From: a virus | Strand: one strand, 5' to 3' | Virus record (IMG/VR): IMGVR_UViG_3300028635_000005 | DNA: 64,000 bases | In this document: positions 1 through 64,000 of the stretch, in pieces | Numbering within the stretch: the stretch's first letter is position 1 | How the letters are laid out: each line of letters starts with the position of its first letter | Made by a program: the position numbers and the translations under genes | The notes under the pieces: generated by a model | Database searches by the model: none | What the model saw: only the letters and a program-made list of their open reading frames with translations | What the model was told of the DNA's origin: nothing

Positions 1-2
1 TT

Positions 3-920
3 CCGTTATTAACAACAAAAAAGATGTTTTTGAAAGGAATAATTCATGAACTCCTTTGGTTCTTAAGAGGAGATACAAATATAAAATATTTAGTTGATAA
101 CGGTGTTAATATTTGGTCATCCGATGCATATCGTTGGTATTTGAAAAAATATGAAGAATTTATTAATTTAGAATCAAGATTTCAAGAAGAACTGCCTTAT
201 AGATTTGAAACGCAAGAAGAATTCATAGACGCTATTAAAAAAGGAAGAGATTATAGATTAATTTCTAAAGTTATAGGGAATTATCACCTTGGTGATCTTG
301 GTAAAGTCTATGGCTATCAATGGCGAAATCAAAATGGAGTAGATCAGATTAAAGATGTCATTGAAGGCTTAAAAAACAATCCTTATAGTCGTTATCATAT
401 AATAGATAGCTGGAATAAAGTAGATTTTCCTGAGATGGCACTTCCCCCATGTCATCTTCTTTATCAATTTATTGTGAGGCCAATGTCATTTGAAGAAAGA
501 AAAAATTTAATACCTGAGAATATACCTAATTTTCTTTCGCACGAAGATTTAGATTGTTACAATATCCCTAAATATTTCCTTGATCTAAACATGTATCAAC
601 GTTCATGTGATATTTTTCTTGGTGTTCCATTTAACTTGGCTTCAATGTCATTATTGTTAATAATTATAGCAAAAGTTTCAAATATGGCTCCTGGTATTGC
701 ATATTGGATAGGCGGAGACACCCATTTATATCTAGACCATATTCCGATGGCACAGGAGCAATTAAAACGAACGCCTAATAGGTTACCTTATCTAACAATT
801 ACAAAGGAACTCAAGTCACTGGATGACATATTAGAGCTTACTATAGATGATTTTGTTTTATCAAATTATAAGTCAGACAAAAGCATAAAAGCCGAATTAT
901 TCACCGGCATTAAAAAATAA
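3..920 (+). CDS. thyA: Thymidylate synthase (5'-truncated by window edge)
   Basis: Frame is open from the window start (PLLTTKKMFLKGIIHELLWFLRG); catalytic LPPCH and YQRSCDIFLGVPFN motifs. Confidence 0.97.
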   Translation, partial: PLLTTKKMFLKGIIHELLWFLRGDTNIKYLVDNGVNIWSSDAYRWYLKKYEEFINLESRFQEELPYRFETQEEFIDAIKKGRDYRLISKVIGNYHLGDLGKVYGYQWRNQNGVDQIKDVIEGLKNNPYSRYHIIDSWNKVDFPEMALPPCHLLYQFIVRPMSFEERKNLIPENIPNFLSHEDLDCYNIPKYFLDLNMYQRSCDIFLGVPFNLASMSLLLIIIAKVSNMAPGIAYWIGGDTHLYLDHIPMAQEQLKRTPNRLPYLTITKELKSLDDILELTIDDFVLSNYKSDKSIKAELFTGIKK

Positions 921-930
921 TGATTATGAA

Positions 931-1134
931 ATGGAAAACTTAAAAAAGCATCCAATAGATGCTAGCATTAAAAAAGAAAAATGTGTTATTTGTTTTAATG
1001 AAACGCCTTATATAAAAAACACTCCTATACATGAAAGACGTTATTACGTAGAAGGAGCAGGACAATTATGTGAATGTTGTTATGATCAGATATATACTTG
1101 GAAAAATTACACCTATGCATGGAAAAAGCATTAG
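931..1134 (+). CDS. Small zinc-binding protein
   Basis: CVIC...CECC cysteine pairs; tight packing after thyA. Confidence 0.6.
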   Translation: MENLKKHPIDASIKKEKCVICFNETPYIKNTPIHERRYYVEGAGQLCECCYDQIYTWKNYTYAWKKH

Positions 1135-1292
1135 AGATATTGTTAATAATTGCACTTATTGTTTTAGGTGTTGTTATGATCATGTACATTAGAAAAATTA
1201 ATAAAGAAATAAAAGAACTGGATAGAAAAAAACGAAAAAGAGATAAAGAACTTTTAAAATTAACAAGTAAAAGAAAAAATAAAACGTATTAG
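1119..1292 (+). CDS. Small single-pass membrane protein
   Basis: ATG at 1119 (MEKALEILLIIALIVLGVVMIMY) followed by a basic tail; preferred over the TTG start at 1098. Confidence 0.6.
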   Translation: MEKALEILLIIALIVLGVVMIMYIRKINKEIKELDRKKRKRDKELLKLTSKRKNKTY

Positions 1293-1294
1293 AT

Positions 1295-2128
1295 ATGGGA
1301 AAAATCAAGAGATTAGCTCTAACAATAAACAGCTTCGATGCTTCTGAACTTCTTGAAATGTTAATAAGCGAAATACGTGATCAAGTTGATCATGTTGCTG
1401 CTATATATCAGAATGTTTCATACTGTGGAAACAAAATGGATCCAGAGGATATGGAAGAACTTCAACGACTTCATAAATTAGGATTAATAGATGAATTAAT
1501 TGAATTTCAAGGAGATTACAGAAAACCTCATAGAGAACAAGAAACAGATAAGAGAAACATGGGGATTACAATGATGAGGGAAAAAGGTTTTTCACATATT
1601 CTCAACATAGACGCAGATGAAATATATGATCGCGATCAATTCGTAGAAGTTAAAAAACAGATTAATGCCAATGGGTGGCCTATAACATATTGGAGTTATG
1701 TTAATTACTATAAAGATTTTGAACATTATCTTGTTTATCCCTTTAGGCCTTTTGTTCCGGGTATTCATTCAACCTATTTTACGTATACATTTAATGGACC
1801 TGCTCCAGGACCAACAGACCCTACTAGAAGAATTTATAATCCAATGAATATAGGCACATACTTATTTCCCGATGAAGTAATTAGAATGGCTCATGGAGCA
1901 TGGATAAGAAAAAATATTCGTAAAAAACTTGAGAATTGGAGCGCAAAAGATCATTTTAATCAAGCACTTATAGATAAAGCAGTTCATCAATATGAAAATT
2001 GGAAAGAAGGTGATGACGCGATAATGCTTTTCAACGTTCCTTCAAATTCTGTGCACGTCAAAAAACTTGATGTTCGTATTCATAAATTTGACGTGCCTTG
2101 GCTTAAAAATTCGTCAAATTCAGAATAA
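1295..2128 (+). CDS. GT-A fold (GT2-like) glycosyltransferase
   Basis: N-terminal beta-strand/helix pattern, HILNIDADE DxD motif, late RMAH motif. Confidence 0.75.
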   Translation: MGKIKRLALTINSFDASELLEMLISEIRDQVDHVAAIYQNVSYCGNKMDPEDMEELQRLHKLGLIDELIEFQGDYRKPHREQETDKRNMGITMMREKGFSHILNIDADEIYDRDQFVEVKKQINANGWPITYWSYVNYYKDFEHYLVYPFRPFVPGIHSTYFTYTFNGPAPGPTDPTRRIYNPMNIGTYLFPDEVIRMAHGAWIRKNIRKKLENWSAKDHFNQALIDKAVHQYENWKEGDDAIMLFNVPSNSVHVKKLDVRIHKFDVPWLKNSSNSE

Positions 2129-3054
2129 TTCTTATCAACTATCATTATATATTTAAAGCCATTAGCAATAGTGGCTTTTTCTTTTGCTTCTAATACTTCT
2201 TTATCTCTTTTTTCATAATATGAATTTTTGCATTCAATAATGAGATTTAAAGATGGTATATAAAAATCTGGATGATAATATTTTTTCTTTCCATTTAAAT
2301 AATAGATAATGGAATTAGCTCTGTGTATTTCAAACATATCATAATATTTTTCTAAAAAATCTAATTCATAAGAACCCTGATACCATAAATCAGTTTGTCT
2401 GAAATATTTTATTTTCTTTCCGCTATTCATTTGTTTATAATGTACATTTTCATTTTGAGATTGATGTTCAACTCCATATCTTTTTTTAAGAGTTTCTGCT
2501 GTCTTTTTCTTAATATCTATATTTAATAATGCGCACTCGTTTCCGTAACGTTCTAAGCATGTTTGTCTTTGTTTATCCCAATTTTGATATTTTTCATCAC
2601 CGTATTTTTCCTTTTTAGTTTTTTTGATTTTTTCTTTTACATCTTTTCGCTGATAATTATTTTTTACACCATAATTTTTAATGTTTTCTTGCTCTATCTT
2701 AGTTCTTATAATAGAAGATTTAAGAGGAGAATCAACACCATATTTTTTTAAACAAGTTTCTTTAATTTTTTGTCTTCTTTCTGTAGACGCCATACCAATT
2801 CCAAGTAATTTATAATTACATAATTTACTGCATGTAGTTTGATAATATCGTGAAAAATTCATAAATTTAGTTTCCTTTCCGCATAATTTGCATTCGCCTT
2901 CTCCTTCTTCTTTTAACCATTTATCAAAATATTCTTTTTGAGTAATAATATGAAATTGTTTTATGTGTCTTGCTAAGGAACCCACAAGTTTAAATGTTTT
3001 ACCACACTCTTCACATATTATCATATTATTCGCATTTCTTCTAAAATCTTTCAT
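2080..3054 (-). CDS. Free-standing homing-endonuclease-like protein (C2H2 finger, KYGV repeats, PD-(D/E)xK domain)
   Basis: CEECGKTF..LARHIKQFH, CKLC..CSKLC, repeated KKYGV/KNYGV/KRYGV, YHPDFYIPSLNLIIECK; overlaps the convergent GT gene by 49 nt. Confidence 0.75.
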   Translation of the reverse strand: MKDFRRNANNMIICEECGKTFKLVGSLARHIKQFHIITQKEYFDKWLKEEGEGECKLCGKETKFMNFSRYYQTTCSKLCNYKLLGIGMASTERRQKIKETCLKKYGVDSPLKSSIIRTKIEQENIKNYGVKNNYQRKDVKEKIKKTKKEKYGDEKYQNWDKQRQTCLERYGNECALLNIDIKKKTAETLKKRYGVEHQSQNENVHYKQMNSGKKIKYFRQTDLWYQGSYELDFLEKYYDMFEIHRANSIIYYLNGKKKYYHPDFYIPSLNLIIECKNSYYEKRDKEVLEAKEKATIANGFKYIMIVDKNYSEFDEFLSQGTSNL

Positions 3055-3069
3055 TTTTATTTTATATAT
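3055..3069 (-). promoter_or_regulatory. Late-type promoter motif
   Basis: Minus strand ATATATAAAATAAAA directly before the ATG at 3054. Confidence 0.6.
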
Positions 3070-3112
3070 TCACTTCTAATGTACCTAATAATGTAGTTAA
3101 TGTTAAAAATCA

Positions 3113-3139
3113 TAAAACAAAAGAGGCTTTATACCTCTT
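3113..3139 (-). terminator. Intrinsic terminator
   Basis: AAGAGG/CCTCTT stem followed by a U-tract on the minus strand. Confidence 0.6.
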
Positions 3140-3193
3140 ATAATTTTGTAAATATAAATAATATTTCTTAATCGAGAAAATTTTTATACAAAA

Positions 3194-3988
3194 TTATCCT
3201 GTACTTTCTATGAATTTAATATCTTTTTCGGGAATTTTATCTATTTCTTTGTATGATTTACTTCTTGCTCTATGTGTAAAAACAAAAAATCCGTTTTTAT
3301 CTGCACCTAATCCTACTCCTGATTTGGAATATTTTAAGTGTGTAACTACACCATTTTTATATTGTGTGCCGTGTATTCCCTTTTTCATTATCAACGGAAA
3401 AATTTTTTCTTTCATTTCTTTAGGAAGTTTACGACTATTTTTAACTTTATCTTTAACGTCAGTTGTCGCTTCTGTAATATCGTAAGTTTCATTTATGCAA
3501 ATCGATTCTCTAACAAAAGATCTTCTTGGCCTGTATCTATTAGTTTCTACAGAATTATATGATGCCATTGGCGCATTAACAACTAATTGGGCGCTTAAAG
3601 GTTCAATTTTAACCGAAGTTGCAGTTGCTTCGTCAAAAACAATATAGTATTTAATTGAGTTATTATCTGTTTTAACTATTTGTTGTACAATCCCTTTAAT
3701 TTTTGTGTTTCCGGGGTTTGCATTTGATTTTACGGGATTGCCTGTTATCATTGAACCTACTTTAATTTCATTAATTTCAATATCCGCTGTTGTTGGCCTT
3801 TGTTCAAGAGAATGATTTAAGGGCTTAATTTCATACGTGTACATCATGTTTGGACCACCCATGTTATTAGCTCCGCCAAATCCTCCACGTGTAATGCCTC
3901 CCATTCCTCCGCGAAATCCTCCTGATGACATTGAGAATCCTGCCCCGTAACTTTCTTTTATTAAACTTTCTCTAACTAACTTTTTCAT
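3194..3988 (-). CDS. Hypothetical late/virion protein with CTS-like leader
   Basis: Starts MKKLVRESLIKES; Gly-rich segment; second internal FVRESICINE motif. Confidence 0.7.
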   Translation of the reverse strand: MKKLVRESLIKESYGAGFSMSSGGFRGGMGGITRGGFGGANNMGGPNMMYTYEIKPLNHSLEQRPTTADIEINEIKVGSMITGNPVKSNANPGNTKIKGIVQQIVKTDNNSIKYYIVFDEATATSVKIEPLSAQLVVNAPMASYNSVETNRYRPRRSFVRESICINETYDITEATTDVKDKVKNSRKLPKEMKEKIFPLIMKKGIHGTQYKNGVVTHLKYSKSGVGLGADKNGFFVFTHRARSKSYKEIDKIPEKDIKFIESTG

Positions 3989-4000
3989 ATTCTAATTTTT

Positions 4001-5008
4001 TTAAACAAATACCATATAGTCTATTTTAATAGGATAAGGATGAGGGTTAAATACATAAAATCCTGTGATTAAATTTTCATCATTAGAATCAACTGGATCA
4101 GGCACACTTATCCATATTTTTACAGGCCCAACTTTTTCCCATAAATTATTTTCATCAACATAATTAAGATAATCTCCGGCACTAATTGTGGTATCTGTAC
4201 TTGGGCCACTCATTCCAGCATCTACAGCATCACAATCTTTATCATAACATGAAGAGTCTTCATTTAAAACGTAATATGTTAAATAATCGGGGATATGATT
4301 TATGTTAACAAAACGATCAGATTCATTAGAATCGATAGGATAAGTAACTTTTAAAACATATCCAAGCATTGCTGTGTTTGGATATTTAAAGGCGGGAATT
4401 TCTGCTGATACATCTTCAACCATTGGGCTTCCATATATTGATGTATCAGGTAACCATACACTAACATCTATTGAAGTAATATCAAATGAATATCCAGCAG
4501 GTGAACCTACAAATGTTAAACCGCTTGGATCGTATGTTGCAGTAACTGATATGTTATTCTCTCCAAAGACTATATTTAACGCATTTTCAAATCTTATAGA
4601 ATTTTCTGGATCACTAGTAACAAATAATGAAACATCGTAGTATCTAAAATTTCTATAATAGTTTATTTGTAAGTTAGCACTCATGTATAAATCATGTTCA
4701 ACACCGTTATATATAGTTGAACCGTCGAATAAAAATCTTTGGGTTCGATTTGAAATGCCTTTTGTTAATCCCTGAATAAATGTAACTTCACCAGATTCAA
4801 CGATTTTTGTTTGTCGAGACCACGCAGTAACAATTTCAGATATATCACCTAATTCCATGGAAACTAATATATCGCTTCCCGAAATTACTCCAATCTTTTT
4901 TCCATTTAAGAATTCAAGAGTTGTATTTTCAGCAGCTGATCCAGGACATTCTGGTAATTCAGGATTAATATAATTATTTGATGTTGGATTAAAAAGATCA
5001 ATAGGCAT
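4001..5008 (-). CDS. Hypothetical protein, probably virion structural
   Basis: 335-aa beta-rich acidic ORF; upstream GATAAATAAA late-like element. Confidence 0.6.
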   Translation of the reverse strand: MPIDLFNPTSNNYINPELPECPGSAAENTTLEFLNGKKIGVISGSDILVSMELGDISEIVTAWSRQTKIVESGEVTFIQGLTKGISNRTQRFLFDGSTIYNGVEHDLYMSANLQINYYRNFRYYDVSLFVTSDPENSIRFENALNIVFGENNISVTATYDPSGLTFVGSPAGYSFDITSIDVSVWLPDTSIYGSPMVEDVSAEIPAFKYPNTAMLGYVLKVTYPIDSNESDRFVNINHIPDYLTYYVLNEDSSCYDKDCDAVDAGMSGPSTDTTISAGDYLNYVDENNLWEKVGPVKIWISVPDPVDSNDENLITGFYVFNPHPYPIKIDYMVFV

Positions 5009-5063
5009 AATTACATATTTATTTTAATTTATTTATCTAAATATTTGACGAATTTTATTTCAT

Positions 5064-5087
5064 AAAAAAAGAGGTTTAGAACCTCTT
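5064..5087 (-). terminator. Intrinsic terminator
   Basis: AAGAGGTT-TAG-AACCTCTT stem plus 7 U. Confidence 0.7.
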
Positions 5088-5088
5088 G

Positions 5089-6270
5089 TTAAATTCTATC
5101 GAAATTTTTGCGTTCTTTGGGACTAATAGGGATACCAAACTTTTCCGATTTTAGTTTTTTTTTTTCGTTTTCAGGCTTTGGAACTGCCTTGGCATCTAAG
5201 ACTTCTACTCCTCCTTCAACATAAGGAATTGCATCCTCTATTTCAGGAGGCACCAGAGAGACACCAGGTGATTCGAGAACATCTTTATTATCGGTTATAA
5301 TGGATTCCTTTATCTGATCTTTTTCTTGTTTCTCGATTAATTCTAGAATCTTATCACCTACCGAAGGTTTATGAAGTTCCTTAAGGTCAAGATTCTTTAT
5401 TTTCGTTTTTTTCTTAAGAGGATCAACTGTTCGTCTTTTCTTTGGAACTCTTACGTCCTCTTTTGGCAGGAGCTCCTTTTCTTTTTTTGGCTCAACGACA
5501 ACATCTTTTTTGGGTGGTCGTCCTCGTTTTTTAGCAGTTACAGGTTTTTCTGGTTCAATTTGTTCGACTAATTTTGTTTCTATCTCTTTTTCGGGTATAG
5601 GCTCATCAATAACTTTAGGCTTTGCATCTTCTATTAATGCTATTTCTTCGTCTAAATAATCTTTTTCATACTCATTGACAATTGTAGGCTCTAAGGGTTT
5701 TTCAATTTCAGGAATTTCTTCAGGTTCAGGCAAAGATTTCTTTTCATCTTCTTCTGACATTAACTTAATATTTTGAGCTACTAATGCTGTCATACCAAGA
5801 GCTACGATAGGAAGTAAAGCACCGGCTATCCAGGATATAATTACTTGATACATTTCGGCATTTTCTGCTTGTACTCCTATTAATATTGATTTTTGCCAGT
5901 ATTGCCAATCATTAGATCCTGACATAACCATATATTTGAATGAAGCATAAACGTTCGCCGTGACTTGTAAAGCAGTTAATAAAAACATTAAAGCCCATGG
6001 CAAAAATCTATCCTTATTCTTAGTCATAAGTATCGAAAATAAAACTGACGCTTGGCCAATTTCATAAGTAATACCAAGAAGTACTGCAAGGCCAACAGTA
6101 TTCGCTAAGTTGAAAAATGTAATTGAGTGTAAAGTTGATACAAATCCTACACACAAATATAGGAGGGCAAATGTAACAATAAGCCCCCAATAAAGACCTT
6201 TGTTTGTAATTTTAAAATTTTTTAAATTCATATAATGATTTTTATATTTTAACGTATCCTGAATTTTCAA
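5089..6270 (-). CDS. Polytopic membrane protein with long charged tail containing an AT-hook-like motif
   Basis: About 4 hydrophobic helices in the first 165 aa; E/K/P-rich tail with KKRGRPPKK. Confidence 0.75.
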   Translation of the reverse strand: MKIQDTLKYKNHYMNLKNFKITNKGLYWGLIVTFALLYLCVGFVSTLHSITFFNLANTVGLAVLLGITYEIGQASVLFSILMTKNKDRFLPWALMFLLTALQVTANVYASFKYMVMSGSNDWQYWQKSILIGVQAENAEMYQVIISWIAGALLPIVALGMTALVAQNIKLMSEEDEKKSLPEPEEIPEIEKPLEPTIVNEYEKDYLDEEIALIEDAKPKVIDEPIPEKEIETKLVEQIEPEKPVTAKKRGRPPKKDVVVEPKKEKELLPKEDVRVPKKRRTVDPLKKKTKIKNLDLKELHKPSVGDKILELIEKQEKDQIKESIITDNKDVLESPGVSLVPPEIEDAIPYVEGGVEVLDAKAVPKPENEKKKLKSEKFGIPISPKERKNFDRI

Positions 6271-6523
6271 TTTGATCTATGAGATTATTCAAGTATTCTG
6301 GGATTTTTACAAATCCCCAGATGCGCTCTTCTGTTCCATCTAATTTTTTAACAATTAAAAGTGGTTCAGCTGGGTATTCAGTCATGACTTCATTAATCAT
6401 ACTTACACTTTTGATATTGACAGCATTTAGCATTTCATCGCTAATATCTGTATGAATAATTTCATGCAAATGTTTTGAATATAGCGCAATTTTTTCTCTT
6501 AATTCAGGAGTAATTTCGTTCAT
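6242..6523 (-). CDS. Hypothetical protein
   Basis: 93-aa ORF packed in the operon. Confidence 0.6.
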   Translation of the reverse strand: MNEITPELREKIALYSKHLHEIIHTDISDEMLNAVNIKSVSMINEVMTEYPAEPLLIVKKLDGTEERIWGFVKIPEYLNNLIDQIENSGYVKI

Positions 6524-6528
6524 TGTAT

Positions 6529-6885
6529 TTATTTTTTAGAGGTGTCTTTAACTTCTTCAGCGCCTTTAACAGTAATGGTTGTATTTGAACGAACTTTTTC
6601 AACGGCAGATTGAACAGCTTCAGCTCTTTTGTTAGCAGCATTTACCTGTTCGTTTGCAAGTTTAAGTTCGAAATTCAATTTCTTTATACTGTCCTGGGAA
6701 TCCCTGTAATAATTATTGTAAAGAGTTTTTAGAGAATCTATTTGCTCAATGTATTGTTTTGATCCCATATTCAAAAGAGTTTTTCTGTTGCAGCTTTGCA
6801 CACTCTTAATCATAAGTAAAAACAATAAAGCTAAAGCAAACCATTTCATGTTTTTTGAAAAGAATTGTTGTGGTGTTGTAGCCAT
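6529..6885 (-). CDS. N-terminally anchored coiled-coil protein (lipoprotein or spanin-like)
   Basis: Hydrophobic WFALALLFLLMI then SVQSC, then a heptad-rich region; late motif upstream. The spanin role is a guess. Confidence 0.5.
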   Translation of the reverse strand: MATTPQQFFSKNMKWFALALLFLLMIKSVQSCNRKTLLNMGSKQYIEQIDSLKTLYNNYYRDSQDSIKKLNFELKLANEQVNAANKRAEAVQSAVEKVRSNTTITVKGAEEVKDTSKK

Positions 6886-6900
6886 GTGTACGTTTTTTTG

Positions 6901-6919
6901 TTTTATATATTTTATTTAT
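6901..6919 (-). promoter_or_regulatory. Late-type promoter motif
   Basis: Minus strand ATAAATAAAATATATAAAA. Confidence 0.5.
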
Positions 6920-6926
6920 GCCTAAA

Positions 6927-6955
6927 TTTATATGTTAAAAAAAGACTCAAGTTTT
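6927..6955 (-). promoter_or_regulatory. Middle-type promoter AAAACTT-N16-TATAAA
   Basis: Exact motif; overlaps terminator hairpin. Confidence 0.6.
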
Positions 6956-6965
6956 CTTGAGTCTT
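6937..6965 (-). terminator. Intrinsic terminator
   Basis: AAGACTCAAG/CTTGAGTCTT 10-bp stem plus U-tract. Confidence 0.8.
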
Positions 6966-6987
6966 AGCACATATCTATAAATAAATT

Positions 6988-7620
6988 TTAATTATCTTCC
7001 TTTGTTAAATCTATTTCTACTGTGTTTCCATCAATAGAAACATTCTCATTTTCTTTATCTGCATTTTTCTCTAAATCTGCAAGATAAAAGCCTTGTTCAC
7101 TTGCTGCCCATTTTTCTTGAAGATATTGAACATGCTTAAGTTTTTTTCTTGCGTCTTCAAGTTTTTCTCCAACAACAATTCCAATTTTTGAGAACTTATC
7201 GGCAATTTTCTCAAATTCTAGTGCTAATTCAAGACCTATTCCACCCGGATTAGATAACATATAAGCGCAAAATTCAAGAGCCTGATAATCAAGCAAAAGA
7301 GGAGTTTCTTCATCTGCAGATAACATAGCTTGTCGAAGAACTTCTGACATTTTTATCATTCCCATCCACCCGTTTTTTGACCAAAACGCAAATCTATTCA
7401 TGAAATCTTCAATGAATAAGCCAACATCGTTTGCAGCAAAATTTCCTTTATCGCTAATGGCCCATTTCTCTTCTGAAAAAGCTTTAAGAGCCTCTTGAAA
7501 TTCATTCTTATATTGTTCTATTTCTTCAGGAGTAGGTTTATTTGTATTTTCTTCATCTGCCATATTTCCGATATTTTCTTCAGCTTTGACGACTTTCAGT
7601 TTAGTTTCTTTTTTTGTCAT
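6988..7620 (-). CDS. Hypothetical protein
   Basis: 210-aa helical acidic ORF with its own promoter and terminator. Confidence 0.7.
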   Translation of the reverse strand: MTKKETKLKVVKAEENIGNMADEENTNKPTPEEIEQYKNEFQEALKAFSEEKWAISDKGNFAANDVGLFIEDFMNRFAFWSKNGWMGMIKMSEVLRQAMLSADEETPLLLDYQALEFCAYMLSNPGGIGLELALEFEKIADKFSKIGIVVGEKLEDARKKLKHVQYLQEKWAASEQGFYLADLEKNADKENENVSIDGNTVEIDLTKEDN

Positions 7621-7645
7621 TATTTTTAATTTATTTTAATTATTT

Positions 7646-7674
7646 TTTATATAAAAAACAAGTTTTCAAGTTTT
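7646..7674 (-). promoter_or_regulatory. Middle-type promoter AAAACTT-N16-TATAAA
   Basis: Exact motif upstream of 7620. Confidence 0.65.
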
Positions 7675-8443
7675 AAGGAAACAATATATCTAATTGATTT
7701 TTATTATCAGCCTGTGTTTTCCACCAATTAAGAATAAAGCTTGAACTTTTTAAATGCACATTTGTATATGAATCGTCAAAAAACAATGGGGTGAAAACAC
7801 TTTGAAAATTAGCAGTAGTAAAAAGCGGCAAGCTTAGTCTTAATGGATGATGCTCATTGAAAAAAATAATGTTTTCTGAATAAGGAACAAACCCATCAGG
7901 AACTCTTAAGCTATAATGCCCATTGTCTTCAACATATTTAGATAAAAAATATTTAGCATATTCTCGAGTAAGAATATAACAAGCTGCACTCCAATTTATG
8001 TTATAACGTTTGTTCAATTTCATATCTTCTTCAGATATATTGTCTTTAATAAGAGAAAGCTGAACAACTTGCCAATTTTCAGGTAATCTATTAATAATAT
8101 CATCCCATGTAAAATTCCAATAATTAACTGTTTCAAATAAAACATCATCTTCACAGAAAACGCCATAATTTTCATCAGTATTTTCAAACCAGTTCTTTAT
8201 ATTTTTTACATGACTTATCGAGATAGCAATTTGAGGAGAATTCATTTGATAAAAAAAGTCTCCGCTTACAATAGGGCTATTCGTGTAATCTGTAGTTAAG
8301 CCATCATAACCTTCTATCATATTATGTTTTAAGCCTAAAGAATCTAGTTGTGAAATCATGTATTCTTTACGATCCACAGATTTTTCTAACGTTATCCAAT
8401 TAACAGTCGGAAAATTATGTAATTTATCTTTATTCTCTATCAT
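7673..8443 (-). CDS. Glycosyltransferase family 25-like
   Basis: ITLEKSVDRKEYMISQL, IEGYDG, SHVKNI, FCEDDV, SAACYILT motifs. Confidence 0.8.
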   Translation of the reverse strand: MIENKDKLHNFPTVNWITLEKSVDRKEYMISQLDSLGLKHNMIEGYDGLTTDYTNSPIVSGDFFYQMNSPQIAISISHVKNIKNWFENTDENYGVFCEDDVLFETVNYWNFTWDDIINRLPENWQVVQLSLIKDNISEEDMKLNKRYNINWSAACYILTREYAKYFLSKYVEDNGHYSLRVPDGFVPYSENIIFFNEHHPLRLSLPLFTTANFQSVFTPLFFDDSYTNVHLKSSSFILNWWKTQADNKNQLDILFP

Positions 8444-9209
8444 TAATTAAATACTCTGTGTTATTTTTAATATGATACTGAACTACTAATTCTTTAAATT
8501 TTTCTTTATACTCGGCTAATTCTTTGCCTACAGATTCTATTTCTTGCAAAATATCGCTTTGTTTATCAACACAAAGTATTGATGCCCTGTTAATTATAAT
8601 GTTCTTTTCTTTATACATTTCATCAAGAGCTAAAGCATAACCTCCAAGTTGAAGTTTATATTTAAGTTCTTTAACGCTTCCTTTTTTAATTTTCCCATTA
8701 GATGATTTAAAGTCTGTGAGAGACAATCCAAAATTTCTATCTTTATATAAAATATCTAATTTTCCTCGATAAAATAATGATGCTGAAAATATTCCCATTT
8801 CTACTGCTATCATCTCAGAAAATTGTTGGGCATAATCTGAATAATAAAACTTGTAAAATAAATCACGCCCTTCTTCAATTTTTACAGCAGGAATGTTTTC
8901 AGTTATAAGATTTTTAGGGCTTTCCTCCTGTGTGTATTTTAGGGCCTTAGAAACATCTTTAGTTTGATGGTAATGGATTATAAAGTTTTCAATAAAAAGA
9001 TGCATGGATGAACCCCGATTGGCCGCTACGGTCATTATCTGTTCGGCCTTTTCTTTTCCTATACGTAGAACCCATTGTTCAAAGTCTGGATCAGGAACCA
9101 TTTCTGATAAAATAGTGCTAACACTTGGGATTTTTATTCTATAATAGCAAGATGGTAATCCACGTTCATCTTTTATCCAACGTATATTTTCTTTATCAAA
9201 CTGAAACAT
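8430..9209 (-). CDS. PD-(D/E)xK exonuclease (phage RecB/Cas4-like fold)
   Basis: PSVSTILS, RGSSMH, YRGKLDIL, LTDFKSS, LQLGGYA. Confidence 0.85.
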   Translation of the reverse strand: MFQFDKENIRWIKDERGLPSCYYRIKIPSVSTILSEMVPDPDFEQWVLRIGKEKAEQIMTVAANRGSSMHLFIENFIIHYHQTKDVSKALKYTQEESPKNLITENIPAVKIEEGRDLFYKFYYSDYAQQFSEMIAVEMGIFSASLFYRGKLDILYKDRNFGLSLTDFKSSNGKIKKGSVKELKYKLQLGGYALALDEMYKEKNIIINRASILCVDKQSDILQEIESVGKELAEYKEKFKELVVQYHIKNNTEYLINDRE

Positions 9210-9212
9210 TAT

Positions 9213-9722
9213 TTAAAAAATACTTACGACCCAAGATATAAATTGTTGTATCAGATCAAATCTTACAATGAAGAAAATTATAACGCCTAAAATAATTAAT
9301 GATTTAATAATCCATTTTAAAGAAAATTTTTCAAATCTAAATCTATATAAAATAAGATAAGATAACGTTAATACACCCTTTTCGTCTTCAAATTGGTTAA
9401 ATTCAATGTCTAAGCATTCAGCAAATCCTAAATCTTCATCTAAATATCTATTAATCGGAGATAATGATTCAAGAATTTTTGTTCGTTTAACAACTTCTGG
9501 TAAATTATAATCTTCTTCCTCAAGATTAATGATCACATAAATGTCATAGAAGGCTGTTCGTTGCATATTCCATTTAGAAAATTTTGAATTAGGATTAGCC
9601 TCTTCTCTACGAACAGTTCTTTTCCAATCAGCAAAATTCTCAAGATCTCGATATACTTTAACGATACCCCAGTTTTTTGGTTTTAAAAAATTAAACATAT
9701 CAGTTTTAAGTTTCATTTCCAA
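9213..9722 (-). CDS. Hypothetical protein with C-terminal TM helix
   Basis: WIIKSLIILGVIIFFIV near the C-terminus. Confidence 0.65.
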   Translation of the reverse strand: MEMKLKTDMFNFLKPKNWGIVKVYRDLENFADWKRTVRREEANPNSKFSKWNMQRTAFYDIYVIINLEEEDYNLPEVVKRTKILESLSPINRYLDEDLGFAECLDIEFNQFEDEKGVLTLSYLILYRFRFEKFSLKWIIKSLIILGVIIFFIVRFDLIQQFISWVVSIF

Positions 9723-10329
9723 GATACGAATCCACTAAATCAGGATATTTTTTATATAAAACTTCTGCTACATCCTTTCGTCCTTTACGTAATCTTGTTT
9801 TAACAGTTGATAAATTCCATCCTAAATCATTTGCTATGTCATTAAGTTGTTTTTGCTTAATTTCTCTTTCTAACATAACTGTACGATATGGCTCTTTTAA
9901 TTCATTAATGACAGCTAATGAGGCGTCAAATAATTTTCGTGTAAGTTCTTCTCCAACCGGGCCTATTACTTCAGTATTCATGTTAAAAACGGGATTATAT
10001 AACTGAAGTAAACGAGAATGATTATTCATGTACTTATCATAAGACAAAACTTTATTCTTTTGTCTTATAGCACCTAACGATTCATTTTTTGCAATTGCAT
10101 AAACCCATGTTGAAAAATTGTACTTATGATTGTATTGATCAATTTTTTGCCACATCAAAATGATAGTTTGCGAAACAACATCATTTGCAAGATCTTTATC
10201 TTTTACAAAATTGTACACAAAAGAAAAAAGACCGGGCTTAAGACGTTTAATAAGATTTGAAAAATTTTCGTTATTTTTGTTTTTTATAAAATTCAATGCT
10301 AACGTTTGAATACTTGTGTCTTTAGCCAT
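9706..10329 (-). CDS. ECF-type sigma-70 family factor
   Basis: Region 2 (DLANDVVSQTIILMWQKIDQY..FSTWVYAIAKN) and region 4 (EPYRTVMLER..DIANDLGWNLSTVKTRLRKGR). Confidence 0.9.
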   Translation of the reverse strand: MAKDTSIQTLALNFIKNKNNENFSNLIKRLKPGLFSFVYNFVKDKDLANDVVSQTIILMWQKIDQYNHKYNFSTWVYAIAKNESLGAIRQKNKVLSYDKYMNNHSRLLQLYNPVFNMNTEVIGPVGEELTRKLFDASLAVINELKEPYRTVMLEREIKQKQLNDIANDLGWNLSTVKTRLRKGRKDVAEVLYKKYPDLVDSYLGNET

Positions 10330-10358
10330 AAATAAAAAATGTAAAAAATGTTTATTTT

Positions 10359-10392
10359 TGTTTATACGTGTTTTAATGTTTATATGTGTTTT
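10359..10392. repeat. Tandem 16-nt direct repeat upstream of the sigma gene
   Basis: TGTTTATACGTGTTTT (10359-10374) and TGTTTATATGTGTTTT (10377-10392). Confidence 0.7.
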
Positions 10393-10700
10393 TAATCGTC
10401 ATCAATAACCTGTTGTACGTACGAACTGATGTTTTTCATAAGATTTTCTACTCTTACAAAGGGAAATTGCCCAAGTGCGTTAACAATTTGAGTCAATGTC
10501 TGATGATCTATTGTTTCAACATCAATTGCATTAATAAGGCCTGCAATCTGGTTAAAGGGCATATCCCCAATAGCTTGTAGGATAGCTTTTCTAAATTCGG
10601 GTTTAATTCGATACGTTGGAACGTATGCTTTAGTTTCAATTTTTTGCGTTGAATCAACTGTAAGTGCTTGATCCATAGGATTTGTAACGTTATTTGCCAT
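10392..10700 (-). CDS. Hypothetical protein
   Basis: 102-aa ORF with internal duplication (QAIGDMPFNQI / NALGQFPFVRV). Confidence 0.65.
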   Translation of the reverse strand: MANNVTNPMDQALTVDSTQKIETKAYVPTYRIKPEFRKAILQAIGDMPFNQIAGLINAIDVETIDHQTLTQIVNALGQFPFVRVENLMKNISSYVQQVIDDD

Positions 10701-10733
10701 AAATTAACTTATTTTAGTTTAAAAAATTATTTA

Positions 10734-10762
10734 ATTATATTTATTGAATATTCAAAAGTTTT
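10734..10762 (-). promoter_or_regulatory. Middle-type promoter AAAACTT-N16-TATAAT
   Basis: Exact spacing. Confidence 0.6.
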
Positions 10763-10766
10763 TATA

Positions 10767-10800
10767 TAAATATAAACCAAAAAGACGTTTTTGATACTTT
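10767..10800 (-). promoter_or_regulatory. Early (host-sigma-type) promoter
   Basis: AAAGTATCAAAA-N5-TTTTTGGTTTATATTTA; same architecture as the tmRNA promoter. Confidence 0.55.
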
Positions 10801-10818
10801 TTATCTGTTAAATAAAAA

Positions 10819-11115
10819 TTAATTAACAATTTTATATCCCAAAGATTCTAAATAGCTTATCCATGTCTTTAAATCCGGTCGAATAATAGAATGCTTATCT
10901 ACAATAACCCCTGTTCCTCGTTTATAGAATAAAATTTGAATAAACCAATTGTCAGAAATGTCTTCTATTATTTTTACATGATACGGCGAATGTTTTTTCA
11001 TTAAATCATACAGAACTTTATTTTCTGCATAATCAGAAATATATTCATTGATTTTATTTTTTTCGGAGTTCGGTTTATTCGGGTACGTGTATGCCATACT
11101 CTTATTTTTAAACAT
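10819..11115 (-). CDS. Hypothetical protein
   Basis: 98-aa ORF coupled to tmk. Confidence 0.6.
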   Translation of the reverse strand: MFKNKSMAYTYPNKPNSEKNKINEYISDYAENKVLYDLMKKHSPYHVKIIEDISDNWFIQILFYKRGTGVIVDKHSIIRPDLKTWISYLESLGYKIVN

Positions 11116-11782
11116 TTAAAACAAATGATAAATAATTTTCATACTTATTAAAAATTTTATCAGGAGACAGCGTCTTTGTCGGTATTATCACATACTTACT
11201 GTAGCCCTTTAATGCTAAATAGTTATCTCTAACCTTTGATTGAAATTTTATGTCTTTTTCATGAATGTCTTCCTTTCCTTTAAGATATTCTCTATCAGTT
11301 CCGGTTCGCCGAGTTTCTAATCTTTGTTTGATAATTTTAATAGGAACATCAAAAAAGATAGTTAAATCGGGATAAGGAAGTTTTAAAAAATTAAACTCAA
11401 AATTATATATCCAATCTCTTAATTCTTTTGTATGTGAATCAGTTTTTGCTTTCGCTCCTTGATATGCCATATTTGAAAATACGTATCTATCTAAAATTAA
11501 AACATCATATTTATCAAGTATGTCATTTATTTTTGAAAGATAAAGATATCTGTCCATTGCATAAATATTAGCCACAAATACTGGGTCAACTTCGTTTATA
11601 TCGCCGAGATCACCACAAAGAAAAGATGATATGACTTTTCCTGCAACGGTTTTATCATATGTAGGAAAATGAATAAACCTATATGATAATCTATGTTTAT
11701 CTAAATAATTAGTCAATAAAATAACTTGCGTAGATTTTCCGCTAGAGTCAAGTCCTTCTAGACAGATTATTTTTGCCGACAT
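11108..11782 (-). CDS. tmk: Thymidylate (dTMP) kinase
   Basis: ICLEGLDSSGKSTQ P-loop, LILDRYVFSNMAYQ, PDLTIFFDVP. Confidence 0.95.
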   Translation of the reverse strand: MSAKIICLEGLDSSGKSTQVILLTNYLDKHRLSYRFIHFPTYDKTVAGKVISSFLCGDLGDINEVDPVFVANIYAMDRYLYLSKINDILDKYDVLILDRYVFSNMAYQGAKAKTDSHTKELRDWIYNFEFNFLKLPYPDLTIFFDVPIKIIKQRLETRRTGTDREYLKGKEDIHEKDIKFQSKVRDNYLALKGYSKYVIIPTKTLSPDKIFNKYENYLSFVLNV

Positions 11783-11786
11783 TTGT

Positions 11787-12068
11787 TTATTTTTTAAAGA
11801 TTGATAAAATATTTGTTAAATAAGAAAATATAAATACAATTCCTAAACCTATACATATCGTTTCAATAAAAGCCCAGTTTGTGCCAAATAATATTTTTAA
11901 TGAATAACCAAACACGACTGAACGAGTAACAAGCAATAAAAATGATGTTAAATTTAATGTTAAAAGTTCAGGCCACGTTTTTTCTGACATTTGAGCTATG
12001 TCTTCTTCAGGCAATGAATTTTCCTTAGCGTTATTCAAATAATCTGCTAATAGATTATCTTTCTTCAT
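11787..12068 (-). CDS. Small membrane protein
   Basis: Two hydrophobic segments. Confidence 0.6.
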   Translation of the reverse strand: MKKDNLLADYLNNAKENSLPEEDIAQMSEKTWPELLTLNLTSFLLLVTRSVVFGYSLKILFGTNWAFIETICIGLGIVFIFSYLTNILSIFKK

Positions 12069-12607
12069 TATTTTTTGGTTTTAAGATCAATCTTCTTAAC
12101 TTTAGTATTATCATCCAAAGGTTGTTTCTTTTCTTCTTTTTCGTCTTTATTCTTATCTAATGATACAGATGATTTTTTATTTATATTAGATTTATTTTCA
12201 ACAGTTTCATCAGATTTATCTTTTTCGCCTTCTTCCTTTGTAAATGATGCGCTATTTTTCTTTGGGTCAAGACTTGATTTTCCCGTAGAATTTTGATCTT
12301 TTGTATCAGGTGTGTCTTTAGTTTTAATTTCCCCATACATTCCAGGTTTAAATTCTTTTACGGAATCAAGGTCCGTTTGTAGGTCATATCTTGGATCAAA
12401 CTTGGCATCACCCATTTTAATTTCAACTTTAATTTCTGTTTGGCTCTTTTGATATTCTTTTTTAAGCCAATCATAAGATTTCTTATTTTCATCTGGAATA
12501 ATAAGACCATCGGCATTTGTTAATCCTTCTCCCCCATCCATCATAGGAAGTGCATCTTCATAAAGTTTTTCTAAATAATCATTAATGTTGAAATTACCTG
12601 CTTTCAT
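12068..12607 (-). CDS. Hypothetical late protein with leader ending KLYE
   Basis: MKAGNFNINDYLEKLYE; K/D/E-rich C-terminus; late motif upstream. Confidence 0.7.
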   Translation of the reverse strand: MKAGNFNINDYLEKLYEDALPMMDGGEGLTNADGLIIPDENKKSYDWLKKEYQKSQTEIKVEIKMGDAKFDPRYDLQTDLDSVKEFKPGMYGEIKTKDTPDTKDQNSTGKSSLDPKKNSASFTKEEGEKDKSDETVENKSNINKKSSVSLDKNKDEKEEKKQPLDDNTKVKKIDLKTKK

Positions 12608-12615
12608 AAGTATGG

Positions 12616-12630
12616 TTTTATTTTATATAT
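12616..12630 (-). promoter_or_regulatory. Late-type promoter motif
   Basis: ATATATAAAATAAAA. Confidence 0.65.
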
Positions 12631-12652
12631 TCTTATGCTTTAATATTAATAT

Positions 12653-12934
12653 TTAAAGTTCGTCTTGTATATTTTCTATTATAGCTTCTAGACTTCGTTT
12701 TAATTCCTCTAGATCACCAACAAGATATTCTGCTGTTGTTCCGCTAATGCCGTAAGAACCTCTTCTAGCATTAAGAATTTCGTATTGAAGGCGCTGCACA
12801 TTTTCCATCCAATCTATTAATCCTACTTCTTCAAGAGCATCTTCATCCCAGCCATCATCTTTGATAAAAGGGCCGTCTTCGCCTTCATATCTTTCATCGT
12901 CCCAGTCGTGTTCATTGATTGTTCTAGCCTTCAT
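12653..12934 (-). CDS. Small acidic late protein with CTS-like leader
   Basis: Start reassigned to ATG 12934 (MKARTINE) because a late promoter lies inside the longer ORF. Confidence 0.7.
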   Translation of the reverse strand: MKARTINEHDWDDERYEGEDGPFIKDDGWDEDALEEVGLIDWMENVQRLQYEILNARRGSYGISGTTAEYLVGDLEELKRSLEAIIENIQDEL

Positions 12935-12948
12935 ATCTTTAACATTTA

Positions 12949-12962
12949 TTTTATTTATATAT
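12949..12962 (-). promoter_or_regulatory. Late promoter (contains the T4 consensus TATAAATA)
   Basis: ATATATAAATAAAA. Confidence 0.7.
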
Positions 12963-13000
12963 TCTTTACTTCTATGAAAAAAGATAAAAAAAGCCGGCAC

Positions 13001-13630
13001 TTAGGTAGCTTTAGTTTTTCTCCCTTTTACCCATCCCTTTAAAAGATATTCATCTAATAAAGTTTTATCTATTCTTTTTGTATAGTTTAAATCTTTATTG
13101 TATATCCAAATTGTATTATAATTCGGATTTTTTTCCTTAGTTTTATTAAACATGCCATTTTTATTTCCTGAAACTAAATAGCCATTATTACGCATACCAT
13201 TATTAAGACTAATCTTTCTTTTAGTAATGTCTGACATGCGCATACCCTTATTTTTTGATATTCCTTTTTCGCTATTACTAATTTTTTTTCGAGTAATTTC
13301 AGAATGATGTTTATTTTTCATAGGAGAAATCCTGCCCTTTGCTGAGCCGCCTTTGCCTCCTATTTTTAAATTATAACATTTGGGGTCGTTTAAAACATTA
13401 TCATTTACAATTTTTGCTTCATAATCCAATGCTTCTTCAAATGTATTAAAAAATTTTAAAATTTCTCTTTTAAAATTTTCTTTTCCATATTTTTTAATTG
13501 CATTTTTAATGTATTTGCCCGAACCCATATACATGTCGTTTAAGTTCGAAGTTTTATGTACCCCATAATAAAAGTTTTCTGTAATTAAATTTACTACTCG
13601 ATAGAAATAATTATAATAATGCTTAGACAT
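13001..13630 (-). CDS. Free-standing GIY-YIG homing endonuclease (Seg-like, NUMOD3-type tail)
   Basis: YFYRVVNLITENFYYGVH..YMGSG..AIKKYGKENFKREIL..EALDYE; HSEITRKKIS repeats. Confidence 0.9.
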   Translation of the reverse strand: MSKHYYNYFYRVVNLITENFYYGVHKTSNLNDMYMGSGKYIKNAIKKYGKENFKREILKFFNTFEEALDYEAKIVNDNVLNDPKCYNLKIGGKGGSAKGRISPMKNKHHSEITRKKISNSEKGISKNKGMRMSDITKRKISLNNGMRNNGYLVSGNKNGMFNKTKEKNPNYNTIWIYNKDLNYTKRIDKTLLDEYLLKGWVKGRKTKAT

Positions 13631-13650
13631 ACATAAATTATGTTTAATTT

Positions 13651-13681
13651 AAAAGGGTGGAATTAATTCCACCCTTTTTTT
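13651..13681 (-). terminator. Intrinsic terminator of the tmRNA transcript
   Basis: AAAAGGGTGGAAT-TA-ATTCCACCCTTTT near-perfect hairpin. Confidence 0.85.
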
Positions 13682-13802
13682 CATTTGTCGTATACAAACT
13701 TCTTAAGCTGCCATACGATACTCTTTAAACTGTTCGCCGTTTAATTGCGTCTTGAGATGTTCGCTATTACCCTTAGTATGCAATCAAAGCCAAGTCATCC
13801 CC
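13682..13802 (-). ncRNA. ssrA: tmRNA coding piece (5' acceptor strand plus tag ORF) of a permuted gene
   Basis: Starts GGGGATGACTTGGCTTTGA; tag reading frame 13738-13703 GGC GAA CAG TTT AAA GAG TAT CGT ATG GCA GCT TAA = GEQFKEYRMAA*; the 3' end is approximate. Confidence 0.88.
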
Positions 13803-13870
13803 ATTTATGATTGATTAGCTGGCTCAATCATCAAAGCCTTTATAAGTTCCTTTCCAACGGAAAAGAATCG

Positions 13871-13940
13871 TGGAGATGGCGGGAATCGAACCCGCGTCTT
13901 ACATACCTACTCTCTAACTATCCTTTCGGAGTGTCTCAAT
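13871..13940 (-). ncRNA. ssrA: tmRNA acceptor piece (T-arm plus 3' acceptor strand) of a permuted gene
   Basis: GTATGTAA-GAC-GCGGGTTCGATTCCCGC-CATCTCCA; pairs with GGGGATG including G3.U70; CCA not encoded; the 5' end is approximate. Confidence 0.88.
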
Positions 13941-13944
13941 ATCT

Positions 13945-13978
13945 TAAATATAATACCAAAAATCAATTTTGATACTTT
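13945..13978 (-). promoter_or_regulatory. Early (host-sigma-type) promoter of the tmRNA gene
   Basis: AAAGTATCAAAA-N4-TTTTTGGTATTATATTTA just upstream of the acceptor piece. Confidence 0.6.
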
Positions 13979-13996
13979 AACTTTGTTAATTTATAG

Positions 13997-14272
13997 TTAA
14001 ATTTTATTCTTTTTTCTTTTTTCTTCAATAAAATTTTTCCATACTTTATCAAAGCCAAAAAATTTCCAGAAAATGTAATAAGCTAAAAGAATAAATAACC
14101 AAAATCCTACAAGCGCTGCAACAGCAGGCAATGTATCATACAGTTTTCCATATGCTATAGCCACAATAATAATGTTAACTAAATGCATCCAACCCTTCTT
14201 TAACCATGGCCATGCTGTTTCAATGGCCCAATTTTTAATTTTAGTCCAAAGTTTTTTAAAAAAATCTTTCAT
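13997..14272 (-). CDS. Small two-TM membrane protein
   Basis: Two hydrophobic helices and basic termini (holin-like topology, unproven). Confidence 0.6.
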   Translation of the reverse strand: MKDFFKKLWTKIKNWAIETAWPWLKKGWMHLVNIIIVAIAYGKLYDTLPAVAALVGFWLFILLAYYIFWKFFGFDKVWKNFIEEKRKKNKI

Positions 14273-14285
14273 AATTAATAGAATT

Positions 14286-14726
14286 TTATTTTTGTTTTGT
14301 TTGCGTCTTTTTTGCAGTAGTTGCTTTCTTTTCAGTAGAAGGCTTCTTAGGTGTAGTTTTCTTCACTGGAGCTTTTTTTGCTGGCACTTTTTCTGTTGAC
14401 GTTTTTTTCGCCGGAGCCTTTTTCTTAGGTGCAGGCTTTTCCTTAGGAAGACTTTCATCAGTTTTTAAATCTTCTTTTTCAATATGAGGTTCTTCTTTAA
14501 TTTTCATAGATACTTGTTCTTCTTCCGGTTTCTCGGGAGTAACTGGAAATTCATTTTGCGTAGGTTCATTACTGATTTGTGAACCTCCAAAATTAGTAGG
14601 ATCTAAAATTTGCTTATCATTTATTGGTTCAGGTATAACGATTCTTTTTCTACGACTACGCTGAATTAACCCAATAATAAGAATTAATGCTATTACTCCT
14701 AACGTAATAAATAGTACTGTTTTCAT
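14286..14726 (-). CDS. Membrane-anchored protein with histone-H1-like PAKK tail
   Basis: N-terminal TM; KPAPKKKAPAKK..PAKKAPVKKTTPKK. Confidence 0.7.
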   Translation of the reverse strand: MKTVLFITLGVIALILIIGLIQRSRRKRIVIPEPINDKQILDPTNFGGSQISNEPTQNEFPVTPEKPEEEQVSMKIKEEPHIEKEDLKTDESLPKEKPAPKKKAPAKKTSTEKVPAKKAPVKKTTPKKPSTEKKATTAKKTQTKQK

Positions 14727-14762
14727 AGTGTTTGTTTTGATTTATTTAAGTTAAACATAAAA

Positions 14763-16526
14763 TTAAATTCCTAAGTCGCTATCTGCATCAGGCATTTCTT
14801 CCATTCCTGGTTCTTCAGGAGCTCCTCCTCCAAGATCCATGTCTGGGCCTCCTCCAAAATCAGAACCTCCTCCAAAGCCACCACCACTTTCGCCTTCATC
14901 GCTTTTATTTAATCTTTTAACTGCATCTGCAATACGAGAAAGTTGTTCTCTTCTTTCCTTTTTGTATTTTGCATTAAGTTTAAGATCTTCTTCTGTAAAG
15001 TTCATATATTTCTCAACTAAGAATTTTGGATCAAAGTACATTCCATCCATTGTAATTTTTCCTTCATCATCTACTTCAGGCTGTCTAATGTTCATAAGCT
15101 TTTCAACTATATCTGCGCCTTTTGAAATTATATCTCTTTTCTTAGCTTCAGTAAATAAGTTTTCTTCAATAAATTGAATGCCTATTGCGCCTTTCAAGGC
15201 TTTATCTTTTGCAAATTCGGGATGTTTCAAACAAAATTGAATCCACATCGGTTTGTGTAATATTTCCTGTAAAATTGTACGAATTCTATTAATAAAATAA
15301 TTGAAACGTATTTCCTCTCTTGCAATACTATCTCCTCCGGAATTCCATGCTGATGTTGCATCTTCACCACTTATAGAAGAAAACCTATCCTTTGGAATTT
15401 TCGTTTCAATGATAAACCGTTTCCAGAAATACCCCAACGCATTTGTATCTGAAAGATCATATCCCGCTGGGGCAAAAGAATCTATTTCAGTTTGGCTTCC
15501 TTCTTTAGAAGGAATAATATATTGTTTTGCAAATGAAAAGTTAGGTTGTCCATTTATAGTTATTTCACCGCTATCATAATCGATGTTAACATCTTCTTTA
15601 TATATTCCTCTAAGTTCTGATAATCTTGTACGAGCTTTAACTTCAGATTGTGTACCTATAGGAACAACTATTTTCATTCTGTGTTGTGAATTAATAATGT
15701 TCCATATAATACGGGAATTTTCCATTGTTCTTAGCATGTTAAAAGATCTAACCAATCTTTCTACGTAAGATAATCTTGAAATAAAATTATTTCGTGCCCA
15801 TGAGATATAAATTACATTACCATCAACTAATTCTCTTTGTCTTTTTGCGTCTCCTCTGAATTGAACCCAAACCCGATATTCATTTTCTTCTTCATCTATT
15901 CGTAATTCAGGTTCTAATGTAACGGGATCTAATTCTTTAAATCCTAAAATGTTTTTTGCATCTTCATCTCCTTCTCCGTCATAAATTATTTCAAAGGCAA
16001 GAAATCCGTCAATAAGAAATTTTTTACAATAGTGCCAAGCAGCATGTCCTTGATTAAATCCAAATGCATAATAAACTCTTTTAAATGATTCATTTAAATC
16101 ATCTACAATTTCTTTAGCCTTTTCAGCTTTTAAAACAGATTTAAGCTTTTGCGTATTTGGATATGCAAAAAAGTTAGCATCATCTTGGATAATAGTTTCA
16201 TCGGCAATAACATCTAAAACGTATTCTATTTCACCATTCATTGCAAATCTTCTTAAGAAGTCTCTTCTTGTCGGATATTCTTTGTCATAAAAAGCAATAA
16301 ATTCTGTTTGTCCAATATCTCTGCCTGCGGCCATTTGAGGTTGACCATATAGGCTATACATTGAATCTTCTTGAATTTCAGATATTCCGATAGACTTGGA
16401 TTGTTTAATGAGATTTTGATCCCATTTCATTCCTAGCACAGAAAGATAACGAATATTTCTTTGTAAATTATCTAAAAATCCTCGGGAGCCTCTATCTAAA
16501 TTGCGTAATGAAAATATTCCAGCCAC
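14763..16526 (-). CDS. gp20: Portal vertex protein (T4 gp20-like)
   Basis: FLRRFAMNGEIEYVLDVIADE, KKFLIDGFLAF, LSYVERLVRSFNMLRTMENSRIIW, REEIRFNYFINRIR; GTG start. Confidence 0.92.
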   Translation of the reverse strand: MAGIFSLRNLDRGSRGFLDNLQRNIRYLSVLGMKWDQNLIKQSKSIGISEIQEDSMYSLYGQPQMAAGRDIGQTEFIAFYDKEYPTRRDFLRRFAMNGEIEYVLDVIADETIIQDDANFFAYPNTQKLKSVLKAEKAKEIVDDLNESFKRVYYAFGFNQGHAAWHYCKKFLIDGFLAFEIIYDGEGDEDAKNILGFKELDPVTLEPELRIDEEENEYRVWVQFRGDAKRQRELVDGNVIYISWARNNFISRLSYVERLVRSFNMLRTMENSRIIWNIINSQHRMKIVVPIGTQSEVKARTRLSELRGIYKEDVNIDYDSGEITINGQPNFSFAKQYIIPSKEGSQTEIDSFAPAGYDLSDTNALGYFWKRFIIETKIPKDRFSSISGEDATSAWNSGGDSIAREEIRFNYFINRIRTILQEILHKPMWIQFCLKHPEFAKDKALKGAIGIQFIEENLFTEAKKRDIISKGADIVEKLMNIRQPEVDDEGKITMDGMYFDPKFLVEKYMNFTEEDLKLNAKYKKERREQLSRIADAVKRLNKSDEGESGGGFGGGSDFGGGPDMDLGGGAPEEPGMEEMPDADSDLGI

Positions 16527-16535
16527 AATAATTAC

Positions 16536-16553
16536 TTTTATTTATTTATATAT
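16536..16553 (-). promoter_or_regulatory. Late promoter (TATAAATA)
   Basis: ATATATAAATAAATAAAA before portal. Confidence 0.7.
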
Positions 16554-16580
16554 TTATATTTAACAATATAATTATGGTTT

Positions 16581-17285
16581 TTATTCTTTGTTATTTCGAT
16601 TGTCCCAATACATTTGATAAAGTATTTCTAAATTAATTCTTTTAAACGCATAAGAAGGTGTTAAGAACGGGATATATTTCCATTCCTCGTATTCAATCAT
16701 TCTAAATTTTCTTACATTTCTTAAATAGTATGATCGATAACCAAACTCGAATAAAGTGTTATATTTTTTATTAAATATCTCAAAAAGTTGAGGATTCTTA
16801 CCAAGTATTGTAGCCATAATATATGTATAATTAACAGCTAATTTATTGTTTTGAGTTTTTTCTTCTATTTTTTGAAAAAAGTTTTTATAATATTCATAAT
16901 ACACTTGAAGAAACTTTAATCTTTCTGAAGGTGGCAAAATATTCATGTTAATGCCTTTAATTAACTTTGTTGTCGGGTTAAAAGAAGTGCAAAAAACTAT
17001 TGGAGTAAAATCATGAAAAGTAACTTGTTTTCCTGTTTTAAAATTTTCTAATTCAACTAGATTATTTTCATCAACATTGATAAAAATATAAATCATTCCT
17101 GGGATAGGCAACCCACGATTAGCACGAGCTATTAAAGATTCTTGATCAGTTGAGTCTATATCAATTAATTTATGATCACCCTTTAATTCAAGTCGTAAGT
17201 AATTTTCTATTAATCTTTCATAAGCAACTTTTTCGATATCATCGATTCGCTTATATATTTCATGTAATTCTTTAGGCGATTTCAT
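16581..17285 (-). CDS. gp2: DNA end protector protein (T4 gp2-like)
   Basis: PGMIYIF..HDFTPIVF..GINMNILPPSERLKFL..FRSYY pattern; adjacent to gp4. Confidence 0.7.
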   Translation of the reverse strand: MKSPKELHEIYKRIDDIEKVAYERLIENYLRLELKGDHKLIDIDSTDQESLIARANRGLPIPGMIYIFINVDENNLVELENFKTGKQVTFHDFTPIVFCTSFNPTTKLIKGINMNILPPSERLKFLQVYYEYYKNFFQKIEEKTQNNKLAVNYTYIMATILGKNPQLFEIFNKKYNTLFEFGYRSYYLRNVRKFRMIEYEEWKYIPFLTPSYAFKRINLEILYQMYWDNRNNKE

Positions 17286-17875
17286 TATCTGTTATTCGCT
17301 GGCCAAAATCGACCTATAAGTTTTTCTAACGTATGCTCTGTAAAGACATAAAATTTAGCATTACTTTTTTCTGCCCATGCATTCATTGCAGCCCATTTAG
17401 CTTCATTTATCAAGTATTCTTTAGCATCGTTGTTAAATTTTCTAATTTCTTTAAGAGGTGCATTTGCATTTGGTGGGATAGGTTTTTTTAATTTTCCTGA
17501 AGGTTTTATTTCAATAAACATTCTCTGTATTTCACCATCGCCTTTATCAACTTCAATCCAATAATCTGTATTATAATATTTAACAACCCAATTTTTTGGA
17601 TTGTTAGGATCTAAGCCTTGTTTTTTACATTCCTCAAGTTTGGAGATTCTATCATAATATGGAATTCTTATGGGTTCTGAACTCCAACGTAAAACAGAAG
17701 GAGAAAAATCACACCAACGGCAAAACGAATGTTCCCAAGAAGAACGATATATTACAAGAGATGGATTGCCCAGATATTTTTGCGGGTTTTGAAGCTTATA
17801 ATATCCTTGTTGTGTTTTAGCATTAGGAGACATATCCGGTTTATGCCAATGCTTATATGATTCATTAAAAGCCAT
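17285..17875 (-). CDS. gp4: Head completion nuclease (T4 gp4-like)
   Basis: YRSSWEHSFCRWCD..WSSEPIRIPY..YYNTDY..FIEIKP..NEAKWAA. Confidence 0.92.
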   Translation of the reverse strand: MAFNESYKHWHKPDMSPNAKTQQGYYKLQNPQKYLGNPSLVIYRSSWEHSFCRWCDFSPSVLRWSSEPIRIPYYDRISKLEECKKQGLDPNNPKNWVVKYYNTDYWIEVDKGDGEIQRMFIEIKPSGKLKKPIPPNANAPLKEIRKFNNDAKEYLINEAKWAAMNAWAEKSNAKFYVFTEHTLEKLIGRFWPANNR

Positions 17876-18229
17876 TTATATGTTATATATATTGTTAGTT
17901 GAAAGAGATATTTTACGTGATTTAGGTAAATTCCCGTATAATCTACGCCAACCTTTAGCGAATCCATTTTTGACTATTTGAGTGTAATAGGCAAATGCAT
18001 TTTGTGATCTTTCAGGATCATAACCTCTCCAATAAAGATAACAGTCCATAACTGCAAATGAAATGCAATCTTCTCTATCTTCTTCATACATATATTGATA
18101 TTTATTGGAGTATTTTTTAGCAAGGATTATAAACATGTTAATAGCTTCTTCTGATAAAACATCATTCTTTTTACATCGTATTATTTCTTCCCGTAATTCA
18201 GAGTTTTTAACATAATGATTTGTTGCCAT
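17876..18229 (-). CDS. gp55: Late-transcription sigma factor (T4 gp55-like, compact)
   Basis: NHYVKNSEL, EEDREDCISFAVMDC, YDPERSQNAFAYYTQIVKNGF. Confidence 0.8.
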   Translation of the reverse strand: MATNHYVKNSELREEIIRCKKNDVLSEEAINMFIILAKKYSNKYQYMYEEDREDCISFAVMDCYLYWRGYDPERSQNAFAYYTQIVKNGFAKGWRRLYGNLPKSRKISLSTNNIYNI

Positions 18230-18255
18230 AAAGTTAAAATTTATATAATTTTTAA

Positions 18256-18283
18256 TTTATATAACAAAAGCGTGATAAGTTTT
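18256..18283 (-). promoter_or_regulatory. Middle-type promoter AAAACTT-N15-TATAAA
   Basis: Upstream of gp55; overlaps terminator. Confidence 0.6.
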
Positions 18284-18294
18284 AACACGCTTTT
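18265..18294 (-). terminator. Intrinsic terminator
   Basis: AAAAGCGTG/CACGCTTTT stem. Confidence 0.75.
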
Positions 18295-18315
18295 AATTTT
18301 TGTGAACTTAACTGA

Positions 18316-18798
18316 TTATTTTATATTAGAACCAGCCTTTTTAACTGTAATCTTTGGCTTATATTCTATTGTATCGTTAGTCGATTTTGTAATCTCGGGA
18401 ATATTTGGCATCTCAATTTGAAATTCAAGCCCTTGCATGTATTCCATAAAATCTTTTTTAGTTAATTTTGGATCATTAACCAAATATTTTACATATGAAT
18501 CCCGTAAAGAATTTTGTCCTTCAACTAAATTTGCCTGAGAACTTTTAATATCATTAATTATAATAATTAACGTATCTATTTTTTTGCTGTTTTCTTTTAA
18601 TGATTCTACAGCATTTTTAAGATTAGCAGTATCTACGCTTTTTCTTTCAGATTTAACTCCTAATGTCCAAACAAATGTTCCTATTGCAACAACAGTCATA
18701 AAATATCCCCATACGTTTTTAATATTATCTAAAAGCGATTTTATAGGTTTTAAAAACCCTGGCGATGACGTAGGTGTGATATTTTTCTTTGTTGCCAT
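18316..18798 (-). CDS. Single-TM coiled-coil protein
   Basis: VWGYFMTVVAIGTFVWTLGV followed by a coiled coil. Confidence 0.65.
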   Translation of the reverse strand: MATKKNITPTSSPGFLKPIKSLLDNIKNVWGYFMTVVAIGTFVWTLGVKSERKSVDTANLKNAVESLKENSKKIDTLIIIINDIKSSQANLVEGQNSLRDSYVKYLVNDPKLTKKDFMEYMQGLEFQIEMPNIPEITKSTNDTIEYKPKITVKKAGSNIK

Positions 18799-18802
18799 AA
18801 TT

Positions 18803-19564
18803 TTAAATTGATAACGTTCTTACCATTGATTTAGGAGCAGTTTGAAATTCTTGCTCTCCCATATCATTTTGTATGATTATTCTTATACTATCAGCATCAC
18901 CTAACGCAGATGTATAGTCAATAACATTAACTAAAATATTTTGTGTAGCTTCTTCTGTAACTTGATCAATCAATACCCCAGGAACATAATTTTCAGGATT
19001 AGCAAAATCGTTAACATTTTCATATATTACGATTTTATTTTTAGGCACGTATGTAACTATGCCTTCAACGCTTACTCTTACTTGCTGATCTTCTCTTGCA
19101 TTTTCCCATTGATCATATCTAACAAAGCATCTGTTTGTTTTTACTGGAATGTTGCCCTGATGAATTCCGCATTTAACATACTGTTCAAAGAGAAGTTTTT
19201 GTGTTTCTTCATCAAATTTCATATGAGGTTTAGTTGTTATTTCGGGCTTAGGTGAATATTCCTTAAGTTCTTTGGGATCTACGAGGTAGGTTCTTCCCTG
19301 AATCATTACAATAAATTTTCCGTTTATTTCTCCTGTAATAAACCCGGTTTGCTTATCATATTTAACTTTGTCATGTAATTGTAGCTCTTCATTAACTGAT
19401 TCGGGAATTTTGAATGCATCTTGTCGAGAAGTATCAATTTTTCCGGTTTCAAGCATTTTATTTACTAGAGGCATTATATCTTTATGTGAATATTTTTTAG
19501 TATTCATTAAACACTTAAGTCCTTCAAATATAAGGTATATTTCTTGTTTATTAAATTTTAACAT
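18803..19564 (-). CDS. Hypothetical late protein
   Basis: 253-aa ORF in a late operon. Confidence 0.7.
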   Translation of the reverse strand: MLKFNKQEIYLIFEGLKCLMNTKKYSHKDIMPLVNKMLETGKIDTSRQDAFKIPESVNEELQLHDKVKYDKQTGFITGEINGKFIVMIQGRTYLVDPKELKEYSPKPEITTKPHMKFDEETQKLLFEQYVKCGIHQGNIPVKTNRCFVRYDQWENAREDQQVRVSVEGIVTYVPKNKIVIYENVNDFANPENYVPGVLIDQVTEEATQNILVNVIDYTSALGDADSIRIIIQNDMGEQEFQTAPKSMVRTLSI

Positions 19565-19583
19565 AACGGTAAAGATTTAGTTT

Positions 19584-21659
19584 TTATTTTGTTTGTTTGG
19601 GTCTCTTAAGAAATACTTTTTTAACTTTTTTAGGCTCATTTAAATCATTAGGATTCTTGTCTTTATCAAAAGCTGTTCTTTCTAAGTTTTTATTAGGTGC
19701 GCCTACAGTTTCTTCTTTCTTATCTTCTTCATCTTCAGCTGGAATTTCTTCTTCAGTTTCATTATCAAGTTCTAATTCTGTAGTTCCTTCTTCATCTCCG
19801 AATTCTTCCTCACCTTTAGGCATTTCGGGTTTTTCAAGTTCAGCTTCAGCATCAACTTTATCAGCATAAGCCTCCAATTCATCTGCATCAAGATCTACTT
19901 TGTCTTCTTCGGATGAAGGCATGTCACTTAGTAATTCAGTTTGATCATCATCAAATGTAACCGTAGAAGCTGGACCTCCTGCAACAGGATCAGTTATACT
20001 TGATTTTCCTACTGTAGTCCCGAATTCATCCCCTTCAGCATCAGTTCCAGGTTCATTTTGAGTTCCAGAACCTTTAGCTGCCATAGCACCTGTAGGAACT
20101 ACAACTGTATATGATTTTCCTGTTTGGTCATCTTGAACAGTTATGTTTAAATTTTCAGTTACGCTTGTAAATGATTCTATTTCATTAAGATATTTTTTAT
20201 ATTCTTCTTTAACTTCTGTTAATTCTTCTTGAAGTGATTTAATTACTTCTGATGCAACAAAATGTTCAGGACCATACGTTGAAAATAAATCTATCTTTCC
20301 TCGTAACTCAGAAATATAATTATTGTATTCTTGTTTGGTTTCATTGATTTCATTCAATATTTTTTCTTTGTTAGGAAGAATATCTTCAAACGTCTTAGAA
20401 ACATCATATCTCATATGTTCCATCATGATCTTTTCAGCCTGAATAGGATTAATATTACGATAGAATGTTGTCTTATCATTAACAGGATCAAATGTGGTGA
20501 TAAAAATGTTATCTCTTAATTTGAATATGTCAGCAGCATGATTTGCATTTTCTTTAAGATAAACTCTTTTAACAAAATCAAGTTCTGCAATTTCATCAAA
20601 ATTTTCTCTAAGTAAATTTATCATCTTAAAGAATTCAACATCGCCTGTCCATTCGGCAACTTTAACAGATTCATTTATTTGTTTAGCTGAAAATTCTTGC
20701 CCGTCGATTATAGTTTTATTCTCAGTTAATTCTGCTTCTCTATTGCCAATATAAACTTTAATGTCTTTTTTAGAAATTTCTACGTTTGGAAGATTAATAA
20801 TATCACAAAGTGCTCTGAAAGATTCATCAAGTTTATTTACATCAGCGTTTTTAATCTTGTGCACATTGTTTCCTTTTTTAACATAGTAAGAACCACGAAC
20901 ATTAAAAAGAGCTTCATTTTCACCTAAATAAAGAATAGGTGAAAAAAGTTTATCATCAATATCACACTGTGCGTTATTATATTCTAATTGTAGCTGTGTA
21001 GCATCAAGAGTTACAATGTTTAAAATGTCTCTAATAAAAGGATCATAACTAAATTTAATAAGAGTTTCTTTAAGAGAACTCTTATTTTGTTCAGTTTTCT
21101 TATTAAGATAGTTTTCAACTACATCCTCAATAACAGGAAGTAAATAACTGCTTCTTGTTTCTGCCATAGTAGCAATTATCTTTGAAATATCAACATCATT
21201 CTTATACTGATCAACACGGCTAGCAACAGCATTTAATTCTGTGTTAACTGCTGGTAAGTAATTAAAGCCCGATAATGCAGAAATAAATTCTTCATAAAGA
21301 AGAACTTCCGGTATATTTTGTTCAACCTTATTTCGAAAATTTTCAAGAACTATTGATAATGTTGGGTCAAAACGAGATTCATTTTCGATTAATCTATTTA
21401 CTGCAGTTCTAACGCCTAAATTTTTAACACTATATATTCGTTTTTGGTTATCAACCCATTCTTTAATATAAGAATTGGAAGCATATTTATTTAATCCTTC
21501 AAATAGGTTATATAATGCAACTCTTTCAATTTCATGTTGAGCGTCAAATGTAACTCCATTATAAATTGCGGAACTAATTGCGCTAATTGCTGTTTCGCAT
21601 AATGTTTTAACTTCATTTATAGACGTTTTTGTCTTTAATTCATTAATTTTTGCTATCAT
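19584..21659 (-). CDS. Large helical late protein with very acidic C-terminus (possible prohead core/internal protein)
   Basis: Start reassigned to ATG 21659 (or GTG 21665) downstream of a late promoter; many I/L-x-E motifs; D/E-rich tail. Confidence 0.7.
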   Translation of the reverse strand: MIAKINELKTKTSINEVKTLCETAISAISSAIYNGVTFDAQHEIERVALYNLFEGLNKYASNSYIKEWVDNQKRIYSVKNLGVRTAVNRLIENESRFDPTLSIVLENFRNKVEQNIPEVLLYEEFISALSGFNYLPAVNTELNAVASRVDQYKNDVDISKIIATMAETRSSYLLPVIEDVVENYLNKKTEQNKSSLKETLIKFSYDPFIRDILNIVTLDATQLQLEYNNAQCDIDDKLFSPILYLGENEALFNVRGSYYVKKGNNVHKIKNADVNKLDESFRALCDIINLPNVEISKKDIKVYIGNREAELTENKTIIDGQEFSAKQINESVKVAEWTGDVEFFKMINLLRENFDEIAELDFVKRVYLKENANHAADIFKLRDNIFITTFDPVNDKTTFYRNINPIQAEKIMMEHMRYDVSKTFEDILPNKEKILNEINETKQEYNNYISELRGKIDLFSTYGPEHFVASEVIKSLQEELTEVKEEYKKYLNEIESFTSVTENLNITVQDDQTGKSYTVVVPTGAMAAKGSGTQNEPGTDAEGDEFGTTVGKSSITDPVAGGPASTVTFDDDQTELLSDMPSSEEDKVDLDADELEAYADKVDAEAELEKPEMPKGEEEFGDEEGTTELELDNETEEEIPAEDEEDKKEETVGAPNKNLERTAFDKDKNPNDLNEPKKVKKVFLKRPKQTK

Positions 21660-21691
21660 AGCCACATAATTATTTGATTTAATGATATTAA

Positions 21692-21705
21692 TTTTATTTA
21701 TATAT
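21692..21705 (-). promoter_or_regulatory. Late promoter (TATAAATA)
   Basis: ATATATAAATAAAA. Confidence 0.7.
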
Positions 21706-21735
21706 TTTAATATTTTCGAAAATTTTATCCAAATC

Positions 21736-23091
21736 TTATACAATAGTTAAATTCGTTATAACCCCGTAAGGTTGCGTATTATCAGAAGGGGATAATGATA
21801 CGCTATGCCCCACTACTGAATTAATTACATATAAGTTAATTGTCTTGTAATCAATATTCCCCGGATAAATAATGTTCCCATAAGGTAACGTAACAGGATC
21901 ATTTTCATCTATCTGGTAATCAACAATATTAAAATATAATGATGCATCTCCTGAATACACAACTCTGTTATTCGTGTCTCTCATTTCTAATATAGCATTT
22001 ATAGAAGTATCTGCCATTGGAGATACAAAATAGCCACTATCAACAACATAAAATGATAAAGTATCAATTTCTCCTGTAGATATATTAGGCGCTATTCTAA
22101 TTACAGGTTCTCTATATGCTTTAACTGCTGATTCCGTGTCCCATATTATTTGAGGAGGCTTAAAACTTGTAAATGTATCAGGGATATTCCAGACATAATA
22201 TTCATGATTAATTACACCCTTTTCGATATTGGTTTTTACATTGTCCGTTGTTAAAGTCCATGCAACATCTACTCTATTAATGACAGCATTCTCTTGTTTA
22301 TAGTCCCATTCAATTACAAGTGGTATGCCTTTAGGAACAATCTTATTGTTGTAATCTGTAGTAATAATTATTTCGCCATCATTATCTAAGTCTTTTTTAT
22401 CTACTAATCTGTATCCAATTCCTTTCATGTAAGAATCTGCTTCAACTTCAGTTGTGTTGTCAAACACCGGTTGATAGGCTTCAACTTGTAAATTAAATGT
22501 AAGTTTTATTTTGTTATCTTGTTCAAACGAATAATTAATATTTTTCTCAAGTGTAACACTTTCTGGGAATCCTACTGAACAACCCATTCTTAGTCCTTTA
22601 TAGAAAATATAAAATGTGATAGTTTTGTAGAAAACCTCTCTTATCATTTGTTCGACTTTTAATCCGGTTATTTGCGTATCTAGCCAAATCTCACAATCAA
22701 AATTTACGTTAAGAGGGATAAGATAAAGAAATGCCCTAAAAGATTGTAATTGTCCATTAACTTCTTTAAGGAAATTTGCCTGAACATAACGAGAAGTTGT
22801 TCGAGCAGAATCAATCTCAGAACCAGTATAAGTGATTACACCTCGAGGTATCATGTCAAAATTTCCATCTGCGGGTTTAGGGGCTATACAATCTCCATAA
22901 TGTGTATAAAAATCTTGCATGAATCTTTCATCGCCTGACATGTTATAATACCATGGAACTTCTACTGTTTCAATATCTTCATTAGACCACACTTGTTCAT
23001 ATGTAATCTTGTTATTAAGAATATTAAGCAATCCGGCAATAACTGCACGAACAAGTATATTTTCGTTATTATATCTGTTATGTAATGCCAT
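21736..23091 (-). CDS. Tail sheath stabilizer/terminator (T4 gp15-like) with C-terminal extension
   Basis: AVIAGLLNILNN..VEVPWYY..IPRG..IPLNVNFDCEIW..QMIREVF pattern. Confidence 0.65.
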   Translation of the reverse strand: MALHNRYNNENILVRAVIAGLLNILNNKITYEQVWSNEDIETVEVPWYYNMSGDERFMQDFYTHYGDCIAPKPADGNFDMIPRGVITYTGSEIDSARTTSRYVQANFLKEVNGQLQSFRAFLYLIPLNVNFDCEIWLDTQITGLKVEQMIREVFYKTITFYIFYKGLRMGCSVGFPESVTLEKNINYSFEQDNKIKLTFNLQVEAYQPVFDNTTEVEADSYMKGIGYRLVDKKDLDNDGEIIITTDYNNKIVPKGIPLVIEWDYKQENAVINRVDVAWTLTTDNVKTNIEKGVINHEYYVWNIPDTFTSFKPPQIIWDTESAVKAYREPVIRIAPNISTGEIDTLSFYVVDSGYFVSPMADTSINAILEMRDTNNRVVYSGDASLYFNIVDYQIDENDPVTLPYGNIIYPGNIDYKTINLYVINSVVGHSVSLSPSDNTQPYGVITNLTIV

Positions 23092-23126
23092 GAATTTATT
23101 TTAGCGTTTATTTTATTTATTCATTA

Positions 23127-24848
23127 CTATTCAACAACCACTATTCTTTTCATGAATTCGGGAGGAAAGGCTTTTCTATTATTATGAATTAAATCTGCTA
23201 ATGCACCATCAAGCATATATGTAATAGCCCAATCTGTTTCACTTCTTACAGAACGACCGCTGCCCTGGAGTACGTTAATTATCGCTTTCCACCGGTACCA
23301 ATCGGGATCAATTTTAAGTTTTGTAGCAACAAATTTATCGCTTAAAGATAAATAAGGAACTTTAGCAAATATTTGAAAACGAGACCAATCATCTTTTAAA
23401 TCTAATCCCTCAAGTAATGATGGACCCATTATTACTTTATTTTTATTTCTTTTTAATATTTCAAGTACTTGCCTTTTTTCTTCAGAACCATTATACACAA
23501 GTATTCTTTTCTTATTTTTATTACTGAGTCCTACAAATATTTTAAGCGCTAAGTCATAAGATGCAGTATGTATAACACCATTTTGATTATGATGATGTTC
23601 AAGAATTTCATTTATTTTACTGAATAACCAAGGAAGATTTTCGTCTATTTGATTATAAGTCATTCTTCTTTGATTATAAAAATATATTGGTGATTTTGAG
23701 AAGTCAAAAGTCGATTCCATTTTTATATACTTAGCATCTTTAAGCGCAATGCTTTTTAAATATTTTGTAGGGTCTGCAAATGTAGCACTCATTAAAATTG
23801 TAAAACCCGTCCATTGGTGAAAATACTTATGCATCATATAAGATTCCTGAAGACAATTAAATGTTAATTCATTTTCACCTGTAGGGTTTTTAACAATATT
23901 TCTTACTGAAGTTTTGTCTATAATTTCATTAAAGTCTTCAACTTTACAATGCAAATCTTTTAACCAGTCTGATAACCAAAGGGCTTCTCTCCATTCCTTT
24001 GGAGGATCAGTATCAGGATAATCATCATTAACCTTTGTCTTTAATGTTTCTATGGATGGAAGATATTCTTCAAATGATTCTTCTATTTCTAAAAGTATCT
24101 CGTGAAGTTTATCTTGATTTTCTGTTTTAAATAATTTTTCAATACATCGTTGAATATTTCTATAATCTATATAATGATCTTTAACTTTAAAAACTGCAAA
24201 AAATTCGGTTAATTTCTCAAGTTTTTCAGTTGTTTTAGGATCAAATCTTGGGGAATAATGGTTTTGAATTATGTCAAGAATTTTATGCCCTTCATCACAT
24301 ATCGTAAAATGTCTTGGCGGAAATAAAGGCTCATCAATAGTTTTATTAACATAATTTTGCATGATCAACCAATATGCATAATTTAATAATGCTGTAGGCG
24401 ATTTTGAGGCTAAATCTCTAACCACAAAATAGGGACATGAATCATAACAAGGCATAGTGCGTGGGGGTTTATTTCGAATTCTACAAGTTCCTAAGGAATT
24501 TTTTTCCATATTGTCAATGCAGAGATAATTATCCACACCTTTTATTGAACCCCAGTGTAAATTAAAACGATCAAAATCTTTTTCATATTGTTCTTGAAGA
24601 GATAAATCAGATGCAAGAATGTATCCTTTAAGCTTTTGTTCGTTAAGAATCCAAGCAACAGCCATACCAATTAATGATTTACCACTACCCACTGGGGCAT
24701 CTATTATTACAACATTCTTGGATTTATCAAAGTAAGTCTTAATAACTTCTATTATTACATCTTGTTGTCCTTTTCGCCAAACAAAATTTTTACCAAGAAA
24801 AATTGTTCGAAATTCTTCAAGTTTTAGCTTAATTTGTTCAATTGTCAT
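23127..24848 (-). CDS. DinG/XPD-family SF2 helicase
   Basis: DAPVGSGKS, LQEQY, four Cys (C..C..C..CPY, Fe-S), ICDEGH, LMSAT, EGLDL, QGSGRSVRSETD. Confidence 0.9.
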   Translation of the reverse strand: MTIEQIKLKLEEFRTIFLGKNFVWRKGQQDVIIEVIKTYFDKSKNVVIIDAPVGSGKSLIGMAVAWILNEQKLKGYILASDLSLQEQYEKDFDRFNLHWGSIKGVDNYLCIDNMEKNSLGTCRIRNKPPRTMPCYDSCPYFVVRDLASKSPTALLNYAYWLIMQNYVNKTIDEPLFPPRHFTICDEGHKILDIIQNHYSPRFDPKTTEKLEKLTEFFAVFKVKDHYIDYRNIQRCIEKLFKTENQDKLHEILLEIEESFEEYLPSIETLKTKVNDDYPDTDPPKEWREALWLSDWLKDLHCKVEDFNEIIDKTSVRNIVKNPTGENELTFNCLQESYMMHKYFHQWTGFTILMSATFADPTKYLKSIALKDAKYIKMESTFDFSKSPIYFYNQRRMTYNQIDENLPWLFSKINEILEHHHNQNGVIHTASYDLALKIFVGLSNKNKKRILVYNGSEEKRQVLEILKRNKNKVIMGPSLLEGLDLKDDWSRFQIFAKVPYLSLSDKFVATKLKIDPDWYRWKAIINVLQGSGRSVRSETDWAITYMLDGALADLIHNNRKAFPPEFMKRIVVVE

Positions 24849-24864
24849 TTATATTTTATTTTAA

Positions 24865-24893
24865 ATTTTATGACAACAAAAGGCTTAAGTTTT
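24865..24893 (-). promoter_or_regulatory. Middle-type promoter AAAACTT-N16-TAAAAT
   Basis: Upstream of DinG; overlaps terminator. Confidence 0.6.
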
Positions 24894-24906
24894 CTTAAGC
24901 CTTTTT
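24878..24906 (-). terminator. Intrinsic terminator
   Basis: AAAAGGCTTAAG/CTTAAGCCTTTT stem. Confidence 0.8.
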
Positions 24907-24919
24907 AATTTCATATTCT

Positions 24920-25198
24920 TTAAAGTATTTTTGGGACTCTTTGGATTGAGTAATAGTATTGTACTGAATAATTACGTCTTTTGTTTCTGTTTTCTAATTC
25001 TTTTTTAAAATTTACAATATCTTCTCTTGAACCCATTGCTTCTATAGAAACTTTAGGTTTATTTCCAGTACTATAATCTTGTATTTTTAAAAGTGCATAC
25101 ACTTGATCATCATATCCTTCTTTTCTTGCTGCTTCAAATCCATAATCGGCAGGCGTCATTCTATCATAAGAATTCTCATTTACAAATTTTGCTTTCAT
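24920..25198 (-). CDS. Small late protein with CTS-like leader
   Basis: Likely start MKAKFVNE. Confidence 0.65.
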   Translation of the reverse strand: MKAKFVNENSYDRMTPADYGFEAARKEGYDDQVYALLKIQDYSTGNKPKVSIEAMGSREDIVNFKKELENRNKRRNYSVQYYYSIQRVPKIL

Positions 25199-25199
25199 T

Positions 25200-25409
25200 T
25201 TATATCCATTTATTTTCAATTCGTTTAATTACAGCTTTCATAAGATCCGTTAAATAATTTTGATTTATTTTTTTCTTTTCGAGAAATTTAATGAAAAGAT
25301 TATCCATTGTTCCTAATTTAAGAATATCGGTAATGAATTCATACGAAAGATCATCCATCGTATATGATTCTTGTTTCTTTTCATTCAAATGTTCTCTGAC
25401 TAATTTCAT
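25200..25409 (-). CDS. Small late protein with CTS-like leader
   Basis: MKLVREHLNE. Confidence 0.65.
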   Translation of the reverse strand: MKLVREHLNEKKQESYTMDDLSYEFITDILKLGTMDNLFIKFLEKKKINQNYLTDLMKAVIKRIENKWI

Positions 25410-25675
25410 ATGAAAAATAATTCAATAATTTTCCAAAGAAATATCGTGGCCCAACCCCCACATATAGTGTAGAAAAAATCATAGTAATCGGGAGTTCCTC
25501 TTTTAAGCCATTTATCCCATATAACTTCCTTTCCTGCACCTGCAGCAACAGTAAGTATTGCAGCTACTCCAGCATCCCATCCATAGACAGGAACATGAAC
25601 AAATAATACAAAAAATACAAGAGTAATTAAAGATATAATTGCTCCAGCAATAAAATGTTTTAAGTAGTGATTCAT
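25406..25675 (-). CDS. Small membrane protein
   Basis: Three hydrophobic segments; KHF..G and GAGKE..D..D pattern. Confidence 0.65.
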   Translation of the reverse strand: MNHYLKHFIAGAIISLITLVFFVLFVHVPVYGWDAGVAAILTVAAGAGKEVIWDKWLKRGTPDYYDFFYTICGGWATIFLWKIIELFFI

Positions 25676-25690
25676 GCTTATATTTTTATT

Positions 25691-26311
25691 TTAAATTTCA
25701 AAATCTTCATCCTCAGATTCAACCCATTTTCCACAGTACATACATTGCCCATGTCTATTTATGTATCTTGAACAGTCATGTTCAGGAATTTCTTCATCTG
25801 TTTGAGGATCAAACCTACGAGATTCTTTTACGTCTGTATCATCATAATCTTCAAATACCATACGAGCTCTATTAGAAATATTTTTGTTTTCAAGAATAAT
25901 GTCTTTAAGAAAGATCTTTTTTAATTTGCCATCTTTAAGCTTAAATAAAAATGCATTATCTCCAATTTTTGCCATAGGAACACCATTTTGAATTTTTGAA
26001 AGATCTCCTTTTAGCCTAAATACAAGAGTTCTTCTTGAAAATTCAGGCGCTTTAATCTCATTACTCAATGCTCTAAATAAATTATTATCAAATGCATCTT
26101 CATCTTCAACTGCTATTTCCTCTGCATTTTCCATATCAGATGTATCAACATCTATATCATCCATGTCAATTGTTTCATCGTCTTCAATATCGTCCCATGC
26201 ATCAGTTGTATCAATACCATAAGATTTTCTTATAGGTCCCTTTGCATTTTTTCTGGGTCTTCCACGTTTAGCGAATTCATATAAAGATTCTTCAATCATT
26301 ATTCTTTTCAT
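25691..26311 (-). CDS. Late protein with CTS-like leader, AT-hook and acidic tract
   Basis: MKRIMIEESLYE then FAKRGRPRK; C-terminal HDC..CMYC. Confidence 0.7.
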   Translation of the reverse strand: MKRIMIEESLYEFAKRGRPRKNAKGPIRKSYGIDTTDAWDDIEDDETIDMDDIDVDTSDMENAEEIAVEDEDAFDNNLFRALSNEIKAPEFSRRTLVFRLKGDLSKIQNGVPMAKIGDNAFLFKLKDGKLKKIFLKDIILENKNISNRARMVFEDYDDTDVKESRRFDPQTDEEIPEHDCSRYINRHGQCMYCGKWVESEDEDFEI

Positions 26312-26319
26312 ATATTCTT

Positions 26320-26619
26320 TTATTTTTTAGATTCATATTGTTTAACAGGTCTAATTCTGCTTCTATAGTTATGAACTCTTCCGAATTTATCAAGCCAAAA
26401 TCCTTGTTCTGCACATTTATAACAAACACCTCTTTCGTATTCTCCATGAGTATCTCTTCCACATGCTGGACAAGGCATTGGTATATCCCAATCCCAATCA
26501 TCTGAATTTTCGTATTGGATACGACTTAGCGGATAATGCGCTGTTCTTTCATTATTTCTAAGATCGCTATGAGTTGCAAATGGTGTATCGTTATTTCTAT
26601 CTACGAATTTAGCTCTCAT
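26320..26619 (-). CDS. Small late Zn-finger protein
   Basis: MRAKFVD leader; CPAC...CYKC. Confidence 0.65.
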   Translation of the reverse strand: MRAKFVDRNNDTPFATHSDLRNNERTAHYPLSRIQYENSDDWDWDIPMPCPACGRDTHGEYERGVCYKCAEQGFWLDKFGRVHNYRSRIRPVKQYESKK

Positions 26620-26625
26620 TAACTA

Positions 26626-26640
26626 TTTTATTTTATATAT
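26626..26640 (-). promoter_or_regulatory. Late-type promoter motif
   Basis: ATATATAAAATAAAA heading the 26619-24920 operon. Confidence 0.65.
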
Positions 26641-26659
26641 CAAAAATGAAAAAGGAGAA

Positions 26660-28360
26660 TTAATCTCCTTCGTTTAATTTTTCAATTGTTAAGTCGCTAA
26701 ATCCTGCATTTTTATGTATTTCAATTTTATAGTCAAATTGTTCAATCGGGAGTGGGCTAAAATTAATAACAAATATGTTCATGGCCATTTCTCTCGAAAG
26801 TTTTTGAAGTAATCCTATAATATCATATATGCCATCACCATCAATAGAGGAAAGAACCTCGTCTAACATAAATATATTTAGTCCAGGATATTTATGTTTA
26901 AGCATTCTAATGATTGAAATTAAAACTGCAAGATCTACTCTTTTCTTTTCACCCGTACTCAATGTATCAACACTAATATCAACTCCTAAATGTGACATAT
27001 TAGGCTCAAAATCTGAATCAAATATTAGACGATATGGGAAATGAAGTTCATTAAGAGTATATTCTATTTCTTTATTCAATGTTGGCAAATAACTTTCAAG
27101 AATTTTCTTTTTAACACCGGCATCAGAGTACAATTGTTCTAACACTGTAAGATACTTGTATTCTTCATCGTATTTTAATTTGTCATCTGATTTTTTGATT
27201 AATGATTCTTTATTTTCAGATATAATATTTTGTATGCTTTCAAATTCTGCAGATTTATTTAATTTTAATTTTGTTAACTCAGCCTCAACAAGTTTATATG
27301 ATGTTTGAATTTGAATAATAAAATTATCTATTTTAACAAGTCCTTGATTAACATTTTCAAGAGCCATGTTGTATTTCTGTTCATTTTCTTTTATTAATTC
27401 GATTTCTTTTTCCTCGGTTTTAATATTTTCTTGAAGTTGTTCTTTAATTAAATCGAATCTTGCATCATCAAAAGGAGTAGCACAAGTTGGGCACTTATCT
27501 TGGTTATAAAGATTTATTTGATTTCGAAGATGCTGTAGTTCTTGAGAAACTTTTGCCTTTTGCCTAACAAACACAGTTTGAGATTTTAATATGTCTGCTT
27601 TCTTTGATTCCCATTCTTTCTTTTTATCATAACCTTCTTGAAGTTTAGGCTTGTATTCTTCAAGTTTTGCCGCTAATTCTAAAATCTTTGAACTGTTATC
27701 TTCGTTTAATTTAACTTGAAGTTTTTGAAGTTCTTTAACAGCAACGTCTATATTATTTTTTATTGTAATAATATCTCTGTCAAAAGCATCCATATTAAAT
27801 TTCATATCTCTTAAATCGGATTTAACAAGCTGATTCATCTTGTTAATAATATCCATTGCGAACAATTTATCTATAATGATTCTCTTATCATTAGGGGTCA
27901 TTGAAATAAAAGATTTAAAATCATTAATACTTAATGATATGATGTTCGAGAAGATATGATAGGGCAATCCAGTGACCTCTGTGTCTATATATGTCTGGTA
28001 ATCTACAATGCCAGCTTTTCCAATATCATTATTATCATTGGGTTCCTCGTCTTCTGTATGTTTCCACACAGTAAGGCTTGAAGGTGATAAATTTCGTTCA
28101 ATTGTAACATAAGTTCCGGGCGATGTTTCATTAAGCCCTTTAATGTATCCATGTTTATTTAAGCGATTTGCAATTTCATCTTTCTTGAATTTGTCTAGTT
28201 TTCCATAATAAAGAATTTTTGGGAGGTTAACGAAAAATGATTTCCCATTTCCATTCTTCCCTAACACCATCCAGAGCCCACCTTCATCTGGAAGTTCAAG
28301 TGTCTGAAGTTTATTACCGAATGGCCCGATATTTCTCCAAGAAATTTTATGCAAACGCAT
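26660..28360 (-). CDS. gp46: Recombination ATPase (T4 gp46/Rad50/SbcC-like)
   Basis: GKNGNGKS Walker A, CPTC zinc hook, LSTGEKKR signature, MLDEVL Walker B. Confidence 0.95.
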   Translation of the reverse strand: MRLHKISWRNIGPFGNKLQTLELPDEGGLWMVLGKNGNGKSFFVNLPKILYYGKLDKFKKDEIANRLNKHGYIKGLNETSPGTYVTIERNLSPSSLTVWKHTEDEEPNDNNDIGKAGIVDYQTYIDTEVTGLPYHIFSNIISLSINDFKSFISMTPNDKRIIIDKLFAMDIINKMNQLVKSDLRDMKFNMDAFDRDIITIKNNIDVAVKELQKLQVKLNEDNSSKILELAAKLEEYKPKLQEGYDKKKEWESKKADILKSQTVFVRQKAKVSQELQHLRNQINLYNQDKCPTCATPFDDARFDLIKEQLQENIKTEEKEIELIKENEQKYNMALENVNQGLVKIDNFIIQIQTSYKLVEAELTKLKLNKSAEFESIQNIISENKESLIKKSDDKLKYDEEYKYLTVLEQLYSDAGVKKKILESYLPTLNKEIEYTLNELHFPYRLIFDSDFEPNMSHLGVDISVDTLSTGEKKRVDLAVLISIIRMLKHKYPGLNIFMLDEVLSSIDGDGIYDIIGLLQKLSREMAMNIFVINFSPLPIEQFDYKIEIHKNAGFSDLTIEKLNEGD

Positions 28361-28377
28361 ATTTTACAATTTTTATT

Positions 28378-28521
28378 TTAACTTCTTTTTTGAAAAATTT
28401 TAGACAATTTTATTGAAGAAGTTTTCTTTTTCTTTTTAATTTCTTCAGGAATATAAAGACCTCCGAATTGTGCTAAATCTTCATCGTGAAAAATTACATA
28501 TTTTTTAGATGTTATTTTCAT
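28378..28521 (-). CDS. Small basic protein, 47 aa (not in the ORF track)
   Basis: MKITSKKYVIFHDEDLAQFGGLYIPEEIKKKKKTSSIKLSKIFQKRS fills the gap exactly. Confidence 0.45.
   Translation of the reverse strand: MKITSKKYVIFHDEDLAQFGGLYIPEEIKKKKKTSSIKLSKIFQKRS
28397..28425 (-). promoter_or_regulatory. Middle-type promoter AAAACTT-N16-TAAAAT
   Basis: Upstream of gp46. Confidence 0.55.
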
Positions 28522-28535
28522 TGATTTTCTTTGTC

Positions 28536-29027
28536 TCACTCTTCTTCCTCCTCTGTAAAAATATTTGTAAAAAGATAAGTTACTTCTTCGATCATTTTTT
28601 CTAATGAATCGAAAAATACTGCACGAGGTCTTGCAAGTTTTGTTTGAATGATAACGTCTTGTTTTCTTTCATATTCAGGATCAATTCCTATTAAAGCAAG
28701 TTTTTTACCTGAATTACACCACATTCCCAATTCATATAAAACAATGGGATTCAATGAACCTCTAGAAAACCAAAAGAAAAGAATATCTGCCTCTTTTAGG
28801 TGCTGAAATTCCCACGCAATTTGTTCTTCAGCAGCATTAGGATCATTTATAGGAAAATTCTTTCTTCGAGGCGTATAAACCGTAAGATTTTCTATGTCTT
28901 TTAGTTCATTGACAACATAACTTTGCCAATCTGGGCAATTTGTTATCCCGCCGGCCAAAAACATTTTAACATTTTTGTTATTTTGCACCGAATATATTTC
29001 TTCGGGAGCAGTAATTATTAGTGCCAT
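28536..29027 (-). CDS. Nucleoside 2-deoxyribosyltransferase-like protein
   Basis: MFLAGGITNCPDWQ, QIAWEFQHLKEADILFFWF, PIVLYELG; start reassigned to MALIITAP. Confidence 0.8.
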   Translation of the reverse strand: MALIITAPEEIYSVQNNKNVKMFLAGGITNCPDWQSYVVNELKDIENLTVYTPRRKNFPINDPNAAEEQIAWEFQHLKEADILFFWFSRGSLNPIVLYELGMWCNSGKKLALIGIDPEYERKQDVIIQTKLARPRAVFFDSLEKMIEEVTYLFTNIFTEEEEE

Positions 29028-29031
29028 ACTT

Positions 29032-29463
29032 TTACGATTTTTTTGTTTTCTTTTTAGAGTTTTTATTGTCTTCTTCTGTTTTAACCTTACAGCGAATAAC
29101 AGCCTTAGCTTTAGCAATTAATTCATCTATAGGTGCATTTTCATAACCAAATCGAGCATCGCCTTCCATTAAAATATATAAATCCTCTCCTATAGTATCT
29201 GCTACATTTTTTAAGTTATCAAAATCTAAATTTACATTTAAGTCGCCATACCAAACCTTCCCATGAGTTTTAGTTATAACATTTGCATTAAATATAACAA
29301 GATCTCCTTGATGTTCTACGCAATATTGCCCTTTAGAAGCTGCAATCATTCTTCCTAACATTAACCCATTAGTTGCAAATATTACATAACAATCTGGGTC
29401 AGATTCAAATTCAGAAGGAAAGACTGGACGACCAACAGGTTCATTTATTTTCTTTTTCTTCAT
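29032..29463 (-). CDS. Hypothetical protein
   Basis: 143-aa ORF with promoter. Confidence 0.7.
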   Translation of the reverse strand: MKKKKINEPVGRPVFPSEFESDPDCYVIFATNGLMLGRMIAASKGQYCVEHQGDLVIFNANVITKTHGKVWYGDLNVNLDFDNLKNVADTIGEDLYILMEGDARFGYENAPIDELIAKAKAVIRCKVKTEEDNKNSKKKTKKS

Positions 29464-29480
29464 TACAATATCCTTTTTAT

Positions 29481-29509
29481 TTTATATAATTAATTTAAAC
29501 CCCAGTTTT
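29481..29509 (-). promoter_or_regulatory. Middle-type promoter AAAACTG-N16-TATAAA
   Basis: One mismatch in the -35 element. Confidence 0.55.
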
Positions 29510-29519
29510 ATCGATCTTG

Positions 29520-30632
29520 TTATTCGACATCTTCACGACTGGCTCTTTCATAATAGCGTCTATTCATTAATTTCAATTTAACAAGAATCTCAGCTTGATG
29601 TCCCAAATCTTCAATGCTTAATTCAAGCAATGAAAGTATGTCTCTTATGTCTACTCCTTCTGCAAGTTCAGTAATTTCATCTTCAAACTTTTTTCTTTCA
29701 GTTGCAGCTTCAATTTTCTTATATTTACATTCTTTTATTATATCTAAGAATCGAGTAAGATTAAATGTATGAACATATTTATCAGGAACTATAATATCAG
29801 TGTAATTATTGTTTAGTAGTTTTACAGTATTATTTAAAGAAAGATCTAAAATATACTCAAGAGTAACACGTTGAAATAAGGGAGAATAATTATTTTCAAT
29901 AAATTCAAAAGTATTTTCATTTGGGTTAAAAATATATATGCCCTTAGTATTTCCAATATCACTGCGTTTCATATGATACGGAGATCCTATATACACGATA
30001 TTGGCTAATTCTTGTCTTTTATGTATATGTCCTGAAAAAACTCTTTTAATGTTTCGAAATTTTCTAAAGTCTACTGAAGTTGATTTAATTTCACGTCCAT
30101 TATCATATTTAAAACCCATTATTTCAGAATGTGCAAATATATAATCAAATTTGTTTGCCCGAGCATAGTTTTCTTCAGATTCTTTATTTCCTATCCAAGG
30201 CAATATTAATATTTTGTTGTTATTGTTTGTAAGAATAGTAGGTTTTTGATAAATACTTACGTTAGGAATATGACGAAATGCCACTATCGAGTTAACATCT
30301 GTGTTATATTTTTTATAAATATCATGATTCCCTGTTAAAAAATACACTGGCAATATCTCCGATAATTCGATAACAATATCTATGGATGTATTCATTACGT
30401 AAATATCCAGCAATTGCCTATTATCGAACCAGTCACCAAGAATAAAAAGTATGTCCCCTTCTTTATAATTTTTCTTAAGATAGGGAATATAAAAATCTTG
30501 AAAAAATGATTTTTGATTTTGAAGCCACTCTAGTGAATTTGCACGAACGCCAAAGTGTAAGTCTGATAATAAAAATATTCGGTTGTATGGTATGTATTCT
30601 GTATCAAGTTTATATTGTTTTAAATTACTCAT
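29520..30632 (-). CDS. gp47: Recombination nuclease (T4 gp47/Mre11/SbcD-like)
   Basis: LSDLHFG, ILGDWFD, TGNHD, FAHSE, FSGHIH, YIGSPY. Confidence 0.95.
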   Translation of the reverse strand: MSNLKQYKLDTEYIPYNRIFLLSDLHFGVRANSLEWLQNQKSFFQDFYIPYLKKNYKEGDILFILGDWFDNRQLLDIYVMNTSIDIVIELSEILPVYFLTGNHDIYKKYNTDVNSIVAFRHIPNVSIYQKPTILTNNNNKILILPWIGNKESEENYARANKFDYIFAHSEIMGFKYDNGREIKSTSVDFRKFRNIKRVFSGHIHKRQELANIVYIGSPYHMKRSDIGNTKGIYIFNPNENTFEFIENNYSPLFQRVTLEYILDLSLNNTVKLLNNNYTDIIVPDKYVHTFNLTRFLDIIKECKYKKIEAATERKKFEDEITELAEGVDIRDILSLLELSIEDLGHQAEILVKLKLMNRRYYERASREDVE

Positions 30633-30647
30633 AAAAATATTTTATTT

Positions 30648-31100
30648 TTAAAATAATCTTTTTGTTTTAATTTTATTTGCCAATCCGTATTTATCGTTTA
30701 ATTCACGAAGCAAACCTTCTTTATCTAAAACTCCAATCTCAGAATACAATTGTGTGTAATTAATATCAAAAAATTCGGCAAAGGCAATAAAAATTTCCAT
30801 GTTTGTAAATTGCCGTCTCTTTAAAAGTTCTTCCTTAAAGTAGTAATACATTTTTACTCTGTCATTACTATCAGCTTTTTTACGTTTACGATATTTTTCA
30901 TAATAGATAGACGATTTAAAAATGTCAAACATTTCATTGTCTAACATTTTTATGATCCTATTTTCAACAATGTTATCTCCTAATTGATCTTCGTATAAAT
31001 GAAAAACACTGCCTTCTACTTTAATCGTTGAGCCAAAATCTTCTCCTACGTGTTCATCTTCAATAAACGACATTTCGGCTTTAGTTCCTTCCTTTTTCAT
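30648..31100 (-). CDS. Hypothetical protein, possibly gp33-like late coactivator
   Basis: C-terminal MEIFIAFAEFFDINYTQLYSEIGVLDKEGLLREL resembles the gp33 helical pattern; weak similarity. Confidence 0.4.
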   Translation of the reverse strand: MKKEGTKAEMSFIEDEHVGEDFGSTIKVEGSVFHLYEDQLGDNIVENRIIKMLDNEMFDIFKSSIYYEKYRKRKKADSNDRVKMYYYFKEELLKRRQFTNMEIFIAFAEFFDINYTQLYSEIGVLDKEGLLRELNDKYGLANKIKTKRLF

Positions 31101-31111
31101 GTTTTATATAT

Positions 31112-32602
31112 TTAAAATAAATTAGATCCTGTAACGTTTATATTTTTAAAATCGGGATTTTCTGAAGCCTGAGGTTCAAGTGCTGATATATTGGCATTTA
31201 TAGCAGAATGAATGTCTATAGATCGTTCTTTGTTTTGTTCTTGACCTCTTGGTTGTTTTTGTCCTGAGCGAAAGTTATTTATAAAAAATTCCAAATCTTC
31301 AATACGTGCATTACTATCTTCTTCAATTCGAGCATACGGCCATTCCATTATAAACTTTTTTCGTGTATTTTCATATCCTGCGACACGATTTGCTAAACAT
31401 TTAAGATAATATTCACCGGCCGCTTTCATTTCAGCAGTTGTAATAATTCCAAAAAGAATATCTGTTGTATGTAATAGTCCTGCAGATTCAGCAATTGAGC
31501 CTAATCCCAAATCGTCATTTTCCCAGCCTGACCGATTCGTCTGGGTCACGGTTATAATCGCCCAATCATTTTCTTGACCCATTGCACGTATATCTTCAGA
31601 AATTTGTTTTATCTTAAGATACGTATTTTCTGAATTAGGATTTCTCCAATTTCTCATGATATTAATGTAATCAATATAAACATTATCAAACTTAAGTCCT
31701 AAAGTTTCTTGGGCTTTTTTCAAGTATGCTGAAATATCATTGGCTGAAGCAGATGCTGTTGGGAATTCTTTAACATGCAATTCACCTAATGGTTGTAAAT
31801 AATGGCGTTGTTTAAGTGTTCCCAGTTTCTGTTTTAATAATGCCTGATCTTTTGTAAAGTTCTCATAATTATCTAATTGCACGTTTAAAAGATTTGCACC
31901 AATACGCATATGAACCAATTCTTCTTGAAGTTCTAATGTTATATATGCTGTATTATACCCATTTAACACTGATTTTGCGGCTAAGTTACACAACCACATC
32001 GATTTTCCAGCTTTTGGCATCCCAAAAAGGACCATCAGCATTCCTTTCCAATATCCGCCTTTAGTACATATATCAATGTAATTATATCCCGAAGTTGTCC
32101 TTGCCAATCGAGTTTGTAAGTGAGATGTTGGGTCAAAGAAACTTGTTCCGAGATTAAACGAAAAGTCAATAGCAGTTTCTGTCGAAAGCATATGACGTAT
32201 TTTCTCAACAACTTCACCGGCATTATCAGCTGTAACTGCAGTTGTCTTCATATACGCAATTGCTTTACGCATAACGTTATCCAAGTTACGAACCTGGATC
32301 CAGGGACCTACGTTATCTTCTAACCATTCATCTCCGTATTGTGTTAAAAGTTGTTTTGCATTGTATAATGATGATATAAGGTCATCAGGATATTTTTCAC
32401 TTAGTCCTTGTAACTGAACCAATTGAATCATTTGTTCCTTTGAAGGAGCTTCTTTATATCTTAAGGCATGTGTTTTAGCAATTTTAAAAAGTTCTCTAAT
32501 GTTTGCATTCATAAAGAACTCCGGCTTTGTCGTATTAAGAAAAATTTGATTGCCTAAGATATAATGATAAAAAACTTGTTCCTGAAATGAAGTAACACTC
32601 AT
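31112..32602 (-). CDS. gp41: Replicative helicase (T4 gp41/DnaB-like)
   Basis: GMPKAGKS, YITLELQEE, YIDYINIM, TVTQTNR, IAESAGLLHTTD. Confidence 0.93.
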   Translation of the reverse strand: MSVTSFQEQVFYHYILGNQIFLNTTKPEFFMNANIRELFKIAKTHALRYKEAPSKEQMIQLVQLQGLSEKYPDDLISSLYNAKQLLTQYGDEWLEDNVGPWIQVRNLDNVMRKAIAYMKTTAVTADNAGEVVEKIRHMLSTETAIDFSFNLGTSFFDPTSHLQTRLARTTSGYNYIDICTKGGYWKGMLMVLFGMPKAGKSMWLCNLAAKSVLNGYNTAYITLELQEELVHMRIGANLLNVQLDNYENFTKDQALLKQKLGTLKQRHYLQPLGELHVKEFPTASASANDISAYLKKAQETLGLKFDNVYIDYINIMRNWRNPNSENTYLKIKQISEDIRAMGQENDWAIITVTQTNRSGWENDDLGLGSIAESAGLLHTTDILFGIITTAEMKAAGEYYLKCLANRVAGYENTRKKFIMEWPYARIEEDSNARIEDLEFFINNFRSGQKQPRGQEQNKERSIDIHSAINANISALEPQASENPDFKNINVTGSNLF

Positions 32603-32621
32603 TGTTTAAAATAATTTTGTT

Positions 32622-32912
32622 TTATATCTCTTTTTCCCATAAATGTTTTACTACACGATAATTTGAGTACTTTACTCGTTCTAAGTATCCCATTTCAACC
32701 AACCTATCCAAATCATCTGAAAGGGATTTTAAAATTCTTGTTCGTGTTTTAAAATATGCTTCCTTGGGCTTAAATTGTGATGTTTCTGGATCATATCTTC
32801 GTTCTTCGTCTAAAAAATAAACAATTTCAAATAAAAGATCTTCGTGGGTTGGTTCTTCGATAATTCCCATAAGATTTTTAATTTTTACATTTGATATATC
32901 AAGGGGCTTCAT
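32622..32912 (-). CDS. Hypothetical protein (possible winged helix)
   Basis: DLDRLVEMGYLERVKYSNYRV wing-like end. Confidence 0.55.
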   Translation of the reverse strand: MKPLDISNVKIKNLMGIIEEPTHEDLLFEIVYFLDEERRYDPETSQFKPKEAYFKTRTRILKSLSDDLDRLVEMGYLERVKYSNYRVVKHLWEKEI

Positions 32913-32928
32913 ATAAAAATGGTTTATT

Positions 32929-32957
32929 TTTATAAATCAAAAAGGGTCTGAAGTTTT
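32929..32957 (-). promoter_or_regulatory. Middle-type promoter AAAACTT-N16-TATAAA
   Basis: Heads the 32912-gp41 operon; overlaps terminator. Confidence 0.65.
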
Positions 32958-32969
32958 ATTCCAGACCTT
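32939..32969 (-). terminator. Intrinsic terminator
   Basis: AAGGTCTG/CAGACCCTT stem plus U-tract. Confidence 0.65.
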
Positions 32970-32993
32970 AAATAACTGTTAAATAGAAGATGT

Positions 32994-34877
32994 TTATATC
33001 TCCGGAACTTCGAAATTATCAAGTTCAGAAATATCAACTTCATTATCAATGTTAGGATCTCCCATTTCAGCCCCGTCTAAAAGATCTCCAGATACCTCTG
33101 CTAAGTCCTCAAGAGATTCTATGCTTGGAAGCATGAATGTTTTCTTTATAATATTGTCATCAAGTTGTTTAAGAATTTCAGGTGTAAAGACTTTATCAGT
33201 ATAAAGTTCTGAGATAGGAATTTCACCCTTAAGATGTTTGCATACAAGTTTTCTGGCAGTGTCTTTAGGCATTGCATATGCAATTTTTCCATCTTCAGTT
33301 TCAAATTCATAACATTTTTTCTTATCCACATCTGAAAGTTTTGCGTAATCTTTTTCAGATATCATGTTACCGCGTATAATGCCACAGGTTTCCCAGTTAA
33401 CAAATTTTTCAAGACCCACATAAGGGTTTGGTTTTTTATAGAATGGGATATGAATCTGAACTTTAATAGGACGAGCAAATCTTTGTTTATAGGGAGTAAC
33501 TGTAATAACAACACCTATTCTTGTGGCATCAATACCGCGTTTTTTAACATGTTCCTCAGAGTCTTTATCAGTTAACTTTGATTTTGTAAGCATAAATATG
33601 ATAGATGCATTAAATTGAGCACCACCTCCACCAGATATGGTTTGCCCAGGAATATAAGAGCCTATCGATGAATACGTGTGATTCGCTATTATGAACGGGA
33701 TTCCGTTTTTAGCAAAATCATTTCCAATAACTCTAAACATTCTACGAATAGATTGTTGTTTAGTCATGTCTCTTTTGTCAGAGCCAGATGTTGTATCAGT
33801 TTTTTCCTTTATTGAAGATAAGTTTCCAAGCGAATCAAGAACAACTATAATTTTAGGAGGAATTTTCCCTTGATTACGAATTTCGTTTATAGATTCATTT
33901 AATTTTGCAGTTAATGTGGCAAATTCTTCAACAGTGTTTACGTTTTCAATACGAAATTTTGAAGTATCAATTCCCAGGCGTTTAACAAAATCAACATCTA
34001 TTGAACCTTCTGAATCATAATAAATAGGAAAATAATCCATTGCTTGAGCATTACGAACAATGGAACATGCTAAATACGTTTTTCCTGTGTTATGACTGCT
34101 TAGTCCATTGCCCGACCAATAACGATGATTATCGTGAAGTACCTCAAAATCATATACTTCCTCTAATTTTTTGTATTTCTTAATTTTATTAACTTTTCTA
34201 TACCCCTCCTTTGTAAGAATATAATCTTCCTTTGTTATGTCTTTTGCAAATTTCCATCCTAAAGAAGTTTCAAACTTATGATCCTCAGAACATTTTGTTC
34301 TATAATTACTTTTAGTTTTAATTAAATAAATTTGTCTTGGCGATTTAATATAAAATTCGCCAACCTCGTTAAAACCGTCGGGGGTATTTATCAAAAATGC
34401 TATATCACCATAATTATCAATTAATTCTTTAATTTTAATTTTTTGAGAATTTGTTTTTGCGTATTCATTAAATTTCTTTAAAAGATATTCATCTGTACAT
34501 TCATTCAACGGTTTTTCTAAAAATGCATCCAATTTATCTTTAAATACATATTTTAACTCTTGGACAATATCTAAATTGTTTGTTTGAGATACATTGCTCT
34601 TAAAAACATATATCTCAACTTCTTCATTTTTGTGTAAACAACCAGTTTCTCCAGCCAACATTAACGATCTTCTGTTTGGCATTCCTCCGAATAAAGATCC
34701 ACTTAAAGCTGCATTAAGAATATAAGAACCTGTGGGTATCCACTCATCAATTTTTGCATATATACTATCTTCTATAATTGCTCCATCGGGACTAAATTTA
34801 GAGAGCATATCATTAAGTTCTAAAAATGAACTTCTTTTATCGTCAGAAGACTTCTTAGGTGACATTTTTTTAGCCAT
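32994..34877 (-). CDS. uvsX: UvsX/RecA recombinase with intein
   Basis: IPTGSYILN, spliced Walker A GETG|TGKT, YYDSEGS, VLDSLGNL, IANHTY, SGGGGAQFNASII. Confidence 0.95.
   Translation of the reverse strand: MAKKMSPKKSSDDKRSSFLELNDMLSKFSPDGAIIEDSIYAKIDEWIPTGSYILNAALSGSLFGGMPNRRSLMLAGETGCLHKNEEVEIYVFKSNVSQTNNLDIVQELKYVFKDKLDAFLEKPLNECTDEYLLKKFNEYAKTNSQKIKIKELIDNYGDIAFLINTPDGFNEVGEFYIKSPRQIYLIKTKSNYRTKCSEDHKFETSLGWKFAKDITKEDYILTKEGYRKVNKIKKYKKLEEVYDFEVLHDNHRYWSGNGLSSHNTGKTYLACSIVRNAQAMDYFPIYYDSEGSIDVDFVKRLGIDTSKFRIENVNTVEEFATLTAKLNESINEIRNQGKIPPKIIVVLDSLGNLSSIKEKTDTTSGSDKRDMTKQQSIRRMFRVIGNDFAKNGIPFIIANHTYSSIGSYIPGQTISGGGGAQFNASIIFMLTKSKLTDKDSEEHVKKRGIDATRIGVVITVTPYKQRFARPIKVQIHIPFYKKPNPYVGLEKFVNWETCGIIRGNMISEKDYAKLSDVDKKKCYEFETEDGKIAYAMPKDTARKLVCKHLKGEIPISELYTDKVFTPEILKQLDDNIIKKTFMLPSIESLEDLAEVSGDLLDGAEMGDPNIDNEVDISELDNFEVPEI
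34089..34640 (-). mobile_element. Mini-intein (184 aa) in the UvsX P-loop
   Basis: Starts CLHKNEEV, block B CSEDHKF, ends VYDFEV..GLSSHN, followed by Thr; no LAGLIDADG. Confidence 0.93.
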
Positions 34878-34900
34878 AAACGAATATTTTATTTTTATTT

Positions 34901-34929
34901 ATTTTATTCGAATATGGCTAAAAAGTTTT
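34901..34929 (-). promoter_or_regulatory. Middle-type promoter AAAACTT-N16-TAAAAT
   Basis: Upstream of uvsX. Confidence 0.6.
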
Positions 34930-34954
34930 CAAATAGTGTCTATAAATAATTATA

Positions 34955-35353
34955 TCAATCTAAATAGTTTAACAATGTTTGGAATCTCCAGAAAATTCTC
35001 TTTTCTGCCTCTTTCTTTGTTAAAAATCCTGCCCAATCAATCTCGGATTTATCAAGCTTAGTTATCTTAATAGGCTTAGATAATTTTATGACAAAAAAGT
35101 AAACTCTTTTATAAAGTTTTCCTCTTTCATCTATATAATTTATGTATCCTTCATCTGAAATAGGGGTTTTCTCAATATCTATAAAAACACCAATTTCTTC
35201 TTTTGTTTCTCGGATAGCAGCATCAAGAATTTCTTCGTCTTTTTCGACATGTCCTTTTGGAAATGAATAAGAGTTCCACCATTTTTGACCAGTTGGGTGG
35301 CATAAAAGAATTTTGTTGTCTGCAATAAGAACAAGACCAGCTGAAATAGTCAT
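34955..35353 (-). CDS. NUDIX hydrolase
   Basis: FPKGHVEKDEEILDAAIRETKEEIG Nudix box. Confidence 0.93.
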   Translation of the reverse strand: MTISAGLVLIADNKILLCHPTGQKWWNSYSFPKGHVEKDEEILDAAIRETKEEIGVFIDIEKTPISDEGYINYIDERGKLYKRVYFFVIKLSKPIKITKLDKSEIDWAGFLTKKEAEKRIFWRFQTLLNYLD

Positions 35354-35372
35354 TCTATATAATCATTTTAGT

Positions 35373-35387
35373 TAAATATAAACAAAA
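35373..35387 (-). promoter_or_regulatory. Early (host-sigma-type) promoter core
   Basis: TTTTGTTTATATTTA. Confidence 0.5.
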
Positions 35388-35411
35388 TTTTTGAGAAATA
35401 AAAACATATTT

Positions 35412-37112
35412 TTAAATTATAATATCTCCGTATACATCAGTTAGTATCGTTGAAAATTTAGCAGTATTTGTCCATGGCTCTATATCATACCCTGATGTGA
35501 TTGGAGGTGTATGTAAAACAGCTGTTGGATTATCATCAAATGAATCAGCTGCAACTGTTGGTGCAATTGGGGGATACATATTTATTGTGTTAAGAGAAGG
35601 ACAATCTGCAAACGCAGCATTTCCGATACTTGTAACAGCGAAAGGAATATCTATCAAGGCTAAAGATTCACAGCCAATGAACGCAACATCCCTAATACTT
35701 AATAATGATGTAAAGCTAGCACTTTCAAGATTTCTACAGAAATTCATTATTGCTTCTGGCATGCTAAAATGAGCAAATGGTGAAATTTCTATACCATTTT
35801 CCATATCATCTAAACATACCATATCAATTACGCATCCAGTATCTTTAAAGTGTATCAAACTCGTTGCACACGTTGAATCAGCAAATAAGCCTCCCCTTAA
35901 TGTTATATCTTTGCCACCTCTTAATGTTACTTCGTTTCCATTGACTAAAACTGATGTAAACGGCGTTCCATAAGTTGGCAAATCAAAGAACGTGTTCCAG
36001 TTACTTATTGAGGTAGCATCGGCAACTGGTGCATTAGAAATATTGTCAAATGTCAATGTTAATTGCATAAGGTCAGGAATTATCTGTACAAACTTAGCAG
36101 CATTTGTCCAAGGTGCAACATCATATCCCGAAGCATCGTAAGAGATATGAAGAGTAGCAGCATAATCGCCAAAAGTATTATCCGCATTAACTGTTGGGGC
36201 AATTGCAGGATACATGTTTACTGTATTAAGGGAAGAACAATTTGCAAACGCATCAGTTCCAATACTTGTAACATTAATAGGTATAGTTATAGAAGTAAGG
36301 GCAGTGCACCCTTCAAACGCATTATTTCCGATACTTATGATATTATTGGGCATAACTATAGAAGTAAGGGCCTGACACCAGGCAAATGTATAGGATCCAA
36401 TCGTTGTAACATCGTCAGGTATAATTATAGAAGTAAGGACTTTACAGGCTGCAAATGCACTATTTCCAATACTTGTAACACTATTTGGCAAAGTTATAGA
36501 AGTAAGGGACTCACAACTAGCAAATGCACTATTTCCAATACTTGTAACATTATTGCCTAATGTTACTGCGGAAAGAGAAAAACAATAATGAAATGCTTCG
36601 TTTTCAATACTTGTAACACTGTTTGACAAAGTTATAGAAGTAAGGATTATACAACTTGTAAATGCACTATTTCCAATACTTAATAATGATGTGAAGCTAG
36701 CACTTTCAAGATTTCTGCAGATCTTTGAATCTTCTGGTGGTATTATATAAACAAATGGCGTAATTGTTAAATAATTTTCTGGCTCATTGATACATATCAT
36801 ATCAACTATACATCCCATGTCTTTAAGATGTATGAGACTTGTTTCACATATCGAATTAGCGAATAAACCTCCCCTTAATGTTATATTTTTACCACCTTTT
36901 AATGTTACTTCATTTCCTTCAACTGAAACTGACGTAAAAGGTGTTCCGTAGGTTGGCAGATCAAAAAATGTGTTCCATTCATTGACACTCATTGCGTTTG
37001 TAACAGGAACATTGGATATATCATCGAAAGTTAATATTAAATTAGAAGCCGGCATCCATCCGTACTTGTTATTTAATTGGGCGTATTTTCCCTGATAAAT
37101 TGCTAGGGGCAT
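35412..37112 (-). CDS. BspA-type leucine-rich-repeat protein, two-module
   Basis: 23-aa repeats (VTSIGNSAFxxCxxLTSITLP); duplicated LTFDxISNxPV..WNTFFDLPTYGTPFTSV domain. Confidence 0.9.
   Translation of the reverse strand: MPLAIYQGKYAQLNNKYGWMPASNLILTFDDISNVPVTNAMSVNEWNTFFDLPTYGTPFTSVSVEGNEVTLKGGKNITLRGGLFANSICETSLIHLKDMGCIVDMICINEPENYLTITPFVYIIPPEDSKICRNLESASFTSLLSIGNSAFTSCIILTSITLSNSVTSIENEAFHYCFSLSAVTLGNNVTSIGNSAFASCESLTSITLPNSVTSIGNSAFAACKVLTSIIIPDDVTTIGSYTFAWCQALTSIVMPNNIISIGNNAFEGCTALTSITIPINVTSIGTDAFANCSSLNTVNMYPAIAPTVNADNTFGDYAATLHISYDASGYDVAPWTNAAKFVQIIPDLMQLTLTFDNISNAPVADATSISNWNTFFDLPTYGTPFTSVLVNGNEVTLRGGKDITLRGGLFADSTCATSLIHFKDTGCVIDMVCLDDMENGIEISPFAHFSMPEAIMNFCRNLESASFTSLLSIRDVAFIGCESLALIDIPFAVTSIGNAAFADCPSLNTINMYPPIAPTVAADSFDDNPTAVLHTPPITSGYDIEPWTNTAKFSTILTDVYGDIII
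36230..36700. repeat. 69-bp tandem LRR repeats
   Basis: AATGCACTATTTCCAATACTT recurs at 36454, 36523 and 36661 (69-bp period). Confidence 0.85.
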
Positions 37113-37121
37113 TTATTTATT

Positions 37122-37136
37122 TTTTATTTTATATAT
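37122..37136 (-). promoter_or_regulatory. Late-type promoter motif
   Basis: ATATATAAAATAAAA. Confidence 0.65.
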
Positions 37137-37138
37137 TT

Positions 37139-37171
37139 AAAAAAGAAGAGGAGCATTATTATTGCTCCTCT
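37139..37171 (-). terminator. Intrinsic terminator
   Basis: AGAGGAGCA/TGCTCCTCT stem. Confidence 0.75.
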
Positions 37172-37802
37172 AAATTGATATTTCTGCACCATCTTTTTCA
37201 AATCCATCTTTTTGTCGTTGGTTCATAATTAAAACGACTTCATACAAATTTATTGGACGACACCAGCCAAAAATTCCTGCATAATTTTCACGATTATCAA
37301 TACCACAGTCCCATGATAACCCAGTATTTTGAAATCTCCCATGTGTATGGCCGTACAGATGCCATGACCCATGAATTTTTCTATTCCAACTTGCAATAGG
37401 ATAATGACACAACACAATATGGATATTCAAATTTTCTCGAGAGAACGTGAAATCTTTAAGCTGTTTCACCTCTAACCAATTCCCAAGATTAACAACACTT
37501 TTATCATGATTGCCAACGATTAAATGCTTATTTCCGTTCAATCTAGCAACCCATTTTTCAGCATCTTTTCTCTTAGCAAATGATACGTCCCCAAGTATGT
37601 AGACCTCATCTTTCTTTTGGACATATTTATTGAACACTTCTTTGAGAAGCCATTCATCATGTTCTTCTTTTGAGACTGGGCGATTACAGATATCGATAAT
37701 TTTCAAGTGAGAATGATGAAGATCTGCAGTAAACCATATTTTTTGCATTTCAGCAATAAGTTGGCTATCAAGCTTATCTACTATGTCTTTCTGAATGTTC
37801 AT
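37170..37802 (-). CDS. Calcineurin-like metallophosphoesterase
   Basis: FTADLHHSH, ILGDVS, VGNHD, LCHYP, LYGHTH. Confidence 0.92.
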   Translation of the reverse strand: MNIQKDIVDKLDSQLIAEMQKIWFTADLHHSHLKIIDICNRPVSKEEHDEWLLKEVFNKYVQKKDEVYILGDVSFAKRKDAEKWVARLNGNKHLIVGNHDKSVVNLGNWLEVKQLKDFTFSRENLNIHIVLCHYPIASWNRKIHGSWHLYGHTHGRFQNTGLSWDCGIDNRENYAGIFGWCRPINLYEVVLIMNQRQKDGFEKDGAEISI

Positions 37803-38100
37803 CTAACATTTCTTTAAAATCTTTTTCTATTAATTCCCAGTTTAAATCGGGATGCCACAAAAACACCGTAAAAAGATCTACCCAATCGTTATTTCTAGGG
37901 TTTTCAAAATTGTCAAATCCCAACCTATAATCTTGATTTAAAACAATTTTACGCATTTCTTCTGGGATATCTTCAAGAAATGTTTCTTTATTGTTTTTCA
38001 CATACATATATAAAAAATGTATCATTTCGGCAGACAAAATGAAACATGACTCATATTCGTTGTGATACTTGTCATTGAAAAATTCTATAAACTTGCTCAT
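37774..38100 (-). CDS. Hypothetical protein
   Basis: 108-aa ORF with early promoter. Confidence 0.6.
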   Translation of the reverse strand: MSKFIEFFNDKYHNEYESCFILSAEMIHFLYMYVKNNKETFLEDIPEEMRKIVLNQDYRLGFDNFENPRNNDWVDLFTVFLWHPDLNWELIEKDFKEMLDEHSERHSR

Positions 38101-38127
38101 ATTTTATAACAGATTATACTTAAATTA

Positions 38128-38142
38128 TAAATATAAACAAAA
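38128..38142 (-). promoter_or_regulatory. Early (host-sigma-type) promoter core
   Basis: TTTTGTTTATATTTA fused to the U-tract of the terminator. Confidence 0.5.
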
Positions 38143-38169
38143 AAACCGAAATAAAAAAATTATTTCGGT
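38139..38169 (-). terminator. Intrinsic terminator
   Basis: ACCGAAATA/TATTTCGGT stem plus U-tract. Confidence 0.7.
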
Positions 38170-38196
38170 CTTTATTTTCTGAGAACAAAAGATATT

Positions 38197-39024
38197 TTAT
38201 CTTCCGTTCCATCCAGCTAACCTTGCCCACATATTCCAAGCCGCATAAGCTTTTAAATTTGCGTTTAATGGTTGGCTATGTGCTGAATTGCAATGATACC
38301 AATGTACATTTTGTTCATGAGAATTTTGCCACTCGATAGCCCAATTTCCGCCATTATAGTCGCAATTATCGTTTGCCCCTCTGTTTAAAAAATAATTGCC
38401 ATCTGGGTCATATGATTCAATTGCTGCAAAATCATAGAGTACTTTCTTATTTAACTTACAATAATCTCTTATTTGTTCATTTCGAATATTCAAGTTACCT
38501 GATTCTCCAGTTCCATCTAAATGCCCGGTCATATATACGAATATTACATTAGGAAATTCTGACTCAAGAGTTGTCATTTTCTGTAAATACGTATTAATGT
38601 ACTCCTGTGATGCATTGCTCACTTGACCGCACCATGACCACATGACAACGTTAATTTCAGGATGTGCACTCAAATAATTTCGAGTATCTGTATCCCATGA
38701 TCCACTTCCTAAATCAGACCATCCAGTTATTGCATGATCATTTAGATTTAGACCCTTATACATATCGCCTTTCCATTTTGACAAACCGTTCATTCCATCC
38801 ACTATCTGACTTCCATGGGATGTATGCTCATACGCTATACGTAACTTTAATTTTGCAGAATCTATCCAAATCACAGGAATCGAATCCAATTTTGTGCACG
38901 TATTGTCTATAATAAGACTTTTAGGTTCCACAGGATCTGGGTCTGGTTCAGGAACATCGATTGGTTCGCAAGAAGTAAATAACATTATCGCAAATGTTAT
39001 CATAATCATAAATAGCTTTCTCAT
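38197..39024 (-). CDS. Lipoprotein with SGNH/esterase-like domain
   Basis: Signal peptide with lipobox MLFTSC; HTSHGSQI, VMWSWCG, FVYMTGHLDG, LYDFAAIES, CNSAHSQ. Confidence 0.65.
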   Translation of the reverse strand: MRKLFMIMITFAIMLFTSCEPIDVPEPDPDPVEPKSLIIDNTCTKLDSIPVIWIDSAKLKLRIAYEHTSHGSQIVDGMNGLSKWKGDMYKGLNLNDHAITGWSDLGSGSWDTDTRNYLSAHPEINVVMWSWCGQVSNASQEYINTYLQKMTTLESEFPNVIFVYMTGHLDGTGESGNLNIRNEQIRDYCKLNKKVLYDFAAIESYDPDGNYFLNRGANDNCDYNGGNWAIEWQNSHEQNVHWYHCNSAHSQPLNANLKAYAAWNMWARLAGWNGR

Positions 39025-39041
39025 AATACTTTAGATTATTT

Positions 39042-39057
39042 TTTTATTTTTATATAT
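39042..39057 (-). promoter_or_regulatory. Late-type promoter motif
   Basis: ATATATAAAAATAAAA. Confidence 0.55.
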
Positions 39058-39094
39058 CTAAAGTATTATGAGAAAAATAGTTACATTATGTATC

Positions 39095-40735
39095 TTAAAA
39101 TAGTGCTTTAGCGTATATTAAATTTCCAGGCACAGGATTAAATCCTATAGTTGTTAGAATTCGATTAAATGGTTCAATGATTGTTTTTTCAAACTGAAGA
39201 TCATAATCTACTTCGGGTGCAAATTCGTAAGGAAAATTACCGGGCAAAAACCCAAAGACTTCATTGCCATCTTTTGAATAATAGAATTTAACCTTATCTC
39301 CAGTTTTAATAATGTTATATTTAGTCTTCCATTTTTTACTGTTAAGAACCTGATGATTATACATTGCTGAGGCTCTTACGTTCTGGGGACATTTTTCTGC
39401 TAACACCACTTCTCTTTTATCCTCTAAGCAATATTTTTCATAATTTCCTAATGCTTGTGTTTTTGCAATGTCTTCAGGATTTTGTAAAACATACTCTTTT
39501 TTATACTCTTTTAGTCGGTTAACAACATCTGCGTATTGTGTCTTTTTTCCTTTAGAACAAGTCATTTTGATTAATTCTTTAAGAACTTGTCTTGCATACT
39601 TTGGCGTTGAACCTTGAACAATTTCAATGCCCACAAACTTGATATTTTCTTGAGGTTCAATATGAACTCCAGGATCTTTCCACGCTAAATCAAGAACATA
39701 TTTCTTTTTTGCGACCATAATTGCTGAATAAGAAATTTTTTCCAATTCCAAATCCTGAATATTTTTAGTGTTATGTCGTTTTGCGTATTCTTCGTATTTC
39801 TTTTTAATAAATGATGTTAGACGAAGCTCTTTAACTTTAAGAATAAAATCAACAGGATTACCTTGATAATCACAAGACTTAAGCATTGGATCAAAAGTGA
39901 CATAACAGCTATTATGAACTAAAATATCATTTGCTATAAATGTATGCGTATCATCATCTACTTCAACATCATAAACGTATTCATTATCAAATGTTCCCAT
40001 TTCTTCGCAAGATTCTATTTCATCAAAATAAAATTTTGTTCCTAAACATAACACTTTATCTTGATAAATTACACCTTGCGGTTTTATTTCAAGTTTTTCA
40101 TTATTACGAAAAACAATTAATGAATGATCATTTGTTATAATTATTTCCTTTCCAGATTTAGTTTTAATTTTCCATTTTGGTTTTGTAACTTTATGACGTA
40201 TAATACGTTTAACTGGCGCAAAATATAACTCGTTATCCCAGTTCAATATTTTATCATTAGTTAATACTGATTCATGTCCTTCAAGAGTTGTTCCGCCGTT
40301 TGTTTTGTTTTTATTGTACCAATCTTCAATTTTAATCGAACCTTTATCCGTATGAACAATAGAGTCAGAATGAACAGAATCAGTATCCATATAGACAGTT
40401 ACCGTTTGTTCATTAATCTTGTTTGCATACGTTAACCCTAAAGCCTTATGAAGTTCAGCATCATTATGCCAGTAATCCATGAAATAGTCATCAATACATC
40501 TACTTGCAAATTTTGCGATATCTTGGCCTTGAAGTGTAACTGCTTCTGCAACATTAACGTTATATCCAACAAAAAAGACAGAAGCCGTGGCTCCATAAAC
40601 AGAGTTTATAAAAATTTTAATTGATTGCTCAAGATTATAATATTCTTCTTTAATAGACTTAAGTCGATCAATCTCGGCCTTAAGTTCTTCTATAGAGCAA
40701 TTATATGGATCAATGTTAGTTAGTTTAAATTCCAT
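39095..40735 (-). CDS. gp43: Family B DNA polymerase, C-terminal subunit (split gp43B-like) with intein
   Basis: KIFINSVYG (motif B), YMDTD|SCY (motif C), KKKYVL, FVGIEIVQGSTP; lacks the exonuclease domain and motif A. Confidence 0.92.
   Translation of the reverse strand: MEFKLTNIDPYNCSIEELKAEIDRLKSIKEEYYNLEQSIKIFINSVYGATASVFFVGYNVNVAEAVTLQGQDIAKFASRCIDDYFMDYWHNDAELHKALGLTYANKINEQTVTVYMDTDSVHSDSIVHTDKGSIKIEDWYNKNKTNGGTTLEGHESVLTNDKILNWDNELYFAPVKRIIRHKVTKPKWKIKTKSGKEIIITNDHSLIVFRNNEKLEIKPQGVIYQDKVLCLGTKFYFDEIESCEEMGTFDNEYVYDVEVDDDTHTFIANDILVHNSCYVTFDPMLKSCDYQGNPVDFILKVKELRLTSFIKKKYEEYAKRHNTKNIQDLELEKISYSAIMVAKKKYVLDLAWKDPGVHIEPQENIKFVGIEIVQGSTPKYARQVLKELIKMTCSKGKKTQYADVVNRLKEYKKEYVLQNPEDIAKTQALGNYEKYCLEDKREVVLAEKCPQNVRASAMYNHQVLNSKKWKTKYNIIKTGDKVKFYYSKDGNEVFGFLPGNFPYEFAPEVDYDLQFEKTIIEPFNRILTTIGFNPVPGNLIYAKALF
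39911..40378 (-). mobile_element. Mini-intein (156 aa) in polymerase motif C
   Basis: Starts SVHSDS, block B ITNDHSL, ends YVYDVEV..ANDILVHN, followed by Ser. Confidence 0.93.
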
Positions 40736-40747
40736 ATAGTTTTTGTT

Positions 40748-40776
40748 TTTATATGTTTATAACTATATAGAGTTTT
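40748..40776 (-). promoter_or_regulatory. Middle-type promoter AAAACTC-N16-TATAAA
   Basis: Upstream of the polymerase subunit. Confidence 0.55.
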
Positions 40777-40800
40777 CTGTTTAACAGTTATTTAATTGTC

Positions 40801-43800
40801 TTATCGTTTCACCATTTTAATCCCAATATTTGCAATAAATGGCACATTTATAGAACCTTTTTGTTCAAACATAAAATTTGAGTTTTGAAAGGAATGTGTT
40901 TCAAAGGCAAATTGTCCACGTTTAACATATACCTTTAAGTACACTTGTTTTATGTTGATTACTTTTTGAGTATACGTAGTTAATATATCAGCGTATTTAC
41001 CATTAAGAGTTTTTACAATTTCAACCATAATAGGATAAAAGATTAATCCAAAACGACTGTCATTTCCAATTTCTAGTTTTTTGATATATTGCTGTCTATA
41101 TTTCTCAGGATTAAACTGTGTTCTTGACATTTGTGATCTTCTAATGTATTCATTAATAAATAACTCATATTTTTCTTTATTATGTATTAATGCATCAAGA
41201 AATTTTAGCATTGATTCTTTTTTAAGATATTCATCTGAAGAAATTTGCAAATTTCTTAGTAAATATGAATAAGCAGAATCAGGATTATTTGATAAATGTA
41301 TCTTTGCTAATGTCATAACAGTATTATAAATAACACTTCTGGGATCTATTTGTTCAGGATTTACCCAGGGCTTAACAACGTTTTCAATAAAATCGATTTC
41401 ATTTTCATCTGTTGCTGTAATCTCGCCATTCTTGTAATTGTTATAAATTGCACGAATAATAACATCTCCACTAGGAGTTGCTCCTGTTCCAGCTTTTGAT
41501 GAAATTTTATAATCATCAAAATAAAAATCAATTAACCTTTGATTAGATGCAGTAGGATATCTTAGCCCTTTTCCAGTTTTCTTAAGTATATTAAAGAACA
41601 TTAAAGCACCCATTACTTCCCCATAATCATTTGCGATATTATTTATTGATTTTGGATCTATCCCGTTAAACCATTCAATCGGCACATTATAGACAATAGG
41701 CGTTGTTACTTTAGCATATGCTGAAAAGTCTTCAAATTTATTTTTATTATTTGGGTCATTAATTATAATCTTTGAAGATTCTATGATAAATTTTTTATAA
41801 TGTTCAGGGTATTTAGTTTCATTAATAACTTTTATAATTTTATCTAAAATTTGTTTTGAATTTAAATATGATTCAGTTGTTAACCCTAATTTATCAGGAG
41901 TTAACTCTTTACCCTTTATAACACTTTCTTCTCCTGTTTTTTTATCAAACTCAAATCTATTAGTTATTATAATAAAATCGTCCTTTTTGTATTGTTGACC
42001 AAAGACGTCGGTCGTAGGTTCAGAGAATACAATTTTATATGCATCAAATTTCCCAGATATTTCTTTTCCTGCATGTTTATCATTTTTGCCTTTAGGGACA
42101 ATTTCCATTTGATATGTACGTGGTTCTATTTTAATAGAATTTTTTAAAAAATTTATTATGTTTTTTTCTGCAGTGCCATCATTTTCTCCAAAGTTTGCAC
42201 GAATAGTTTCTCGTCCAGAAGGAGCAACAATGTCATCTGAATTCATGTCTTTAACATACAAATTTTTCCATAATTCTTGTCTTTTGTTGAATCCTTCAAA
42301 TAATCTTGGATAATGAGGTTCTTGAACACTTTCATCACCTACAATTGCCATTTGCCATTGTCTTTTTCTTCTATAGCGCTCACTGTTTGAGCCCCAGCCT
42401 GGTTCTACTTTTTTCTTAGGCTTAAGAAGAGGAGATAAAACATGTTGCCTTGCAAGATCATCCTCAGAGGTTATATATTCACCTGCATAATCTTTAATAG
42501 GAATTTGTAAATAATGAGAACCATATCCACCCATGCCTCCTTGTTTATCATCTTTCATGTCTGCAGGAATATCAATTTTCCATTGAGGGTCATTTAATAT
42601 TGAAATCTTGAGTTTATCTTCGAGATCTTTAATAATTTGAATTAACTTTTCTTTTGGGGGATAATACCAGAACGAAATATATTTTTCTTTTAGCCATATT
42701 CTTCCTGCATATTCTAAGTCTCTTCCGGGATGAATACGATTATAACCTCGTCCTATTCCAATGTCTCCGTGTGTTTTACTAGGTTTACTTATATAAAGTT
42801 TTCCTTTATGGTATCCGAACGCTCGGGTCCCTCTTCTCATCCAAAGAATTTCTTCGTCTGTTCCTTGAGGATTAACCCAATCAGGGTGTTCAAATAATCT
42901 TGGATATGGCATTTCTTGTTTGCTTTCATCGCCTACTGTGGCCATTTGCCATTGTCTTTTTCTTTTATATCTTTCACTGTTTGAGCCCCAGCCTGGTTCT
43001 ACTTTCTTTTTTGGCTTTAACAAAGGCGATAAAACATGTTGTCGTGCCAAATCTTCTTCAGATGTTATATATTTGCCAGCATAATCTTTAATAGGGATTT
43101 GTGTATAATTACGTTCATCGGCATATCCACCTTCTGTACTATTTTTCATATCGACTGGAACGTCAATTTTCCATTCTGGATCATTTATTATAGTAATCTT
43201 AAGTTTATTTTCAAGATCTTTAAGAACTTTTACAAGTTCTTTCTTCGGCGGATAATACCAAAATGAAATATATTTATTTTTGGGCCATATTCTTCCTGCG
43301 TATTTTAACTCTCTACCAGGTCTGTCACGATACTGCCCTCTACCTACTATCATGTCTCCGTGGGTTTGACGTGTTTTGCCAACATATAATTTGTCTCTAT
43401 AATAACCAAATGCCCGCGCACCTTTACGCATCCAAGGTATTTCTTCGTCCGTTCCTTCAACTTCTATCCAATCAGGACTTTCAAATAGTCGAGGATAAAT
43501 TTCTTCTTTTTTACTTTCATCGGTCATGGAAGCCATTTGCCACGCTCTTTTTCTTTTATATCTTTCACTGTTTGAGCCCCAACCCGGTAATACTTTTCTC
43601 TTAGGTTTTAATAAAGGTGATACAACGTGTTGTTGTGCCAATTCTTCTGCTGATCTTTCAGTACCCTTTTCATAATCTTTAACTTTAACATATTCTTGGT
43701 TTTCTTCTTCAGGACGCCATGTGCCCCAGTTAGGCATAGGATACGTAAAAAAATCATATTCTTTAGTTGTAGGATATTTTTTATACTCTTCAACTTCTGA

Positions 43801-44181
43801 TGGCACTTCTATCATCCATTCGCCATCATAAAAATCATATTTATAATGATCTTTTTCATAGGAATCATTTTCATCCGCATAAATTTTTTTACGTAAATCA
43901 TCTAAAACTTTTTTAAGAGTTTTTTGATCTTCGGGAAAATGCCAAAATGCAATTATTTTATAATCAGCAAATATTCTTCCGCTATATTGCCCTCGTGTAT
44001 CTCCTTTATAATCCTGAGGAGTTTTTATATTAAGGTGTGTATCACCCCATTTACCTAAATATAACTCGCCATTATAATAAGAAAAAGGAAATGTTTTTGA
44101 TTCACTCCACTCGACGATTTTTTCAATATCTGGCATATATAAAGCATTGGGATTTTCAAAAAGACGTGGATAAAATTTCAT
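40801..44181 (-). CDS. Putative virion-internal polyprotein: three repeated domains plus PD-(D/E)xK-like nuclease domain
   Basis: YPRLFE occurs 4 times, at the start of each module; C-terminal DYGEV..NQRLIDF..YKISSKAG; late promoter upstream. Confidence 0.8.
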   Translation of the reverse strand: MKFYPRLFENPNALYMPDIEKIVEWSESKTFPFSYYNGELYLGKWGDTHLNIKTPQDYKGDTRGQYSGRIFADYKIIAFWHFPEDQKTLKKVLDDLRKKIYADENDSYEKDHYKYDFYDGEWMIEVPSEVEEYKKYPTTKEYDFFTYPMPNWGTWRPEEENQEYVKVKDYEKGTERSAEELAQQHVVSPLLKPKRKVLPGWGSNSERYKRKRAWQMASMTDESKKEEIYPRLFESPDWIEVEGTDEEIPWMRKGARAFGYYRDKLYVGKTRQTHGDMIVGRGQYRDRPGRELKYAGRIWPKNKYISFWYYPPKKELVKVLKDLENKLKITIINDPEWKIDVPVDMKNSTEGGYADERNYTQIPIKDYAGKYITSEEDLARQHVLSPLLKPKKKVEPGWGSNSERYKRKRQWQMATVGDESKQEMPYPRLFEHPDWVNPQGTDEEILWMRRGTRAFGYHKGKLYISKPSKTHGDIGIGRGYNRIHPGRDLEYAGRIWLKEKYISFWYYPPKEKLIQIIKDLEDKLKISILNDPQWKIDIPADMKDDKQGGMGGYGSHYLQIPIKDYAGEYITSEDDLARQHVLSPLLKPKKKVEPGWGSNSERYRRKRQWQMAIVGDESVQEPHYPRLFEGFNKRQELWKNLYVKDMNSDDIVAPSGRETIRANFGENDGTAEKNIINFLKNSIKIEPRTYQMEIVPKGKNDKHAGKEISGKFDAYKIVFSEPTTDVFGQQYKKDDFIIITNRFEFDKKTGEESVIKGKELTPDKLGLTTESYLNSKQILDKIIKVINETKYPEHYKKFIIESSKIIINDPNNKNKFEDFSAYAKVTTPIVYNVPIEWFNGIDPKSINNIANDYGEVMGALMFFNILKKTGKGLRYPTASNQRLIDFYFDDYKISSKAGTGATPSGDVIIRAIYNNYKNGEITATDENEIDFIENVVKPWVNPEQIDPRSVIYNTVMTLAKIHLSNNPDSAYSYLLRNLQISSDEYLKKESMLKFLDALIHNKEKYELFINEYIRRSQMSRTQFNPEKYRQQYIKKLEIGNDSRFGLIFYPIMVEIVKTLNGKYADILTTYTQKVINIKQVYLKVYVKRGQFAFETHSFQNSNFMFEQKGSINVPFIANIGIKMVKR
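42313..44181 (-). repeat. Three ~197-225-codon intragenic repeats
   Basis: Modules 43498-44181, 42907-43497 and 42313-42906; shared 16-mer CACTGTTTGAGCCCCA in all three. Confidence 0.92.
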
Positions 44182-44188
44182 AGCTATA

Positions 44189-44203
44189 TTTTATTTTATA
44201 TAT
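44189..44203 (-). promoter_or_regulatory. Late-type promoter motif
   Basis: ATATATAAAATAAAA 8 nt before the ATG. Confidence 0.65.
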
Positions 44204-44270
44204 TTATGATTTAAAAATAAAAAAACCCAAATATTAAAATCTGGGCTTTCTCAAAAAACACAAGAAATTT

Positions 44271-45053
44271 CTACATTTCATCTTCCGCTTTTGAAATTAC
44301 TGTTACAGTATCGCTATCTGTTGAAGTAAAAACAAGTCTATCTTCACCCATTTCAACATTATAATTCTCAACGTCTATTGTTGCATATTGATCTTTAAAT
44401 ATGGATAAAGTTACATTTGCTTTTTCTTTACCCTCATGTATAAGAAGTTCAAATGCTTTTCCGGATACAAATGTCTTCTTATCAGAAAGCTTGAATTCTA
44501 TAAGCTTATGATCAACGTCCAATGCGTTAAGAGTGTTAATTTTCTCAAGCATAGTCTTTGATAACTCGAACTTGCCTAGGCTATCAACGTTTGCTATGTT
44601 ATTTTTAAATACATCGTCTGAAATATATTTGAATATATTTAACGATGTACAATCAACACTCATTTTTAGCATTTTACTTTTCAACAAAATCTTTTCAGCT
44701 GCAAATTGAGTTTCGCCTTCACCCACGAGTTCCTGATATTCTATAGTTAACGTGAACTCAGCATCTTGGAACTGATCAATAATTTTAATTAAACGAGGAA
44801 TGTTAAAAATTCCAACTTTAACTCGTTTTGATTCTGTTCCATCTTTAACGGTAAAGCCGGCTTCATCAAACTTAATAGAACTCATTTTGACAACTGAATG
44901 TTCTTCATTATAAGTTTTTGCTATGAAAATAGAATTTGAACGATCAACCTCTAATAAAAGAGTGTTATCGATTGATGAAAATCTTTTAATCCAAGCTGTA
45001 AAAGCTTTGGCATTTTTAGCAGTAAATTCAAGTGTTTTTTTAGATATAGCCAT
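44271..45053 (-). CDS. gp45: Sliding clamp (T4 gp45-like)
   Basis: IKRFSSIDNTLLL and VGIFNIPRLIKIIDQF match the gp45 pattern (LKNFATINSGI, VAIYDLNGFLGIL); size fits. Confidence 0.7.
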   Translation of the reverse strand: MAISKKTLEFTAKNAKAFTAWIKRFSSIDNTLLLEVDRSNSIFIAKTYNEEHSVVKMSSIKFDEAGFTVKDGTESKRVKVGIFNIPRLIKIIDQFQDAEFTLTIEYQELVGEGETQFAAEKILLKSKMLKMSVDCTSLNIFKYISDDVFKNNIANVDSLGKFELSKTMLEKINTLNALDVDHKLIEFKLSDKKTFVSGKAFELLIHEGKEKANVTLSIFKDQYATIDVENYNVEMGEDRLVFTSTDSDTVTVISKAEDEM

Positions 45054-45085
45054 AATTAAGAAACTTTTTATATGATTTATCAAGA

Positions 45086-45114
45086 TTTATAAAAACAAAA
45101 AGGAACAAAGTTTT
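45086..45114 (-). promoter_or_regulatory. Middle-type promoter AAAACTT-N16-TATAAA
   Basis: Upstream of the clamp; overlaps terminator. Confidence 0.65.
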
Positions 45115-45124
45115 GTTTGTTCCT
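45092..45124 (-). terminator. Intrinsic terminator
   Basis: AGGAACAAA/TTTGTTCCT stem plus U-tract. Confidence 0.75.
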
Positions 45125-45150
45125 ATCTTTAATTGTTTTTTAACACTTAG

Positions 45151-45579
45151 TTATCTTTGCTCATCTTTCTTATATGTTGAATTATATCCTATAAAATCAT
45201 TGCACGAATTGTATCGATTATAAAAATATATTTCTGTTAATTGTTTAAATTCTTCATCTGTAACATCTAAATATTTTTGTATTTTTATAAATCTTCTTCT
45301 CTTTTGTATTAAAACTGTTGACCATAAAACTCCTACTACGCTACTTATAATTGCATATATTAAGCTGGGTATCATTTGACAAAACTGAGAAAGTCCTGTA
45401 CTTATTGCAAAAATTTCAAATGCTAAAGGTAATAAAAGCAAAGAGATCACAAAAATGACATACCTATATGAATCATAGACACCACGTAGTGAAATGTATT
45501 TTAAGAAAAATTTTTCGAGTTTACATGGTTTAAATTTCTTATAAGCTTTTTCAAATTCTGTTTTAGTTATTCTACACAT
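45151..45579 (-). CDS. Two-TM membrane protein
   Basis: Two hydrophobic helices. Confidence 0.6.
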   Translation of the reverse strand: MCRITKTEFEKAYKKFKPCKLEKFFLKYISLRGVYDSYRYVIFVISLLLLPLAFEIFAISTGLSQFCQMIPSLIYAIISSVVGVLWSTVLIQKRRRFIKIQKYLDVTDEEFKQLTEIYFYNRYNSCNDFIGYNSTYKKDEQR

Positions 45580-45609
45580 TATTAGATCAAAGAGTTCATC
45601 TTTATCTAT

Positions 45610-47061
45610 TTATTCATCATCATTTAAAAATTTTTTAACAGTTTCATTTTCATCATATACGTCCTCTCCGCTCCATACTGCTATGTCATTAATTATCTCA
45701 ACATCATCAGTATCAAAAAGGTTAACTGAATGTTTTTGCGATACTACTCCTCTTGCAATTGTTGGGTCAGGATAATTATCAAATGCTTTCTGGGCTTCTT
45801 TCAATTCTTTTTCTTTATCTTTTAATTCTTGAGTAAGAACTTTTATTTTTTCTCGTGTTGCTGTTAATTCATCTTTTGTGAATTTTTTAGCTGTCATATT
45901 TTCAAGACGAGAAGATATTTCCTTTTCATGGGGTTTAAGCCATGTATCAACTTCATCTATAGTTCTTTGCTTTTGAAGCATAAATACTATAAATTTTTCT
46001 TTTGCAATATTAAATTTTAATTCAAATGAAAGTTTATCTCTTTCAAATAAAGTATTCTTAAGTCTAAGGCGACAAATTTGCCACTTATAATCTTCAAGAT
46101 AATCTTCTACAGAATCATATGAAAGTACTGTCCCATCTTTTACAAAAATAAGAGTCTCAGTAACAAGAACTGAAAATGTTTTTTTGACAAAATTCTGAAT
46201 ATCTTGCCATTCTTCAGCATTTTTACCAGAGTATATAATGTCAATATTTACTTTAATGTTCGAGTTATTAATTATTCGTATGTTGCTTTCATATTTATTG
46301 ATAAGATAATCAAGCTTCTTTAAAACAGAATTAAATTTAACGATTGGAGGAATTTCTCTAACCATTATTTTTTGGCCTTCAACAATAATATTGGATGAAA
46401 TTAACCACGTCTTATCAAAACCTTTGTATTTTTCAATAGTTCCATTAAATCCTTCAAAATAAGGTTTAACACTTTTACGCTTTCCATCTAAAAAGTCTTG
46501 TATATCTTTTAATTTACGAGGAAGAACTGTTGATTTGTATCCTACTGCTATTCCTACGATAGGGACAACAAGACCAAGAGGTGCATCCATCCACAAAGGA
46601 TCATAGGGGCCCTCAGGGTCTCTTGTAGTGAGGTGATTGTATTTGTTTAGGATACCATTAGCTAAAGAAGAAAGTTTAACTCCAGTGTATCTAGCAGCCG
46701 CAGGAGAAGGAGATACTTCTGTTCCAAAGAAGCCATCACCTTCAAGAATTTGTGTTGCATTTCCAAAAGGACGAGCAAGTTTATTTATTGCGCTTTCAAG
46801 TGAACTATTCCCATGATGATAACCGTCCTGAATTGCCTTGCCGACAACCGTTAAAGTTTTAACAAATGACGTTGGTGTGTTTTTGAGAATAAAGCGTTGA
46901 ACAGGTGTTAATGCATCATAAAAATTAGGTATGCCTCTTTGTTCAAGGACATACACCGCATAATCTCGAAATTTCGTATCAATGAACTTTGAAATTGGGA
47001 GTCTTATGATTTTTTCCTTGCGTCTTGGCTTTGTTAGATCTTTTGCTCTTTTCTTAGACAT
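45610..47061 (-). CDS. gp52: Type II topoisomerase, breakage-reunion subunit (gp52/GyrA/ParC-like)
   Basis: DALTPVQR, YHHGNSS, GDGFFG, AAARYT catalytic Tyr, GIAVGY. Confidence 0.93.
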   Translation of the reverse strand: MSKKRAKDLTKPRRKEKIIRLPISKFIDTKFRDYAVYVLEQRGIPNFYDALTPVQRFILKNTPTSFVKTLTVVGKAIQDGYHHGNSSLESAINKLARPFGNATQILEGDGFFGTEVSPSPAAARYTGVKLSSLANGILNKYNHLTTRDPEGPYDPLWMDAPLGLVVPIVGIAVGYKSTVLPRKLKDIQDFLDGKRKSVKPYFEGFNGTIEKYKGFDKTWLISSNIIVEGQKIMVREIPPIVKFNSVLKKLDYLINKYESNIRIINNSNIKVNIDIIYSGKNAEEWQDIQNFVKKTFSVLVTETLIFVKDGTVLSYDSVEDYLEDYKWQICRLRLKNTLFERDKLSFELKFNIAKEKFIVFMLQKQRTIDEVDTWLKPHEKEISSRLENMTAKKFTKDELTATREKIKVLTQELKDKEKELKEAQKAFDNYPDPTIARGVVSQKHSVNLFDTDDVEIINDIAVWSGEDVYDENETVKKFLNDDE

Positions 47062-47062
47062 C

Positions 47063-47332
47063 CTAATTGTTCACAAAATCTGTTAATTTTTTAATGTCAT
47101 TTTTCACTGAATAAAAACTTGCTAAAATATCATTCAATTGTTTTAAGGAATGAATTTCATAAAGTTTTTCACATTGAGAATATAGGTCGTTAAATTTATC
47201 TATAAAATCCTTAATAGCTTCTTTATTTAACGCTACAGGTGTTTCAATGCTATTTTCATTTTTTGATATTTTTTTCTTACGAGATAATTCTTGTGGAGTT
47301 GCATAATCTGCGTTTCCCGAAAGATTTTTCAT
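47063..47332 (-). CDS. Hypothetical protein
   Basis: 89-aa helical ORF. Confidence 0.55.
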   Translation of the reverse strand: MKNLSGNADYATPQELSRKKKISKNENSIETPVALNKEAIKDFIDKFNDLYSQCEKLYEIHSLKQLNDILASFYSVKNDIKKLTDFVNN

Positions 47333-47334
47333 AA

Positions 47335-47895
47335 TTACGCTAATTTTTTATCAGATATAAGTTCACGCAAAAATACGTTTTTTTCACCACCAATAAATTC
47401 AACCCATTCTTTATAGTATTCAGGAAACATTTTTTTAAGTTCATCTAACTCTTTAATCTTAAGAGCAAAATAATTTTCTAAGGGTATAGATTCTTTGGCA
47501 TCATCCCGCATTTTAATATTTATGATATAATCTATAAAATCAGGATACTGTTCTTTATCCCAAACCCTGTCATCTGCCAAGAAACAAATGGCTGTCATAG
47601 CATTATTGATGTCGGGTTCATAGAAATTAGCACAAGGAATTCCACTATGATAAAGAGATCTATAAGTCTCTTCCATCGAACCTTTAGGATTTCCAAGATG
47701 TCCATCATTAGATGTTCCACCGTTTAAAATGATCCACGTTTTATCCCAAAATGCAAAGTCTTTAAATTCCTGATTTTTACTATACTTATATGCATATTCA
47801 ATCGCAGCATGTCCTGCTTGTATTCCTTGCTGAATAGGGGATAAATTATAAGGCACAAAAAAGTACATTCGATATGTTCTCTCTGGGTGTGGCAT
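47335..47895 (-). CDS. Peptidyl-tRNA hydrolase 2 (PTH2)-like protein
   Basis: LSPIQQGIQAGHA, KTWIILNG, FYEPDINNAMTAIC. Confidence 0.65.
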   Translation of the reverse strand: MPHPERTYRMYFFVPYNLSPIQQGIQAGHAAIEYAYKYSKNQEFKDFAFWDKTWIILNGGTSNDGHLGNPKGSMEETYRSLYHSGIPCANFYEPDINNAMTAICFLADDRVWDKEQYPDFIDYIINIKMRDDAKESIPLENYFALKIKELDELKKMFPEYYKEWVEFIGGEKNVFLRELISDKKLA

Positions 47896-47912
47896 AATTC
47901 TTATTTTAGTTT

Positions 47913-48101
47913 TTATTCAACCCAAGAATATCCCGGGACATATTTTTCCAATTCTTCTTTTGTATCAGCAGTCATTGTACGAAACGTGAAATTTCCATCA
48001 CAATAAACCTCTATGATAATTTCCCAGCCGCATCTATCATTACCCGCATAATAATATGGGCCTCTAACAATTTCTTTTACATAAATGTCTTGTGTGTCCA
48101 T
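47913..48101 (-). CDS. Hypothetical protein
   Basis: 62-aa ORF. Confidence 0.5.
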   Translation of the reverse strand: MDTQDIYVKEIVRGPYYYAGNDRCGWEIIIEVYCDGNFTFRTMTADTKEELEKYVPGYSWVE

Positions 48102-48106
48102 AGTAC

Positions 48107-48484
48107 TTAAAATAAAGGGTTAGTATTACTTTTCTTTTTTAATTCATCTGAATGATCCCATTCAGGAACTTCAATTCCAAGATTTTCTTGGATCCATGCT
48201 GCTACAATACGACGATGACAAAATTTTCCAGGTTCCTCCCAACATAATAATACATTATGCTTAAACATTTCATATATAGCCTTAGGATCAAGTTTTGCTA
48301 ACACATTTTCTCGATACAATTTTTCATATTGTTCCTTAGTTATGGCACCTTCCTTAATAGCATAAAATGTTTGTCTATCAGGCGCTAATGCAGGATATTG
48401 CAAACCCGTCCAATCTACGGGCGGATAAATACAAATCGCTACGCCCTTATCTCCCGTGTATCTTCTAAAATTACTCGTTTTCAT
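48107..48484 (-). CDS. DUF488-like protein
   Basis: TSNF..AIC..PP..LAP..LLCWE....CHRRIVA. Confidence 0.75.
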   Translation of the reverse strand: MKTSNFRRYTGDKGVAICIYPPVDWTGLQYPALAPDRQTFYAIKEGAITKEQYEKLYRENVLAKLDPKAIYEMFKHNVLLCWEEPGKFCHRRIVAAWIQENLGIEVPEWDHSDELKKKSNTNPLF

Positions 48485-48980
48485 TCACAGGTTCCCATTT
48501 CATATTATTTGTCTGAGAATTACTTTGCCAGCAATCTTTGCATATCGTAGTTATCCAACCCTTTGTATAACCAATGTTTTTAGTTGTTCCGCAATATTCA
48601 CAAATTTTATATGATAGTGATTCTGCCATTCTTACCATGCCATCAATGTAATCATCTCCGCCATCATAATAAAAACGTAATCCTCCAAATTTTTCTTTTA
48701 TCTGAGTAATATTTATTGTTAATTCTTGCTTGCCTTCTCTAAGATTAAACTTATTTTTATTTTCAAGATGATTAACAATATTGCCCATAAGTTCATCTAG
48801 AAGCATAAACCAGCCATCTCCACACTCAAACCCAAATTGAATAGGGGATACTATTTCTTTCTGATTTAAGAGTTCCTGAATCTCTTCTTTCATCGGCTTT
48901 TCGCCAATATAAATTTTTTGCTTAGTCTGAAATAACTGAGGATATGTATCTAATAATTTTCGTTGTAATTCAGTTTTCAT
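48471..48980 (-). CDS. Conserved phage hypothetical protein
   Basis: FECGDGW, QIKEKFGGLRFY, CEYCG..CKDC. Confidence 0.7.
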   Translation of the reverse strand: MKTELQRKLLDTYPQLFQTKQKIYIGEKPMKEEIQELLNQKEIVSPIQFGFECGDGWFMLLDELMGNIVNHLENKNKFNLREGKQELTINITQIKEKFGGLRFYYDGGDDYIDGMVRMAESLSYKICEYCGTTKNIGYTKGWITTICKDCWQSNSQTNNMKWEPVNENE

Positions 48981-48982
48981 TT

Positions 48983-50314
48983 TTAAAATCCTAATTTACG
49001 TGGTTCATTTATTTTAGAGTTATTATCTATTCCATAAAAATATATGTCTGCAAGTGTCATAGGTTCTGTCACTTCTACATCTCCATGTCCATTTTTTTCA
49101 AGAAGTTTCTTTGATTTTTCAACTGAAAGTTTTTCAAATTTATAGTTCATCAAAAGCCTTCCTTTACGTGTAAGTGCTTCATCTATATTCTTTATCCCTG
49201 TATTAAATGTTGCAACTATTGAAATATTAAGACAATCCGAAAGAAGCCCATCAGTTAAATTAAGAACATTTGAAACCGCAGAACTTCTTCCTCCTGTTCC
49301 TCTTTTCTCAAGTGCAGGTTCAGCATCTTCAATAATTAAAATTGAATCATTATTTTGCATAAGGAATGGAATAAACGCCGGATCTGTTATGGAATCAACC
49401 ATATCAGGAGATATAAATATAATGTTCTTTTTAAGCCTTGAGGTTAAGTATCGGATATACGTTGTTTTTCCAACACCTGGGCTTCCACTTAATATCACAA
49501 GATTTGTTTTATTCTTACTGTTAAGTCCATTAATTATTTTTTCAGACATTTCGGGAAAATCATCGTTATAATTTTCTTCCAAATTAACATTTATCTTTTT
49601 TACATTAAAGCCCATTTTATCAAAACCAGTTGATCCACGATATACGATAAATATTTGATTTTTAGCAACTGAAGGTTTTTTGAACCCCTTTAATAATCCA
49701 AGAAGATTATAAAAATGTGAATCGGGATTGTTTTCATCCTTCTGTTGATAAAAAATTGATCCTTTGTCTTCACCATCTATATACATGTATAGTCCTTCAT
49801 CAAGGCAAAATAGTATTGAAGTTATTCTTGGTTCTTTAGTGTCTTGATAAGATATTTTTATATATGAATAGTCTGGAATATTAAAATGTTTTAACAATTT
49901 TTTAACAAATATATTTAAGTCAAAATGATTGACACGATATACGCTTGGATAAATTTTATATTTCCTATAATATGCATATGCAAAATAATAAAGCTCTGAA
50001 TATGAATTTAAATAACCATCATTTCCATCATTAAAGGTAAAAAGCTCATGTACATCTCCAAAAGGAAATGGCTTAACCTCAGAAAACTTTTTAGTCGAAA
50101 TTTTAGAAATATCTATGACAACATCTTTCCAATCATATTTTTCTTCTACAACGTTACCTTCTTCGTCGTATCTCTCATATTGTTCCAGATTCATATATTC
50201 TTTAGTAATTAAATTTGTTATAACGTCAATTTCTTCTTTTGATAATTTATCTATAGGAAAAAATACTATTTCATCTTCTCCGTCTGGTCTTATTTTTATT
50301 TGCCTGCCAGCCAT
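48983..50314 (-). CDS. AAA+ ATPase
   Basis: SGSPGVGKT, IIEDAE, LNLTDGL, IDEALTRKGRL. Confidence 0.92.
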   Translation of the reverse strand: MAGRQIKIRPDGEDEIVFFPIDKLSKEEIDVITNLITKEYMNLEQYERYDEEGNVVEEKYDWKDVVIDISKISTKKFSEVKPFPFGDVHELFTFNDGNDGYLNSYSELYYFAYAYYRKYKIYPSVYRVNHFDLNIFVKKLLKHFNIPDYSYIKISYQDTKEPRITSILFCLDEGLYMYIDGEDKGSIFYQQKDENNPDSHFYNLLGLLKGFKKPSVAKNQIFIVYRGSTGFDKMGFNVKKINVNLEENYNDDFPEMSEKIINGLNSKNKTNLVILSGSPGVGKTTYIRYLTSRLKKNIIFISPDMVDSITDPAFIPFLMQNNDSILIIEDAEPALEKRGTGGRSSAVSNVLNLTDGLLSDCLNISIVATFNTGIKNIDEALTRKGRLLMNYKFEKLSVEKSKKLLEKNGHGDVEVTEPMTLADIYFYGIDNNSKINEPRKLGF

Positions 50315-52107
50315 GATTTTCGTCGATTTGTGTTATCGCCAAACGCTATTTCAAGAAATTTATTGGCACTTCTATCATTAATAATCGAGAAAAATGTTTT
50401 ATGTTCCATAACATATTCCCAATCTTTAAGCGATAACGAACCAAGTCCCTTTAAGTATTTAACATTTGAAACTTTTGTAGTTTTAGCAAATTCATTAAAT
50501 TCTTCAAGCGTATTAAAATATTTTCTTTCTTTTCCAGCATCACAGGCTACAAGGGGCGTAATTATTCTATATAGCATTTTATTCTCTATAATATGTGGAA
50601 ACCAACGATAAAAGAAATTTATTATAAGAGAACTTATATGTTGCCCATCGCTGTCCTCATCTGCTGCTATAATAATTTTTTCATAAGACGGAAGTTTTTT
50701 ACTTCCTGGTTCTATTTCAAGTATACTCATTACATCCATCCATTCTACGTTTGTAGCTAATTCAGATAACTTACGTACATTTTTAACCTTACCCTTAAGA
50801 GCATATATAGCCTCAGTTTCTGAATCTCTAGCTTGTCGAATTGACCCTGCTGCTGATGCGCCTTCAGTTAAATAAAGATGTTGTTTATATTTAGATGAAG
50901 GGCTAAATTTATCAGAAATCTTTCGTTTAGATTGTCGTTGAGCACGTTTAATCTTATTTATATTTTCATTCTTTAGTCTATCTTCGATTGATTTTTCAAT
51001 GTTTTTAGCAATATCAGATTTTCCTAAAAGACGAATAAGTCTGGTATGAAAAGCTTCTTTCATAGGTTCTTCAATTTCCCCTCGTCCTGTTGCAAACTTT
51101 GTTTTATTTTGGTCTGCAAATTTCATGAGAGTTGAAGGAACATTCAAGATAATAAGTGTCTCATAAAAATGATGGGCAAAATTATATTTAAAATACTCAT
51201 TAACCCAATCATTAACAATCTTTTGATGTATTCCAGTGCATTGAGACCCGTTCACAAATGACAAAGAACACGAATTTTCATATGATTCCCAAAGATATAT
51301 TGTTCCAAAAGTATTTGAAACAATTATATGATTTGAAGGGATAAAGTCTGCTGTAACAGGTATTGGAATCTCTTTACTATTTTCGATAAAAAACGCTTTA
51401 AGATTAAGCTTATTAATAATAGGATCATTTTTAATCAAAAAGGCTTTAAAAGAAAGATAAGTTGTCATAAGATCTTTATCCCATTTATAATTAGGAAACA
51501 TTTCCTTTGATGGAATAAAACTTATCGTGGTTCCAAGTTTATCTCCTGGAGTCTTCTTCCTAATCTCTTCTTTAACAACTTTAAAATCTTCCCATACAAA
51601 ACTCACATAATGCGTTTTATTTATAGTTTCAACTGTGAAACGTTCCGAAAGAATATTTGTTACCGCTGAACCTACGCCATGAGTTCCTAAAATATGAGTT
51701 TCCGTATCAATAAAATTAGATCCAGCGTGAAGTTCTTCAAGTGCAGTACGTACAACATTTTTCTTTGTCTTAGGATGTTTTTTAGCTGCATTATAAAATC
51801 CTTGCCCCTCATCAATTACAGTTATTTCATTATTATCGAGATTAACTTTAACTGTAATGTTTTTCATTTTTCCTTTGCAACGTTTCGCTTCATCTAATGC
51901 ATTCTCAAGAATTTCAACGATAAGATGCATAAAACCTTCAGACCAGCTTTTTTGTACATCTGTAAGAGAACCATTTATAATAAGAGGAAGTTTTTCATCC
52001 ACATGCGCAACTTGCCCAATATACATTGTTGGACGCAATCGAACAGCGTCAAATGTATCCAGAGCAATAATTTCTTTTATGTTTTTCTGGTCTATCTTAA
52101 TAGCCAT
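50296..52107 (-). CDS. gp39: Type II topoisomerase, ATPase/TOPRIM subunit (gp39+60/GyrB/ParE-like)
   Basis: LRPTMYIG, EILENALDE, DEGQG, GTHGVGS, LTEGASA, DEDSDGQHI, YLKGLGS. Confidence 0.95.
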   Translation of the reverse strand: MAIKIDQKNIKEIIALDTFDAVRLRPTMYIGQVAHVDEKLPLIINGSLTDVQKSWSEGFMHLIVEILENALDEAKRCKGKMKNITVKVNLDNNEITVIDEGQGFYNAAKKHPKTKKNVVRTALEELHAGSNFIDTETHILGTHGVGSAVTNILSERFTVETINKTHYVSFVWEDFKVVKEEIRKKTPGDKLGTTISFIPSKEMFPNYKWDKDLMTTYLSFKAFLIKNDPIINKLNLKAFFIENSKEIPIPVTADFIPSNHIIVSNTFGTIYLWESYENSCSLSFVNGSQCTGIHQKIVNDWVNEYFKYNFAHHFYETLIILNVPSTLMKFADQNKTKFATGRGEIEEPMKEAFHTRLIRLLGKSDIAKNIEKSIEDRLKNENINKIKRAQRQSKRKISDKFSPSSKYKQHLYLTEGASAAGSIRQARDSETEAIYALKGKVKNVRKLSELATNVEWMDVMSILEIEPGSKKLPSYEKIIIAADEDSDGQHISSLIINFFYRWFPHIIENKMLYRIITPLVACDAGKERKYFNTLEEFNEFAKTTKVSNVKYLKGLGSLSLKDWEYVMEHKTFFSIINDRSANKFLEIAFGDNTNRRKSWLAGK

Positions 52108-52120
52108 ATAAGTTTTGTAT

Positions 52121-52148
52121 TTTATATGAACTTTATTTTAAAAGTTTT
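52121..52148 (-). promoter_or_regulatory. Middle-type promoter AAAACTT-N15-TATAAA
   Basis: Upstream of the topoisomerase operon. Confidence 0.55.
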
Positions 52149-52896
52149 AAATGATGAATGGCAACATTTTTATGTTATCGTCTTCGGATAATTGATTATT
52201 TACAGTATATTCATTAATATTGCCTATTTGTCTATTATCCATAATCACAGTTAAAGGATTAATGTCAGGCTTAATATACGTTATTATAATTATATCATTA
52301 GCCTGTACAGAAGTTGTTAAATAAACATATACTAAATTTCGATTAATGTTTATATGTTCTATACCCACAACTTTATCGTTTATTATCACAGTGAATGCAG
52401 ATATATCTGGTATAATTGGTAACAACGACATATTAAAAATTATTTCTAACCTATTAGGAGTATTCTTATGTACTATAACTCCTACGCACCATATTGGAGT
52501 ATAAGCTTCACCTGTTGTCGTAAAACTTATAGTTGGCCCGTAATTAGTTCCGTAGCCGTATGTAGTATAAGAACGTACATGGTATGTTGTATTAGGCATT
52601 AGTTCGACCATTGTACTAACATAGGTTCCATCTCCTACACCATCTTTCGTGAAATTATTAATGCCTAATGTTGGTAGCGTATCAGTAGAACTCCAACATA
52701 TTCCTCGTGCAACGTTAGATGTACCACCATCAGAACTATTTACAGTTGCTCCACTGATTGCTGATATAGCTGTAATGTATTCTACTTTATTTGTGGATTT
52801 TATTGTTAAATGAGAAACACTGGGTGGAGAATTAGGTTGGGAATACATATTAAAAAATAGACCCAACATAATTATAACTATTAAAAAATGTTTCAT
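52147..52896 (-). CDS. Secreted protein with FN3-like and SwmB-like beta domains
   Basis: Signal peptide; ARGICWS..PT..G.GTY..LMPNTTYHVRSY; LEIIF..SAFTV..VYL..IIITY. Confidence 0.65.
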   Translation of the reverse strand: MKHFLIVIIMLGLFFNMYSQPNSPPSVSHLTIKSTNKVEYITAISAISGATVNSSDGGTSNVARGICWSSTDTLPTLGINNFTKDGVGDGTYVSTMVELMPNTTYHVRSYTTYGYGTNYGPTISFTTTGEAYTPIWCVGVIVHKNTPNRLEIIFNMSLLPIIPDISAFTVIINDKVVGIEHININRNLVYVYLTTSVQANDIIIITYIKPDINPLTVIMDNRQIGNINEYTVNNQLSEDDNIKMLPFII

Positions 52897-53246
52897 CGTA
52901 TCAATTCCTTAGTTTTCTCAAGTTCTTTTTCCAATTGTTCTATATATTCTTCTTTTTCTTCTTCACTTAAAGAACGAAAATATTCTGCTCTTCTGCTCCT
53001 AAGTTGACGATTATGCGTAGTTGAAGCGTTCCAATGGGGGTTATTTGCTATAATATCAAAATAGTTAAGAATTCCTCCAATAGCAACAGCACTAGAAAGA
53101 ACACCGAAATATATCCAATGAAGTGAAAACGCAAATGCCGAGAATATCACAAGAGCAATTATAGCAACCCAATAAATTATTTTCCAAAATTTCATATCTA
53201 AAAAATTAAGATAAACAACATCGTTATGATCATAAGTATGATCCAT
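52893..53246 (-). CDS. Membrane protein
   Basis: Two TM helices and a charged tail. Confidence 0.6.
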   Translation of the reverse strand: MDHTYDHNDVVYLNFLDMKFWKIIYWVAIIALVIFSAFAFSLHWIYFGVLSSAVAIGGILNYFDIIANNPHWNASTTHNRQLRSRRAEYFRSLSEEEKEEYIEQLEKELEKTKELIR

Positions 53247-53314
53247 ATCGTTTCGCCTCGCGTAAAGATTCTTTTCATTTAAGACAATATGTTAATGATT
53301 AATAGGTACCTATT

Positions 53315-53336
53315 AAAAAGAGGCCCGAAGGCCTCT
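53315..53336 (-). terminator. Intrinsic terminator
   Basis: AGAGGCC-CGAA-GGCCTCT plus U-tract. Confidence 0.8.
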
Positions 53337-53340
53337 CGTG

Positions 53341-54213
53341 TTATGCTATGACTTCTACGTCCACTTCCGGGGTAGCCATGTATTCTTCGGCAATTTCCCA
53401 AAGTTTGATGTTAAAGTCAAGGTGACGTGAGGCGTTGTTTATGCCGCGAGGCTTAGTGCGCCTGCCGTTCATCGTTTGACGGTCGAACATTCCTTTTACA
53501 AGGCGTTCCTGAATGATGTTGAATGTTGACCAAAGATCGTTATTCTTATCTTCACCGCGAACCGGCTCAATTATACGGGAAGGATTAACGATAGTCGTGG
53601 CCTTCTTCATATCGATTGTGCCATCATCCCTAATGAAAACCATCGGTTCACGGGCAGCAAAGGCTCTAATAACGAATTCTTCCTGCTGATCTTTGTTGAG
53701 AACAACTTGTTGCATGTCACCAATATGAGAACCAATAATGTTGTACTGGTTTGCTACAACCTCAACAAGTTCCTTAAGCTCCTTCATATCGATTCCAATA
53801 TGGCGAAGTCTTACAGAAGTAAACATCCCGGGCATTGCAACTACAAGGCCATTGGTGCACACAAGACGAAAGAGTCCCATGTGAATTTGCGCCGGAGAAA
53901 TACCGTTATGAGAGTTATCAAGAACGATCTGGGGACGAACCTTGTCACGATGAAGAGGCATAAATCCAAGATCGGGATTGTTAAGACGCACCATGTGACG
54001 GGAATAATTGGACGATCCCTGTTGACGAACATAAGTGGGACTCCAACCAAGCTTATCAAACGCTTCAAGCAATTCGTATGTAGGAACATAGGAATAACGA
54101 TCCGAAACATGAGGACTTTTATGCTCAGTAAGAACCGCCGGAGCATGGTTACGAATATCTTCAAGTGTGGTTACACGATAACCGATGCTAGTAAGAGGAT
54201 TATTTCGTGTCAT
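53341..54213 (-). CDS. DUF932/DUF945-family protein
   Basis: SDRYSYVPT, SRHMVRL, NSHNG, GLFRLVCTNGL, DLWSTFNIIQERL. Confidence 0.85.
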   Translation of the reverse strand: MTRNNPLTSIGYRVTTLEDIRNHAPAVLTEHKSPHVSDRYSYVPTYELLEAFDKLGWSPTYVRQQGSSNYSRHMVRLNNPDLGFMPLHRDKVRPQIVLDNSHNGISPAQIHMGLFRLVCTNGLVVAMPGMFTSVRLRHIGIDMKELKELVEVVANQYNIIGSHIGDMQQVVLNKDQQEEFVIRAFAAREPMVFIRDDGTIDMKKATTIVNPSRIIEPVRGEDKNNDLWSTFNIIQERLVKGMFDRQTMNGRRTKPRGINNASRHLDFNIKLWEIAEEYMATPEVDVEVIA

Positions 54214-54231
54214 GATGTTATGTGTATTTAG

Positions 54232-54333
54232 TTAAACAATCGGGTTCATCTGCAATGCCACAAAAACGATTGCGGCAAAGAGAGCCAAAACAGCCAAGGT
54301 AGAAATCAATTCAGTTTTTGTTTCAGTTTTCAT
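54232..54333 (-). CDS. 33-aa membrane peptide (not in the ORF track)
   Basis: MKTETKTELISTLAVLALFAAIVFVALQMNPIV. Confidence 0.5.
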   Translation of the reverse strand: MKTETKTELISTLAVLALFAAIVFVALQMNPIV

Positions 54334-54363
54334 AGTGTTAGGTATTAGGTGTAATTATGTAAC

Positions 54364-54735
54364 TTATTTCTTGTTGCATTTACGAGAGTTTATTACGATA
54401 GGAACAATACGAGCAGCCATTACTTCATACTGTCCAGGGATAAGAATACGTTCAATGCTATAATTAGCGCCATAAGAAGTTTTAAACCAACGTTTCATAA
54501 CTTTGTTGAGTTGATAATTGTCATATCTGTTTGCCCAAGGATAACTACTAAAAACCAGTTTACGATAATAGCCATTCTTATGAAGAGTATACTTTACGGG
54601 ATATCCACTACGAATATCCTGAAGATCTGCAAATTCAAGAGTACCATTTTTACGCTGGCGCTCACTGGTCGTATTTACAAGTCCAATGGATGTAAGAGTC
54701 TTGATTGCCTGATTCATTTCTTTTGTCATGTTCAT
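54364..54735 (-). CDS. Hypothetical early protein
   Basis: Start reassigned to MNMTKE, downstream of the early promoter. Confidence 0.65.
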   Translation of the reverse strand: MNMTKEMNQAIKTLTSIGLVNTTSERQRKNGTLEFADLQDIRSGYPVKYTLHKNGYYRKLVFSSYPWANRYDNYQLNKVMKRWFKTSYGANYSIERILIPGQYEVMAARIVPIVINSRKCNKK

Positions 54736-54754
54736 AGCTATATTTTTTAATTCT

Positions 54755-54823
54755 ATTGTAAATATAAACAAAAAACTTGAAATAAAAAAATATTTAACCG
54801 ATTTTTTTCAGTTAAAGTTAAAA
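54755..54823 (-). promoter_or_regulatory. Early promoter cassette (69 bp)
   Basis: TTTTAACTTTAAC...TTTTTGTTTATATTTACAAT; colinear with 59702-59770. Confidence 0.65.
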
Positions 54824-54832
54824 ATAATGATT

Positions 54833-54859
54833 AAAAAAGCCGGAAATTATTTTCCGGCT
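54833..54859 (-). terminator. Intrinsic terminator
   Basis: AGCCGGAAA/TTTCCGGCT stem plus U-tract. Confidence 0.8.
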
Positions 54860-54864
54860 AAATT

Positions 54865-55143
54865 TTAAATATTGATATGCTGTGAATATCGAAAATCTAA
54901 GAAATATCTTCGCTTATCCAAAAGCTTATTCAATAAAATTGGACAAATTTTATTTGACAAATATTCTTTTATTTCTTCGTTTGTAGAATCTTCATCATTA
55001 GTTAAAGTGTCGACAACTATGGGCCAATCTGTATCTTCATATTGAGGATCCTCATATAAATTATAAAACCAATCGGTAAACTGATCAGGGGACATTTTAT
55101 CACTTAAATTTTCATAAAGTTTTTCACGCACAAGTTTTTTCAT
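54865..55143 (-). CDS. Small acidic late protein with CTS-like leader
   Basis: MKKLVREKLYE; late motif upstream. Confidence 0.7.
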   Translation of the reverse strand: MKKLVREKLYENLSDKMSPDQFTDWFYNLYEDPQYEDTDWPIVVDTLTNDEDSTNEEIKEYLSNKICPILLNKLLDKRRYFLDFRYSQHINI

Positions 55144-55152
55144 AACAACATA

Positions 55153-55167
55153 TTTTATTTTATATAT
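55153..55167 (-). promoter_or_regulatory. Late-type promoter motif
   Basis: ATATATAAAATAAAA. Confidence 0.65.
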
Positions 55168-55698
55168 TTAAAAAAGTTTCACGTTGTTTGGAAGATTCTC
55201 AACCTCATTTCCCCATGCGTCCCACCCTTCTTTTTTATTTCTCGCAAAAAGTTCAATATAGGGCGGATAACTAATTTTCTCTATAACATCATAAAATTCC
55301 TTAGGTTTTTCTGAATGCCTGCCTTTAGGCGCATACAAAACTGATGAAATATTTTTCTTATGTTTATAAGGCAATGGGGCTCCTTTTCTCCCAAATAAAA
55401 GTATCTCATGTTGTCCACGAAAATAATGCCCAAGCCCAATTAAGTTTTTAACCCAAATAATGTTGGTGATATAATGAAATCCCCAATGTTTCATAACTTG
55501 AAGCCCAGTTGCAAGGAAGTTATTGGTGACCCACATGTACATATGACATTGATCATCAGCAAGGCTATCAATAAAATCTTTCATGGCAAAAATTTCCTCT
55601 GTTTTCATAAGAGGATAATGTTTTTGAGCACCACGACAAATTTTGCCACCACCAGTAAGATTCCAAGGAGGGTCTACGTATATTGTCTTGTATTTCAT
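55168..55698 (-). CDS. MT-A70-family N6-adenine methyltransferase
   Basis: YVDPPW, HYPLM, YMWVTN, WGFHY..IIWVK, RGQHEILLFG, HSEKP. Confidence 0.92.
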   Translation of the reverse strand: MKYKTIYVDPPWNLTGGGKICRGAQKHYPLMKTEEIFAMKDFIDSLADDQCHMYMWVTNNFLATGLQVMKHWGFHYITNIIWVKNLIGLGHYFRGQHEILLFGRKGAPLPYKHKKNISSVLYAPKGRHSEKPKEFYDVIEKISYPPYIELFARNKKEGWDAWGNEVENLPNNVKLF

Positions 55699-56135
55699 TA
55701 AAAAAGAGCTTTAGGTTTAAGATTCGCAGGTGCTTTCCAGTTATCATAATCCCATGCAAGAGCATCGTAACATACGATATTGTAATCGAGAATTTTCTTT
55801 GCCTCAGTTATTTGGGTGTTATCAAGGTCTGGGCAATGCTCTAGAAGAACCTGAAGCATACGGCCTCTCATTTCCTCTACGTTATCAGCCATAAGCTCGA
55901 CACCATAAACAGATGCGAGCGCTTGAAGAGGTGGGTGCCCTGCTTCGAGTTTACGGGCAAGAACACGCACAAGAAAGTTGCCGTTACCAGCTGAGTTGTC
56001 GAGGAACGTTTTAGAAGGGTCTGAGAAAACTTCGGACGGAAGCTTGTCGAGCATCTCATCTACGAGAGCAAGAGGTGTAAAGTCCTCAGCAGTTTGTTTA
56101 CGGCGGGCCTTGCGTTTATGTTCGAGAGAGGTCAT
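55698..56135 (-). CDS. Stand-alone SAM-binding half of an amino-methyltransferase
   Basis: Motifs X (EDFTP), I (FLDNSAGNGNFL), II (YGVELMADN) and III (IVCYDAL); no NPPY/DPPY. Confidence 0.8.
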   Translation of the reverse strand: MTSLEHKRKARRKQTAEDFTPLALVDEMLDKLPSEVFSDPSKTFLDNSAGNGNFLVRVLARKLEAGHPPLQALASVYGVELMADNVEEMRGRMLQVLLEHCPDLDNTQITEAKKILDYNIVCYDALAWDYDNWKAPANLKPKALF

Positions 56136-57415
56136 TATTTAACTTGGGATTCGATGTAATCAATTTCTTCCTGCGTAAGGCCATAAAATTTATATATATT
56201 ATTAATATTAAATATATCACATAGTATAGGTTTTTTAAACCATTGTAGGGCGTAATAGTATTTGTTTTGGATTTGATTAAAGCAATATTGCATTACAAAT
56301 GTAACTAACTTACTATCAAGAAATTTTATTATATTATTTGATTCGTTTTCATCCTTAGTAATAACATATGCACAAGCAGATGATCCATTCATAATATTTT
56401 CATTTTCTTTTACTATCAAATATTTATTTCCTGATATTCCGAAAATAATTTTAGATTTTTTTGAATCTTCGTGAAATATATCTGTATATGCAAAAATAAA
56501 ATTGTTATTAGTTAATTTTTGAATTATTTTTGTAGTTCCGTGTTTTTTATCATCTATTATTCTTGAAACAGATCTTTGAAATTCATTATTGTTTGATAAT
56601 AATTTATGCAAAATACTATTTATTATTGAATTATTTACCTGAGAAACAAACGAGTTTTTACGTAAAACTGTATTAAAATTAATAATAGATTTATTTATAT
56701 CATAACATTCTATTATCGTATCAGATTCCTTTACATTTTCATTTTTAACTACAAAATAACAAAATGTATCTCCTACGTTAAAGTATTTTTTAGGTGTGCC
56801 GACGGCTAAATATTTAATATTTTTAAAATTATGTTTAAAAGATACTTGGCTGGCGGTTCTGCCCAATAACATATCTATAGCCGGCAATGGCGAAATAAGA
56901 CTTACGTAGCCATTATCTTTGCATACATCAAATGATTTATTTATAAAAGCTGGATATATTTTGTGTTTGCTCTCAGTACTTTTTTGAAATGGCGGGTTAC
57001 CTACAACTACGTCAAATTTAGGCATTTCTTCTATTTTTATTTTATTTATATCTTTAATTATTCCTACTCTGTTAACGCTATCCTTACTCCCGTAAACCAT
57101 TTTGCTTACTAACCACTTATTTCTTTCCACGTTAACATAAGCCTTAACCATATTATTTATAATATGCTTATATCTTTCAGTTTCGTTCTCTATCGCTATA
57201 TTTTTCATTAGACGCAACACAACTTCAAGCATAAAGACTCCACTCTTAGCGCATGGATCACACCATAAAAGATTTGGATCTGTCCAAATCTCCTTGGGTA
57301 GTTTGTCTAACATTTCTTCAACAAGCTTAACCGGAGTAAATATTTCCTCATTGCTTGGGGAATTTAAGTATGCTAACAGTTTCTTTCTTTTTTCAAGTTG
57401 TTCTATTATGGTCAT
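56135..57415 (-). CDS. Eco57I-like N6-adenine MTase-TRD protein A
   Basis: EEIFTP, degenerate DPCAKSG, FDVVVGNPPF, variable TRD, C-terminal YKFYGLTQEEIDYIE. Confidence 0.85.
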   Translation of the reverse strand: MTIIEQLEKRKKLLAYLNSPSNEEIFTPVKLVEEMLDKLPKEIWTDPNLLWCDPCAKSGVFMLEVVLRLMKNIAIENETERYKHIINNMVKAYVNVERNKWLVSKMVYGSKDSVNRVGIIKDINKIKIEEMPKFDVVVGNPPFQKSTESKHKIYPAFINKSFDVCKDNGYVSLISPLPAIDMLLGRTASQVSFKHNFKNIKYLAVGTPKKYFNVGDTFCYFVVKNENVKESDTIIECYDINKSIINFNTVLRKNSFVSQVNNSIINSILHKLLSNNNEFQRSVSRIIDDKKHGTTKIIQKLTNNNFIFAYTDIFHEDSKKSKIIFGISGNKYLIVKENENIMNGSSACAYVITKDENESNNIIKFLDSKLVTFVMQYCFNQIQNKYYYALQWFKKPILCDIFNINNIYKFYGLTQEEIDYIESQVK

Positions 57416-57449
57416 AACTATATCTGTTGTTTTACAAATATAATCAAAA
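56985..57449. repeat. Direct repeat copy A (5' half and promoter of the MTase gene)
   Basis: Colinear with 60697-61161; 65-nt perfect identity at 57120-57184 and 60832-60896. Confidence 0.9.
57435..57449 (-). promoter_or_regulatory. Early (host-sigma-type) promoter core
   Basis: TTTTGATTATATTTG = TAnnTTTG. Confidence 0.6.
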
Positions 57450-57483
57450 TTCTTGAAATATAAAAATATTTATTAAATTTTTG

Positions 57484-59685
57484 TTAAAATTTTTCCATAA
57501 GGTGAAAACTTTCAATAGCTTTATTCATTTTATATTTGTTAATAAAACCACTTTCAACTAAATATTTAAAGTCTTCTATGTTAACCCCACATATATTAAA
57601 AAACATTTCCTTATCTTTTGTTTTAAAAATATCTTCTACTTTTTCTTCGGCTTCATCGGATACTACTAAAAAATTAGGAATAGCGCTTGTTATTGTTCGG
57701 GCTTTATTAATCAATTCATTTATTAAAATCTTTCTTTCCTTTTTGTTTCTTTCTCCTTCAATAGTTGTTTTAAATGTTTTTCCTTTGCCACAATCATCTT
57801 CTGATACATTCAAATCTTCTATTTTTCCGTTCGGTGTTTTTTCTACATTAGACAATATGTCTATCATTTTTGAATCTATGTCAACTCTTTTATTAAACAT
57901 CCAATCACGATTAAATTTGGCAATGGTGTTTGTTGCATCAGCACCAATCTTTACAATTTTACTAAGTAACTCTTCGACGTTTGATTCAATAAGTTGATTT
58001 CCTTCATATGCCATAACTCTCATTGTATCAAGAAGCCTACGAATTATTTGCAAGTTTGATGTTTCAGTGCTACCGTTTTCTTCGGCAAAGTTATACATCA
58101 TGTTCAATGCCCTGTTGGGATTAAAGTCAAAAATATAAGCATCTGTTTTAGCCGCTTCTTTATTAGGGGTTTTCCCGCGAAATGCTGCTTGCCAGTATGT
58201 TTGTACACTTTCAAGTTCATTAAGAAAAAAGACACTATTCCATTCCTTAACAGTTACACCAGTATTTAATTTTCCACAAGAGATTGTAATAGTTCCAACA
58301 TAATTTTTGCCATTTGCTATTTGATTATCAACTTTAAAAATGGCATCACGTACAAGATTTAATGTGTCATTACTTTCACCATCATTATCTCCGGCTGCAA
58401 CCACTATTTTATATTTTGAGAAAAAAGAATGATTATTAAGCATACGAGCCATGGCTTTAACTGAGTTAACAGAAGTCATGTACCAATACATATGCTTAAG
58501 GTGCTTTTTAATTTTATCATCATTAAAAGGTGATCTCAAAAAACGAGGTTCTGGTGTTGCAAGATTATCAAGAAAAGTTTGTACTGATGCCTCATGTTCA
58601 AATACGAATTCATCGTTGGCCGCAAAAAATTTGTTTAAAGTAAGGCGTTCATTTTCATCAAAGGCATCAATATATTTAAGAATTTCATCTGAAATTTTGT
58701 ATGTATATAAATTTATACGGGGAAGCCACTTATATGCTTCATTTTCAGGATCAGCTTTCTTTGTATGCTGTTCATCTATATAACTCCAAGAATAAATTTG
58801 ATCTTCATCATAATATCCTGATGATATAAGATTAATAGGAGTACCTGAAAGATCAAGACGATAAGAATAATTTAACGTTTTAATAAAAGCCTGTGCTTTA
58901 TCTGAAGGAAATCCGAAATGAACTTCATCAATGATTACAAGATCAAAATGTTCATGCAATGCTTTATTCCATTTTTCTTTGGGTTTTCCATTTAAGTTTT
59001 TCCCTAAAATATCTTGGAATGAAGAAAATAAAACAAAATTTTCTTTGTCGGTGATATTTATGGGTTCATTTTTTGAAAAATCAAGAGAATGTAAAAATTC
59101 ATAGCCTTCAAATTTAACTTCATTAAGAAGATCTGTTTCCCATGAGTCTCCTACCGCAGGTTTGTACGTAAGAATAAGGACTCTTTTTGCATTCATTTTT
59201 TTCATGAGACTATATGCAGCAAAAGTTTTTCCAAAACGCATTATAGCATTAAAGAGAAAAACGTTTCCTTTTTTATTGGAAAAATAATCATAAGCCTTAT
59301 TAACTGCATCTCCCTGTTCCGTACGTAGTGTATAATTATTAGGTCTTTGTATATTAGTCGTAAGCTTATTGTATGCAGCAAAAATAGGTTTAGGCGTTAT
59401 AGTCTCAAACCATTCACCTCCTACTCGATAGGGACGCAATATTTTATGGAGTTTACTCTCAAGGTCTGATGAATTCATGTTAATATCATCGGCGTTAAAA
59501 ACATGAATAAGTTCTACCTTTTCATCTCTATTACCGGCAGTAAATTGTTCACGTATGCGAATCATTGCAGCTTCTTCAATAGTTTCAGCTTTTCTATCAG
59601 CTTTACCCACTTTAAATCGACCAAGAGATTTCTTTACATCTGTGGTGTATACATAGACACTACGCCACAATTTTGTGTTTTCCAT
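57484..59685 (-). CDS. GIY-YIG (T5orf172-like) nuclease fused to a ResIII-type SF2 helicase
   Basis: VYVY..FKVGKA..RIREQ..LESKLH..GEWF; NAIMRFGKT, IIDEVH, LSGTP, TGVTV, QAAFRG. Confidence 0.88.
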   Translation of the reverse strand: MENTKLWRSVYVYTTDVKKSLGRFKVGKADRKAETIEEAAMIRIREQFTAGNRDEKVELIHVFNADDINMNSSDLESKLHKILRPYRVGGEWFETITPKPIFAAYNKLTTNIQRPNNYTLRTEQGDAVNKAYDYFSNKKGNVFLFNAIMRFGKTFAAYSLMKKMNAKRVLILTYKPAVGDSWETDLLNEVKFEGYEFLHSLDFSKNEPINITDKENFVLFSSFQDILGKNLNGKPKEKWNKALHEHFDLVIIDEVHFGFPSDKAQAFIKTLNYSYRLDLSGTPINLISSGYYDEDQIYSWSYIDEQHTKKADPENEAYKWLPRINLYTYKISDEILKYIDAFDENERLTLNKFFAANDEFVFEHEASVQTFLDNLATPEPRFLRSPFNDDKIKKHLKHMYWYMTSVNSVKAMARMLNNHSFFSKYKIVVAAGDNDGESNDTLNLVRDAIFKVDNQIANGKNYVGTITISCGKLNTGVTVKEWNSVFFLNELESVQTYWQAAFRGKTPNKEAAKTDAYIFDFNPNRALNMMYNFAEENGSTETSNLQIIRRLLDTMRVMAYEGNQLIESNVEELLSKIVKIGADATNTIAKFNRDWMFNKRVDIDSKMIDILSNVEKTPNGKIEDLNVSEDDCGKGKTFKTTIEGERNKKERKILINELINKARTITSAIPNFLVVSDEAEEKVEDIFKTKDKEMFFNICGVNIEDFKYLVESGFINKYKMNKAIESFHLMEKF

Positions 59686-59701
59686 ATTATTTTTAACTTA
59701 T

Positions 59702-59770
59702 ATTGCAAATATAAACAAAAATTTTAAGATATGAAAATATTTAGCTAACTTTTTACGGTTAAAGTTAAAA
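59702..59770 (-). promoter_or_regulatory. Early promoter cassette (69 bp)
   Basis: TTTTAACTTTAAC...TTTTTGTTTATATTTGCAAT, perfect TAnnTTTG. Confidence 0.7.
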
Positions 59771-59795
59771 TTTTGACGTTTTATAACAAAGGATT

Positions 59796-61127
59796 TTAGT
59801 TAACGTGGGATTCAATATAATTAATTTCTTCTGACGTAAGATTAAAATATTTATAGATATCTTTATCCGTCCAATTTTTTGTAAAATCGACCTTTGGGAT
59901 ATTTTTTGCAACTATAGTTGTAACAAATCCACTATATCGATTATTTTGTATTAAAAATTTTATCAATTTTGAATTCATATAACTGATAACAGATTCTTTG
60001 TTATCATTTTTATCCAATTTTACTATCCAATTTTGATTATTTGCAATACCCAATTTATCAAAATCTACATAAGGTCTAAATTTATCAGCGCCACCTTTAG
60101 GGATTATAATTTTGTTAAATCTATAATTATCTGGTTTTTCATAATACGCATAGTGTGCTTTATCTAAATTTCCGCCTATAACATAAGCTTTATATTTATG
60201 CGTTGCCGTTTTTACATTTGATCTATCTTCGGGTTTATAAAATATTCCTACAGATTTTATCTGTAATTTAGGAATATTTTTATTAAATAATGTTTTATTA
60301 TTAATTAATATTGCTAAAGAATTAAAGTCCCTTGGCATCATGTCTATGTCTTTAATATCTATTATCATTTTTCCTTCATCTGTAATTAATTCAGTACCAT
60401 TATAATTTTTTGATTTTTTCATAAGAAATACACTAAATGAAGATGCGACAGAAAAATATTTTTTAATATCTTTTGAGACATTCAAATATTTTAGATTATA
60501 TTTTTTAAAAATATCTATTAATTTTACGCGTCCTTTTCTAATGTCATATGTTCCGGCTAACCATGTCGGAGGAGTTATTAACATTAAATAGGCATCATTT
60601 TTAATAAGTTCTATTCCCTTTTGTATAAAAAGGGCCCATAAAGGTTGTTTATAAGCTTTAACTTTATTTCCTTTACTTTGTCGATTTTCTAAACTTTGAT
60701 ATGGAGGGTTTCCTACTATTACATCAAACTTAGGCATATCTTCTATTTTTATTTTATTTATATCTTCGATTATTCCCACCTTGTTAACATCGTCTTTGCT
60801 TCCATAGATCATCTTGCTTACTAGCCATTTGTTTCTTTCCACGTTAACATAAGCCTTAACCATATTATTTATAATATGCTTATATCTTTCAGTTTCATCT
60901 TTTATAGGTAAGCTTCTCATTAGTCGTATTATCACCTCGAGAATAAAGACTCCACTTTTAGCACAAGGATCACACCATAAGAGATTTGGGTTAGACCAAA
61001 CTTCGGGCGGAAGTCTGTCAAGCATTTCTTCAACAAGTTTAGCAGGAGTAAATACTTCCTCATTGCTTGGGGAATTCAAATATGATAGCAGTTTTTTTCT
61101 TTTTTCAAGCTGTTCTATTATGGACAT
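59796..61127 (-). CDS. Eco57I-like N6-adenine MTase-TRD protein B
   Basis: EEVFTP, degenerate DPCAKSG, FDVIVGNPPY, different TRD, C-terminal YKYFNLTSEEINYIE. Confidence 0.85.
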   Translation of the reverse strand: MSIIEQLEKRKKLLSYLNSPSNEEVFTPAKLVEEMLDRLPPEVWSNPNLLWCDPCAKSGVFILEVIIRLMRSLPIKDETERYKHIINNMVKAYVNVERNKWLVSKMIYGSKDDVNKVGIIEDINKIKIEDMPKFDVIVGNPPYQSLENRQSKGNKVKAYKQPLWALFIQKGIELIKNDAYLMLITPPTWLAGTYDIRKGRVKLIDIFKKYNLKYLNVSKDIKKYFSVASSFSVFLMKKSKNYNGTELITDEGKMIIDIKDIDMMPRDFNSLAILINNKTLFNKNIPKLQIKSVGIFYKPEDRSNVKTATHKYKAYVIGGNLDKAHYAYYEKPDNYRFNKIIIPKGGADKFRPYVDFDKLGIANNQNWIVKLDKNDNKESVISYMNSKLIKFLIQNNRYSGFVTTIVAKNIPKVDFTKNWTDKDIYKYFNLTSEEINYIESHVN

Positions 61128-61161
61128 AACTATATCTGTTGTTTTATAAATATAAACAAAA
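60697..61161. repeat. Direct repeat copy B
   Basis: See 56985-57449. Confidence 0.9.
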
Positions 61162-61187
61162 ATCCTGAAATAAAAAAATTTCAGGAT
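61158..61187 (-). terminator. Hairpin overlapping the early promoter at the divergent junction
   Basis: ATCCTGAAA/TTTCAGGAT stem. Confidence 0.5.
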
Positions 61188-61213
61188 ACTTTTTTTAACA
61201 AAATTTTAAAAGA

Positions 61214-61227
61214 ATATATAAATAAAA
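61214..61227 (+). promoter_or_regulatory. Late promoter (TATAAATA)
   Basis: ATATATAAATAAAA on the + strand, 6 nt before ATG 61234. Confidence 0.65.
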
Positions 61228-61233
61228 AGAATT

Positions 61234-61620
61234 ATGATACTTCCGGGCAACTTAACTAATACTCTTCCTAAAGTTATCTATGAAGAGTTTGAAGGAACTT
61301 TAAGCATTAGTGGTCGTTCAACTTCTCCCGAGGTTGAAGAGTACTTTGAAGAATTTATCCCATACCTTAAAGATAATTTAATCAAAGATCCTATCGACAT
61401 AGTTGCTTCTTTTGATTTTGATTTTTTTAACACCAAAACATCTCGTATCATTATGAAAATTCTTTATATTCTTAAGAAACATGTCTATGATGCAGGCAAA
61501 AACTTAAAAATTTCATGGGCGTATGAAGAAGGTGATGAGGATTTATTTGAGGCCGGCAAAGATTACGAAGATATTATAAAAATCCCGTTTGAGTTTATCG
61601 AAAAACCAATGCCCGAATAA
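61234..61620 (+). CDS. siaC: SiaC-family (DUF1987) regulatory phosphoprotein
   Basis: LSISGRS.P, FDFFNTKTSR (cf. YFNTSSSK), ISWAYEEGDEDLFEAGKDY. Confidence 0.85.
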   Translation: MILPGNLTNTLPKVIYEEFEGTLSISGRSTSPEVEEYFEEFIPYLKDNLIKDPIDIVASFDFDFFNTKTSRIIMKILYILKKHVYDAGKNLKISWAYEEGDEDLFEAGKDYEDIIKIPFEFIEKPMPE

Positions 61621-61623
61621 TTT

Positions 61624-62121
61624 TTATACTGAAGGAACTTCTACTTCCATGGCAGCTTTTCCAAAGAAATTTTTATGCTTTTCTACATAATCAAAAATGT
61701 ATATAAATTTGCTGTTATTCCCAGGTTCAAATGAATCATATAGTTTGGGCGCATGTAGTTTAATACATTCTCTAAGTTTTTCAACACTTAGCCAAAGTAA
61801 CTTATTCGTATAAGAGGGATGATTCAAAATGATATATCTGGCTCTTGATTCTTCTAAAACATTTGTTTGATTATGAGAAATTATTGTATACGTTTTAGCA
61901 TATTTAACATCTATGGGTACAATAAATTTTCCCAAAAATGGAGTAGAACTATCAAAATTTAAAAAATAATCAATTTTGCCTCTTGTATCTTGTTCAAATG
62001 TTGCAGGCGTGGCATTAACAATATAGCCCTTTGACGTAAGAAATTTTAGAACTTTTTCCAATACTGAAGATTGTTGATATATGCCTCTAGCTTTAAATAC
62101 AGTGCTTCCGTATCCCACCAT
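61624..62121 (-). CDS. PD-(D/E)xK-like protein
   Basis: EQDTRGKIDY...PIDVKY. Confidence 0.55.
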   Translation of the reverse strand: MVGYGSTVFKARGIYQQSSVLEKVLKFLTSKGYIVNATPATFEQDTRGKIDYFLNFDSSTPFLGKFIVPIDVKYAKTYTIISHNQTNVLEESRARYIILNHPSYTNKLLWLSVEKLRECIKLHAPKLYDSFEPGNNSKFIYIFDYVEKHKNFFGKAAMEVEVPSV

Positions 62122-62398
62122 TACAATTACATTTTTTAGAAGTTAATGACATGTTTGCGCCCGCCAAATAAATATTGGTTAAAAACATTTGCATTCTGGG
62201 CAAAGCATGTATGTGTTTCACGGCATCCAAATAAGAAATTTTCTTTTTAAAAGACACCACTGTTTTAGGATTTTCAAGTATGTTCACGAATATAGCCTTT
62301 AATTCCTCAAGACTATATTTTGAAAAATTCATGATAATATACTCAAGTTGGGCACTAACCACGTTAAATGTCTTAGAATTTCGCGTTAAGTCTATCAT
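62093..62398 (-). CDS. Hypothetical protein
   Basis: 101-aa ORF. Confidence 0.6.
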   Translation of the reverse strand: MIDLTRNSKTFNVVSAQLEYIIMNFSKYSLEELKAIFVNILENPKTVVSFKKKISYLDAVKHIHALPRMQMFLTNIYLAGANMSLTSKKCNCNGGIRKHCI

Positions 62399-62400
62399 CT

Positions 62401-63054
62401 TTATTCGTTATCTATAATTTTCTTGATATTTGCCAATGCCTGCTCAATATCATTATAAACATTGATAAGATTGTTCTTAAGTTCTTCAGATTCCTCCTTA
62501 CGTTCAAATGCTTCCCCAACAGACCCAAGATGATTACATTCTTTTCCGCAATTGAATGCTTCTTTAATAGCCGTATATATTGAATATACAAGTTCTTCGT
62601 CTTCAAGTTCTTTAGTATATTTTTCAAAAAATTCTTTAAAAGAAATCAATTCACCAGTTTCATGGAATGATTCACTTCTAAATTCAAAAAATAATTGTGG
62701 AATAGCTGATAATTTGCAAGGAACTTTCCAATCATTTTTCTTATAAACTATTTGTTTTAAGTCATCAATTCTTCCCATAACTTTATCTACAATAGCATCC
62801 ATAGACATGTCGAAAATTTCGTCTCTTAGCATCCACGTATATTTAGGATGTTTAAAATTGTCTAGAGAACGACGCTCAAACATTACATCTTTTATTGCAC
62901 GGATTTCTATTTTATTCCAATACTGCGGAATAATAGTCGTAATCGGATCTCCAAACTTATATTTTGTTGAATATAATTTATGAATACGTCGCCACTGATG
63001 TTTAAGATCTTCACGATAATTGTCTCTCAGTTCTTTCTGTTTCTTGTAGTTCAT
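62401..63054 (-). CDS. Hypothetical protein
   Basis: 217-aa ORF. Confidence 0.65.
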   Translation of the reverse strand: MNYKKQKELRDNYREDLKHQWRRIHKLYSTKYKFGDPITTIIPQYWNKIEIRAIKDVMFERRSLDNFKHPKYTWMLRDEIFDMSMDAIVDKVMGRIDDLKQIVYKKNDWKVPCKLSAIPQLFFEFRSESFHETGELISFKEFFEKYTKELEDEELVYSIYTAIKEAFNCGKECNHLGSVGEAFERKEESEELKNNLINVYNDIEQALANIKKIIDNE

Positions 63055-63268
63055 AATGCGTATTTTTAAATATTTTCATAAGCATGTTTACTGCACAAGA
63101 TAAGCAAAATACGTTAACGCCTATACCAAACCATTCTTTTAACGAAAGGTTTTGCTTAAGAATTTTGCCACATTTGCGACATATGATAGCGCCACGCCCT
63201 TTGTTAAATCTTATCTTTGGACGTAAGCGTTTTCTTAATTCGGGCAAATATCTAAATCGGCGATACAT
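63011..63268 (-). CDS. Small Zn-finger protein
   Basis: KFNKGRGAIICRKCGKIL...FCLSC. Confidence 0.6.
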   Translation of the reverse strand: MYRRFRYLPELRKRLRPKIRFNKGRGAIICRKCGKILKQNLSLKEWFGIGVNVFCLSCAVNMLMKIFKNTHYELQETERTERQLS

Positions 63269-63274
63269 AGTATT

Positions 63275-63736
63275 TCAAAATCCTTTAGATGATTCAGGTT
63301 CTTTAATTATATGTTGTTTTTTTAATGCATCTATAGCAATATTAAGTATCTCGTTGAAAACGTTGTCATTTATTTCCATACTTCTTTGTAGATTATCTTC
63401 CCAAATTGTTTCCTCAAATCCAATTGCATAAGGTGTATCATCTATTATTGTAATTCCTATTCCCTGAGGAATATTTGCATCACGAAATCCTGTTACTTTG
63501 TAGTACACGTGTATTGTATCAGAATCGTATCTTATGAAACATTTATTAATGTATTTTTGACGAAAATCAATATCATTAAGCGCGTCAATTTTTTCAATTG
63601 CTCTACGATATATAAGATATTCATTATACACCTGATCCATCACTTCACGAATTTCAGCACGTTTTTTATTTAGGTCTTCAAGTGAAGCATTCCAGTTAAT
63701 TTCAAGGTTTCCTATTTTTTCAATATTTTTTTTCAT
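63275..63736 (-). CDS. Hypothetical protein
   Basis: 153-aa ORF. Confidence 0.65.
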   Translation of the reverse strand: MKKNIEKIGNLEINWNASLEDLNKKRAEIREVMDQVYNEYLIYRRAIEKIDALNDIDFRQKYINKCFIRYDSDTIHVYYKVTGFRDANIPQGIGITIIDDTPYAIGFEETIWEDNLQRSMEINDNVFNEILNIAIDALKKQHIIKEPESSKGF

Positions 63737-63854
63737 AACAGTATAAATTTTCGCTAAATAACTTTACCCTTGAATTATATGTACTATTTTTAATTTGTTT
63801 TGCACGAGATGCAATAAAATAAGCTTCTTTTCTATCAATAAATCGGTTACTTAT
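63720..63854 (-). pseudogene. Startless remnant of a common phage hypothetical gene
   Basis: ISNRFIDRKEAYFIASRAKQI..LFSENLY with an in-frame TGA immediately upstream. Confidence 0.35.
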
Positions 63855-63999
63855 TCATATCATACGTTCTTGACTTCACTTTAAATGAAAGACGATTATA
63901 ATCAGAACGTGTTATTCGAGCTTTTCCTGGGATTACATCCTTTGCGACAAAAACAAATCCTTCAATAAGCTGTTTAGGGTTATTCCCAAAAACAGTTGT
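63847..63999 (-). CDS. 3' end of a gene entering from beyond the window
   Basis: Open frame TTVFGNNPKQLIEGF...TYDMNK*. Confidence 0.5.
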   Translation of the reverse strand, partial: TTVFGNNPKQLIEGFVFVAKDVIPGKARITRSDYNRLSFKVKSRTYDMNK

Positions 64000-64000
64000 A

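What the first reader, a model, noticed from the sequence alone, without database searches (positions are those of the whole stretch)
13651..13978. Circularly permuted, two-piece tmRNA gene in a phage
Seen (minus strand), in order: promoter (13978-13945); acceptor piece with T-arm GCGGGTTCGATTCCCGC and CATCTCCA (ends 13871); a 68-nt intervening segment (13870-13803); then GGGGATG at 13802, tag ORF and terminator. GGGGAUG pairs 7/7 with CAUCUCC, including the alanine identity pair G3.U70 and discriminator A73. TTGCATAC pairs with GTATGTAA (helix 2). So the 3' end of the tRNA-like domain is encoded upstream of its 5' end. Known: permuted ssrA occurs in alphaproteobacteria, some cyanobacteria and a betaproteobacterial lineage, whereas Bacteroidota tmRNAs are, to my knowledge, one-piece. 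Inference: this is an independent permutation in a phage lineage, needing host RNase P, 3' trimming and CCA addition. I cannot say whether current tmRNA catalogues already contain it.
Basis: partly seen in the sequence, partly recalled or inferred. Interest (0 to 1): 0.85.

Follow-up and report, generated by a model that had tools for sequence, protein, structure and literature searches.

The report
Split ribosome-rescue RNA in huge phage
A huge phage, probably of Bacteroidota hosts, carries a real back-to-front (two-piece) tmRNA gene. Its lineage seems to have rearranged and shrunk the gene on its own, separately from the three bacterial groups known for two-piece tmRNA.

Summary
Rfam's permuted-tmRNA model hits window 13922-13703 (-) at 61.2 bits (cut-off 47). 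ARAGORN calls the gene once its threshold is lowered to 95% (tag GEQFKEYRMAA).

About 30 independent viral contigs carry the same gene order, so this is not an assembly artefact. Across 17 distinct sequences, 20 of 32 base pairs show compensatory changes, and G3.U70 never varies. The gene lies about 800 nt downstream of the portal gene.

The phage belongs to a roughly 400-kb clade distantly related to the Prevotella Lak megaphages. Every member checked in the window's own clade has only the two-piece form. Lak-A1, Lak-B1, a Lak-like contig and LR756500 have only a one-piece tmRNA, with the same unusual tag ending (...RMAA).

The resume context and GE... tag are those of Bacteroidota tmRNAs. 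None of 151 sampled Bacteroidota genomes has a permuted gene. The lineage-specific beta model scores 37 bits against a cut-off of 84.

The RNA has only 60-76 nt between G1 and the resume codon. That leaves no room for pseudoknot PK1.

Permuted tmRNAs, including phage ones, are already known, so this is a new variant of a known kind. This scan had already noted the same family on other DNA.

The parts
13947..13975 (-). Conserved upstream motif GTATCAAAAT-N10-TATTATATT, a candidate promoter
   Evidence: It is unique in the window, with 0 expected by chance. The same motif lies upstream of the tmRNA in L042, L062 and L063. The sigma-70 scan finds nothing on this strand, so promoter function is inferred.
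13871..13940 (-). Acceptor piece: 3' half of the tRNA-like domain plus 5' extension. The exact 5' end is unknown.
   Evidence: Rfam alignment; conserved block in A1 and A2.
13934..13939 (-). Helix H4, 5' strand UUGAGA. It pairs with 13757-13752.
   Evidence: RNAalifold and pair counts show 94/102 cells canonical and 3 of 6 pairs with double changes, for example UUGGGA/UUCCAA and UUAAG/CUUAA. The helix is also in the single-sequence MFE fold.
13921..13930 (-). Hairpin H5 with a GNRA tetraloop (UCC-GAAA-GGA)
   Evidence: Relatives have GCUC-GAAA-GAGC, GCUC-GCAA-GAGC, GCCA-GCGA-UGGC and UCUC-GAAA-GAGA. The MFE fold agrees.
13914..13918 (-). Helix H3, 5' strand GUUAG. It pairs with 13767-13763.
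   Evidence: 80/85 cells canonical and 4 of 5 pairs with double changes. The helix is also predicted on A2.
13899..13907 (-). Helix P2a, acceptor-piece strand GGUAUGUAA
   Evidence: 139/153 cells canonical and 8 of 9 pairs with double changes. Tool RNAalifold agrees.
13879..13895 (-). T-arm GCGGG-UUCGAUU-CCCGC
   Evidence: 85/85 cells canonical and 4 of 5 pairs with double changes.
13871..13878 (-). Acceptor-stem 3' strand CAUCUCC plus discriminator A (13871). CCA is not encoded.
   Evidence: U70 (opposite G3) is invariant in 17/17 sequences.
13803..13870 (-). Intervening segment, 68 nt, removed on maturation. It forms two hairpins and has no ORF.
   Evidence: Its length ranges from 15 to 206 nt in relatives and its sequence is not conserved. 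The hairpins appear in the MFE fold.
13651..13802 (-). Coding piece: 5' half of the tRNA-like domain, tag ORF, stop-codon hairpin and terminator
   Evidence: Rfam; alignments A1 and A2.
13796..13802 (-). Acceptor-stem 5' strand GGGGAUG (G1-G7); inferred RNase P cleavage site 5' of 13802
   Evidence: It pairs 7/7 with 13878-13872. A5-U68 changes to G5-C68 or C5-G68 in relatives.
13775..13783 (-). Helix P2a, coding-piece strand UUGCAUACU
13763..13767 (-). Helix H3, 3' strand AUAGC
13752..13757 (-). Helix H4, 3' strand UCUCAA
13703..13738 (-). Tag reading frame GGC...TAA = GEQFKEYRMAA*, preceded by the resume context AUUAAAC
   Evidence: ARAGORN at -ps95. The frame and stop are kept in 27 distinct relatives, with tags of 9-12 aa and Ala-Ala codons that vary only at third positions.
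13683..13699 (-). Hairpin GUUUGU-AUACG-ACAAAU after the stop codon
   Evidence: MFE folds. L009, L024 and L029 have the same type with changes.
13651..13674 (-). Terminator hairpin GGGUGGAAUU/AAUUCCACCC plus UUUU; it defines the 3' end of the coding piece
   Evidence: The hairpin is found by the scan (reported on the + strand because it is palindromic). All relatives have a GC-rich hairpin plus U-run here.

Best explanation
This is a working, circularly permuted ssrA gene of a huge phage (roughly 400 kb).

Inferred maturation:
- One transcript probably starts a few bases upstream of 13940 and ends at the terminator at 13651.
- Host RNase P cuts 5' of G13802.
- The 68-nt intervening segment is trimmed back to discriminator A13871, and CCA is added.
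- The products are an acceptor RNA of about 70 nt and a coding RNA of about 150 nt.

The two RNAs stay together through four intermolecular helices: the acceptor stem P1, P2a, H3 and H4. The complex would be charged with alanine (G3.U70, A73). With host SmpB and EF-Tu it would enter stalled ribosomes, which then resume on GGC and add GEQFKEYRMAA.

Shown here: the gene order, the helices (by covariation), the conserved tag frame, and the gene's distribution among phages. Inferred: every processing and functional step.

Origin (my estimate: about 70% likely). The gene derives from a one-piece, Bacteroidota-type tmRNA already carried by the ancestor of this Lak-related group of phages. It was permuted within the window's clade, and PK1 and the downstream pseudoknots were lost. 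Its likely use is extra ribosome-rescue capacity during infection. The phage-specific tag ending (...[YFM][RK]MAA, against host ...YALAA) may alter the fate of tagged proteins; this last point is speculative.
For: Identity:
- RF04321 scores 61.2 bits against a cut-off of 47.
- ARAGORN at -ps95 calls a permuted tmRNA with tag GEQFKEYRMAA.

Family:
- Portal-related contigs (64-84% identity) carry the gene in the same position. RF04321 scores 56-78 bits, and ARAGORN calls permuted tmRNAs with tags GE...MAA.
- A scan for the tag context found about 30 viral contigs with the permuted gene.

Structure:
- 514/543 pair cells are canonical and 20/32 pairs have double changes. Slid controls give 212-260 canonical cells and 4-9 such pairs.
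- Tool RNAalifold finds 28 of 45 pairs compensatory.
- G3.U70 is invariant.
- The single-sequence fold has z = -2.89.

Phage and host:
- The window encodes portal, helicases and DNA polymerase.
- The portal is 41-43% identical to those of Prevotella Lak phages.
- It is 80% identical to that of a complete 405,016-nt genome with terminal repeats.
- Shine-Dalgarno motifs are not used: 4/60 ORFs against 5.7 expected at random.

Origin:
- Lak-A1, Lak-B1, L041 and LR756500 have only RF00023 one-piece genes and no RF04321 hit. G281 and G001 have only the permuted gene.
- Tags share the ...RMAA ending across both forms: DDEIDFRMAA, GEYNEYRMAA and GNNAEMRMAA against GEQFKEYRMAA and GETVNEMRMAA.
- Across 185,579 species' genomes, the context TAAAC|GGC GAA...GCN GCN TAA picks almost only Bacteroidota tmRNAs: about 85 of 95 real tmRNAs.
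- 0 of 151 sampled Bacteroidota genomes have RF04321 at or above the cut-off.
- Alpha genes score 89-163 bits, with T-loop GGCGGUA, encoded CCA and ANDN tags.
- The beta model gives the window 37.4 bits against a cut-off of 84, while true beta-type genes score 122-125.
- The G1-to-resume distance is 60-76 nt, against 84-87 in alpha and beta genes and 89-98 in one-piece genes.

Host factors:
- No SmpB was found in the complete relative.
Against: - There are no expression, processing, charging or tagging data.
- PK1, usually the best-kept tmRNA pseudoknot, has no room here, so function cannot be assumed from E. coli rules.
- T-loops in relatives depart from the canon (AUCGUAC, GGCAGAA, AGGCAUA, CUCGCCA).
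- In the window the terminator is followed by only four U.
- The origin argument rests on short motifs and on the tag, which could converge under host selection.
- Distances over the tRNA-like domain alone do not separate the candidate sources well.
- The U-for-C signature before GAC could reflect AT pressure.
- No cyanobacterial permuted gene was compared directly.
- In Lak phages the tmRNA lies upstream of the portal gene, not downstream, and no other flanking gene is detectably shared.
Confidence: 0.8

Rival explanations
1. The gene was captured from one of the three known two-piece lineages (alpha-, beta-proteobacterial or cyanobacterial, or their phages). Its tag and resume context later adapted to a Bacteroidota host, so there was no independent permutation.
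For: - Beta_tmRNA is the best-scoring older model.
- The window's T-arm and acceptor strand are identical to those of beta-type genes L002-L004, although those loci were selected with that very string.
- Some relatives (L015, L062) have an alpha-like T-loop, GGCAGAA or GGCGGAA.
- Distances over the tRNA-like domain do not discriminate.
- Permuted tmRNAs do move among marine phages (PMC9004378).
Against: - The window scores 37.4 bits against the beta cut-off of 84, and no relative reaches any lineage cut-off.
- The alpha and beta genes sampled all encode CCA, start their tags with A (ANDN or ANDE), and have 84-87 nt from G1 to the resume codon.
- The one-piece tmRNAs of portal-related phages share the phage-type tag ending and, in L041, the GAUU...UAAGAC variant of P2a.
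- One-piece and two-piece forms are mutually exclusive among related phages.
Confidence: 0.12
2. The RNA is made but does not rescue ribosomes. It would act as a decoy that ties up host SmpB, AlaRS or ribosomes, as proposed for the tag-less tmRNA-like RNA of mycobacteriophage DS6A. Alternatively it is a decaying remnant.
For: - All pseudoknots are lost, and T-loops in relatives are non-canonical.
- The phage has no SmpB.
- The DS6A precedent is cited in PMC11915505.
Against: - The tag frame, resume context, Ala-Ala-stop ending and stop-codon hairpin are kept in 27 distinct sequences. The Ala-Ala codons vary only at third positions.
- G3.U70 and A73 are invariant.
- Four intermolecular helices are maintained by compensatory change. 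A decoy would not need the coding part.
Confidence: 0.07
3. The permuted order is an assembly or rearrangement artefact of a normal one-piece gene.
For: None was found.
Against: - The same order occurs on about 30 contigs from many metagenomes, including a complete 405-kb genome.
- Intervening segments range from 15 to 206 nt.
- No T-arm follows the tag.
- A terminator follows the tag in every copy.
Confidence: 0.01

Closest known systems
Two-piece (circularly permuted) tmRNA of Alphaproteobacteria, a betaproteobacterial lineage and marine cyanobacteria (Keiler et al. 2000; Sharkady and Williams 2004, as cited in PMC9004378; Rfam RF01849, RF01850, RF01851 and merged model RF04321, PMC11915505)
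   Same: - The gene order is acceptor piece, then intervening segment, then coding piece.
- The acceptor stem and P2 form between two RNAs.
- G3.U70 is present.
- The tag ORF ends in Ala-Ala.
- The merged model RF04321 scores above its cut-off.
   Different: - The window is below the cut-off of the lineage-specific models (beta 37 against 84).
- CCA is not encoded.
- The tag starts with Gly-Glu in the Bacteroidota resume context, not with Ala-Asn-Asp.
- Only 60-76 nt separate G1 from the resume codon, against 84-87, so there is no PK1.
- An extra GNRA hairpin and the intermolecular helix H4 are present.
- The gene is carried by huge phages, and 0 of 151 sampled Bacteroidota genomes have a permuted form.
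Phage-encoded two-piece tmRNAs of marine T4-like phages (OM43 phage Melnitz, pelagimyophages, cyanophages; PMC9004378)
   Same: Both are permuted ssrA genes carried by a lytic-type phage that has no SmpB of its own. Both are presumed to support translation during infection.
   Different: Those genes are alpha-type, and phylogenetically alphaproteobacterial according to that paper. Some carry a glutamine riboswitch. The present family has a different phage group, host phylum, tag type and architecture.
One-piece tmRNAs of Prevotella Lak megaphages and related huge phages (Lak-A1 MK250016 223026-223421; Lak-B1 MK250020 414201-414610; LR756500 94509-94921). tmRNAs in huge phages are noted in PMC7162821.
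   Same: - The phages are related (portal 38-45% identical).
- Each genome has one tmRNA.
- The tags end in ...RMAA.
- In the Lak phages and L041 the gene lies next to the portal gene.
- CCA is not encoded.
   Different: Those are standard one-piece genes of 350-410 nt with the pseudoknot region (RF00023, 47-96 bits). The window's gene is permuted and lacks that region.
Bacteroidota chromosomal tmRNA (one-piece, tag GENNYALAA and variants)
   Same: - The resume context is (A/U)UAAAC|GGC GAA.
- The tag starts with Gly-Glu.
- UUUGAC replaces UUCGAC in the 5' tRNA-like half.
- CCA is usually not encoded.
   Different: The chromosomal genes are one-piece, about 390 nt, with four pseudoknots, and their tags end in ...YALAA.

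Membership tests
tmRNA, permuted form (Rfam RF04321) | Covariance-model score at or above the curated cut-off | tested here: met
   61.2 bits against 47, with model positions 1-213 all matched. Relatives score 48-78 bits.
tmRNA, permuted form (Rfam RF04321) | The 3' half of the tRNA-like domain (T-arm, acceptor 3' strand) is encoded upstream of the 5' half | tested here: met
   The T-arm and acceptor strand lie at 13895-13872, upstream of GGGGAUG at 13802-13796 on the minus strand. About 30 contigs have the same order.
tmRNA (any form) | A 7-bp acceptor stem with the G3.U70 alanine determinant and discriminator A | tested here: met
   The strands pair 7/7. G3.U70 is invariant in 17/17 distinct sequences, and position 5-68 covaries as A-U, G-C and C-G.
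tmRNA (any form) | Helix P2 joining the tRNA-like domain to the rest of the RNA | tested here: met
   P2a has 9 pairs, 8 of them with double changes. H3 and H4 continue the helix.
tmRNA (any form) | A tag reading frame with a resume codon in a conserved upstream context, ending in Ala-Ala-stop, with the stop codon in a hairpin | tested here: met
   The tag GEQFKEYRMAA* is at 13738-13703. The frame is kept in 27 distinct relatives, and the stop-codon hairpin is seen in A2.
tmRNA (any form) | Pseudoknot PK1 between P2 and the tag. It is typical of tag-encoding tmRNAs but is not part of the RF04321 model. | tested here: not met
   All 64 nt from G1 to the resume codon are accounted for by P1, the D-loop analogue, P2a, H3, H4 and a 13-nt single strand. 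The distance is 60-76 nt, against 84-98 elsewhere.
tmRNA (any form) | Processing into mature ends, alanylation, SmpB binding and trans-translation | not testable with these tools
   No expression or biochemical data are available. No SmpB gene is present in the complete relative, so host SmpB would be needed.
beta_tmRNA (RF01850), alpha_tmRNA (RF01849), cyano_tmRNA (RF01851) | Score at or above the lineage model's cut-off | tested here: not met
   Beta scores 37.4 bits against 84. The alpha and cyano models scored lower and were dropped by clan competition. No relative reaches these cut-offs, whereas true beta-type loci score 122-125.

The most novel reading that the evidence does not exclude
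A further, independent origin of two-piece tmRNA took place inside a lineage of huge phages of Bacteroidota, starting from the phages' own one-piece gene. It produced the most reduced tag-encoding tmRNA known to me: about 70 plus 150 nt, no pseudoknot, held together by four intermolecular helices. Its phage-specific tag (...RMAA) is shared with the one-piece relatives. If this RNA works, PK1 and the pseudoknot ring are dispensable in nature. The family would then be a natural minimal system for studying trans-translation.
Probability: 0.55. Interest if true: 0.65.

Novelty: new variant of a known kind. Interest (0 to 1): 0.55.

Why it matters
Circular permutation of ssrA has been treated as a rare event tied to three bacterial clades and mitochondria. 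Here the event can be bracketed within a virus lineage, because close relatives still carry the one-piece form. That makes it possible to study how a permuted structural RNA gene arises.

The product is a naturally minimal tmRNA with no pseudoknot and covariation-supported helices. It therefore tests which parts of tmRNA are really required.

There is also a practical point. ARAGORN at default settings misses the window's copy and about ten relatives, so huge-phage annotations under-report these genes. Rfam's RF04321 model finds most of them.

The phage-type tag ending (...RMAA against host ...YALAA) raises a testable question: do phages redirect the fate of tagged proteins?

Tried and rejected
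- Megablast of 6 kb around the gene against 50,697 phage records found nothing. A blastn of the gene found only the generic T-arm of actinophage tmRNAs.
- My first strict DNA pattern mainly returned true beta-type genes that share the T-arm by construction. They cannot be used as evidence of kinship.
- Mean distances over the 60-nt tRNA-like modules are 0.39-0.49 to every group, and nearest neighbours are mixed. I therefore give no tree and put no weight on these distances.
- The 'U before GAC' signature occurs in 50/53 of the GE-tag Bacteroidota tmRNAs (those the tag pattern retrieved), 17/19 of the phage family and 0/19 alpha genes. It is suggestive but could reflect AT pressure. It also fails in the 20 other sampled Bacteroidota tmRNAs (those with non-GE, mostly A-start, tags; 0/20).
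- I first took the genome behind L094, labelled Limnohabitans, for a proteobacterium. Its phylum sample proved identical to that of Flavobacterium croceum, so that search was in fact a Bacteroidota sample.
- A search of 81 cyanobacterial genomes returned only one-piece tmRNAs as weak partial hits. No cyanobacterial permuted gene was compared.
- The sigma-70 promoter scan was negative on the gene's strand.
- No gene beyond the portal is detectably shared with the Lak loci, so synteny with Lak is weak evidence.
- One alphaproteobacterial genome (G277, locus L237) is unpublished. I used none of its sequence. The 40/41 tally includes it; without it the tally is 39/40.

Full report
**What is there.** On the minus strand the window holds, in order:
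- a motif unique in the window (13975-13947);
- a 70-nt block ending in a T-arm (13895-13879), the acceptor 3' strand CAUCUCC (13878-13872) and discriminator A (13871);
- a 68-nt segment (13870-13803);
- GGGGAUG (13802-13796), followed by 64 nt to a GGC resume codon;
- the frame GEQFKEYRMAA-stop (13738-13703);
- a small hairpin and a terminator hairpin (13674-13651).

Rfam's permuted-tmRNA model RF04321 matches 13922-13703 over its full length at 61.2 bits, against a cut-off of 47. ARAGORN finds nothing at default settings. At 95% of its thresholds it calls a permuted tmRNA with this tag. The precursor folds better than shuffles (z = -2.89). The single-sequence fold already shows the acceptor stem across the intervening segment, the T-arm, a GNRA hairpin and a long-range helix, UUGAGA/UCUCAA. 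Only the 'promoter' is unverified.

**It is a family, not an accident.** The portal protein (14763-16526, -) retrieved nine IMG/VR loci at 64-70% identity. In seven of them the same kind of gene lies downstream of the portal. RF04321 scores 56-78 bits, and ARAGORN reports tags GEQFNEMKMAA, GENVYEMKMAA, GEQFNEYRIAA and GEKQTQFAMAA. A scan of viral contigs for the tag context (TAAAC GGC GAA ... GCN GCN TAA) gave 52 loci. By my parse, about 30 distinct contigs carry the permuted gene, in 27 distinct sequence versions. About ten of these are missed by ARAGORN, as the window's copy is. L042 has the identical tag.

The intervening segment ranges from 15 to 206 nt and is not conserved. The two flanking pieces are conserved.

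**Structure.** I aligned the two pieces of 18 members (17 distinct rows) and ran RNAalifold. It recovers five helices:
- the acceptor stem P1 (7 bp);
- the T-arm (5 bp);
- P2a (9 bp);
- H3 (5 bp);
- H4 (6 bp).

Of 543 pair cells, 514 are canonical, and 20 of 32 pairs show changes on both sides. Sliding the partner by 1-3 columns gives 212-260 canonical cells and 4-9 such pairs. G3.U70 is invariant. The 5-68 pair is A-U, G-C or C-G.

The session's RNAalifold tool, run on whole precursors (A2), finds the same helices. It also finds a hairpin holding the stop codon and the terminator. There, 28 of 45 pairs are compensatory.

A hairpin with a GNRA-type loop sits between H4 and H3 and covaries: GCUC/GAGC, GCCA/UGGC, UCUC/GAGA.

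P1, P2a, H3 and H4 all form between the two mature RNAs. All 64 nt from G1 to the resume codon are used by these elements and a short single strand, so there is no room for pseudoknot PK1. This distance is 60-76 nt in the family, 84-87 nt in the alpha and beta permuted genes I sampled, and 89-98 nt in one-piece genes. Nothing but a hairpin and a terminator follows the tag. The RNA therefore has no pseudoknot at all.

**The phage and its likely host.** The window encodes portal, helicases, a DnaB-like helicase, a UvsX-like recombinase, an SbcC-like protein and DNA polymerase. GC content is about 30%.
- Its portal is 80% identical to that of a complete 405,016-nt genome with terminal repeats (G281). 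That genome has 38 tRNA genes, one permuted tmRNA, no one-piece tmRNA and no SmpB.
- The portal is 38-45% identical to those of the Prevotella Lak megaphages, of LR756500 and of a Lak-like contig with in-frame TAG.
- Shine-Dalgarno cores occur upstream of only 4 of 60 ORFs, against 5.7 expected at random. This fits Bacteroidota-type translation initiation.
- A Bacteroidota host is thus likely but not shown.

**Where the gene came from.**

First, the resume context and GE tag. About 95 are genuine one-piece tmRNAs, and about 85 of those come from Bacteroidota, with tags GENNYALAA, GEDNYALAA and GETSYAFAA. None is permuted.

Second, Bacteroidota chromosomes. None of 151 sampled genomes has an RF04321 match at the cut-off. 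The published tmRNA database counts 24,380 standard against 48 permuted instances in 29,415 Bacteroidota assemblies (PMC11915505, Table S2).

Third, the known permuted lineages look different.
- 40 of 41 alphaproteobacterial genomes score 89-163 bits. The 19 distinct alpha genes parsed have T-loop GGCGGUA or GGCAGUA, an encoded CCA and ANDN tags.
- True beta-type loci score 122-125 bits on the beta model, where the window scores 37.

Fourth, and most telling, is the pattern among related phages.
- Lak-A1, Lak-B1, L041 and LR756500 each have a single one-piece tmRNA (RF00023 at 54, 47, 64 and 96 bits) and no permuted one.
- The two genomes of the window's clade searched whole (G281, G001) have only the permuted one.
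- The one-piece genes carry tags DDEIDFRMAA, DDEIEFRMAA, GEYNEYRMAA and GNNAEMRMAA. The ending ...[YFM]RMAA is shared with the two-piece genes (GEQFKEYRMAA, GETVNEMRMAA, GENSYEYRMAA) and is not seen in the host tags sampled.
- L041 also shares the GAUU...UAAGAC variant of P2a.
- In the Lak phages and L041 the gene abuts the portal gene, though on the other side.

Taken together, I read this as a one-piece, Bacteroidota-type gene held by the common ancestor of these phages. It was then permuted and stripped in the window's clade. I put about 70% on that reading.

The argument has weaknesses:
- The motifs are short.
- The tag could converge.
- Distances over the tRNA-like domain do not discriminate.
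- I had no cyanobacterial permuted gene to compare.

Some relatives have an alpha-like T-loop (GGCAGAA, GGCGGAA). Canonical and odd loops are mixed within the family, so I take this as convergence. It is also the best single argument for the rival.

**How it most likely works.** A free 3' end on the acceptor strand is needed for charging, so the transcript must be cut. This much follows from the gene order. The rest is inferred from what is established for tRNA and two-piece tmRNA maturation:
- RNase P cuts 5' of G1.
- The 3' trailer is removed to A73 and CCA is added. Bacteroidota tmRNA genes also mostly lack an encoded CCA (48 of 53), so the host handles such precursors routinely. One relative (G001) even encodes a PolyA_pol-family nucleotidyltransferase, but none is present in the window.
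- The coding piece ends at the terminator.
- The annealed pair would be alanylated, bind host SmpB, and add the 11-residue tag.

The purifying pattern on the tag argues for real tagging rather than a decoy. The frame and stop codon are always kept, and the two Ala codons vary only at third positions.

**What is known.** Two-piece tmRNA is textbook for three bacterial clades. Permuted tmRNAs in phages are published: Melnitz and relatives, where 53 of 133 unique phage tmRNAs were two-piece (PMC9004378). Huge phages are known to carry tmRNAs (PMC7162821), and Rfam 15 detects this gene. None of the papers I could search mentions a Bacteroidota-type, pseudoknot-free permuted lineage in Lak-related phages. 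That is absence from one library, not proof.

This scan had already flagged the same family on other DNA: e1-5755216, followed up, and e1-5916645, e1-5916652 and e1-5813004, which are first-reader notes.

**Verdict.** This is a real, conserved two-piece tmRNA gene and a new variant of a known kind. Interest is moderate.

Noticed in passing
window 13001-13630 (-) and about 13010-13800; L042 10280-10906: The ORF just downstream of the tmRNA looks like a free-standing GIY-YIG/NUMOD3 homing endonuclease (weak Pfam hits). A block of about 800 nt covers this ORF and the tmRNA coding piece. It is 99-100% identical to contig L042, while the flanks are 62-92% identical, and the break falls inside the tmRNA gene. 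This looks like a recent homing or co-conversion tract, so the two halves of the tmRNA gene have different recent histories. The T-loop also differs: UUCGAUU here, AUCGUAC in L042.
   Followed up: partly
L247 3232-3627 (Lak-A1, MK250016 223026-223421); L249 3200-3609 (Lak-B1); L251 212-622 (LR756500): The Prevotella Lak megaphages carry a very AT-rich one-piece tmRNA directly upstream of the portal gene. It barely reaches the Rfam cut-off (54 and 47.3 bits) and ARAGORN misses it. Its apparent tags are DDEIDFRMAA and DDEIEFRMAA, which would make the resume codon GAC (Asp). LR756500's tag is GNNAEMRMAA.
   Followed up: partly
L015 (and L045), L062, L039, L044, L042: T-arms of their permuted tmRNAs: T-loops within this one phage family range from canonical UUCGAAU to GGCAGAA and GGCGGAA (like the alphaproteobacterial two-piece T-loop GGCRGUA), AGGCAUA, CUCGCCA and AUCGUAC. 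This suggests either relaxed constraint or convergence linked to the two-piece state.
   Followed up: no
tags across L018, L033, L041, L052, Lak, LR756500 and the permuted family: The phage tmRNA tags seen here nearly all end in a basic residue plus Met-Ala-Ala (...RMAA or ...KMAA). The Bacteroidota chromosomal tags sampled mostly end in ...YALAA. The meaning for protease recognition is unknown.
   Followed up: no
L250 (G001:C1:157331-157720): A 260-kb relative of the window's phage encodes a 400-aa PolyA_pol-family protein resembling a CCA-adding enzyme (94 bits). This is notable because the tmRNA lacks an encoded CCA. The complete 405-kb relative and the window have no such gene.
   Followed up: partly
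window, all minus-strand ORFs: Shine-Dalgarno cores are not enriched upstream of start codons: 4 of 60 ORFs against 5.7 expected at random. Nearly all long ORFs lie on the minus strand.
   Followed up: partly
L001 (IMGVR_UViG_3300004241_000039), 1025-1205 (-): This is another compact, AT-rich permuted tmRNA with a 46-nt intervening segment and an apparent tag ending ...NDNLEIKVAA. It has a different resume context and is cut off at the end of the stored locus. It is not part of the GE-tag family.
   Followed up: no
L094 (JASGCW010000051, MAG labelled Limnohabitans), L075 (MAG labelled Bifidobacterium breve), L182 (MAG labelled Legionellales): These contigs carry Flavobacteriia-type tmRNAs (GENNYALAA, GEGNYALAA, GENKYALAA). 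The genome behind L094 samples as Bacteroidota in the genome tool. The bins are likely mislabelled or contaminated.
   Followed up: partly

What the first reader, a model, noticed from the sequence alone, without database searches (positions are those of the whole stretch)
40801..44181. Four-module virion polyprotein punctuated by an identical YPRLFE protease-like site
Seen: the 1126-aa ORF starts MKFYPRLFE, and YPRLFE recurs exactly at 43480-43497, 42889-42906 and 42295-42312. Each internal copy follows a (T/G)DES linker. Three homologous ~200-aa domains follow (THG..GRI(W/F)..I(S/A)FW..P..SPLLKP..PGWGSNSERY.RKR.WQM), then a ~490-aa domain with a PD-(D/E)xK-like pattern (DYGEV..LIDF..ISSK, an S-x-K variant). 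A late promoter lies 8 nt upstream. Known: the T4 prohead protease gp21 cuts after Glu in (I/L)-x-E, and T4 internal proteins carry a short N-terminal capsid-targeting leader (MKTYQEFIAE). Inference: this is a precursor packaged in the head and cut into three sibling effector domains plus a nuclease, delivered to the host with the DNA. Repeating the whole leader before every module suggests tandem gene duplication and fusion of leader-bearing effector genes. The repeated domain matches no family I recognise.
Basis: partly seen in the sequence, partly recalled or inferred. Interest (0 to 1): 0.85.

Follow-up and report, generated by a model that had tools for sequence, protein, structure and literature searches.

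The report
Modular phage protein with repeated junction peptide
A huge wastewater phage encodes a 1126-residue protein made of three copies of a widespread but unnamed domain plus a fourth domain. Each part is introduced by the same short flexible peptide, which looks like the signal that phage T4 uses to load proteins into its head and cut them free, though cutting has not been shown.

Summary
ORF 40801-44181 (-) encodes 1126 aa with YPRLFE four times, against 0 expected by chance. It has three homologous ~200-aa modules and a ~500-aa C-terminal domain.

New here:
- The module is a very large unnamed family: 915 clusters at 50% identity, viral metagenomes only, with no Pfam, PHROG or PDB match. 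It occurs 1 to more than 9 times per protein and is fused to many unrelated domains.
- The junction peptide generalises to [K/R]-[L/I]-x-E. It falls in low-confidence, unstructured parts of both AF2 models.
- The peptide also precedes the unrelated C-terminal domain when that domain stands alone, and it starts other unrelated ORFs of this phage.
- Its Glu is kept at 66/71 internal junctions but at only 10/23 C-terminal copies. In 10 of those the stop codon sits exactly at the Glu position. That is what a P1 cleavage residue predicts.
- Relatives of this phage (portal 67% identical) carry a T4 gp21-type protease homologue.
- In at least 7 distinct contigs the gene sits in the baseplate/neck operon.

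Verdict: partly supported. A CTS-like targeting and cleavage junction is the best reading (about 0.45). Packaging and cleavage are untested, the nuclease call is only a weak lead, and "late" promoter is unproven. The scan noted this same stretch before, in an overlapping window.

The parts
44219..44250 (-). Terminator-like hairpin (CCCAG..TTGGG followed by a T run) after the upstream 270-aa ORF
   Evidence: Read directly from the sequence. Function not tested.
44189..44202 (-). Promoter-like 14-mer TATATAAAATAAAA, ending 7 nt before the ATG
   Evidence: There are 7 exact copies in the window, all on the coding strand and all just upstream of ORF starts. With up to 2 mismatches there are 38 matches against 16.7 expected (upstream regions listed). 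Its temporal class is unknown.
44155..44181 (-). N-terminal leader MKFYPRLFE (aa 1-9), including motif copy 1
   Evidence: In the wider family, leader lengths peak at 8-11 aa. T4 CTS comparators were read from NC_000866.
43498..44154 (-). Module 1 plus its acidic linker (aa 10-228)
   Evidence: HMM domain 1, i-Evalue 1.5e-70; alignments A1 and A2.
43480..43497 (-). Junction motif copy 2, YPRLFE (aa 229-234)
42907..43479 (-). Module 2 plus linker (aa 235-425)
   Evidence: HMM domain 2, i-Evalue 4.6e-76. AF2 model pLDDT 77.6, with an ordered core at model residues ~20-125 and ~141-150. It is 96% identical to module 2 of P0004, whose other parts are only 50-74% identical to the window protein.
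42889..42906 (-). Junction motif copy 3, YPRLFE (aa 426-431)
42313..42888 (-). Module 3 plus linker (aa 432-623)
   Evidence: HMM domain 3, i-Evalue 1.1e-74.
42295..42312 (-). Junction motif copy 4, YPRLFE (aa 624-629), before the unrelated C-terminal domain
   Evidence: It lies within the first 16 residues of the C-domain AF2 model, which have pLDDT < 50.
40804..42294 (-). C-terminal domain (aa 630-1126). It is autonomous and of unknown function. Invariant residues include N-D-x-G-E, D-F and S-S-K.
   Evidence: Stand-alone homologues of 508-565 aa exist. Alignment A3. AF2 pLDDT 83.4. Only weak fold leads: Pol-beta-type NTases Z ~5 on the first 135 model residues, and PD-(D/E)xK enzymes Z 3.6-4.3 on residues ~203-512. 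R.HinP1I is an ESM-Atlas lead at 0.89.

Best explanation
P0001 is an accessory, cassette-built protein of a huge T4-related phage. The host is probably a Bacteroidota bacterium and the habitat is activated sludge. The protein has three copies of a widespread unnamed ~200-aa domain and a ~500-aa domain of unknown, possibly nucleic-acid-directed, activity.

Each unit is preceded by a flexible junction peptide, Y-P-R-L-F-E. This is the local form of a portable leader (basic/hydrophobic residues followed by [L/I]-x-E) that also starts other, unrelated proteins of this phage.

The most likely mechanism is the T4 one. The hydrophobic part of the peptide (Y-P-x-L) targets the precursor into the assembling prohead. 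The phage's gp21-type, Glu-specific head maturation protease then cuts after the Glu of [L/I]-x-E. The precursor would be resolved into three ~23-27 kDa modules and one ~58 kDa domain, which stay in the head and leave with the DNA.

Shown here: the anatomy, the family, the junction logo, the low-confidence unstructured state of the junction in the models, its portability, the position-dependent need for Glu, cassette exchange, and a gp21-type homologue in relatives.

Inferred only: packaging, cleavage, delivery, and what the modules do.
For: 1. Junction logo. Over 283 distinct module starts that carry E-x-P-[DNESG] (291 of the 357 starts examined), P4 is K/R in 50%, P3 is L in 70% and I in 23%, and P1 is E by selection. 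N-terminal leaders peak at 8-11 aa. This has the same form as the T4 substrates read from NC_000866: ipII/ipIII MKTYQEFIAE|A, gp24 MAKINELLRE|S, gp22 MLKEQLIAE|A. For the T4 CTS, residues 4 and 7 serve targeting and residues 8 and 10 serve processing (PMC9026906).
2. There are n+1 motifs for n units, including before the unrelated C-terminal domain. When that domain stands alone it has a 13-21-aa leader ending (L/I)NE(A/S), about 10 aa before its first conserved Trp. P0007 has three unrelated domains separated by EIFE|G and HLNE|G.
3. Glu is present at 48/52 module-to-module junctions and 18/19 module-to-other junctions, but at only 10/23 C-terminal copies. In 10/23 the stop codon stands exactly at the Glu position (Fisher p = 1.7e-6).
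4. AF2 models. YPR has pLDDT < 50 and LFESPD is intermediate in the module model. The whole motif has pLDDT < 50 before the C-terminal domain. No strand is formed.
5. Leaders on other ORFs. MKKLVREKLYE, MKKLVRESLIKE, MKLVREHLNE, MKAKFVNE, MKARTINE, MKKKKINE and MKRIMIEESLYE start mutually unrelated ORFs of the window. That is 8/51 N-termini against 1.1 expected from the internal rate, using a regex chosen after seeing the data.
6. T4-type virion genes are present in the window: portal phrog_213, gp4-like head closure phrog_218 and gp2-like end protector phrog_429. Relatives with a 67%-identical portal carry a phrog_207 (T4 gp21 family) homologue, E 4.4e-15.
7. In at least 7 distinct viral contigs the module gene sits on the same strand in a fixed slot. 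The slot lies between an adaptor-like gene (weak match, E 6e-8) and the gp25-like (E 0.002) and gp6-like (E 2e-21) baseplate genes.
8. The gene is accessory and mosaic. There are 1-3 modules in the orthologous slot, it is absent from G007/G008, and single modules have been swapped between diverged lineages. T-even internal-protein loci behave similarly (PMC3012670).
Against: - There is no proteomic or biochemical evidence at all. No cultured phage carries the family.
- No protease gene was found in the window or in five other related fragments. The homologue found in G007/G008 lies among replication genes and could be a diverged paralogue.
- L-x-E-[S/N]-P-[D/N] is one contiguous conserved block, and LFESPD has intermediate pLDDT. 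L and E could therefore simply be an N-terminal cap of the module.
- 16 of 52 module-to-other-domain junctions in the wider family have no [L/I/M]-x-E.
- Conserved C-terminal YYPxL copies that lack Glu show that the peptide has a role apart from cleavage.
- In this phage the gene lies among replication genes.
- In relatives, similar leaders start very many small ORFs and even a helicase-like ORF. That is more proteins than a head would be expected to hold, unless these huge capsids carry very many.
Confidence: 0.45

Rival explanations
1. The protein is an uncleaved multidomain protein. The junction peptide is a short linear docking motif (Y-P-x-L) plus the N-terminal cap (L-x-E-S-P-D) of the module, set in flexible acidic linkers. 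The protein works as beads on a string, for example as a multivalent binder that carries a variable catalytic or binding domain.
For: - C-terminal copies keep YYPxL but often lack Glu.
- L-x-E-x-P-D is a contiguous conserved block with intermediate pLDDT.
- Copy number of 1 to more than 9 and fusion to many partner domains are typical of binding modules.
- The module has invariant F, H, G-R, F-W, P and H residues, which could form a ligand site.
Against: - The same [L/I]-x-E leader precedes unrelated folds that lack the S-P-D cap: the C-terminal domain, the cytidylyltransferase-like domain of P0007, and other window ORFs.
- Glu is kept at 18/19 junctions to non-module domains but is lost at chain ends. 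A cap of the next module does not explain this.
Confidence: 0.28
2. The protein is tail- or baseplate-associated cargo or a structural accessory. The leader would load it into or onto the contractile tail, by analogy with the N-terminal packing signals of extracellular contractile injection system cargo (recalled from memory, not checked here), rather than into the head.
For: In L002-L007, L009, L010/L012, L013/L014, L017 and L018 the gene lies immediately upstream of gp25-like and gp6-like baseplate wedge genes and downstream of an adaptor-like gene.
Against: - Gene position is weak evidence for location in the particle.
- In the window phage and in L008/L015 the gene lies among replication genes.
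- The [L/I]-x-E-after-leader form matches head-protease substrates.
- No tail-protein fold was found.
Confidence: 0.12
3. The polyprotein processes itself. The module would be a cis-acting, Glu-specific peptidase that uses its invariant His residues and cuts its own flanks.
For: - The module has invariant H55 and H163, plus conserved Ser/Thr and Glu positions.
- One motif flanks each module on both sides.
Against: - No protease fold was detected. The best structural match is Z 4.0, and no assemblin or gp21-type match appears.
- Stand-alone C-terminal-domain proteins and other leader-bearing ORFs have no module in cis.
Confidence: 0.05
4. The repeated peptide is mainly a by-product of cassette recombination. 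The conserved tail, linker and motif DNA would be the homology that drives duplication and swapping, and the peptide would have no function of its own.
For: - A 221-nt direct repeat covers the tail, linker and motif in three copies.
- Identity between relatives is mosaic by module.
- Assembly graphs branch at these repeats in several samples.
Against: - The six residues are kept through synonymous changes within one gene.
- The [L/I]-x-E pattern is kept across relatives of about 30% identity, where no DNA homology is left.
Confidence: 0.05

Closest known systems
T4 internal proteins IPI/IPII/IPIII and Alt: capsid targeting sequence (CTS) plus gp21 cleavage
   Same: - A short N-terminal leader starting MK, with an aromatic or hydrophobic residue near position 4 and ending [L/I]-x-E (T4 MKTYQEFIAE, here MKFYPRLFE).
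- The leader is shared by otherwise unrelated, fast-evolving accessory proteins (PMC3012670).
- T4-type portal, gp2-like and gp4-like genes are in the window, and a gp21-family homologue is present in relatives.
   Different: - The leader is repeated inside one ORF before every domain, as in a polyprotein. T4 IPs are single small basic proteins.
- Extra copies sit at C-termini.
- The cargo domains are large (23-58 kDa) and belong to a family absent from cultured phages.
- Neither packaging nor cleavage has been shown.
Processed head and ejection proteins of giant phages (phiKZ, 201phi2-1, SPN3US)
   Same: - Huge phage.
- Many head proteins are cut after Glu at a short motif by a gp21-related protease.
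- Several sites can occur per substrate.
- Paralogues share conserved N-terminal peptides (PMC5694885; PMC9026906).
   Different: - Those motifs are (S/A/G)-x-E and the propeptides are often longer than 100 aa.
- There the cuts remove propeptides rather than separating tandem folded cargo domains.
- No sequence or fold relation to those proteins was found.
Polyproteins of RNA viruses (for example picorna- and potyviruses), recalled from general knowledge
   Same: One ORF, several folded products, and a short conserved site at every junction that is read by one viral protease.
   Different: - This is a DNA phage.
- The putative protease is encoded elsewhere.
- The units are tandem paralogues whose number varies between strains.
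PD-(D/E)xK restriction-type nucleases with a non-acidic third residue (R.HinP1I-like)
   Same: - The C-terminal domain has invariant E..D..S-S-K in a helix, strand, strand arrangement.
- There are weak structural matches to I-Ssp6803I, HhaI and EcoRV (Z 3.6-4.3).
- R.HinP1I is a language-model lead at 0.89.
   Different: - There is no sequence match to Pfam or PDB.
- The Z values are well below the level that is meaningful for this tool.
- The domain is about 500 aa, and its first subdomain weakly resembles Pol-beta-type nucleotidyltransferases (Z ~5).

Membership tests
T4-type CTS-bearing packaged proteins | N-terminal leader of about 10-20 aa ending in [L/I]-x-E | tested here: met
   MKFYPRLFE. 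Family logo: P3 L/I 93%, P1 E; leaders peak at 8-11 aa. T4 comparators were read.
T4-type CTS-bearing packaged proteins | The same leader occurs on otherwise unrelated proteins of the phage | tested here: met
   8 of 51 window N-termini against 1.1 expected (regex chosen after seeing the data). Seven of the eight show no pairwise BLAST similarity; the eighth (12068-12607) matches only the ORF read from 21659, which is not among the eight. The leader also precedes the stand-alone C-terminal domain in other phages.
T4-type CTS-bearing packaged proteins | The phage encodes a gp21-type (Peptidase_S77 / phrog_207) head maturation protease | tested here: inconclusive
   None was found among the ~55 window ORFs scanned, and none in G001-G006. 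A phrog_207 homologue (E 4.4e-15 and 1.7e-8) is present in G008 and G007, whose portals are 67% identical. The whole genome of this phage is not held.
T4-type CTS-bearing packaged proteins | The protein is present in the virion head | not testable with these tools
   The phage is uncultured and the family is absent from GenBank phages.
T4-type CTS-bearing packaged proteins | The leader is removed by cleavage after Glu | not testable with these tools
   Indirect evidence only: Glu is kept at 66/71 internal junctions but at 10/23 chain-end copies.
Viral polyprotein | A conserved short site at every domain junction | tested here: met
   Four exact YPRLFE copies. Glu is present at 48/52 and 18/19 junctions of the YP type. 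In the wider family, 16/52 junctions to other domains lack [L/I/M]-x-E.
Viral polyprotein | Junctions are accessible, not part of a folded core | tested here: met
   The motif lies in stretches without secondary structure, at pLDDT < 50 to about 70, in two AF2 models. These are predictions, not experiments.
Viral polyprotein | Separate mature products exist | not testable with these tools
   No proteomic data are available.
PD-(D/E)xK nuclease (C-terminal domain) | Restriction-endonuclease-like alpha-beta-beta-beta-alpha-beta core | tested here: inconclusive
   VIA-align gives Z 4.3 (I-Ssp6803I), 3.9 (HhaI) and 3.6 (EcoRV) over model residues ~203-512. Foldseek finds nothing.
PD-(D/E)xK nuclease (C-terminal domain) | Catalytic D ... 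(D/E)-x-K with an upstream acidic residue | tested here: inconclusive
   E241, D271 and S280-S281-K282 (alignment A3 numbering) are invariant. Ser stands where the acid is expected, and no compensating acid was identified.
PD-(D/E)xK nuclease (C-terminal domain) | Sequence match to a nuclease family profile | tested here: not met
   There is no Pfam hit even at E 10 for 10 family members, and no PDB sequence hit at E 10.
Pol-beta-type nucleotidyltransferase (first subdomain of the C-terminal domain) | NTase fold with the hG[GS] and DxD catalytic motifs | tested here: inconclusive
   Z 4.5-5.3 to Rel, TUT1, Pol beta and CD-NTases over model residues 1-135. The conserved block reads RANFGxNDG, which is not the canonical motif.

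The most novel reading that the evidence does not exclude
Huge phages may use a plug-and-play polyprotein system for packaged cargo. In this reading, any domain cassette that carries the [K/R]-[L/I]-x-E junction peptide is loaded into the prohead and cut free by the head protease. Recombination at the conserved tail, linker and junction DNA would then let strains change the number and kind of proteins they inject. The ~200-aa module (915 clusters, no known fold) would be a new, abundant class of injected phage protein.
Probability: 0.35. Interest if true: 0.85.

Novelty: new variant of a known kind. Interest (0 to 1): 0.62.

Why it matters
If the junction peptide is a combined targeting and cleavage signal, this would be the first phage polyprotein of packaged cargo. 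It would also give a simple sequence rule for predicting which proteins huge, uncultured phages carry into the cell.

Such proteins are prime candidates for early anti-defence and host-takeover functions. A portable 6-10-residue tag could also be used to load foreign proteins into large capsids, as the T4 CTS already is.

Independently of the mechanism, the work defines a very large domain family (915 clusters at 50% identity). It is confined to viral metagenomes and has no Pfam, PHROG or PDB relative. A second autonomous 500-aa family was also defined. Both are worth structural and biochemical study.

Tried and rejected
- Contexts came from the search for related loci and the genome search instead.
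- **Family and sequence searches that found nothing.** Pfam and PHROGs on the whole protein gave nothing. Pfam on 10 C-terminal-domain relatives at E 10 gave nothing recurrent. Pfam on 10 proteins with long non-module parts gave only one weak cytidylyltransferase hit. Pfam on 9 leader-bearing window ORFs gave nothing.
- **Cultured phages and prokaryote genomes.** tblastn and megablast against 50,697 GenBank phages found no match for the whole protein or for two diverse single modules. The 185,579 prokaryote genomes held no relative. Alignment A2 was too diverse for that scan.
- **Fold searches.** For the module, Foldseek against PDB and BFVD found nothing, and the best VIA-align wide match was Z 4.0, to Stay-Green. 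For the C-terminal domain, Foldseek found nothing and VIA-align gave only Z of about 5 or less. PDB profile searches found nothing.
- **ESM Atlas.** For the module it returned only unnamed clusters at 0.90 or below.
- **T4 head genes in related records.** T4 gp23 (PF07068, phrog_138) and gp21 (PF03420, phrog_207) were not found in G001-G006. These records are 10-40% fragments and the controls did not ring, so this shows nothing about absence. In G007, phrog_138 gave only E 0.003.
- **Capsid candidates in the window.** BLASTP of ORFs 21736-23091 and 19584-21659 against T4 gp23 showed no similarity.
- **Sliding-clamp idea, dropped.** I considered a clamp-binding motif because of the neighbouring 270-aa ORF. 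That ORF has no clamp annotation, and in most other phages the module gene lies in the structural operon.
- **Literature.** The motif strings are absent from the full-text library.
- **Read laying.** It showed only contigs that break at the repeats and an alternative branch at 42412. There was no joint and no usable expression evidence.


Full report
**1. Observation**

ORF 40801-44181 on the minus strand is a single open frame of 1126 aa that starts MKFYPRLFE. A degenerate pattern for YPRLFE hits four times in the window, all in this frame: 44155-44172, 43480-43497, 42889-42906 and 42295-42312. None were found in 100 shuffles.

The four copies use three different codon spellings, so selection acts on the peptide. 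Internal copies follow (T/G)DES..E linkers.

An HMM built from relatives finds three modules at aa 5-238, 232-434 and 429-633, with i-Evalues between 1e-70 and 1e-76. At the DNA level there is a 591-594-nt tandem repeat in three copies. The best-kept 221 nt of it cover the module tail, the linker and the motif.

**2. The two domain families**

Neither the module nor the C-terminal domain matches Pfam or PHROGs or any PDB sequence.

The module:
- A profile search of 1.84 billion cluster representatives finds 915 proteins at E <= 1e-3 and 576 at E <= 1e-10. Up to 9-14 matched stretches occur per protein.
- In the 156 proteins analysed, copy number runs from 1 to 11.
- Modules stand N-terminal (47 cases), C-terminal (13) or between (2) other regions of 120 aa or more.
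- Partner domains include the C-terminal domain of the window protein, ankyrin repeats, PF10902, PF01467 cytidylyltransferase-like domains, and several recurrent unnamed domains.
- Single-module proteins exist.
- The family is absent from 50,697 GenBank phages and from 185,579 prokaryote genomes. It occurs in IMG/VR contigs that CheckV rates as 10-40% fragments of very large genomes.
- AF2 on a 45-row alignment gives pLDDT 77.6, with a confident alpha/beta core.
- Foldseek (PDB and BFVD) and an exhaustive VIA-align search give nothing above Z 4.0.
- Invariant residues are F39, H55, G77-R78, F88-W89, P92 and H163.

The C-terminal domain:
- It also exists alone as proteins of 508-565 aa.
- AF2 gives pLDDT 83.4.
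- Fold leads are weak. The first ~135 model residues give Z ~5 to Pol-beta-type nucleotidyltransferases. Residues ~203-512 give Z 3.6-4.3 to three PD-(D/E)xK enzymes. R.HinP1I is a 0.89 language-model lead.
- The invariant E..D..S-S-K residues fit a variant nuclease site, but this remains a lead and not a finding.

**3. The junction peptide**

- **Logo.** Of 357 module starts examined, 291 carry E-x-P-[DNESG]. Their 283 distinct contexts show P4 K/R 50%, P3 L 70% / I 23%, P2 N/F, P1 E (by selection), P1' S/N, P2' P (by selection) and P3' D/N. N-terminal leaders are mostly 8-11 aa. YPRLFE is the local form of this pattern.
- **Count.** A protein with n units has n+1 motif copies.
- **Other folds.** The same [L/I]-x-E precedes unrelated folds. 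Stand-alone C-terminal-domain proteins start MLKFKDFVEKFLNE|S or MATFNDIRARFEMAINE|A. P0007 separates three unrelated domains by EIFE|G and HLNE|G. L002-L007 start with two copies before another unrelated domain.
- **Models.** In both AF2 models the motif shows no secondary structure. YPR has pLDDT < 50 and LFESPD is intermediate before the module. All six residues have pLDDT < 50 before the C-terminal domain.
- **Other ORFs of this phage.** Prompted by earlier notes of this scan, I checked the window. MKKLVREKLYE (start 55143), MKKLVRESLIKE (3988), MKLVREHLNE (25409), MKAKFVNE (25198), MKARTINE (12934), MKKKKINE (29463) and MKRIMIEESLYE (26311) start ORFs that show no pairwise similarity. That is 8 of 51 N-termini against 1.1 expected from the internal rate of the same regex, which I chose after seeing the data. 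None has a Pfam match.
- **Relatives.** Relatives show the same habit even more densely, often followed by DVLKPKS.

**4. A discriminating test: is the Glu needed everywhere?**

At sites of the form [YF]-P-x-[LIM]-x, the next residue is:
- Glu at 48/52 module-to-module junctions.
- Glu at 18/19 junctions to a non-module domain; the one exception is a chance match.
- Glu at only 10/23 copies that lie at the chain end. In 10/23 the stop codon stands exactly where Glu would be (YYPRLK*, YYPRLN*, YYPQLF*), and in the rest 1-3 residues follow.

Fisher p is 1.7e-6. The sequences are 50%-identity cluster representatives but are still related.

So Y-P-x-L-x is kept for its own sake, and Glu is needed only when a chain follows, whatever that chain is. 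This is what a P1 residue of a cleavage site predicts. A simple N-terminal cap of the next module does not predict it.

It also fits the split of roles known for the T4 CTS. There, residues 4 and 7 serve targeting and residues 8 and 10 serve processing (PMC9026906).

**5. Context**

- **Window content.** It is 30.7% G+C and carries T4-type genes: portal phrog_213, head closure phrog_218, end protector phrog_429, UvsX-like, gp41-like, gp46/47-like, topoisomerase II and a UvsW-like helicase. It also has a sigma-70-type factor and a split family-B polymerase whose C-half holds a mini-intein.
- **Host.** Some genes have Bacteroidota-type TTTG...TAnnTTTG upstream elements, and Shine-Dalgarno sequences are lacking.
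- **Promoter-like motif.** P0001 has the 14-mer TATATAAAATAAAA 7 nt before its ATG. Seven exact copies lie directly upstream of ORFs, and four of those ORFs bear leaders. It is a phage-specific promoter-like element. Its timing is unknown.
- **Variable slot.** Syntenic relatives L008 and L015 hold one-module variants in the same slot, upstream of the PolB C-half. In L015 the module is joined to a different C-terminal part. G007 and G008 (portal 67% identical) have no module gene there. The gene is therefore accessory.
- **Structural operon elsewhere.** In at least 7 distinct contigs the module gene occupies a fixed same-strand slot. It lies between an adaptor-like gene (phrog_211, E 6e-8) and gp25-like (E 0.002) and gp6-like (E 2e-21) baseplate genes.
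- **Protease.** G008 and G007 encode a phrog_207 (T4 gp21 family) homologue, E 4.4e-15 and 1.7e-8. It aligns with the N-x-R-[IL]-Y...GE.N block of T4 gp21. The window has no ORF at the corresponding place.
- **Mosaicism.**

| Relative | Module 1 | Module 2 | Module 3 | C-terminal domain |
|---|---|---|---|---|
| P0002 vs window | 96% | 56% | 100% | 99% |
| P0004 vs window | 74% | 96% | (none) | 50% |

  Single cassettes therefore move between lineages.
- **Habitat.** The locus is held by activated-sludge and wastewater runs of at least 15 studies. Their assembly graphs branch at the repeats.

**6. Mechanism and rivals**

- **Best reading (0.45).** The peptide is a CTS-like targeting signal with a gp21-type cleavage site at every junction, so P0001 is a precursor of four packaged products.
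- **Main rival (0.28).** There is no cleavage, and the peptide is a docking motif plus domain cap in flexible linkers.
- **Other rivals.** Tail-associated cargo (0.12), self-processing (0.05) and a recombination by-product (0.05).

Points against the best reading:
- There is no direct evidence of packaging or cleavage.
- The contiguous L-x-E-S-P-D conservation could be structural.
- 16/52 junctions in the wider family lack [L/I/M]-x-E.
- Leader-bearing ORFs are surprisingly abundant in relatives.

**7. Comparison with known systems**

The closest system is the T-even internal proteins and Alt. These are diverse cargo that share only a CTS and are cut by gp21 (PMC3012670; PMC5694885).

The differences are:
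- The leader is repeated before each domain of one ORF.
- Some copies sit at chain ends.
- The cargo families are new.

Giant-phage head proteins are also cut after Glu. However, they are cut at (S/A/G)-x-E, and the cuts remove long propeptides.

I therefore class this as a new variant of a known kind. The membership features that define the kind, namely virion location and cleavage, remain untested.

Noticed in passing
window 3055-3068, 12616-12629, 26626-26639, 29475-29488, 37122-37135, 44189-44202, 55153-55166 (all - strand): There are seven exact copies of TATATAAAATAAAA, each directly upstream of an ORF start. The portal gene has a close variant (TATATAAATAAATAAAA). This is probably the promoter of a phage-specific transcription class; a sigma-70-type factor is encoded at 9706-10329.
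   Followed up: partly
window, upstream of 56135-57415, 57484-59685, 59796-61127 and 34955-35353: These upstream regions carry TTTG ... TAtaTTTG-like elements, which match the Bacteroidota sigma-A promoter consensus. ORFs lack Shine-Dalgarno sequences. Both point to a Bacteroidota host.
   Followed up: no
window ORF starts at 55143, 29463, 26311, 25409, 25198, 12934, 12607 and 3988 (- strand): Mutually unrelated, mostly small and often acidic ORFs begin with a basic-hydrophobic leader ending [L/I/V/F]-x-E, for example MKKLVREKLYE, MKKLVRESLIKE and MKLVREHLNE. None has a Pfam match.
   Followed up: partly
L050 (G008:C1:2000-20000) and L051 (G007:C1:178000-197000): In relatives, at least 11 ORFs start MRAKFTNE, MKLVNE, MKFVNE, MKARFVKE and similar, and many continue with (D)VLKPKS. 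A 591-aa helicase-like ORF starts MGMLDILKPKSKSE. This second N-terminal element is unexplained. LKPK also occurs in the conserved tail of the module (SPLLKPKKKV).
   Followed up: no
L050:7805-8389 (G008:C1:9804-10388): A 194-aa homologue of the T4 gp21 head maturation protease family (phrog_207, E 4.4e-15) lies between UvsX-like and gp41-like replication genes. That is an odd place for a head gene, and it could be a diverged paralogue. The window has no gene at the matching position (32603-32993 holds only a ~96-aa ORF).
   Followed up: partly
window 39095-40735 (-): This is the C-terminal half of a split family-B DNA polymerase. It is 546 aa here and 395 aa in relatives G007/G008. The extra ~150 aa match Pfam Intein_splicing, indicating a mini-intein next to the DTD motif.
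   Followed up: partly
P0002, P0003 and P0004 compared with window 40801-44181: Identity is mosaic by module. For example, window module 2 is 96% identical to that of P0004, whose C-terminal domain is only 50% identical. Contigs of several samples branch at 42412. Cassettes are exchanged by recombination in the conserved tail, linker and motif DNA.
   Followed up: yes
L002-L007, L009, L010/L012, L013/L014, L017, L018: These contigs share a conserved gene string: a ~405-aa gene, a ~475-aa gene, a 244-aa adaptor-like gene, then one or two variable module genes. These are followed by a 120-aa gp25-like gene, a ~630-aa gp6-like gene, a 90-aa gene and a ~1000-1277-aa gene. The module slot is the only variable position.
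   Followed up: partly
window 19584-21659 (-): If read from the ATG at 21659, this 691-aa unannotated ORF starts MIAKINEL.., which resembles the T4 gp24 N-terminus MAKINELLRE. Its C-terminal part is weakly similar (E 2e-6) to the leader-bearing 179-aa ORF 12068-12607. There is no similarity to T4 gp23.
   Followed up: partly
window 35412-37112 (-): This is a 566-aa BspA-type leucine-rich-repeat protein (PF13306, E 2.5e-62). It sits behind an exact copy of the promoter-like 14-mer.
   Followed up: no

Follow-up and report, generated by a model that had tools for sequence, protein, structure and literature searches.

Does a large phage build its adenine methyltransferases (MTases) from a free-standing cofactor-binding half and exchangeable specificity subunits? 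The question is raised by a locus in the viral record IMGVR_UViG_3300028635_000005, of which a stretch of 64,000 nucleotides (the window) was analyzed. Two large MTases, A and B, are encoded there together with a helicase, an ORF of 145 aa (the short ORF) and an MT-A70 MTase. An earlier note had described this locus as one operon in which a shared SAM-binding subunit complements two catalytic/TRD subunits. Split and circularly permuted DNA MTases are a textbook case of protein evolution by duplication and fission; to our knowledge, natural intermediates of such splitting and permutation are rare. In related phages the stages were found together: some enzymes are whole, some pair a conserved but altered N half with a free half, some are fully split, with either gene first, and some have been re-fused in permuted form.

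Organization of the locus

All five genes and all motifs quoted for them were confirmed on the minus strand (Table 1). The junction between MTase A and the short ORF is TAATG, a one-base overlap of stop and start codons that bears out the proposed translational coupling; the short ORF and MT-A70 are joined by the same one-base TAATG overlap. Helicase and MTase A are separated by a 68-nt gap with a promoter-like motif inside. This motif, TTTGATTATATTTG, was matched 6 times in the 64-kb window (1.2 expected). As B, the helicase and A are each preceded by a copy of their own, three transcription units were assigned in place of the single operon. MT-A70 had been taken for the last gene; a 92-aa ORF still precedes the terminator-like hairpin. 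MTase B and the short gene are not neighbors in the window.

Table 1. Features of the locus, in coordinates of the window
Feature	Position	Strand	Remarks
MTase B	61127..59796	-	443 aa, ORF call
MTase B motif I CDPCAKSGVF	60945-60971	-	
MTase B NPPY	60699-60710	-	
Helicase	59685..57484	-	733 aa, ORF call
MTase A	57415..56135	-	426 aa, ORF call
MTase A motif I CDPCAKSGVF	57233-57259	-	
MTase A NPPF	56987-56998	-	
Short ORF	56135..55698	-	145 aa, ORF call
Short ORF motif I	55974-56000	-	Sequence reading
Recombination patch, 3' part of short ORF	55698..56015	-	Sole stretch differing from otherwise identical relatives
MT-A70	55698..55168	-	176 aa, ORF call
92-aa ORF	55143..54865	-	Between MT-A70 and terminator-like hairpin
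Terminator-like hairpin	54838..54859	-	Ends the unit of A, short ORF, MT-A70 and 92-aa ORF
Hairpin, terminator-like on both strands	61162..61187	.	Just upstream of the promoter-like motif of B
Promoter-like motif	57435..57448	-	Upstream of MTase A
Promoter-like motif, copy	59706-59719		Upstream of helicase
Promoter-like motif, copy	61147-61160		Upstream of MTase B

The gene between the two large MTases had been called a GIY-YIG/SF2 helicase, and both parts were recovered. The helicase part matched ResIII (4.4e-14), with GKT and DEVH motifs in the sequence, and the N terminus matched MUG113 (1.7e-5, above the cut-off) and is GIY-YIG-related (MUG113/T5orf172). A Pfam search of this N terminus for an Mrr domain gave no match. 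The protein also matched REase_MTase_IIG of PADLOC (3e-27) and is homologous to the helicase part of helicase-MTase fusions of 1286-1425 aa in relatives. In L010, L011 and L017 the fusion is followed by the short gene.

The free-standing half and its relatives

The short ORF carries motif X (FTP), motif I (LDNSAGNGNF), motif II (YGVEL) and motif III (DALAW), while motif IV (NPPY) is absent; sequence and alignments agree on this with the first description. In an early MAFFT alignment DALAW was placed against NPPF. That placement was rejected, as the fusion model described below puts DALAW on strand 3 as motif III. The short ORF matched phrog_21201 (1.2e-20) and phrog_4376 (6e-19), and its family comprises 209 clusters. 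Their lengths span 79-254 aa, most clusters lying at 135-145 aa with 57-94% identity. Many further viral clusters of ~140-190 aa were found in the ESM Atlas. A search of PDB sequences with the short-family profile gave no match. Motifs X and I-III are retained in all short homologues examined, regardless of the partner.

A free half was defined as a protein of ~130-160 aa with motifs X, I, II and III and without IV, its gene lying directly beside that of an NPPY/TRD protein, usually with overlapping stop and start codons, and the partner having no N half of its own. The short ORF has this composition and this position, but A and B carry a complete N half under selection.

The short gene directly adjoins an NPPY protein in 56 viral loci and in metagenome loci, usually with overlapping stop and start codons. 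The family belongs to big phages, and its neighbor is nearly always an Eco57I/TaqI-type NPPY/TRD protein. The partner has no N half at all in P-SSM2 (gp036), L012, L013, L026, L028 and L055, nor in L018 and L063, where the gene order is opposite. Natural fusions, in which NPPY and TRD are followed by motifs X, I, II and III, were found in Ah1 gp077, L052, P0127 and P0139, and P0134 and P0135 are split forms from the lineage of these fusions. P0128-P0130 are N-terminal fusions of a short-like domain to a complete TaqI-like enzyme. Together with the fusion model, which superposes on complete MTases, these split, fused and permuted relatives support a role for the short ORF as a conserved SAM-binding half that would work with NPPY/TRD proteins of its family.

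Where partners have an N region, it is mostly without motif I; K, NLEF and DxQxAGxQF types were distinguished, beside unrecognizable ones. The 405-kb and 388-kb genomes, both complete, each contain a single NPPY core, which belongs to a motif-I-less partner adjoining the short gene. An intact short gene also accompanies partners whose motifs I-III are canonical, in L006, L010, L011, L017, L030, L036 and L041, so the short gene does not solely rescue a defective site. A Met inside the protein, where the C-half begins, is conserved in 87% of short-associated partners, versus 40% in the wider family. It might mark an internal start and is regarded here as characteristic of the family and as permitting viable truncation.

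Structural models

The AlphaFold model of the fusion P0127 has a pLDDT of 82.7 and a pTM of 0.79. Its best match was MboIIA (Z 10.6, rmsd 3.3 Å, 151 residues, model range 1..409), and CcrM, EcoP15I Mod and RsrI were matched as well; these are complete beta-class MTases, and both halves were spanned. TaqI and CamA cover the model one half at a time only. As the fusion superposes on whole beta-class MTases, the short domain, which comprises three strands only, completes the MTase fold in this model.

P0128 consists of a short-like domain, an NLEF-type N half and a C-half. Residues 193-551 of its model superpose on whole M.TaqI (Z 21.8, 330 residues), the TaqI TRD is matched, and LlaGI is among the structural matches (Z 17). 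The degenerate N half takes the canonical position and therefore leaves no obvious room for the short-like domain, which was placed with low confidence. On these models a partner with its own N half offers no free slot like that in the fusion. Docking was judged from the structural-alignment ranges of the AlphaFold models.

The N halves of MTases A and B

Pfam Eco57I was matched by both A (E 2.7e-10) and B (E 1.7e-18). FTP was read as motif X in both, and NPPF or NPPY stands at residue 140, after motifs X, I, II and III and before the TRD, which is the arrangement of Eco57I/TaqI-type gamma-class enzymes. Motif IV and a TRD are thus present in both proteins, as had been stated. B matched TaqI_C weakly (E 0.0026, 18.5 bits, below the 26.5-bit cut-off). 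The C-halves of A and B are 35% identical, and the two proteins combine a common N half with different TRDs. A PDB sequence search with MTase B gave no match, and an NCBIfam search returned nothing useful.

The reported substitutions in the cofactor motifs were found again. Motif I reads CDPCAKSGVF in both proteins, with Lys in place of the first Gly of Gly-x-Gly, and an L-INS-i alignment with canonical relatives gave Ala-Tyr-Val in motif II where Gly-x-Asp/Glu is canonical. Val occupies the canonical acid column and an acid follows only at +3; the idea that the Glu of NVE is the retained motif II acid was dropped after this alignment. Motif III, canonically with Asp, varies among proteins of this type in the same alignment. 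All three SAM-contact motifs are altered in A and B and intact in all short homologues. The N half of A and B nevertheless shows dS 0.96, dN 0.09 and omega 0.09, which is strong purifying selection, so it has some role. A and B are not the bare catalytic/TRD subunits that had been supposed, since both carry this complete N half. In both, this conserved module is attached to a C-half that can be exchanged. The N half may retain SAM binding of a non-canonical kind, given the acid at motif II +3 and the Ala that M.TaqI, an active enzyme, has in place of the first motif I Gly.

N halves of the Lys type (K-type) were found in A and B of the window and in L071, L072, L074, L075, L077, L043 and L003. 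Every K-type protein has the motif I Lys, lacks the canonical motif II acid, with an acid three residues past that position, is variable in motif III and has NPPY/F intact. Three distant K-type lineages have changed all three SAM-contact motifs together. In the neighborhood check the short gene was found alongside the K-type MTase wherever context was visible (window, L043, L003, L072 and L075). The order helicase, K-type MTase, short gene is found again in L075, and in part in L071; it parallels the helicase-MTase fusions with a following short gene in L010, L011 and L017. Related-locus searches with B alone, then with an alignment of A, B and L043, returned only L043 again, and only the L043 contig matched a back-translated K-motif pattern among viral contigs.

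Recombination and cassette exchange

The patch in the short ORF is 8-11% divergent from relatives whose flanks are 100% identical. L072 is identical to MTase A over the promoter and the first 394 nt, after which a different C-half follows. This C-half exchange falls exactly at the strand 3/strand 4 junction, so that recombination breakpoints coincide with the split point. The sole difference between L010 and L013 is an extra gene that consists of a C-half only, the MTase C-half being 99% identical. The difference suggests that the short gene, where it follows a full-length MTase, could be a port for transient cassettes. An origin of L010-type full-length partners by recombination of tandem C-halves was rejected, the L010 C-half being 99% identical to the first of L013.

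Proposed mechanism and alternative explanations

Our preferred reading, to which we give a probability of about one half, is a modular adenine-MTase system in which the free half supplies, or is needed for, cofactor binding and one cofactor subunit serves both A and B. In an Eco57I/TaqI-type enzyme, the 145-aa protein would correspond to the half that binds SAM (strands 1-3 with motifs X, I, II and III); it would be a polypeptide of its own, translated from the mRNA that also encodes MTase A. Motif IV (NPPF/NPPY), the remaining catalytic fold and two different TRDs would come from A and probably from B, whose N halves are conserved but lack the canonical SAM contacts. On this reading A and B would be unable to use SAM alone and the short protein would bind both, so that one cofactor subunit would serve two subunits that set specificity. 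The conserved unit would also include the helicase, with its nuclease-like N terminus, and since relatives fuse helicase to MTase, the whole would resemble a dismantled Type ISP enzyme. The phage would presumably gain self-protection by methylation, possibly with restriction-like activity. Because a separate cofactor half lies beside MTases with altered cofactor sites, the enzyme probably works as exchangeable parts. The earlier claim of a SAM subunit shared by A and B thus stands in part: the SAM half is real, the contacts in A and B are altered and their TRDs differ, but the short gene is also kept beside canonical partners, and A and B each have a complete N half.

These last two points fit another explanation, which we consider somewhat unlikely: A and B would be self-sufficient with a Lys-type SAM site, and the short protein, idle or redundant here, would be a spare half for C-half-only cassettes that enter and leave the site by recombination or sit elsewhere in the genome. 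The purifying selection on the N half, the conserved acid at +3 and the absence of the first Gly from M.TaqI agree with it, as do the C-half-only gene that distinguishes L010 from L013, the exchange of the L072 C-half at the motif IV junction and the divergent patch in the short ORF. However, no C-half-only gene was found in the 64-kb window or on the L011 contig (260 kb, 64% complete). In all lineages seen with full-length partners the short gene has stayed intact, which is unexpected if it is redundant, and all three SAM-contact motifs have changed jointly in K-type proteins of three distant lineages. A variant of the shared-subunit reading, unlikely in our judgment, is that the K and NLEF types are conserved dummy N halves switched on by a separate SAM-loaded half, which displaces the dummy or docks next to it. 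Several specificity subunits, and a Type ISP-like helicase-nuclease as well, would then depend on a single cofactor subunit for their activation; methylation and restriction-like activity would be tied to SAM supply, and TRD cassettes would be freely swappable at the strand 3/strand 4 junction.

Partners of the Trm112 type dock on the sheet edge of an MTase as activators or stabilizers. The short protein might act in this manner on full-length partners, without completing the fold, or as a SAM-sensing regulator of the MTases or the helicase-nuclease. Its SAM-binding motifs are conserved in all contexts, its gene always accompanies the Eco57I/TaqI-type MTase family, and P0128-P0130 fuse a short-like domain to a complete TaqI-like enzyme. 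We nevertheless regard such a role as quite improbable, as that of the missing N half suffices in split and permuted relatives and the short-like domain of the P0128 model is placed with low confidence. A functionless, decaying fragment of a third MTase gene, which the earlier note had named as a refuting outcome, could account for the homology of the short ORF to the N halves of A and B. This explanation is effectively refuted by the large conserved family of uniform length, the invariant motifs, omega of ~0.2 among short ORF alleles, the conserved stop/start coupling and the existence of fused and split relatives.

If A and B do need the free half, the locus would encode a natural two-component adenine MTase with a constant cofactor subunit and exchangeable specificity subunits. 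Such an enzyme would bear on anti-restriction in phages and offer split-enzyme engineering a natural scaffold, and annotation would be affected, many NPPY-only or motif-I-less phage 'methyltransferases' being incomplete without the free half.

Comparison with known systems

A and B share the order X, I, II, III, IV, TRD with the gamma-class N6-adenine MTases M.TaqI, CamA and M.BseCI, which have a TaqI-type TRD; M.TaqI also lacks the first motif I Gly, and it is on whole M.TaqI that the relative P0128 was superposed. They differ from these enzymes in the motif I Lys, the missing canonical motif II acid and the separate SAM-binding half next to them. In the beta-class enzymes M.MboIIA, M.RsrI, CcrM and EcoP15I Mod, motif IV and the TRD precede X and I-III, which is the order of C-half and short ORF in the window and of the natural fusions. 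The sequence family and TRD are gamma/TaqI-like, unlike those of the beta class, and the permutation is therefore taken to be independent; in the window, moreover, each part is its own polypeptide and A has an N half in addition.

M.AquI and M.EcoHK31I are naturally split DNA MTases made as two polypeptides from adjacent genes (PMC3404938). A and the short ORF are likewise adjacent, their two-polypeptide state being read from the genes. M.AquI and M.EcoHK31I are, however, C5-cytosine MTases split near motifs IX/X and are not phage-wide, whereas the split in the window lies between III and IV.

Type ISP enzymes combine an SF2 helicase-like ATPase with a gamma adenine MTase and a TRD (PMC4666363). 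The ResIII match gives the window such an ATPase, and the proposed Type ISP-like link of the helicase is backed by the helicase-MTase fusions of relatives; in the window itself the genes are separate. In a Type ISP enzyme one chain unites nuclease, helicase-like ATPase, coupler, MTase and TRD, and the nuclease is of the Mrr family (PD-(D/E)xK), whereas the helicase N terminus here is MUG113/GIY-YIG-like. The window system further differs in being phage-borne and in its extra free cofactor half.

Iyer et al. (2021, PMC7824862) point to circularly permuted M.EcoKI-like adenine methylases in jumbo phages. They are probably the fused permuted members of the present family, such as phrog_11371 and Aeromonas phage Ah1 gp077. 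The passages of that article on these methylases mention permutation, and not a free-standing half, pseudo N halves or cassette exchange.

MT-A70 cassette and host

A DNA search of GenBank phages with the locus gave no match; the host of this large phage is probably a member of Bacteroidota. The MT-A70 protein covers PF05063 completely (positions 1-172 of 172, E 8.9e-23), has a DPPW motif and matched phrog_359 (1.6e-56). It is present in L064, L067, L068 and L072 and absent from L066 and all other relatives, and is an optional cassette outside the conserved unit.

The short ORF as a conserved half-domain

The short ORF, which carries motifs X, I, II and III of the SAM-binding half of an MTase, gave no match in a Pfam search. 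It belongs to a family of 209 protein clusters of like length, most of 135-145 aa and 57-94% identical, with little or no variation in motifs X (FTP), I (D-x-x-x-G-x-G-N-F), II (YGVEL) and III (D-A-L). Homologues were found by tblastn in Lak megaphages, T4-like cyanophages and phages of Aeromonas, Klebsiella, Vibrio and Shigella, and many viral clusters of ~140-190 aa were found in the ESM Atlas. Motifs I, II and III are all kept in every homologue. A decaying, unconserved fragment, which the earlier note had set against its own proposal, is thereby excluded. In P0126 (413 aa) the short domain is fused C-terminally to a PF14022-bearing protein without NPPY, so it occurs outside MTase partners too.

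Partners of the short protein

Partners were surveyed at 56 loci from IMG/VR and at several from metagenomes. The short gene almost always adjoins a gene for an NPPY-bearing Eco57I-type protein, usually downstream of it with overlapping stop and start codons. Partners of the first type consist of the C-half only (NPPY/F and TRD), with NPPY in the first 8-27 residues (P-SSM2 gp036, L012, L013, L026, L028, L055); the order of such a partner and the short gene is reversed in L018 and L063. The second type comprises natural permuted fusions, NPPY to TRD followed by X, I, II and III (Aeromonas Ah1 gp077, L052, P0127, P0139), and one lineage holds both fused (P0127, P0132, P0133) and split (P0134, P0135) forms. 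Full-length partners with canonical motifs I-III form the third type (L006, L030, L036, L041), together with helicase-MTase fusions of 1286-1425 aa (L010, L011, L013, L017). Partners of the fourth type are full-length but have lost the SAM motifs of the N region: the K type has Lys in motif I, the NLEF type lacks the Gly loop, and others are of the DxQxAGxQF type or unrecognisable. In the fifth type a short-like domain is fused N-terminally to an NLEF-type enzyme (P0128-P0130).

By a rough count, a canonical N half is kept in only ~6 of ~32 partner lineages. Complete phage genomes of 405 kb and 388 kb contain one NPPY core each, in a motif-I-less partner adjoining the short gene. A search of the representative library gave 3545 matches for the C-half family; of the best 148, 47 were canonical, 19 NLEF, 65 other and 15 C-half-only, and 2 lacked NPPY. 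As the catalytic motif is kept in all partner types, the partners presumably remain active as MTases and so need SAM, which only the short protein could supply to C-half-only partners.

Met131 of both A and B lies 8 residues before NPPY, exactly where C-half-only proteins start. Met occupies this position in ~87% of short-associated full-length partners (L005-L051) versus 40% of the wider family, and may mark an internal start or be a feature that lets the protein tolerate loss of the N half. In L009 a C-half-only gene, an HNH gene and an intact short gene are preceded by a 48-aa fragment that matches short-family residues 1-46, perhaps left over from a previous gene layout.

Structural models

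The AlphaFold model of the fusion P0127 (pLDDT 82.7, pTM 0.79) has a C-terminal short domain of three strands only, which places D-A-L-x-W as motif III on strand 3 (ILADFLLWE in M.TaqI) and splits the family exactly between strands 3 and 4. The best VIA-align matches were complete beta-class MTases, in which the motif order is IV, TRD, I, with the aligned range covering both halves of the model. MboIIA was matched with Z 10.6 and an rmsd of 3.3 Å over 151 residues (model 1..409), and M.BceJIV, CcrM, EcoP15I Mod and RsrI also across both halves, whereas gamma-class TaqI and CamA were matched at 1..281 or 313..445 only. That one rigid fit takes in both halves means that the short domain sits against the catalytic half as in an ordinary Rossmann fold. 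The model is good evidence that the short protein is the missing N half in split relatives.

In the model of the fusion P0128 (pLDDT 83.1, pTM 0.74), residues 193-551 (NLEF N half, C-half, TRD) superpose on the whole of M.TaqI (Z 21.8, rmsd 4.2 Å, 330 residues). The N-terminal short-like domain was modelled at low confidence and has no sheet. Its MSA coverage was three sequences, so its placement is weak evidence, as modelled, that the short domain would find no empty slot on a partner that already has an N half.

K-type N halves of A and B

The N halves of A and B (codons 1-144) are 83% identical (dS 0.96, dN 0.09, omega 0.09), versus 35% for their C-halves. A metagenome pattern scan found the window's K-type N half on five further C-halves (L071, L072, L074, L075, L077), with more distant K-type N halves in L043 and L003. 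The promoter and the opening 394 nt of A recur unchanged in L072, whose DNA diverges from nt 395, with NPP starting at nt 417; in L072 the C-half has thus been replaced, and the break falls at the natural split point.

Alignment with canonical relatives bore out the altered motifs I and II first read in A and B. In all K-type proteins Lys replaces the first Gly of motif I, and the acid column of motif II holds a hydrophobic or small residue (V, I, T or A), followed by an acid at +3. The motif III Asp is kept in A, B and L074, shifted or unclear in L071 and L075, replaced by Asn in L043 and ambiguous in L003; NPPY/F is intact in all. M.TaqI (motif I LEPACAHGPFL) functions without the first motif I Gly. 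The expected pairing of such MTases with the half-domain was found in all five visible neighbourhoods (the window, L043, L003, L072, L075), a small sample selected in part through the short gene; the short homologues beside K-type MTases retain motifs I-III. The order helicase, K-type MTase, short gene is repeated in L075 and partly in L071.

How A and B obtain SAM

According to the earlier note, one shared SAM-binding subunit complements both A and B. On this reading, to which we give even odds (~0.5), A and B would depend on the short protein, their K-type N half being conserved as a pseudo-site. Alternatively, the K-type site may have stayed functional, with the short gene kept as a spare subunit for cassettes that are gained and lost. 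Two observations support this: the only difference between L010 and L013, whose MTase C-halves are 99% identical, is one extra C-half-only gene lying between the MTase and short genes, and canonical partners retain the short gene too. We nevertheless regard this account as rather unlikely for A and B. An accessory or regulatory role of the short protein is improbable.

Naturally split MTases are known among C5 enzymes, as M.AquI and M.EcoHK31I (PMC3404938), and circularly permuted M.EcoKI-like adenine methylases are mentioned in a jumbo-phage survey (PMC7824862). In a literature search of limited reach, neither the free-standing half nor the pseudo N halves nor the exchange of cassettes was found described.

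Transcription units and Type ISP comparison

The promoter-like motif TTTG-N-TTATATTT(G/A) precedes B, the helicase and A, and occurs in 6 copies in the window against 1.2 expected, all on the minus strand. In front of A and of B the conserved stretch is longer, at ~34 nt. The motif includes a TAnnTTTG element, typical of Bacteroidota promoters. The A/short and short/MT-A70 junctions both have the one-base overlap TAATG, and MT-A70 is followed by a 92-aa ORF and a terminator-like hairpin. The promoter-like motifs and the hairpin define three units: B; the helicase; and A, short, MT-A70 and orf92. This corrects the single operon ended by MT-A70 that had been proposed.

Coordinates of features in the window and in related loci
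Feature	Location	Strand	Description
MTase B	61127..59796	minus	443 aa, Eco57I-type gamma adenine MTase (Pfam/PHROG/PADLOC)
Helicase-like protein	59685..57484	minus	733 aa; ResIII, N-terminal MUG113 (GIY-YIG-related) domain
MTase A	57415..56135	minus	426 aa, Eco57I-type gamma adenine MTase (Pfam/PHROG/PADLOC)
Short ORF	56135..55698	minus	145 aa; phrog_21201, phrog_4376, C-terminal part of phrog_11371
MT-A70 MTase	55698..55168	minus	176 aa, MT-A70
Met131 codons	57023-57025 (A), 60735-60737 (B)
Promoter-like motif	57435-57448, 59706-59719, 61147-61160, 54759-54772, 38128-38141, 35373-35386	minus
Divergent patch	55698-56015		3' part of short ORF
SiaC-family gene	61234-61620	plus	PF09345, E 1.3e-22
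DUF932 protein	53341-54213	minus
Topoisomerase II subunit	50296-52107	minus	T4 gp39-like
Short-family fragment	L009 124-270
Homing-endonuclease genes	L008 513-1178, L014 5164-5976, L006 7430-7948, L004 1473-2972

The helicase also matches a Type IIG/ISP-like PADLOC model (PDLC03626, 3e-27). Relatives carry helicase and MTase as one fused protein, whereas the window carries separate genes; from these fusions and the PADLOC match, helicase, A and short resemble a Type ISP-like enzyme in pieces. Type ISP enzymes (PMC4666363) are single polypeptides with an Mrr nuclease, and the window differs in both respects, its helicase having a GIY-YIG-related N-terminal domain; in how it works it may still resemble them. 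MT-A70 is absent from L066 and all distant relatives, L075 has just one K-type MTase in 11 kb, and MT-A70 and B are accessory.

Recombination and neighbourhood

The DNA of L064, L067 and L068 is 100% identical to the window over >13 kb that take in B, the helicase, A, MT-A70 and the flanks. The one exception is a patch of 37-48 differences (dS 0.25-0.34, omega ~0.2) toward the 3' end of the short ORF, which ends exactly at the short/MT-A70 junction. Sequence downstream of the missing MT-A70 in L066 is unrelated. The patch marks a very local recombination hotspot. Homing-endonuclease genes lie directly beside the short gene in relatives, HNH upstream (L008, L014) and GIY-YIG downstream (L006/L007), and the C-half partner of Shigella phage PSD9 carries a fused GIY-YIG domain. 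Co-conversion in intronless homing could explain the mosaic patch.

Downstream of the module lie genes for a DUF932 protein and a topoisomerase II subunit. DUF932, Toprim/HATPase, T4_Y16D and Phage_T4_Y10B also flank the short gene in the distant relatives L005 and L006, which places the module in a conserved T4-like replication region. The sole plus-strand gene of its stretch encodes a homologue of SiaC-family regulatory phosphoproteins, unusual in a phage, and is conserved beside B in L064, L065 and L067.
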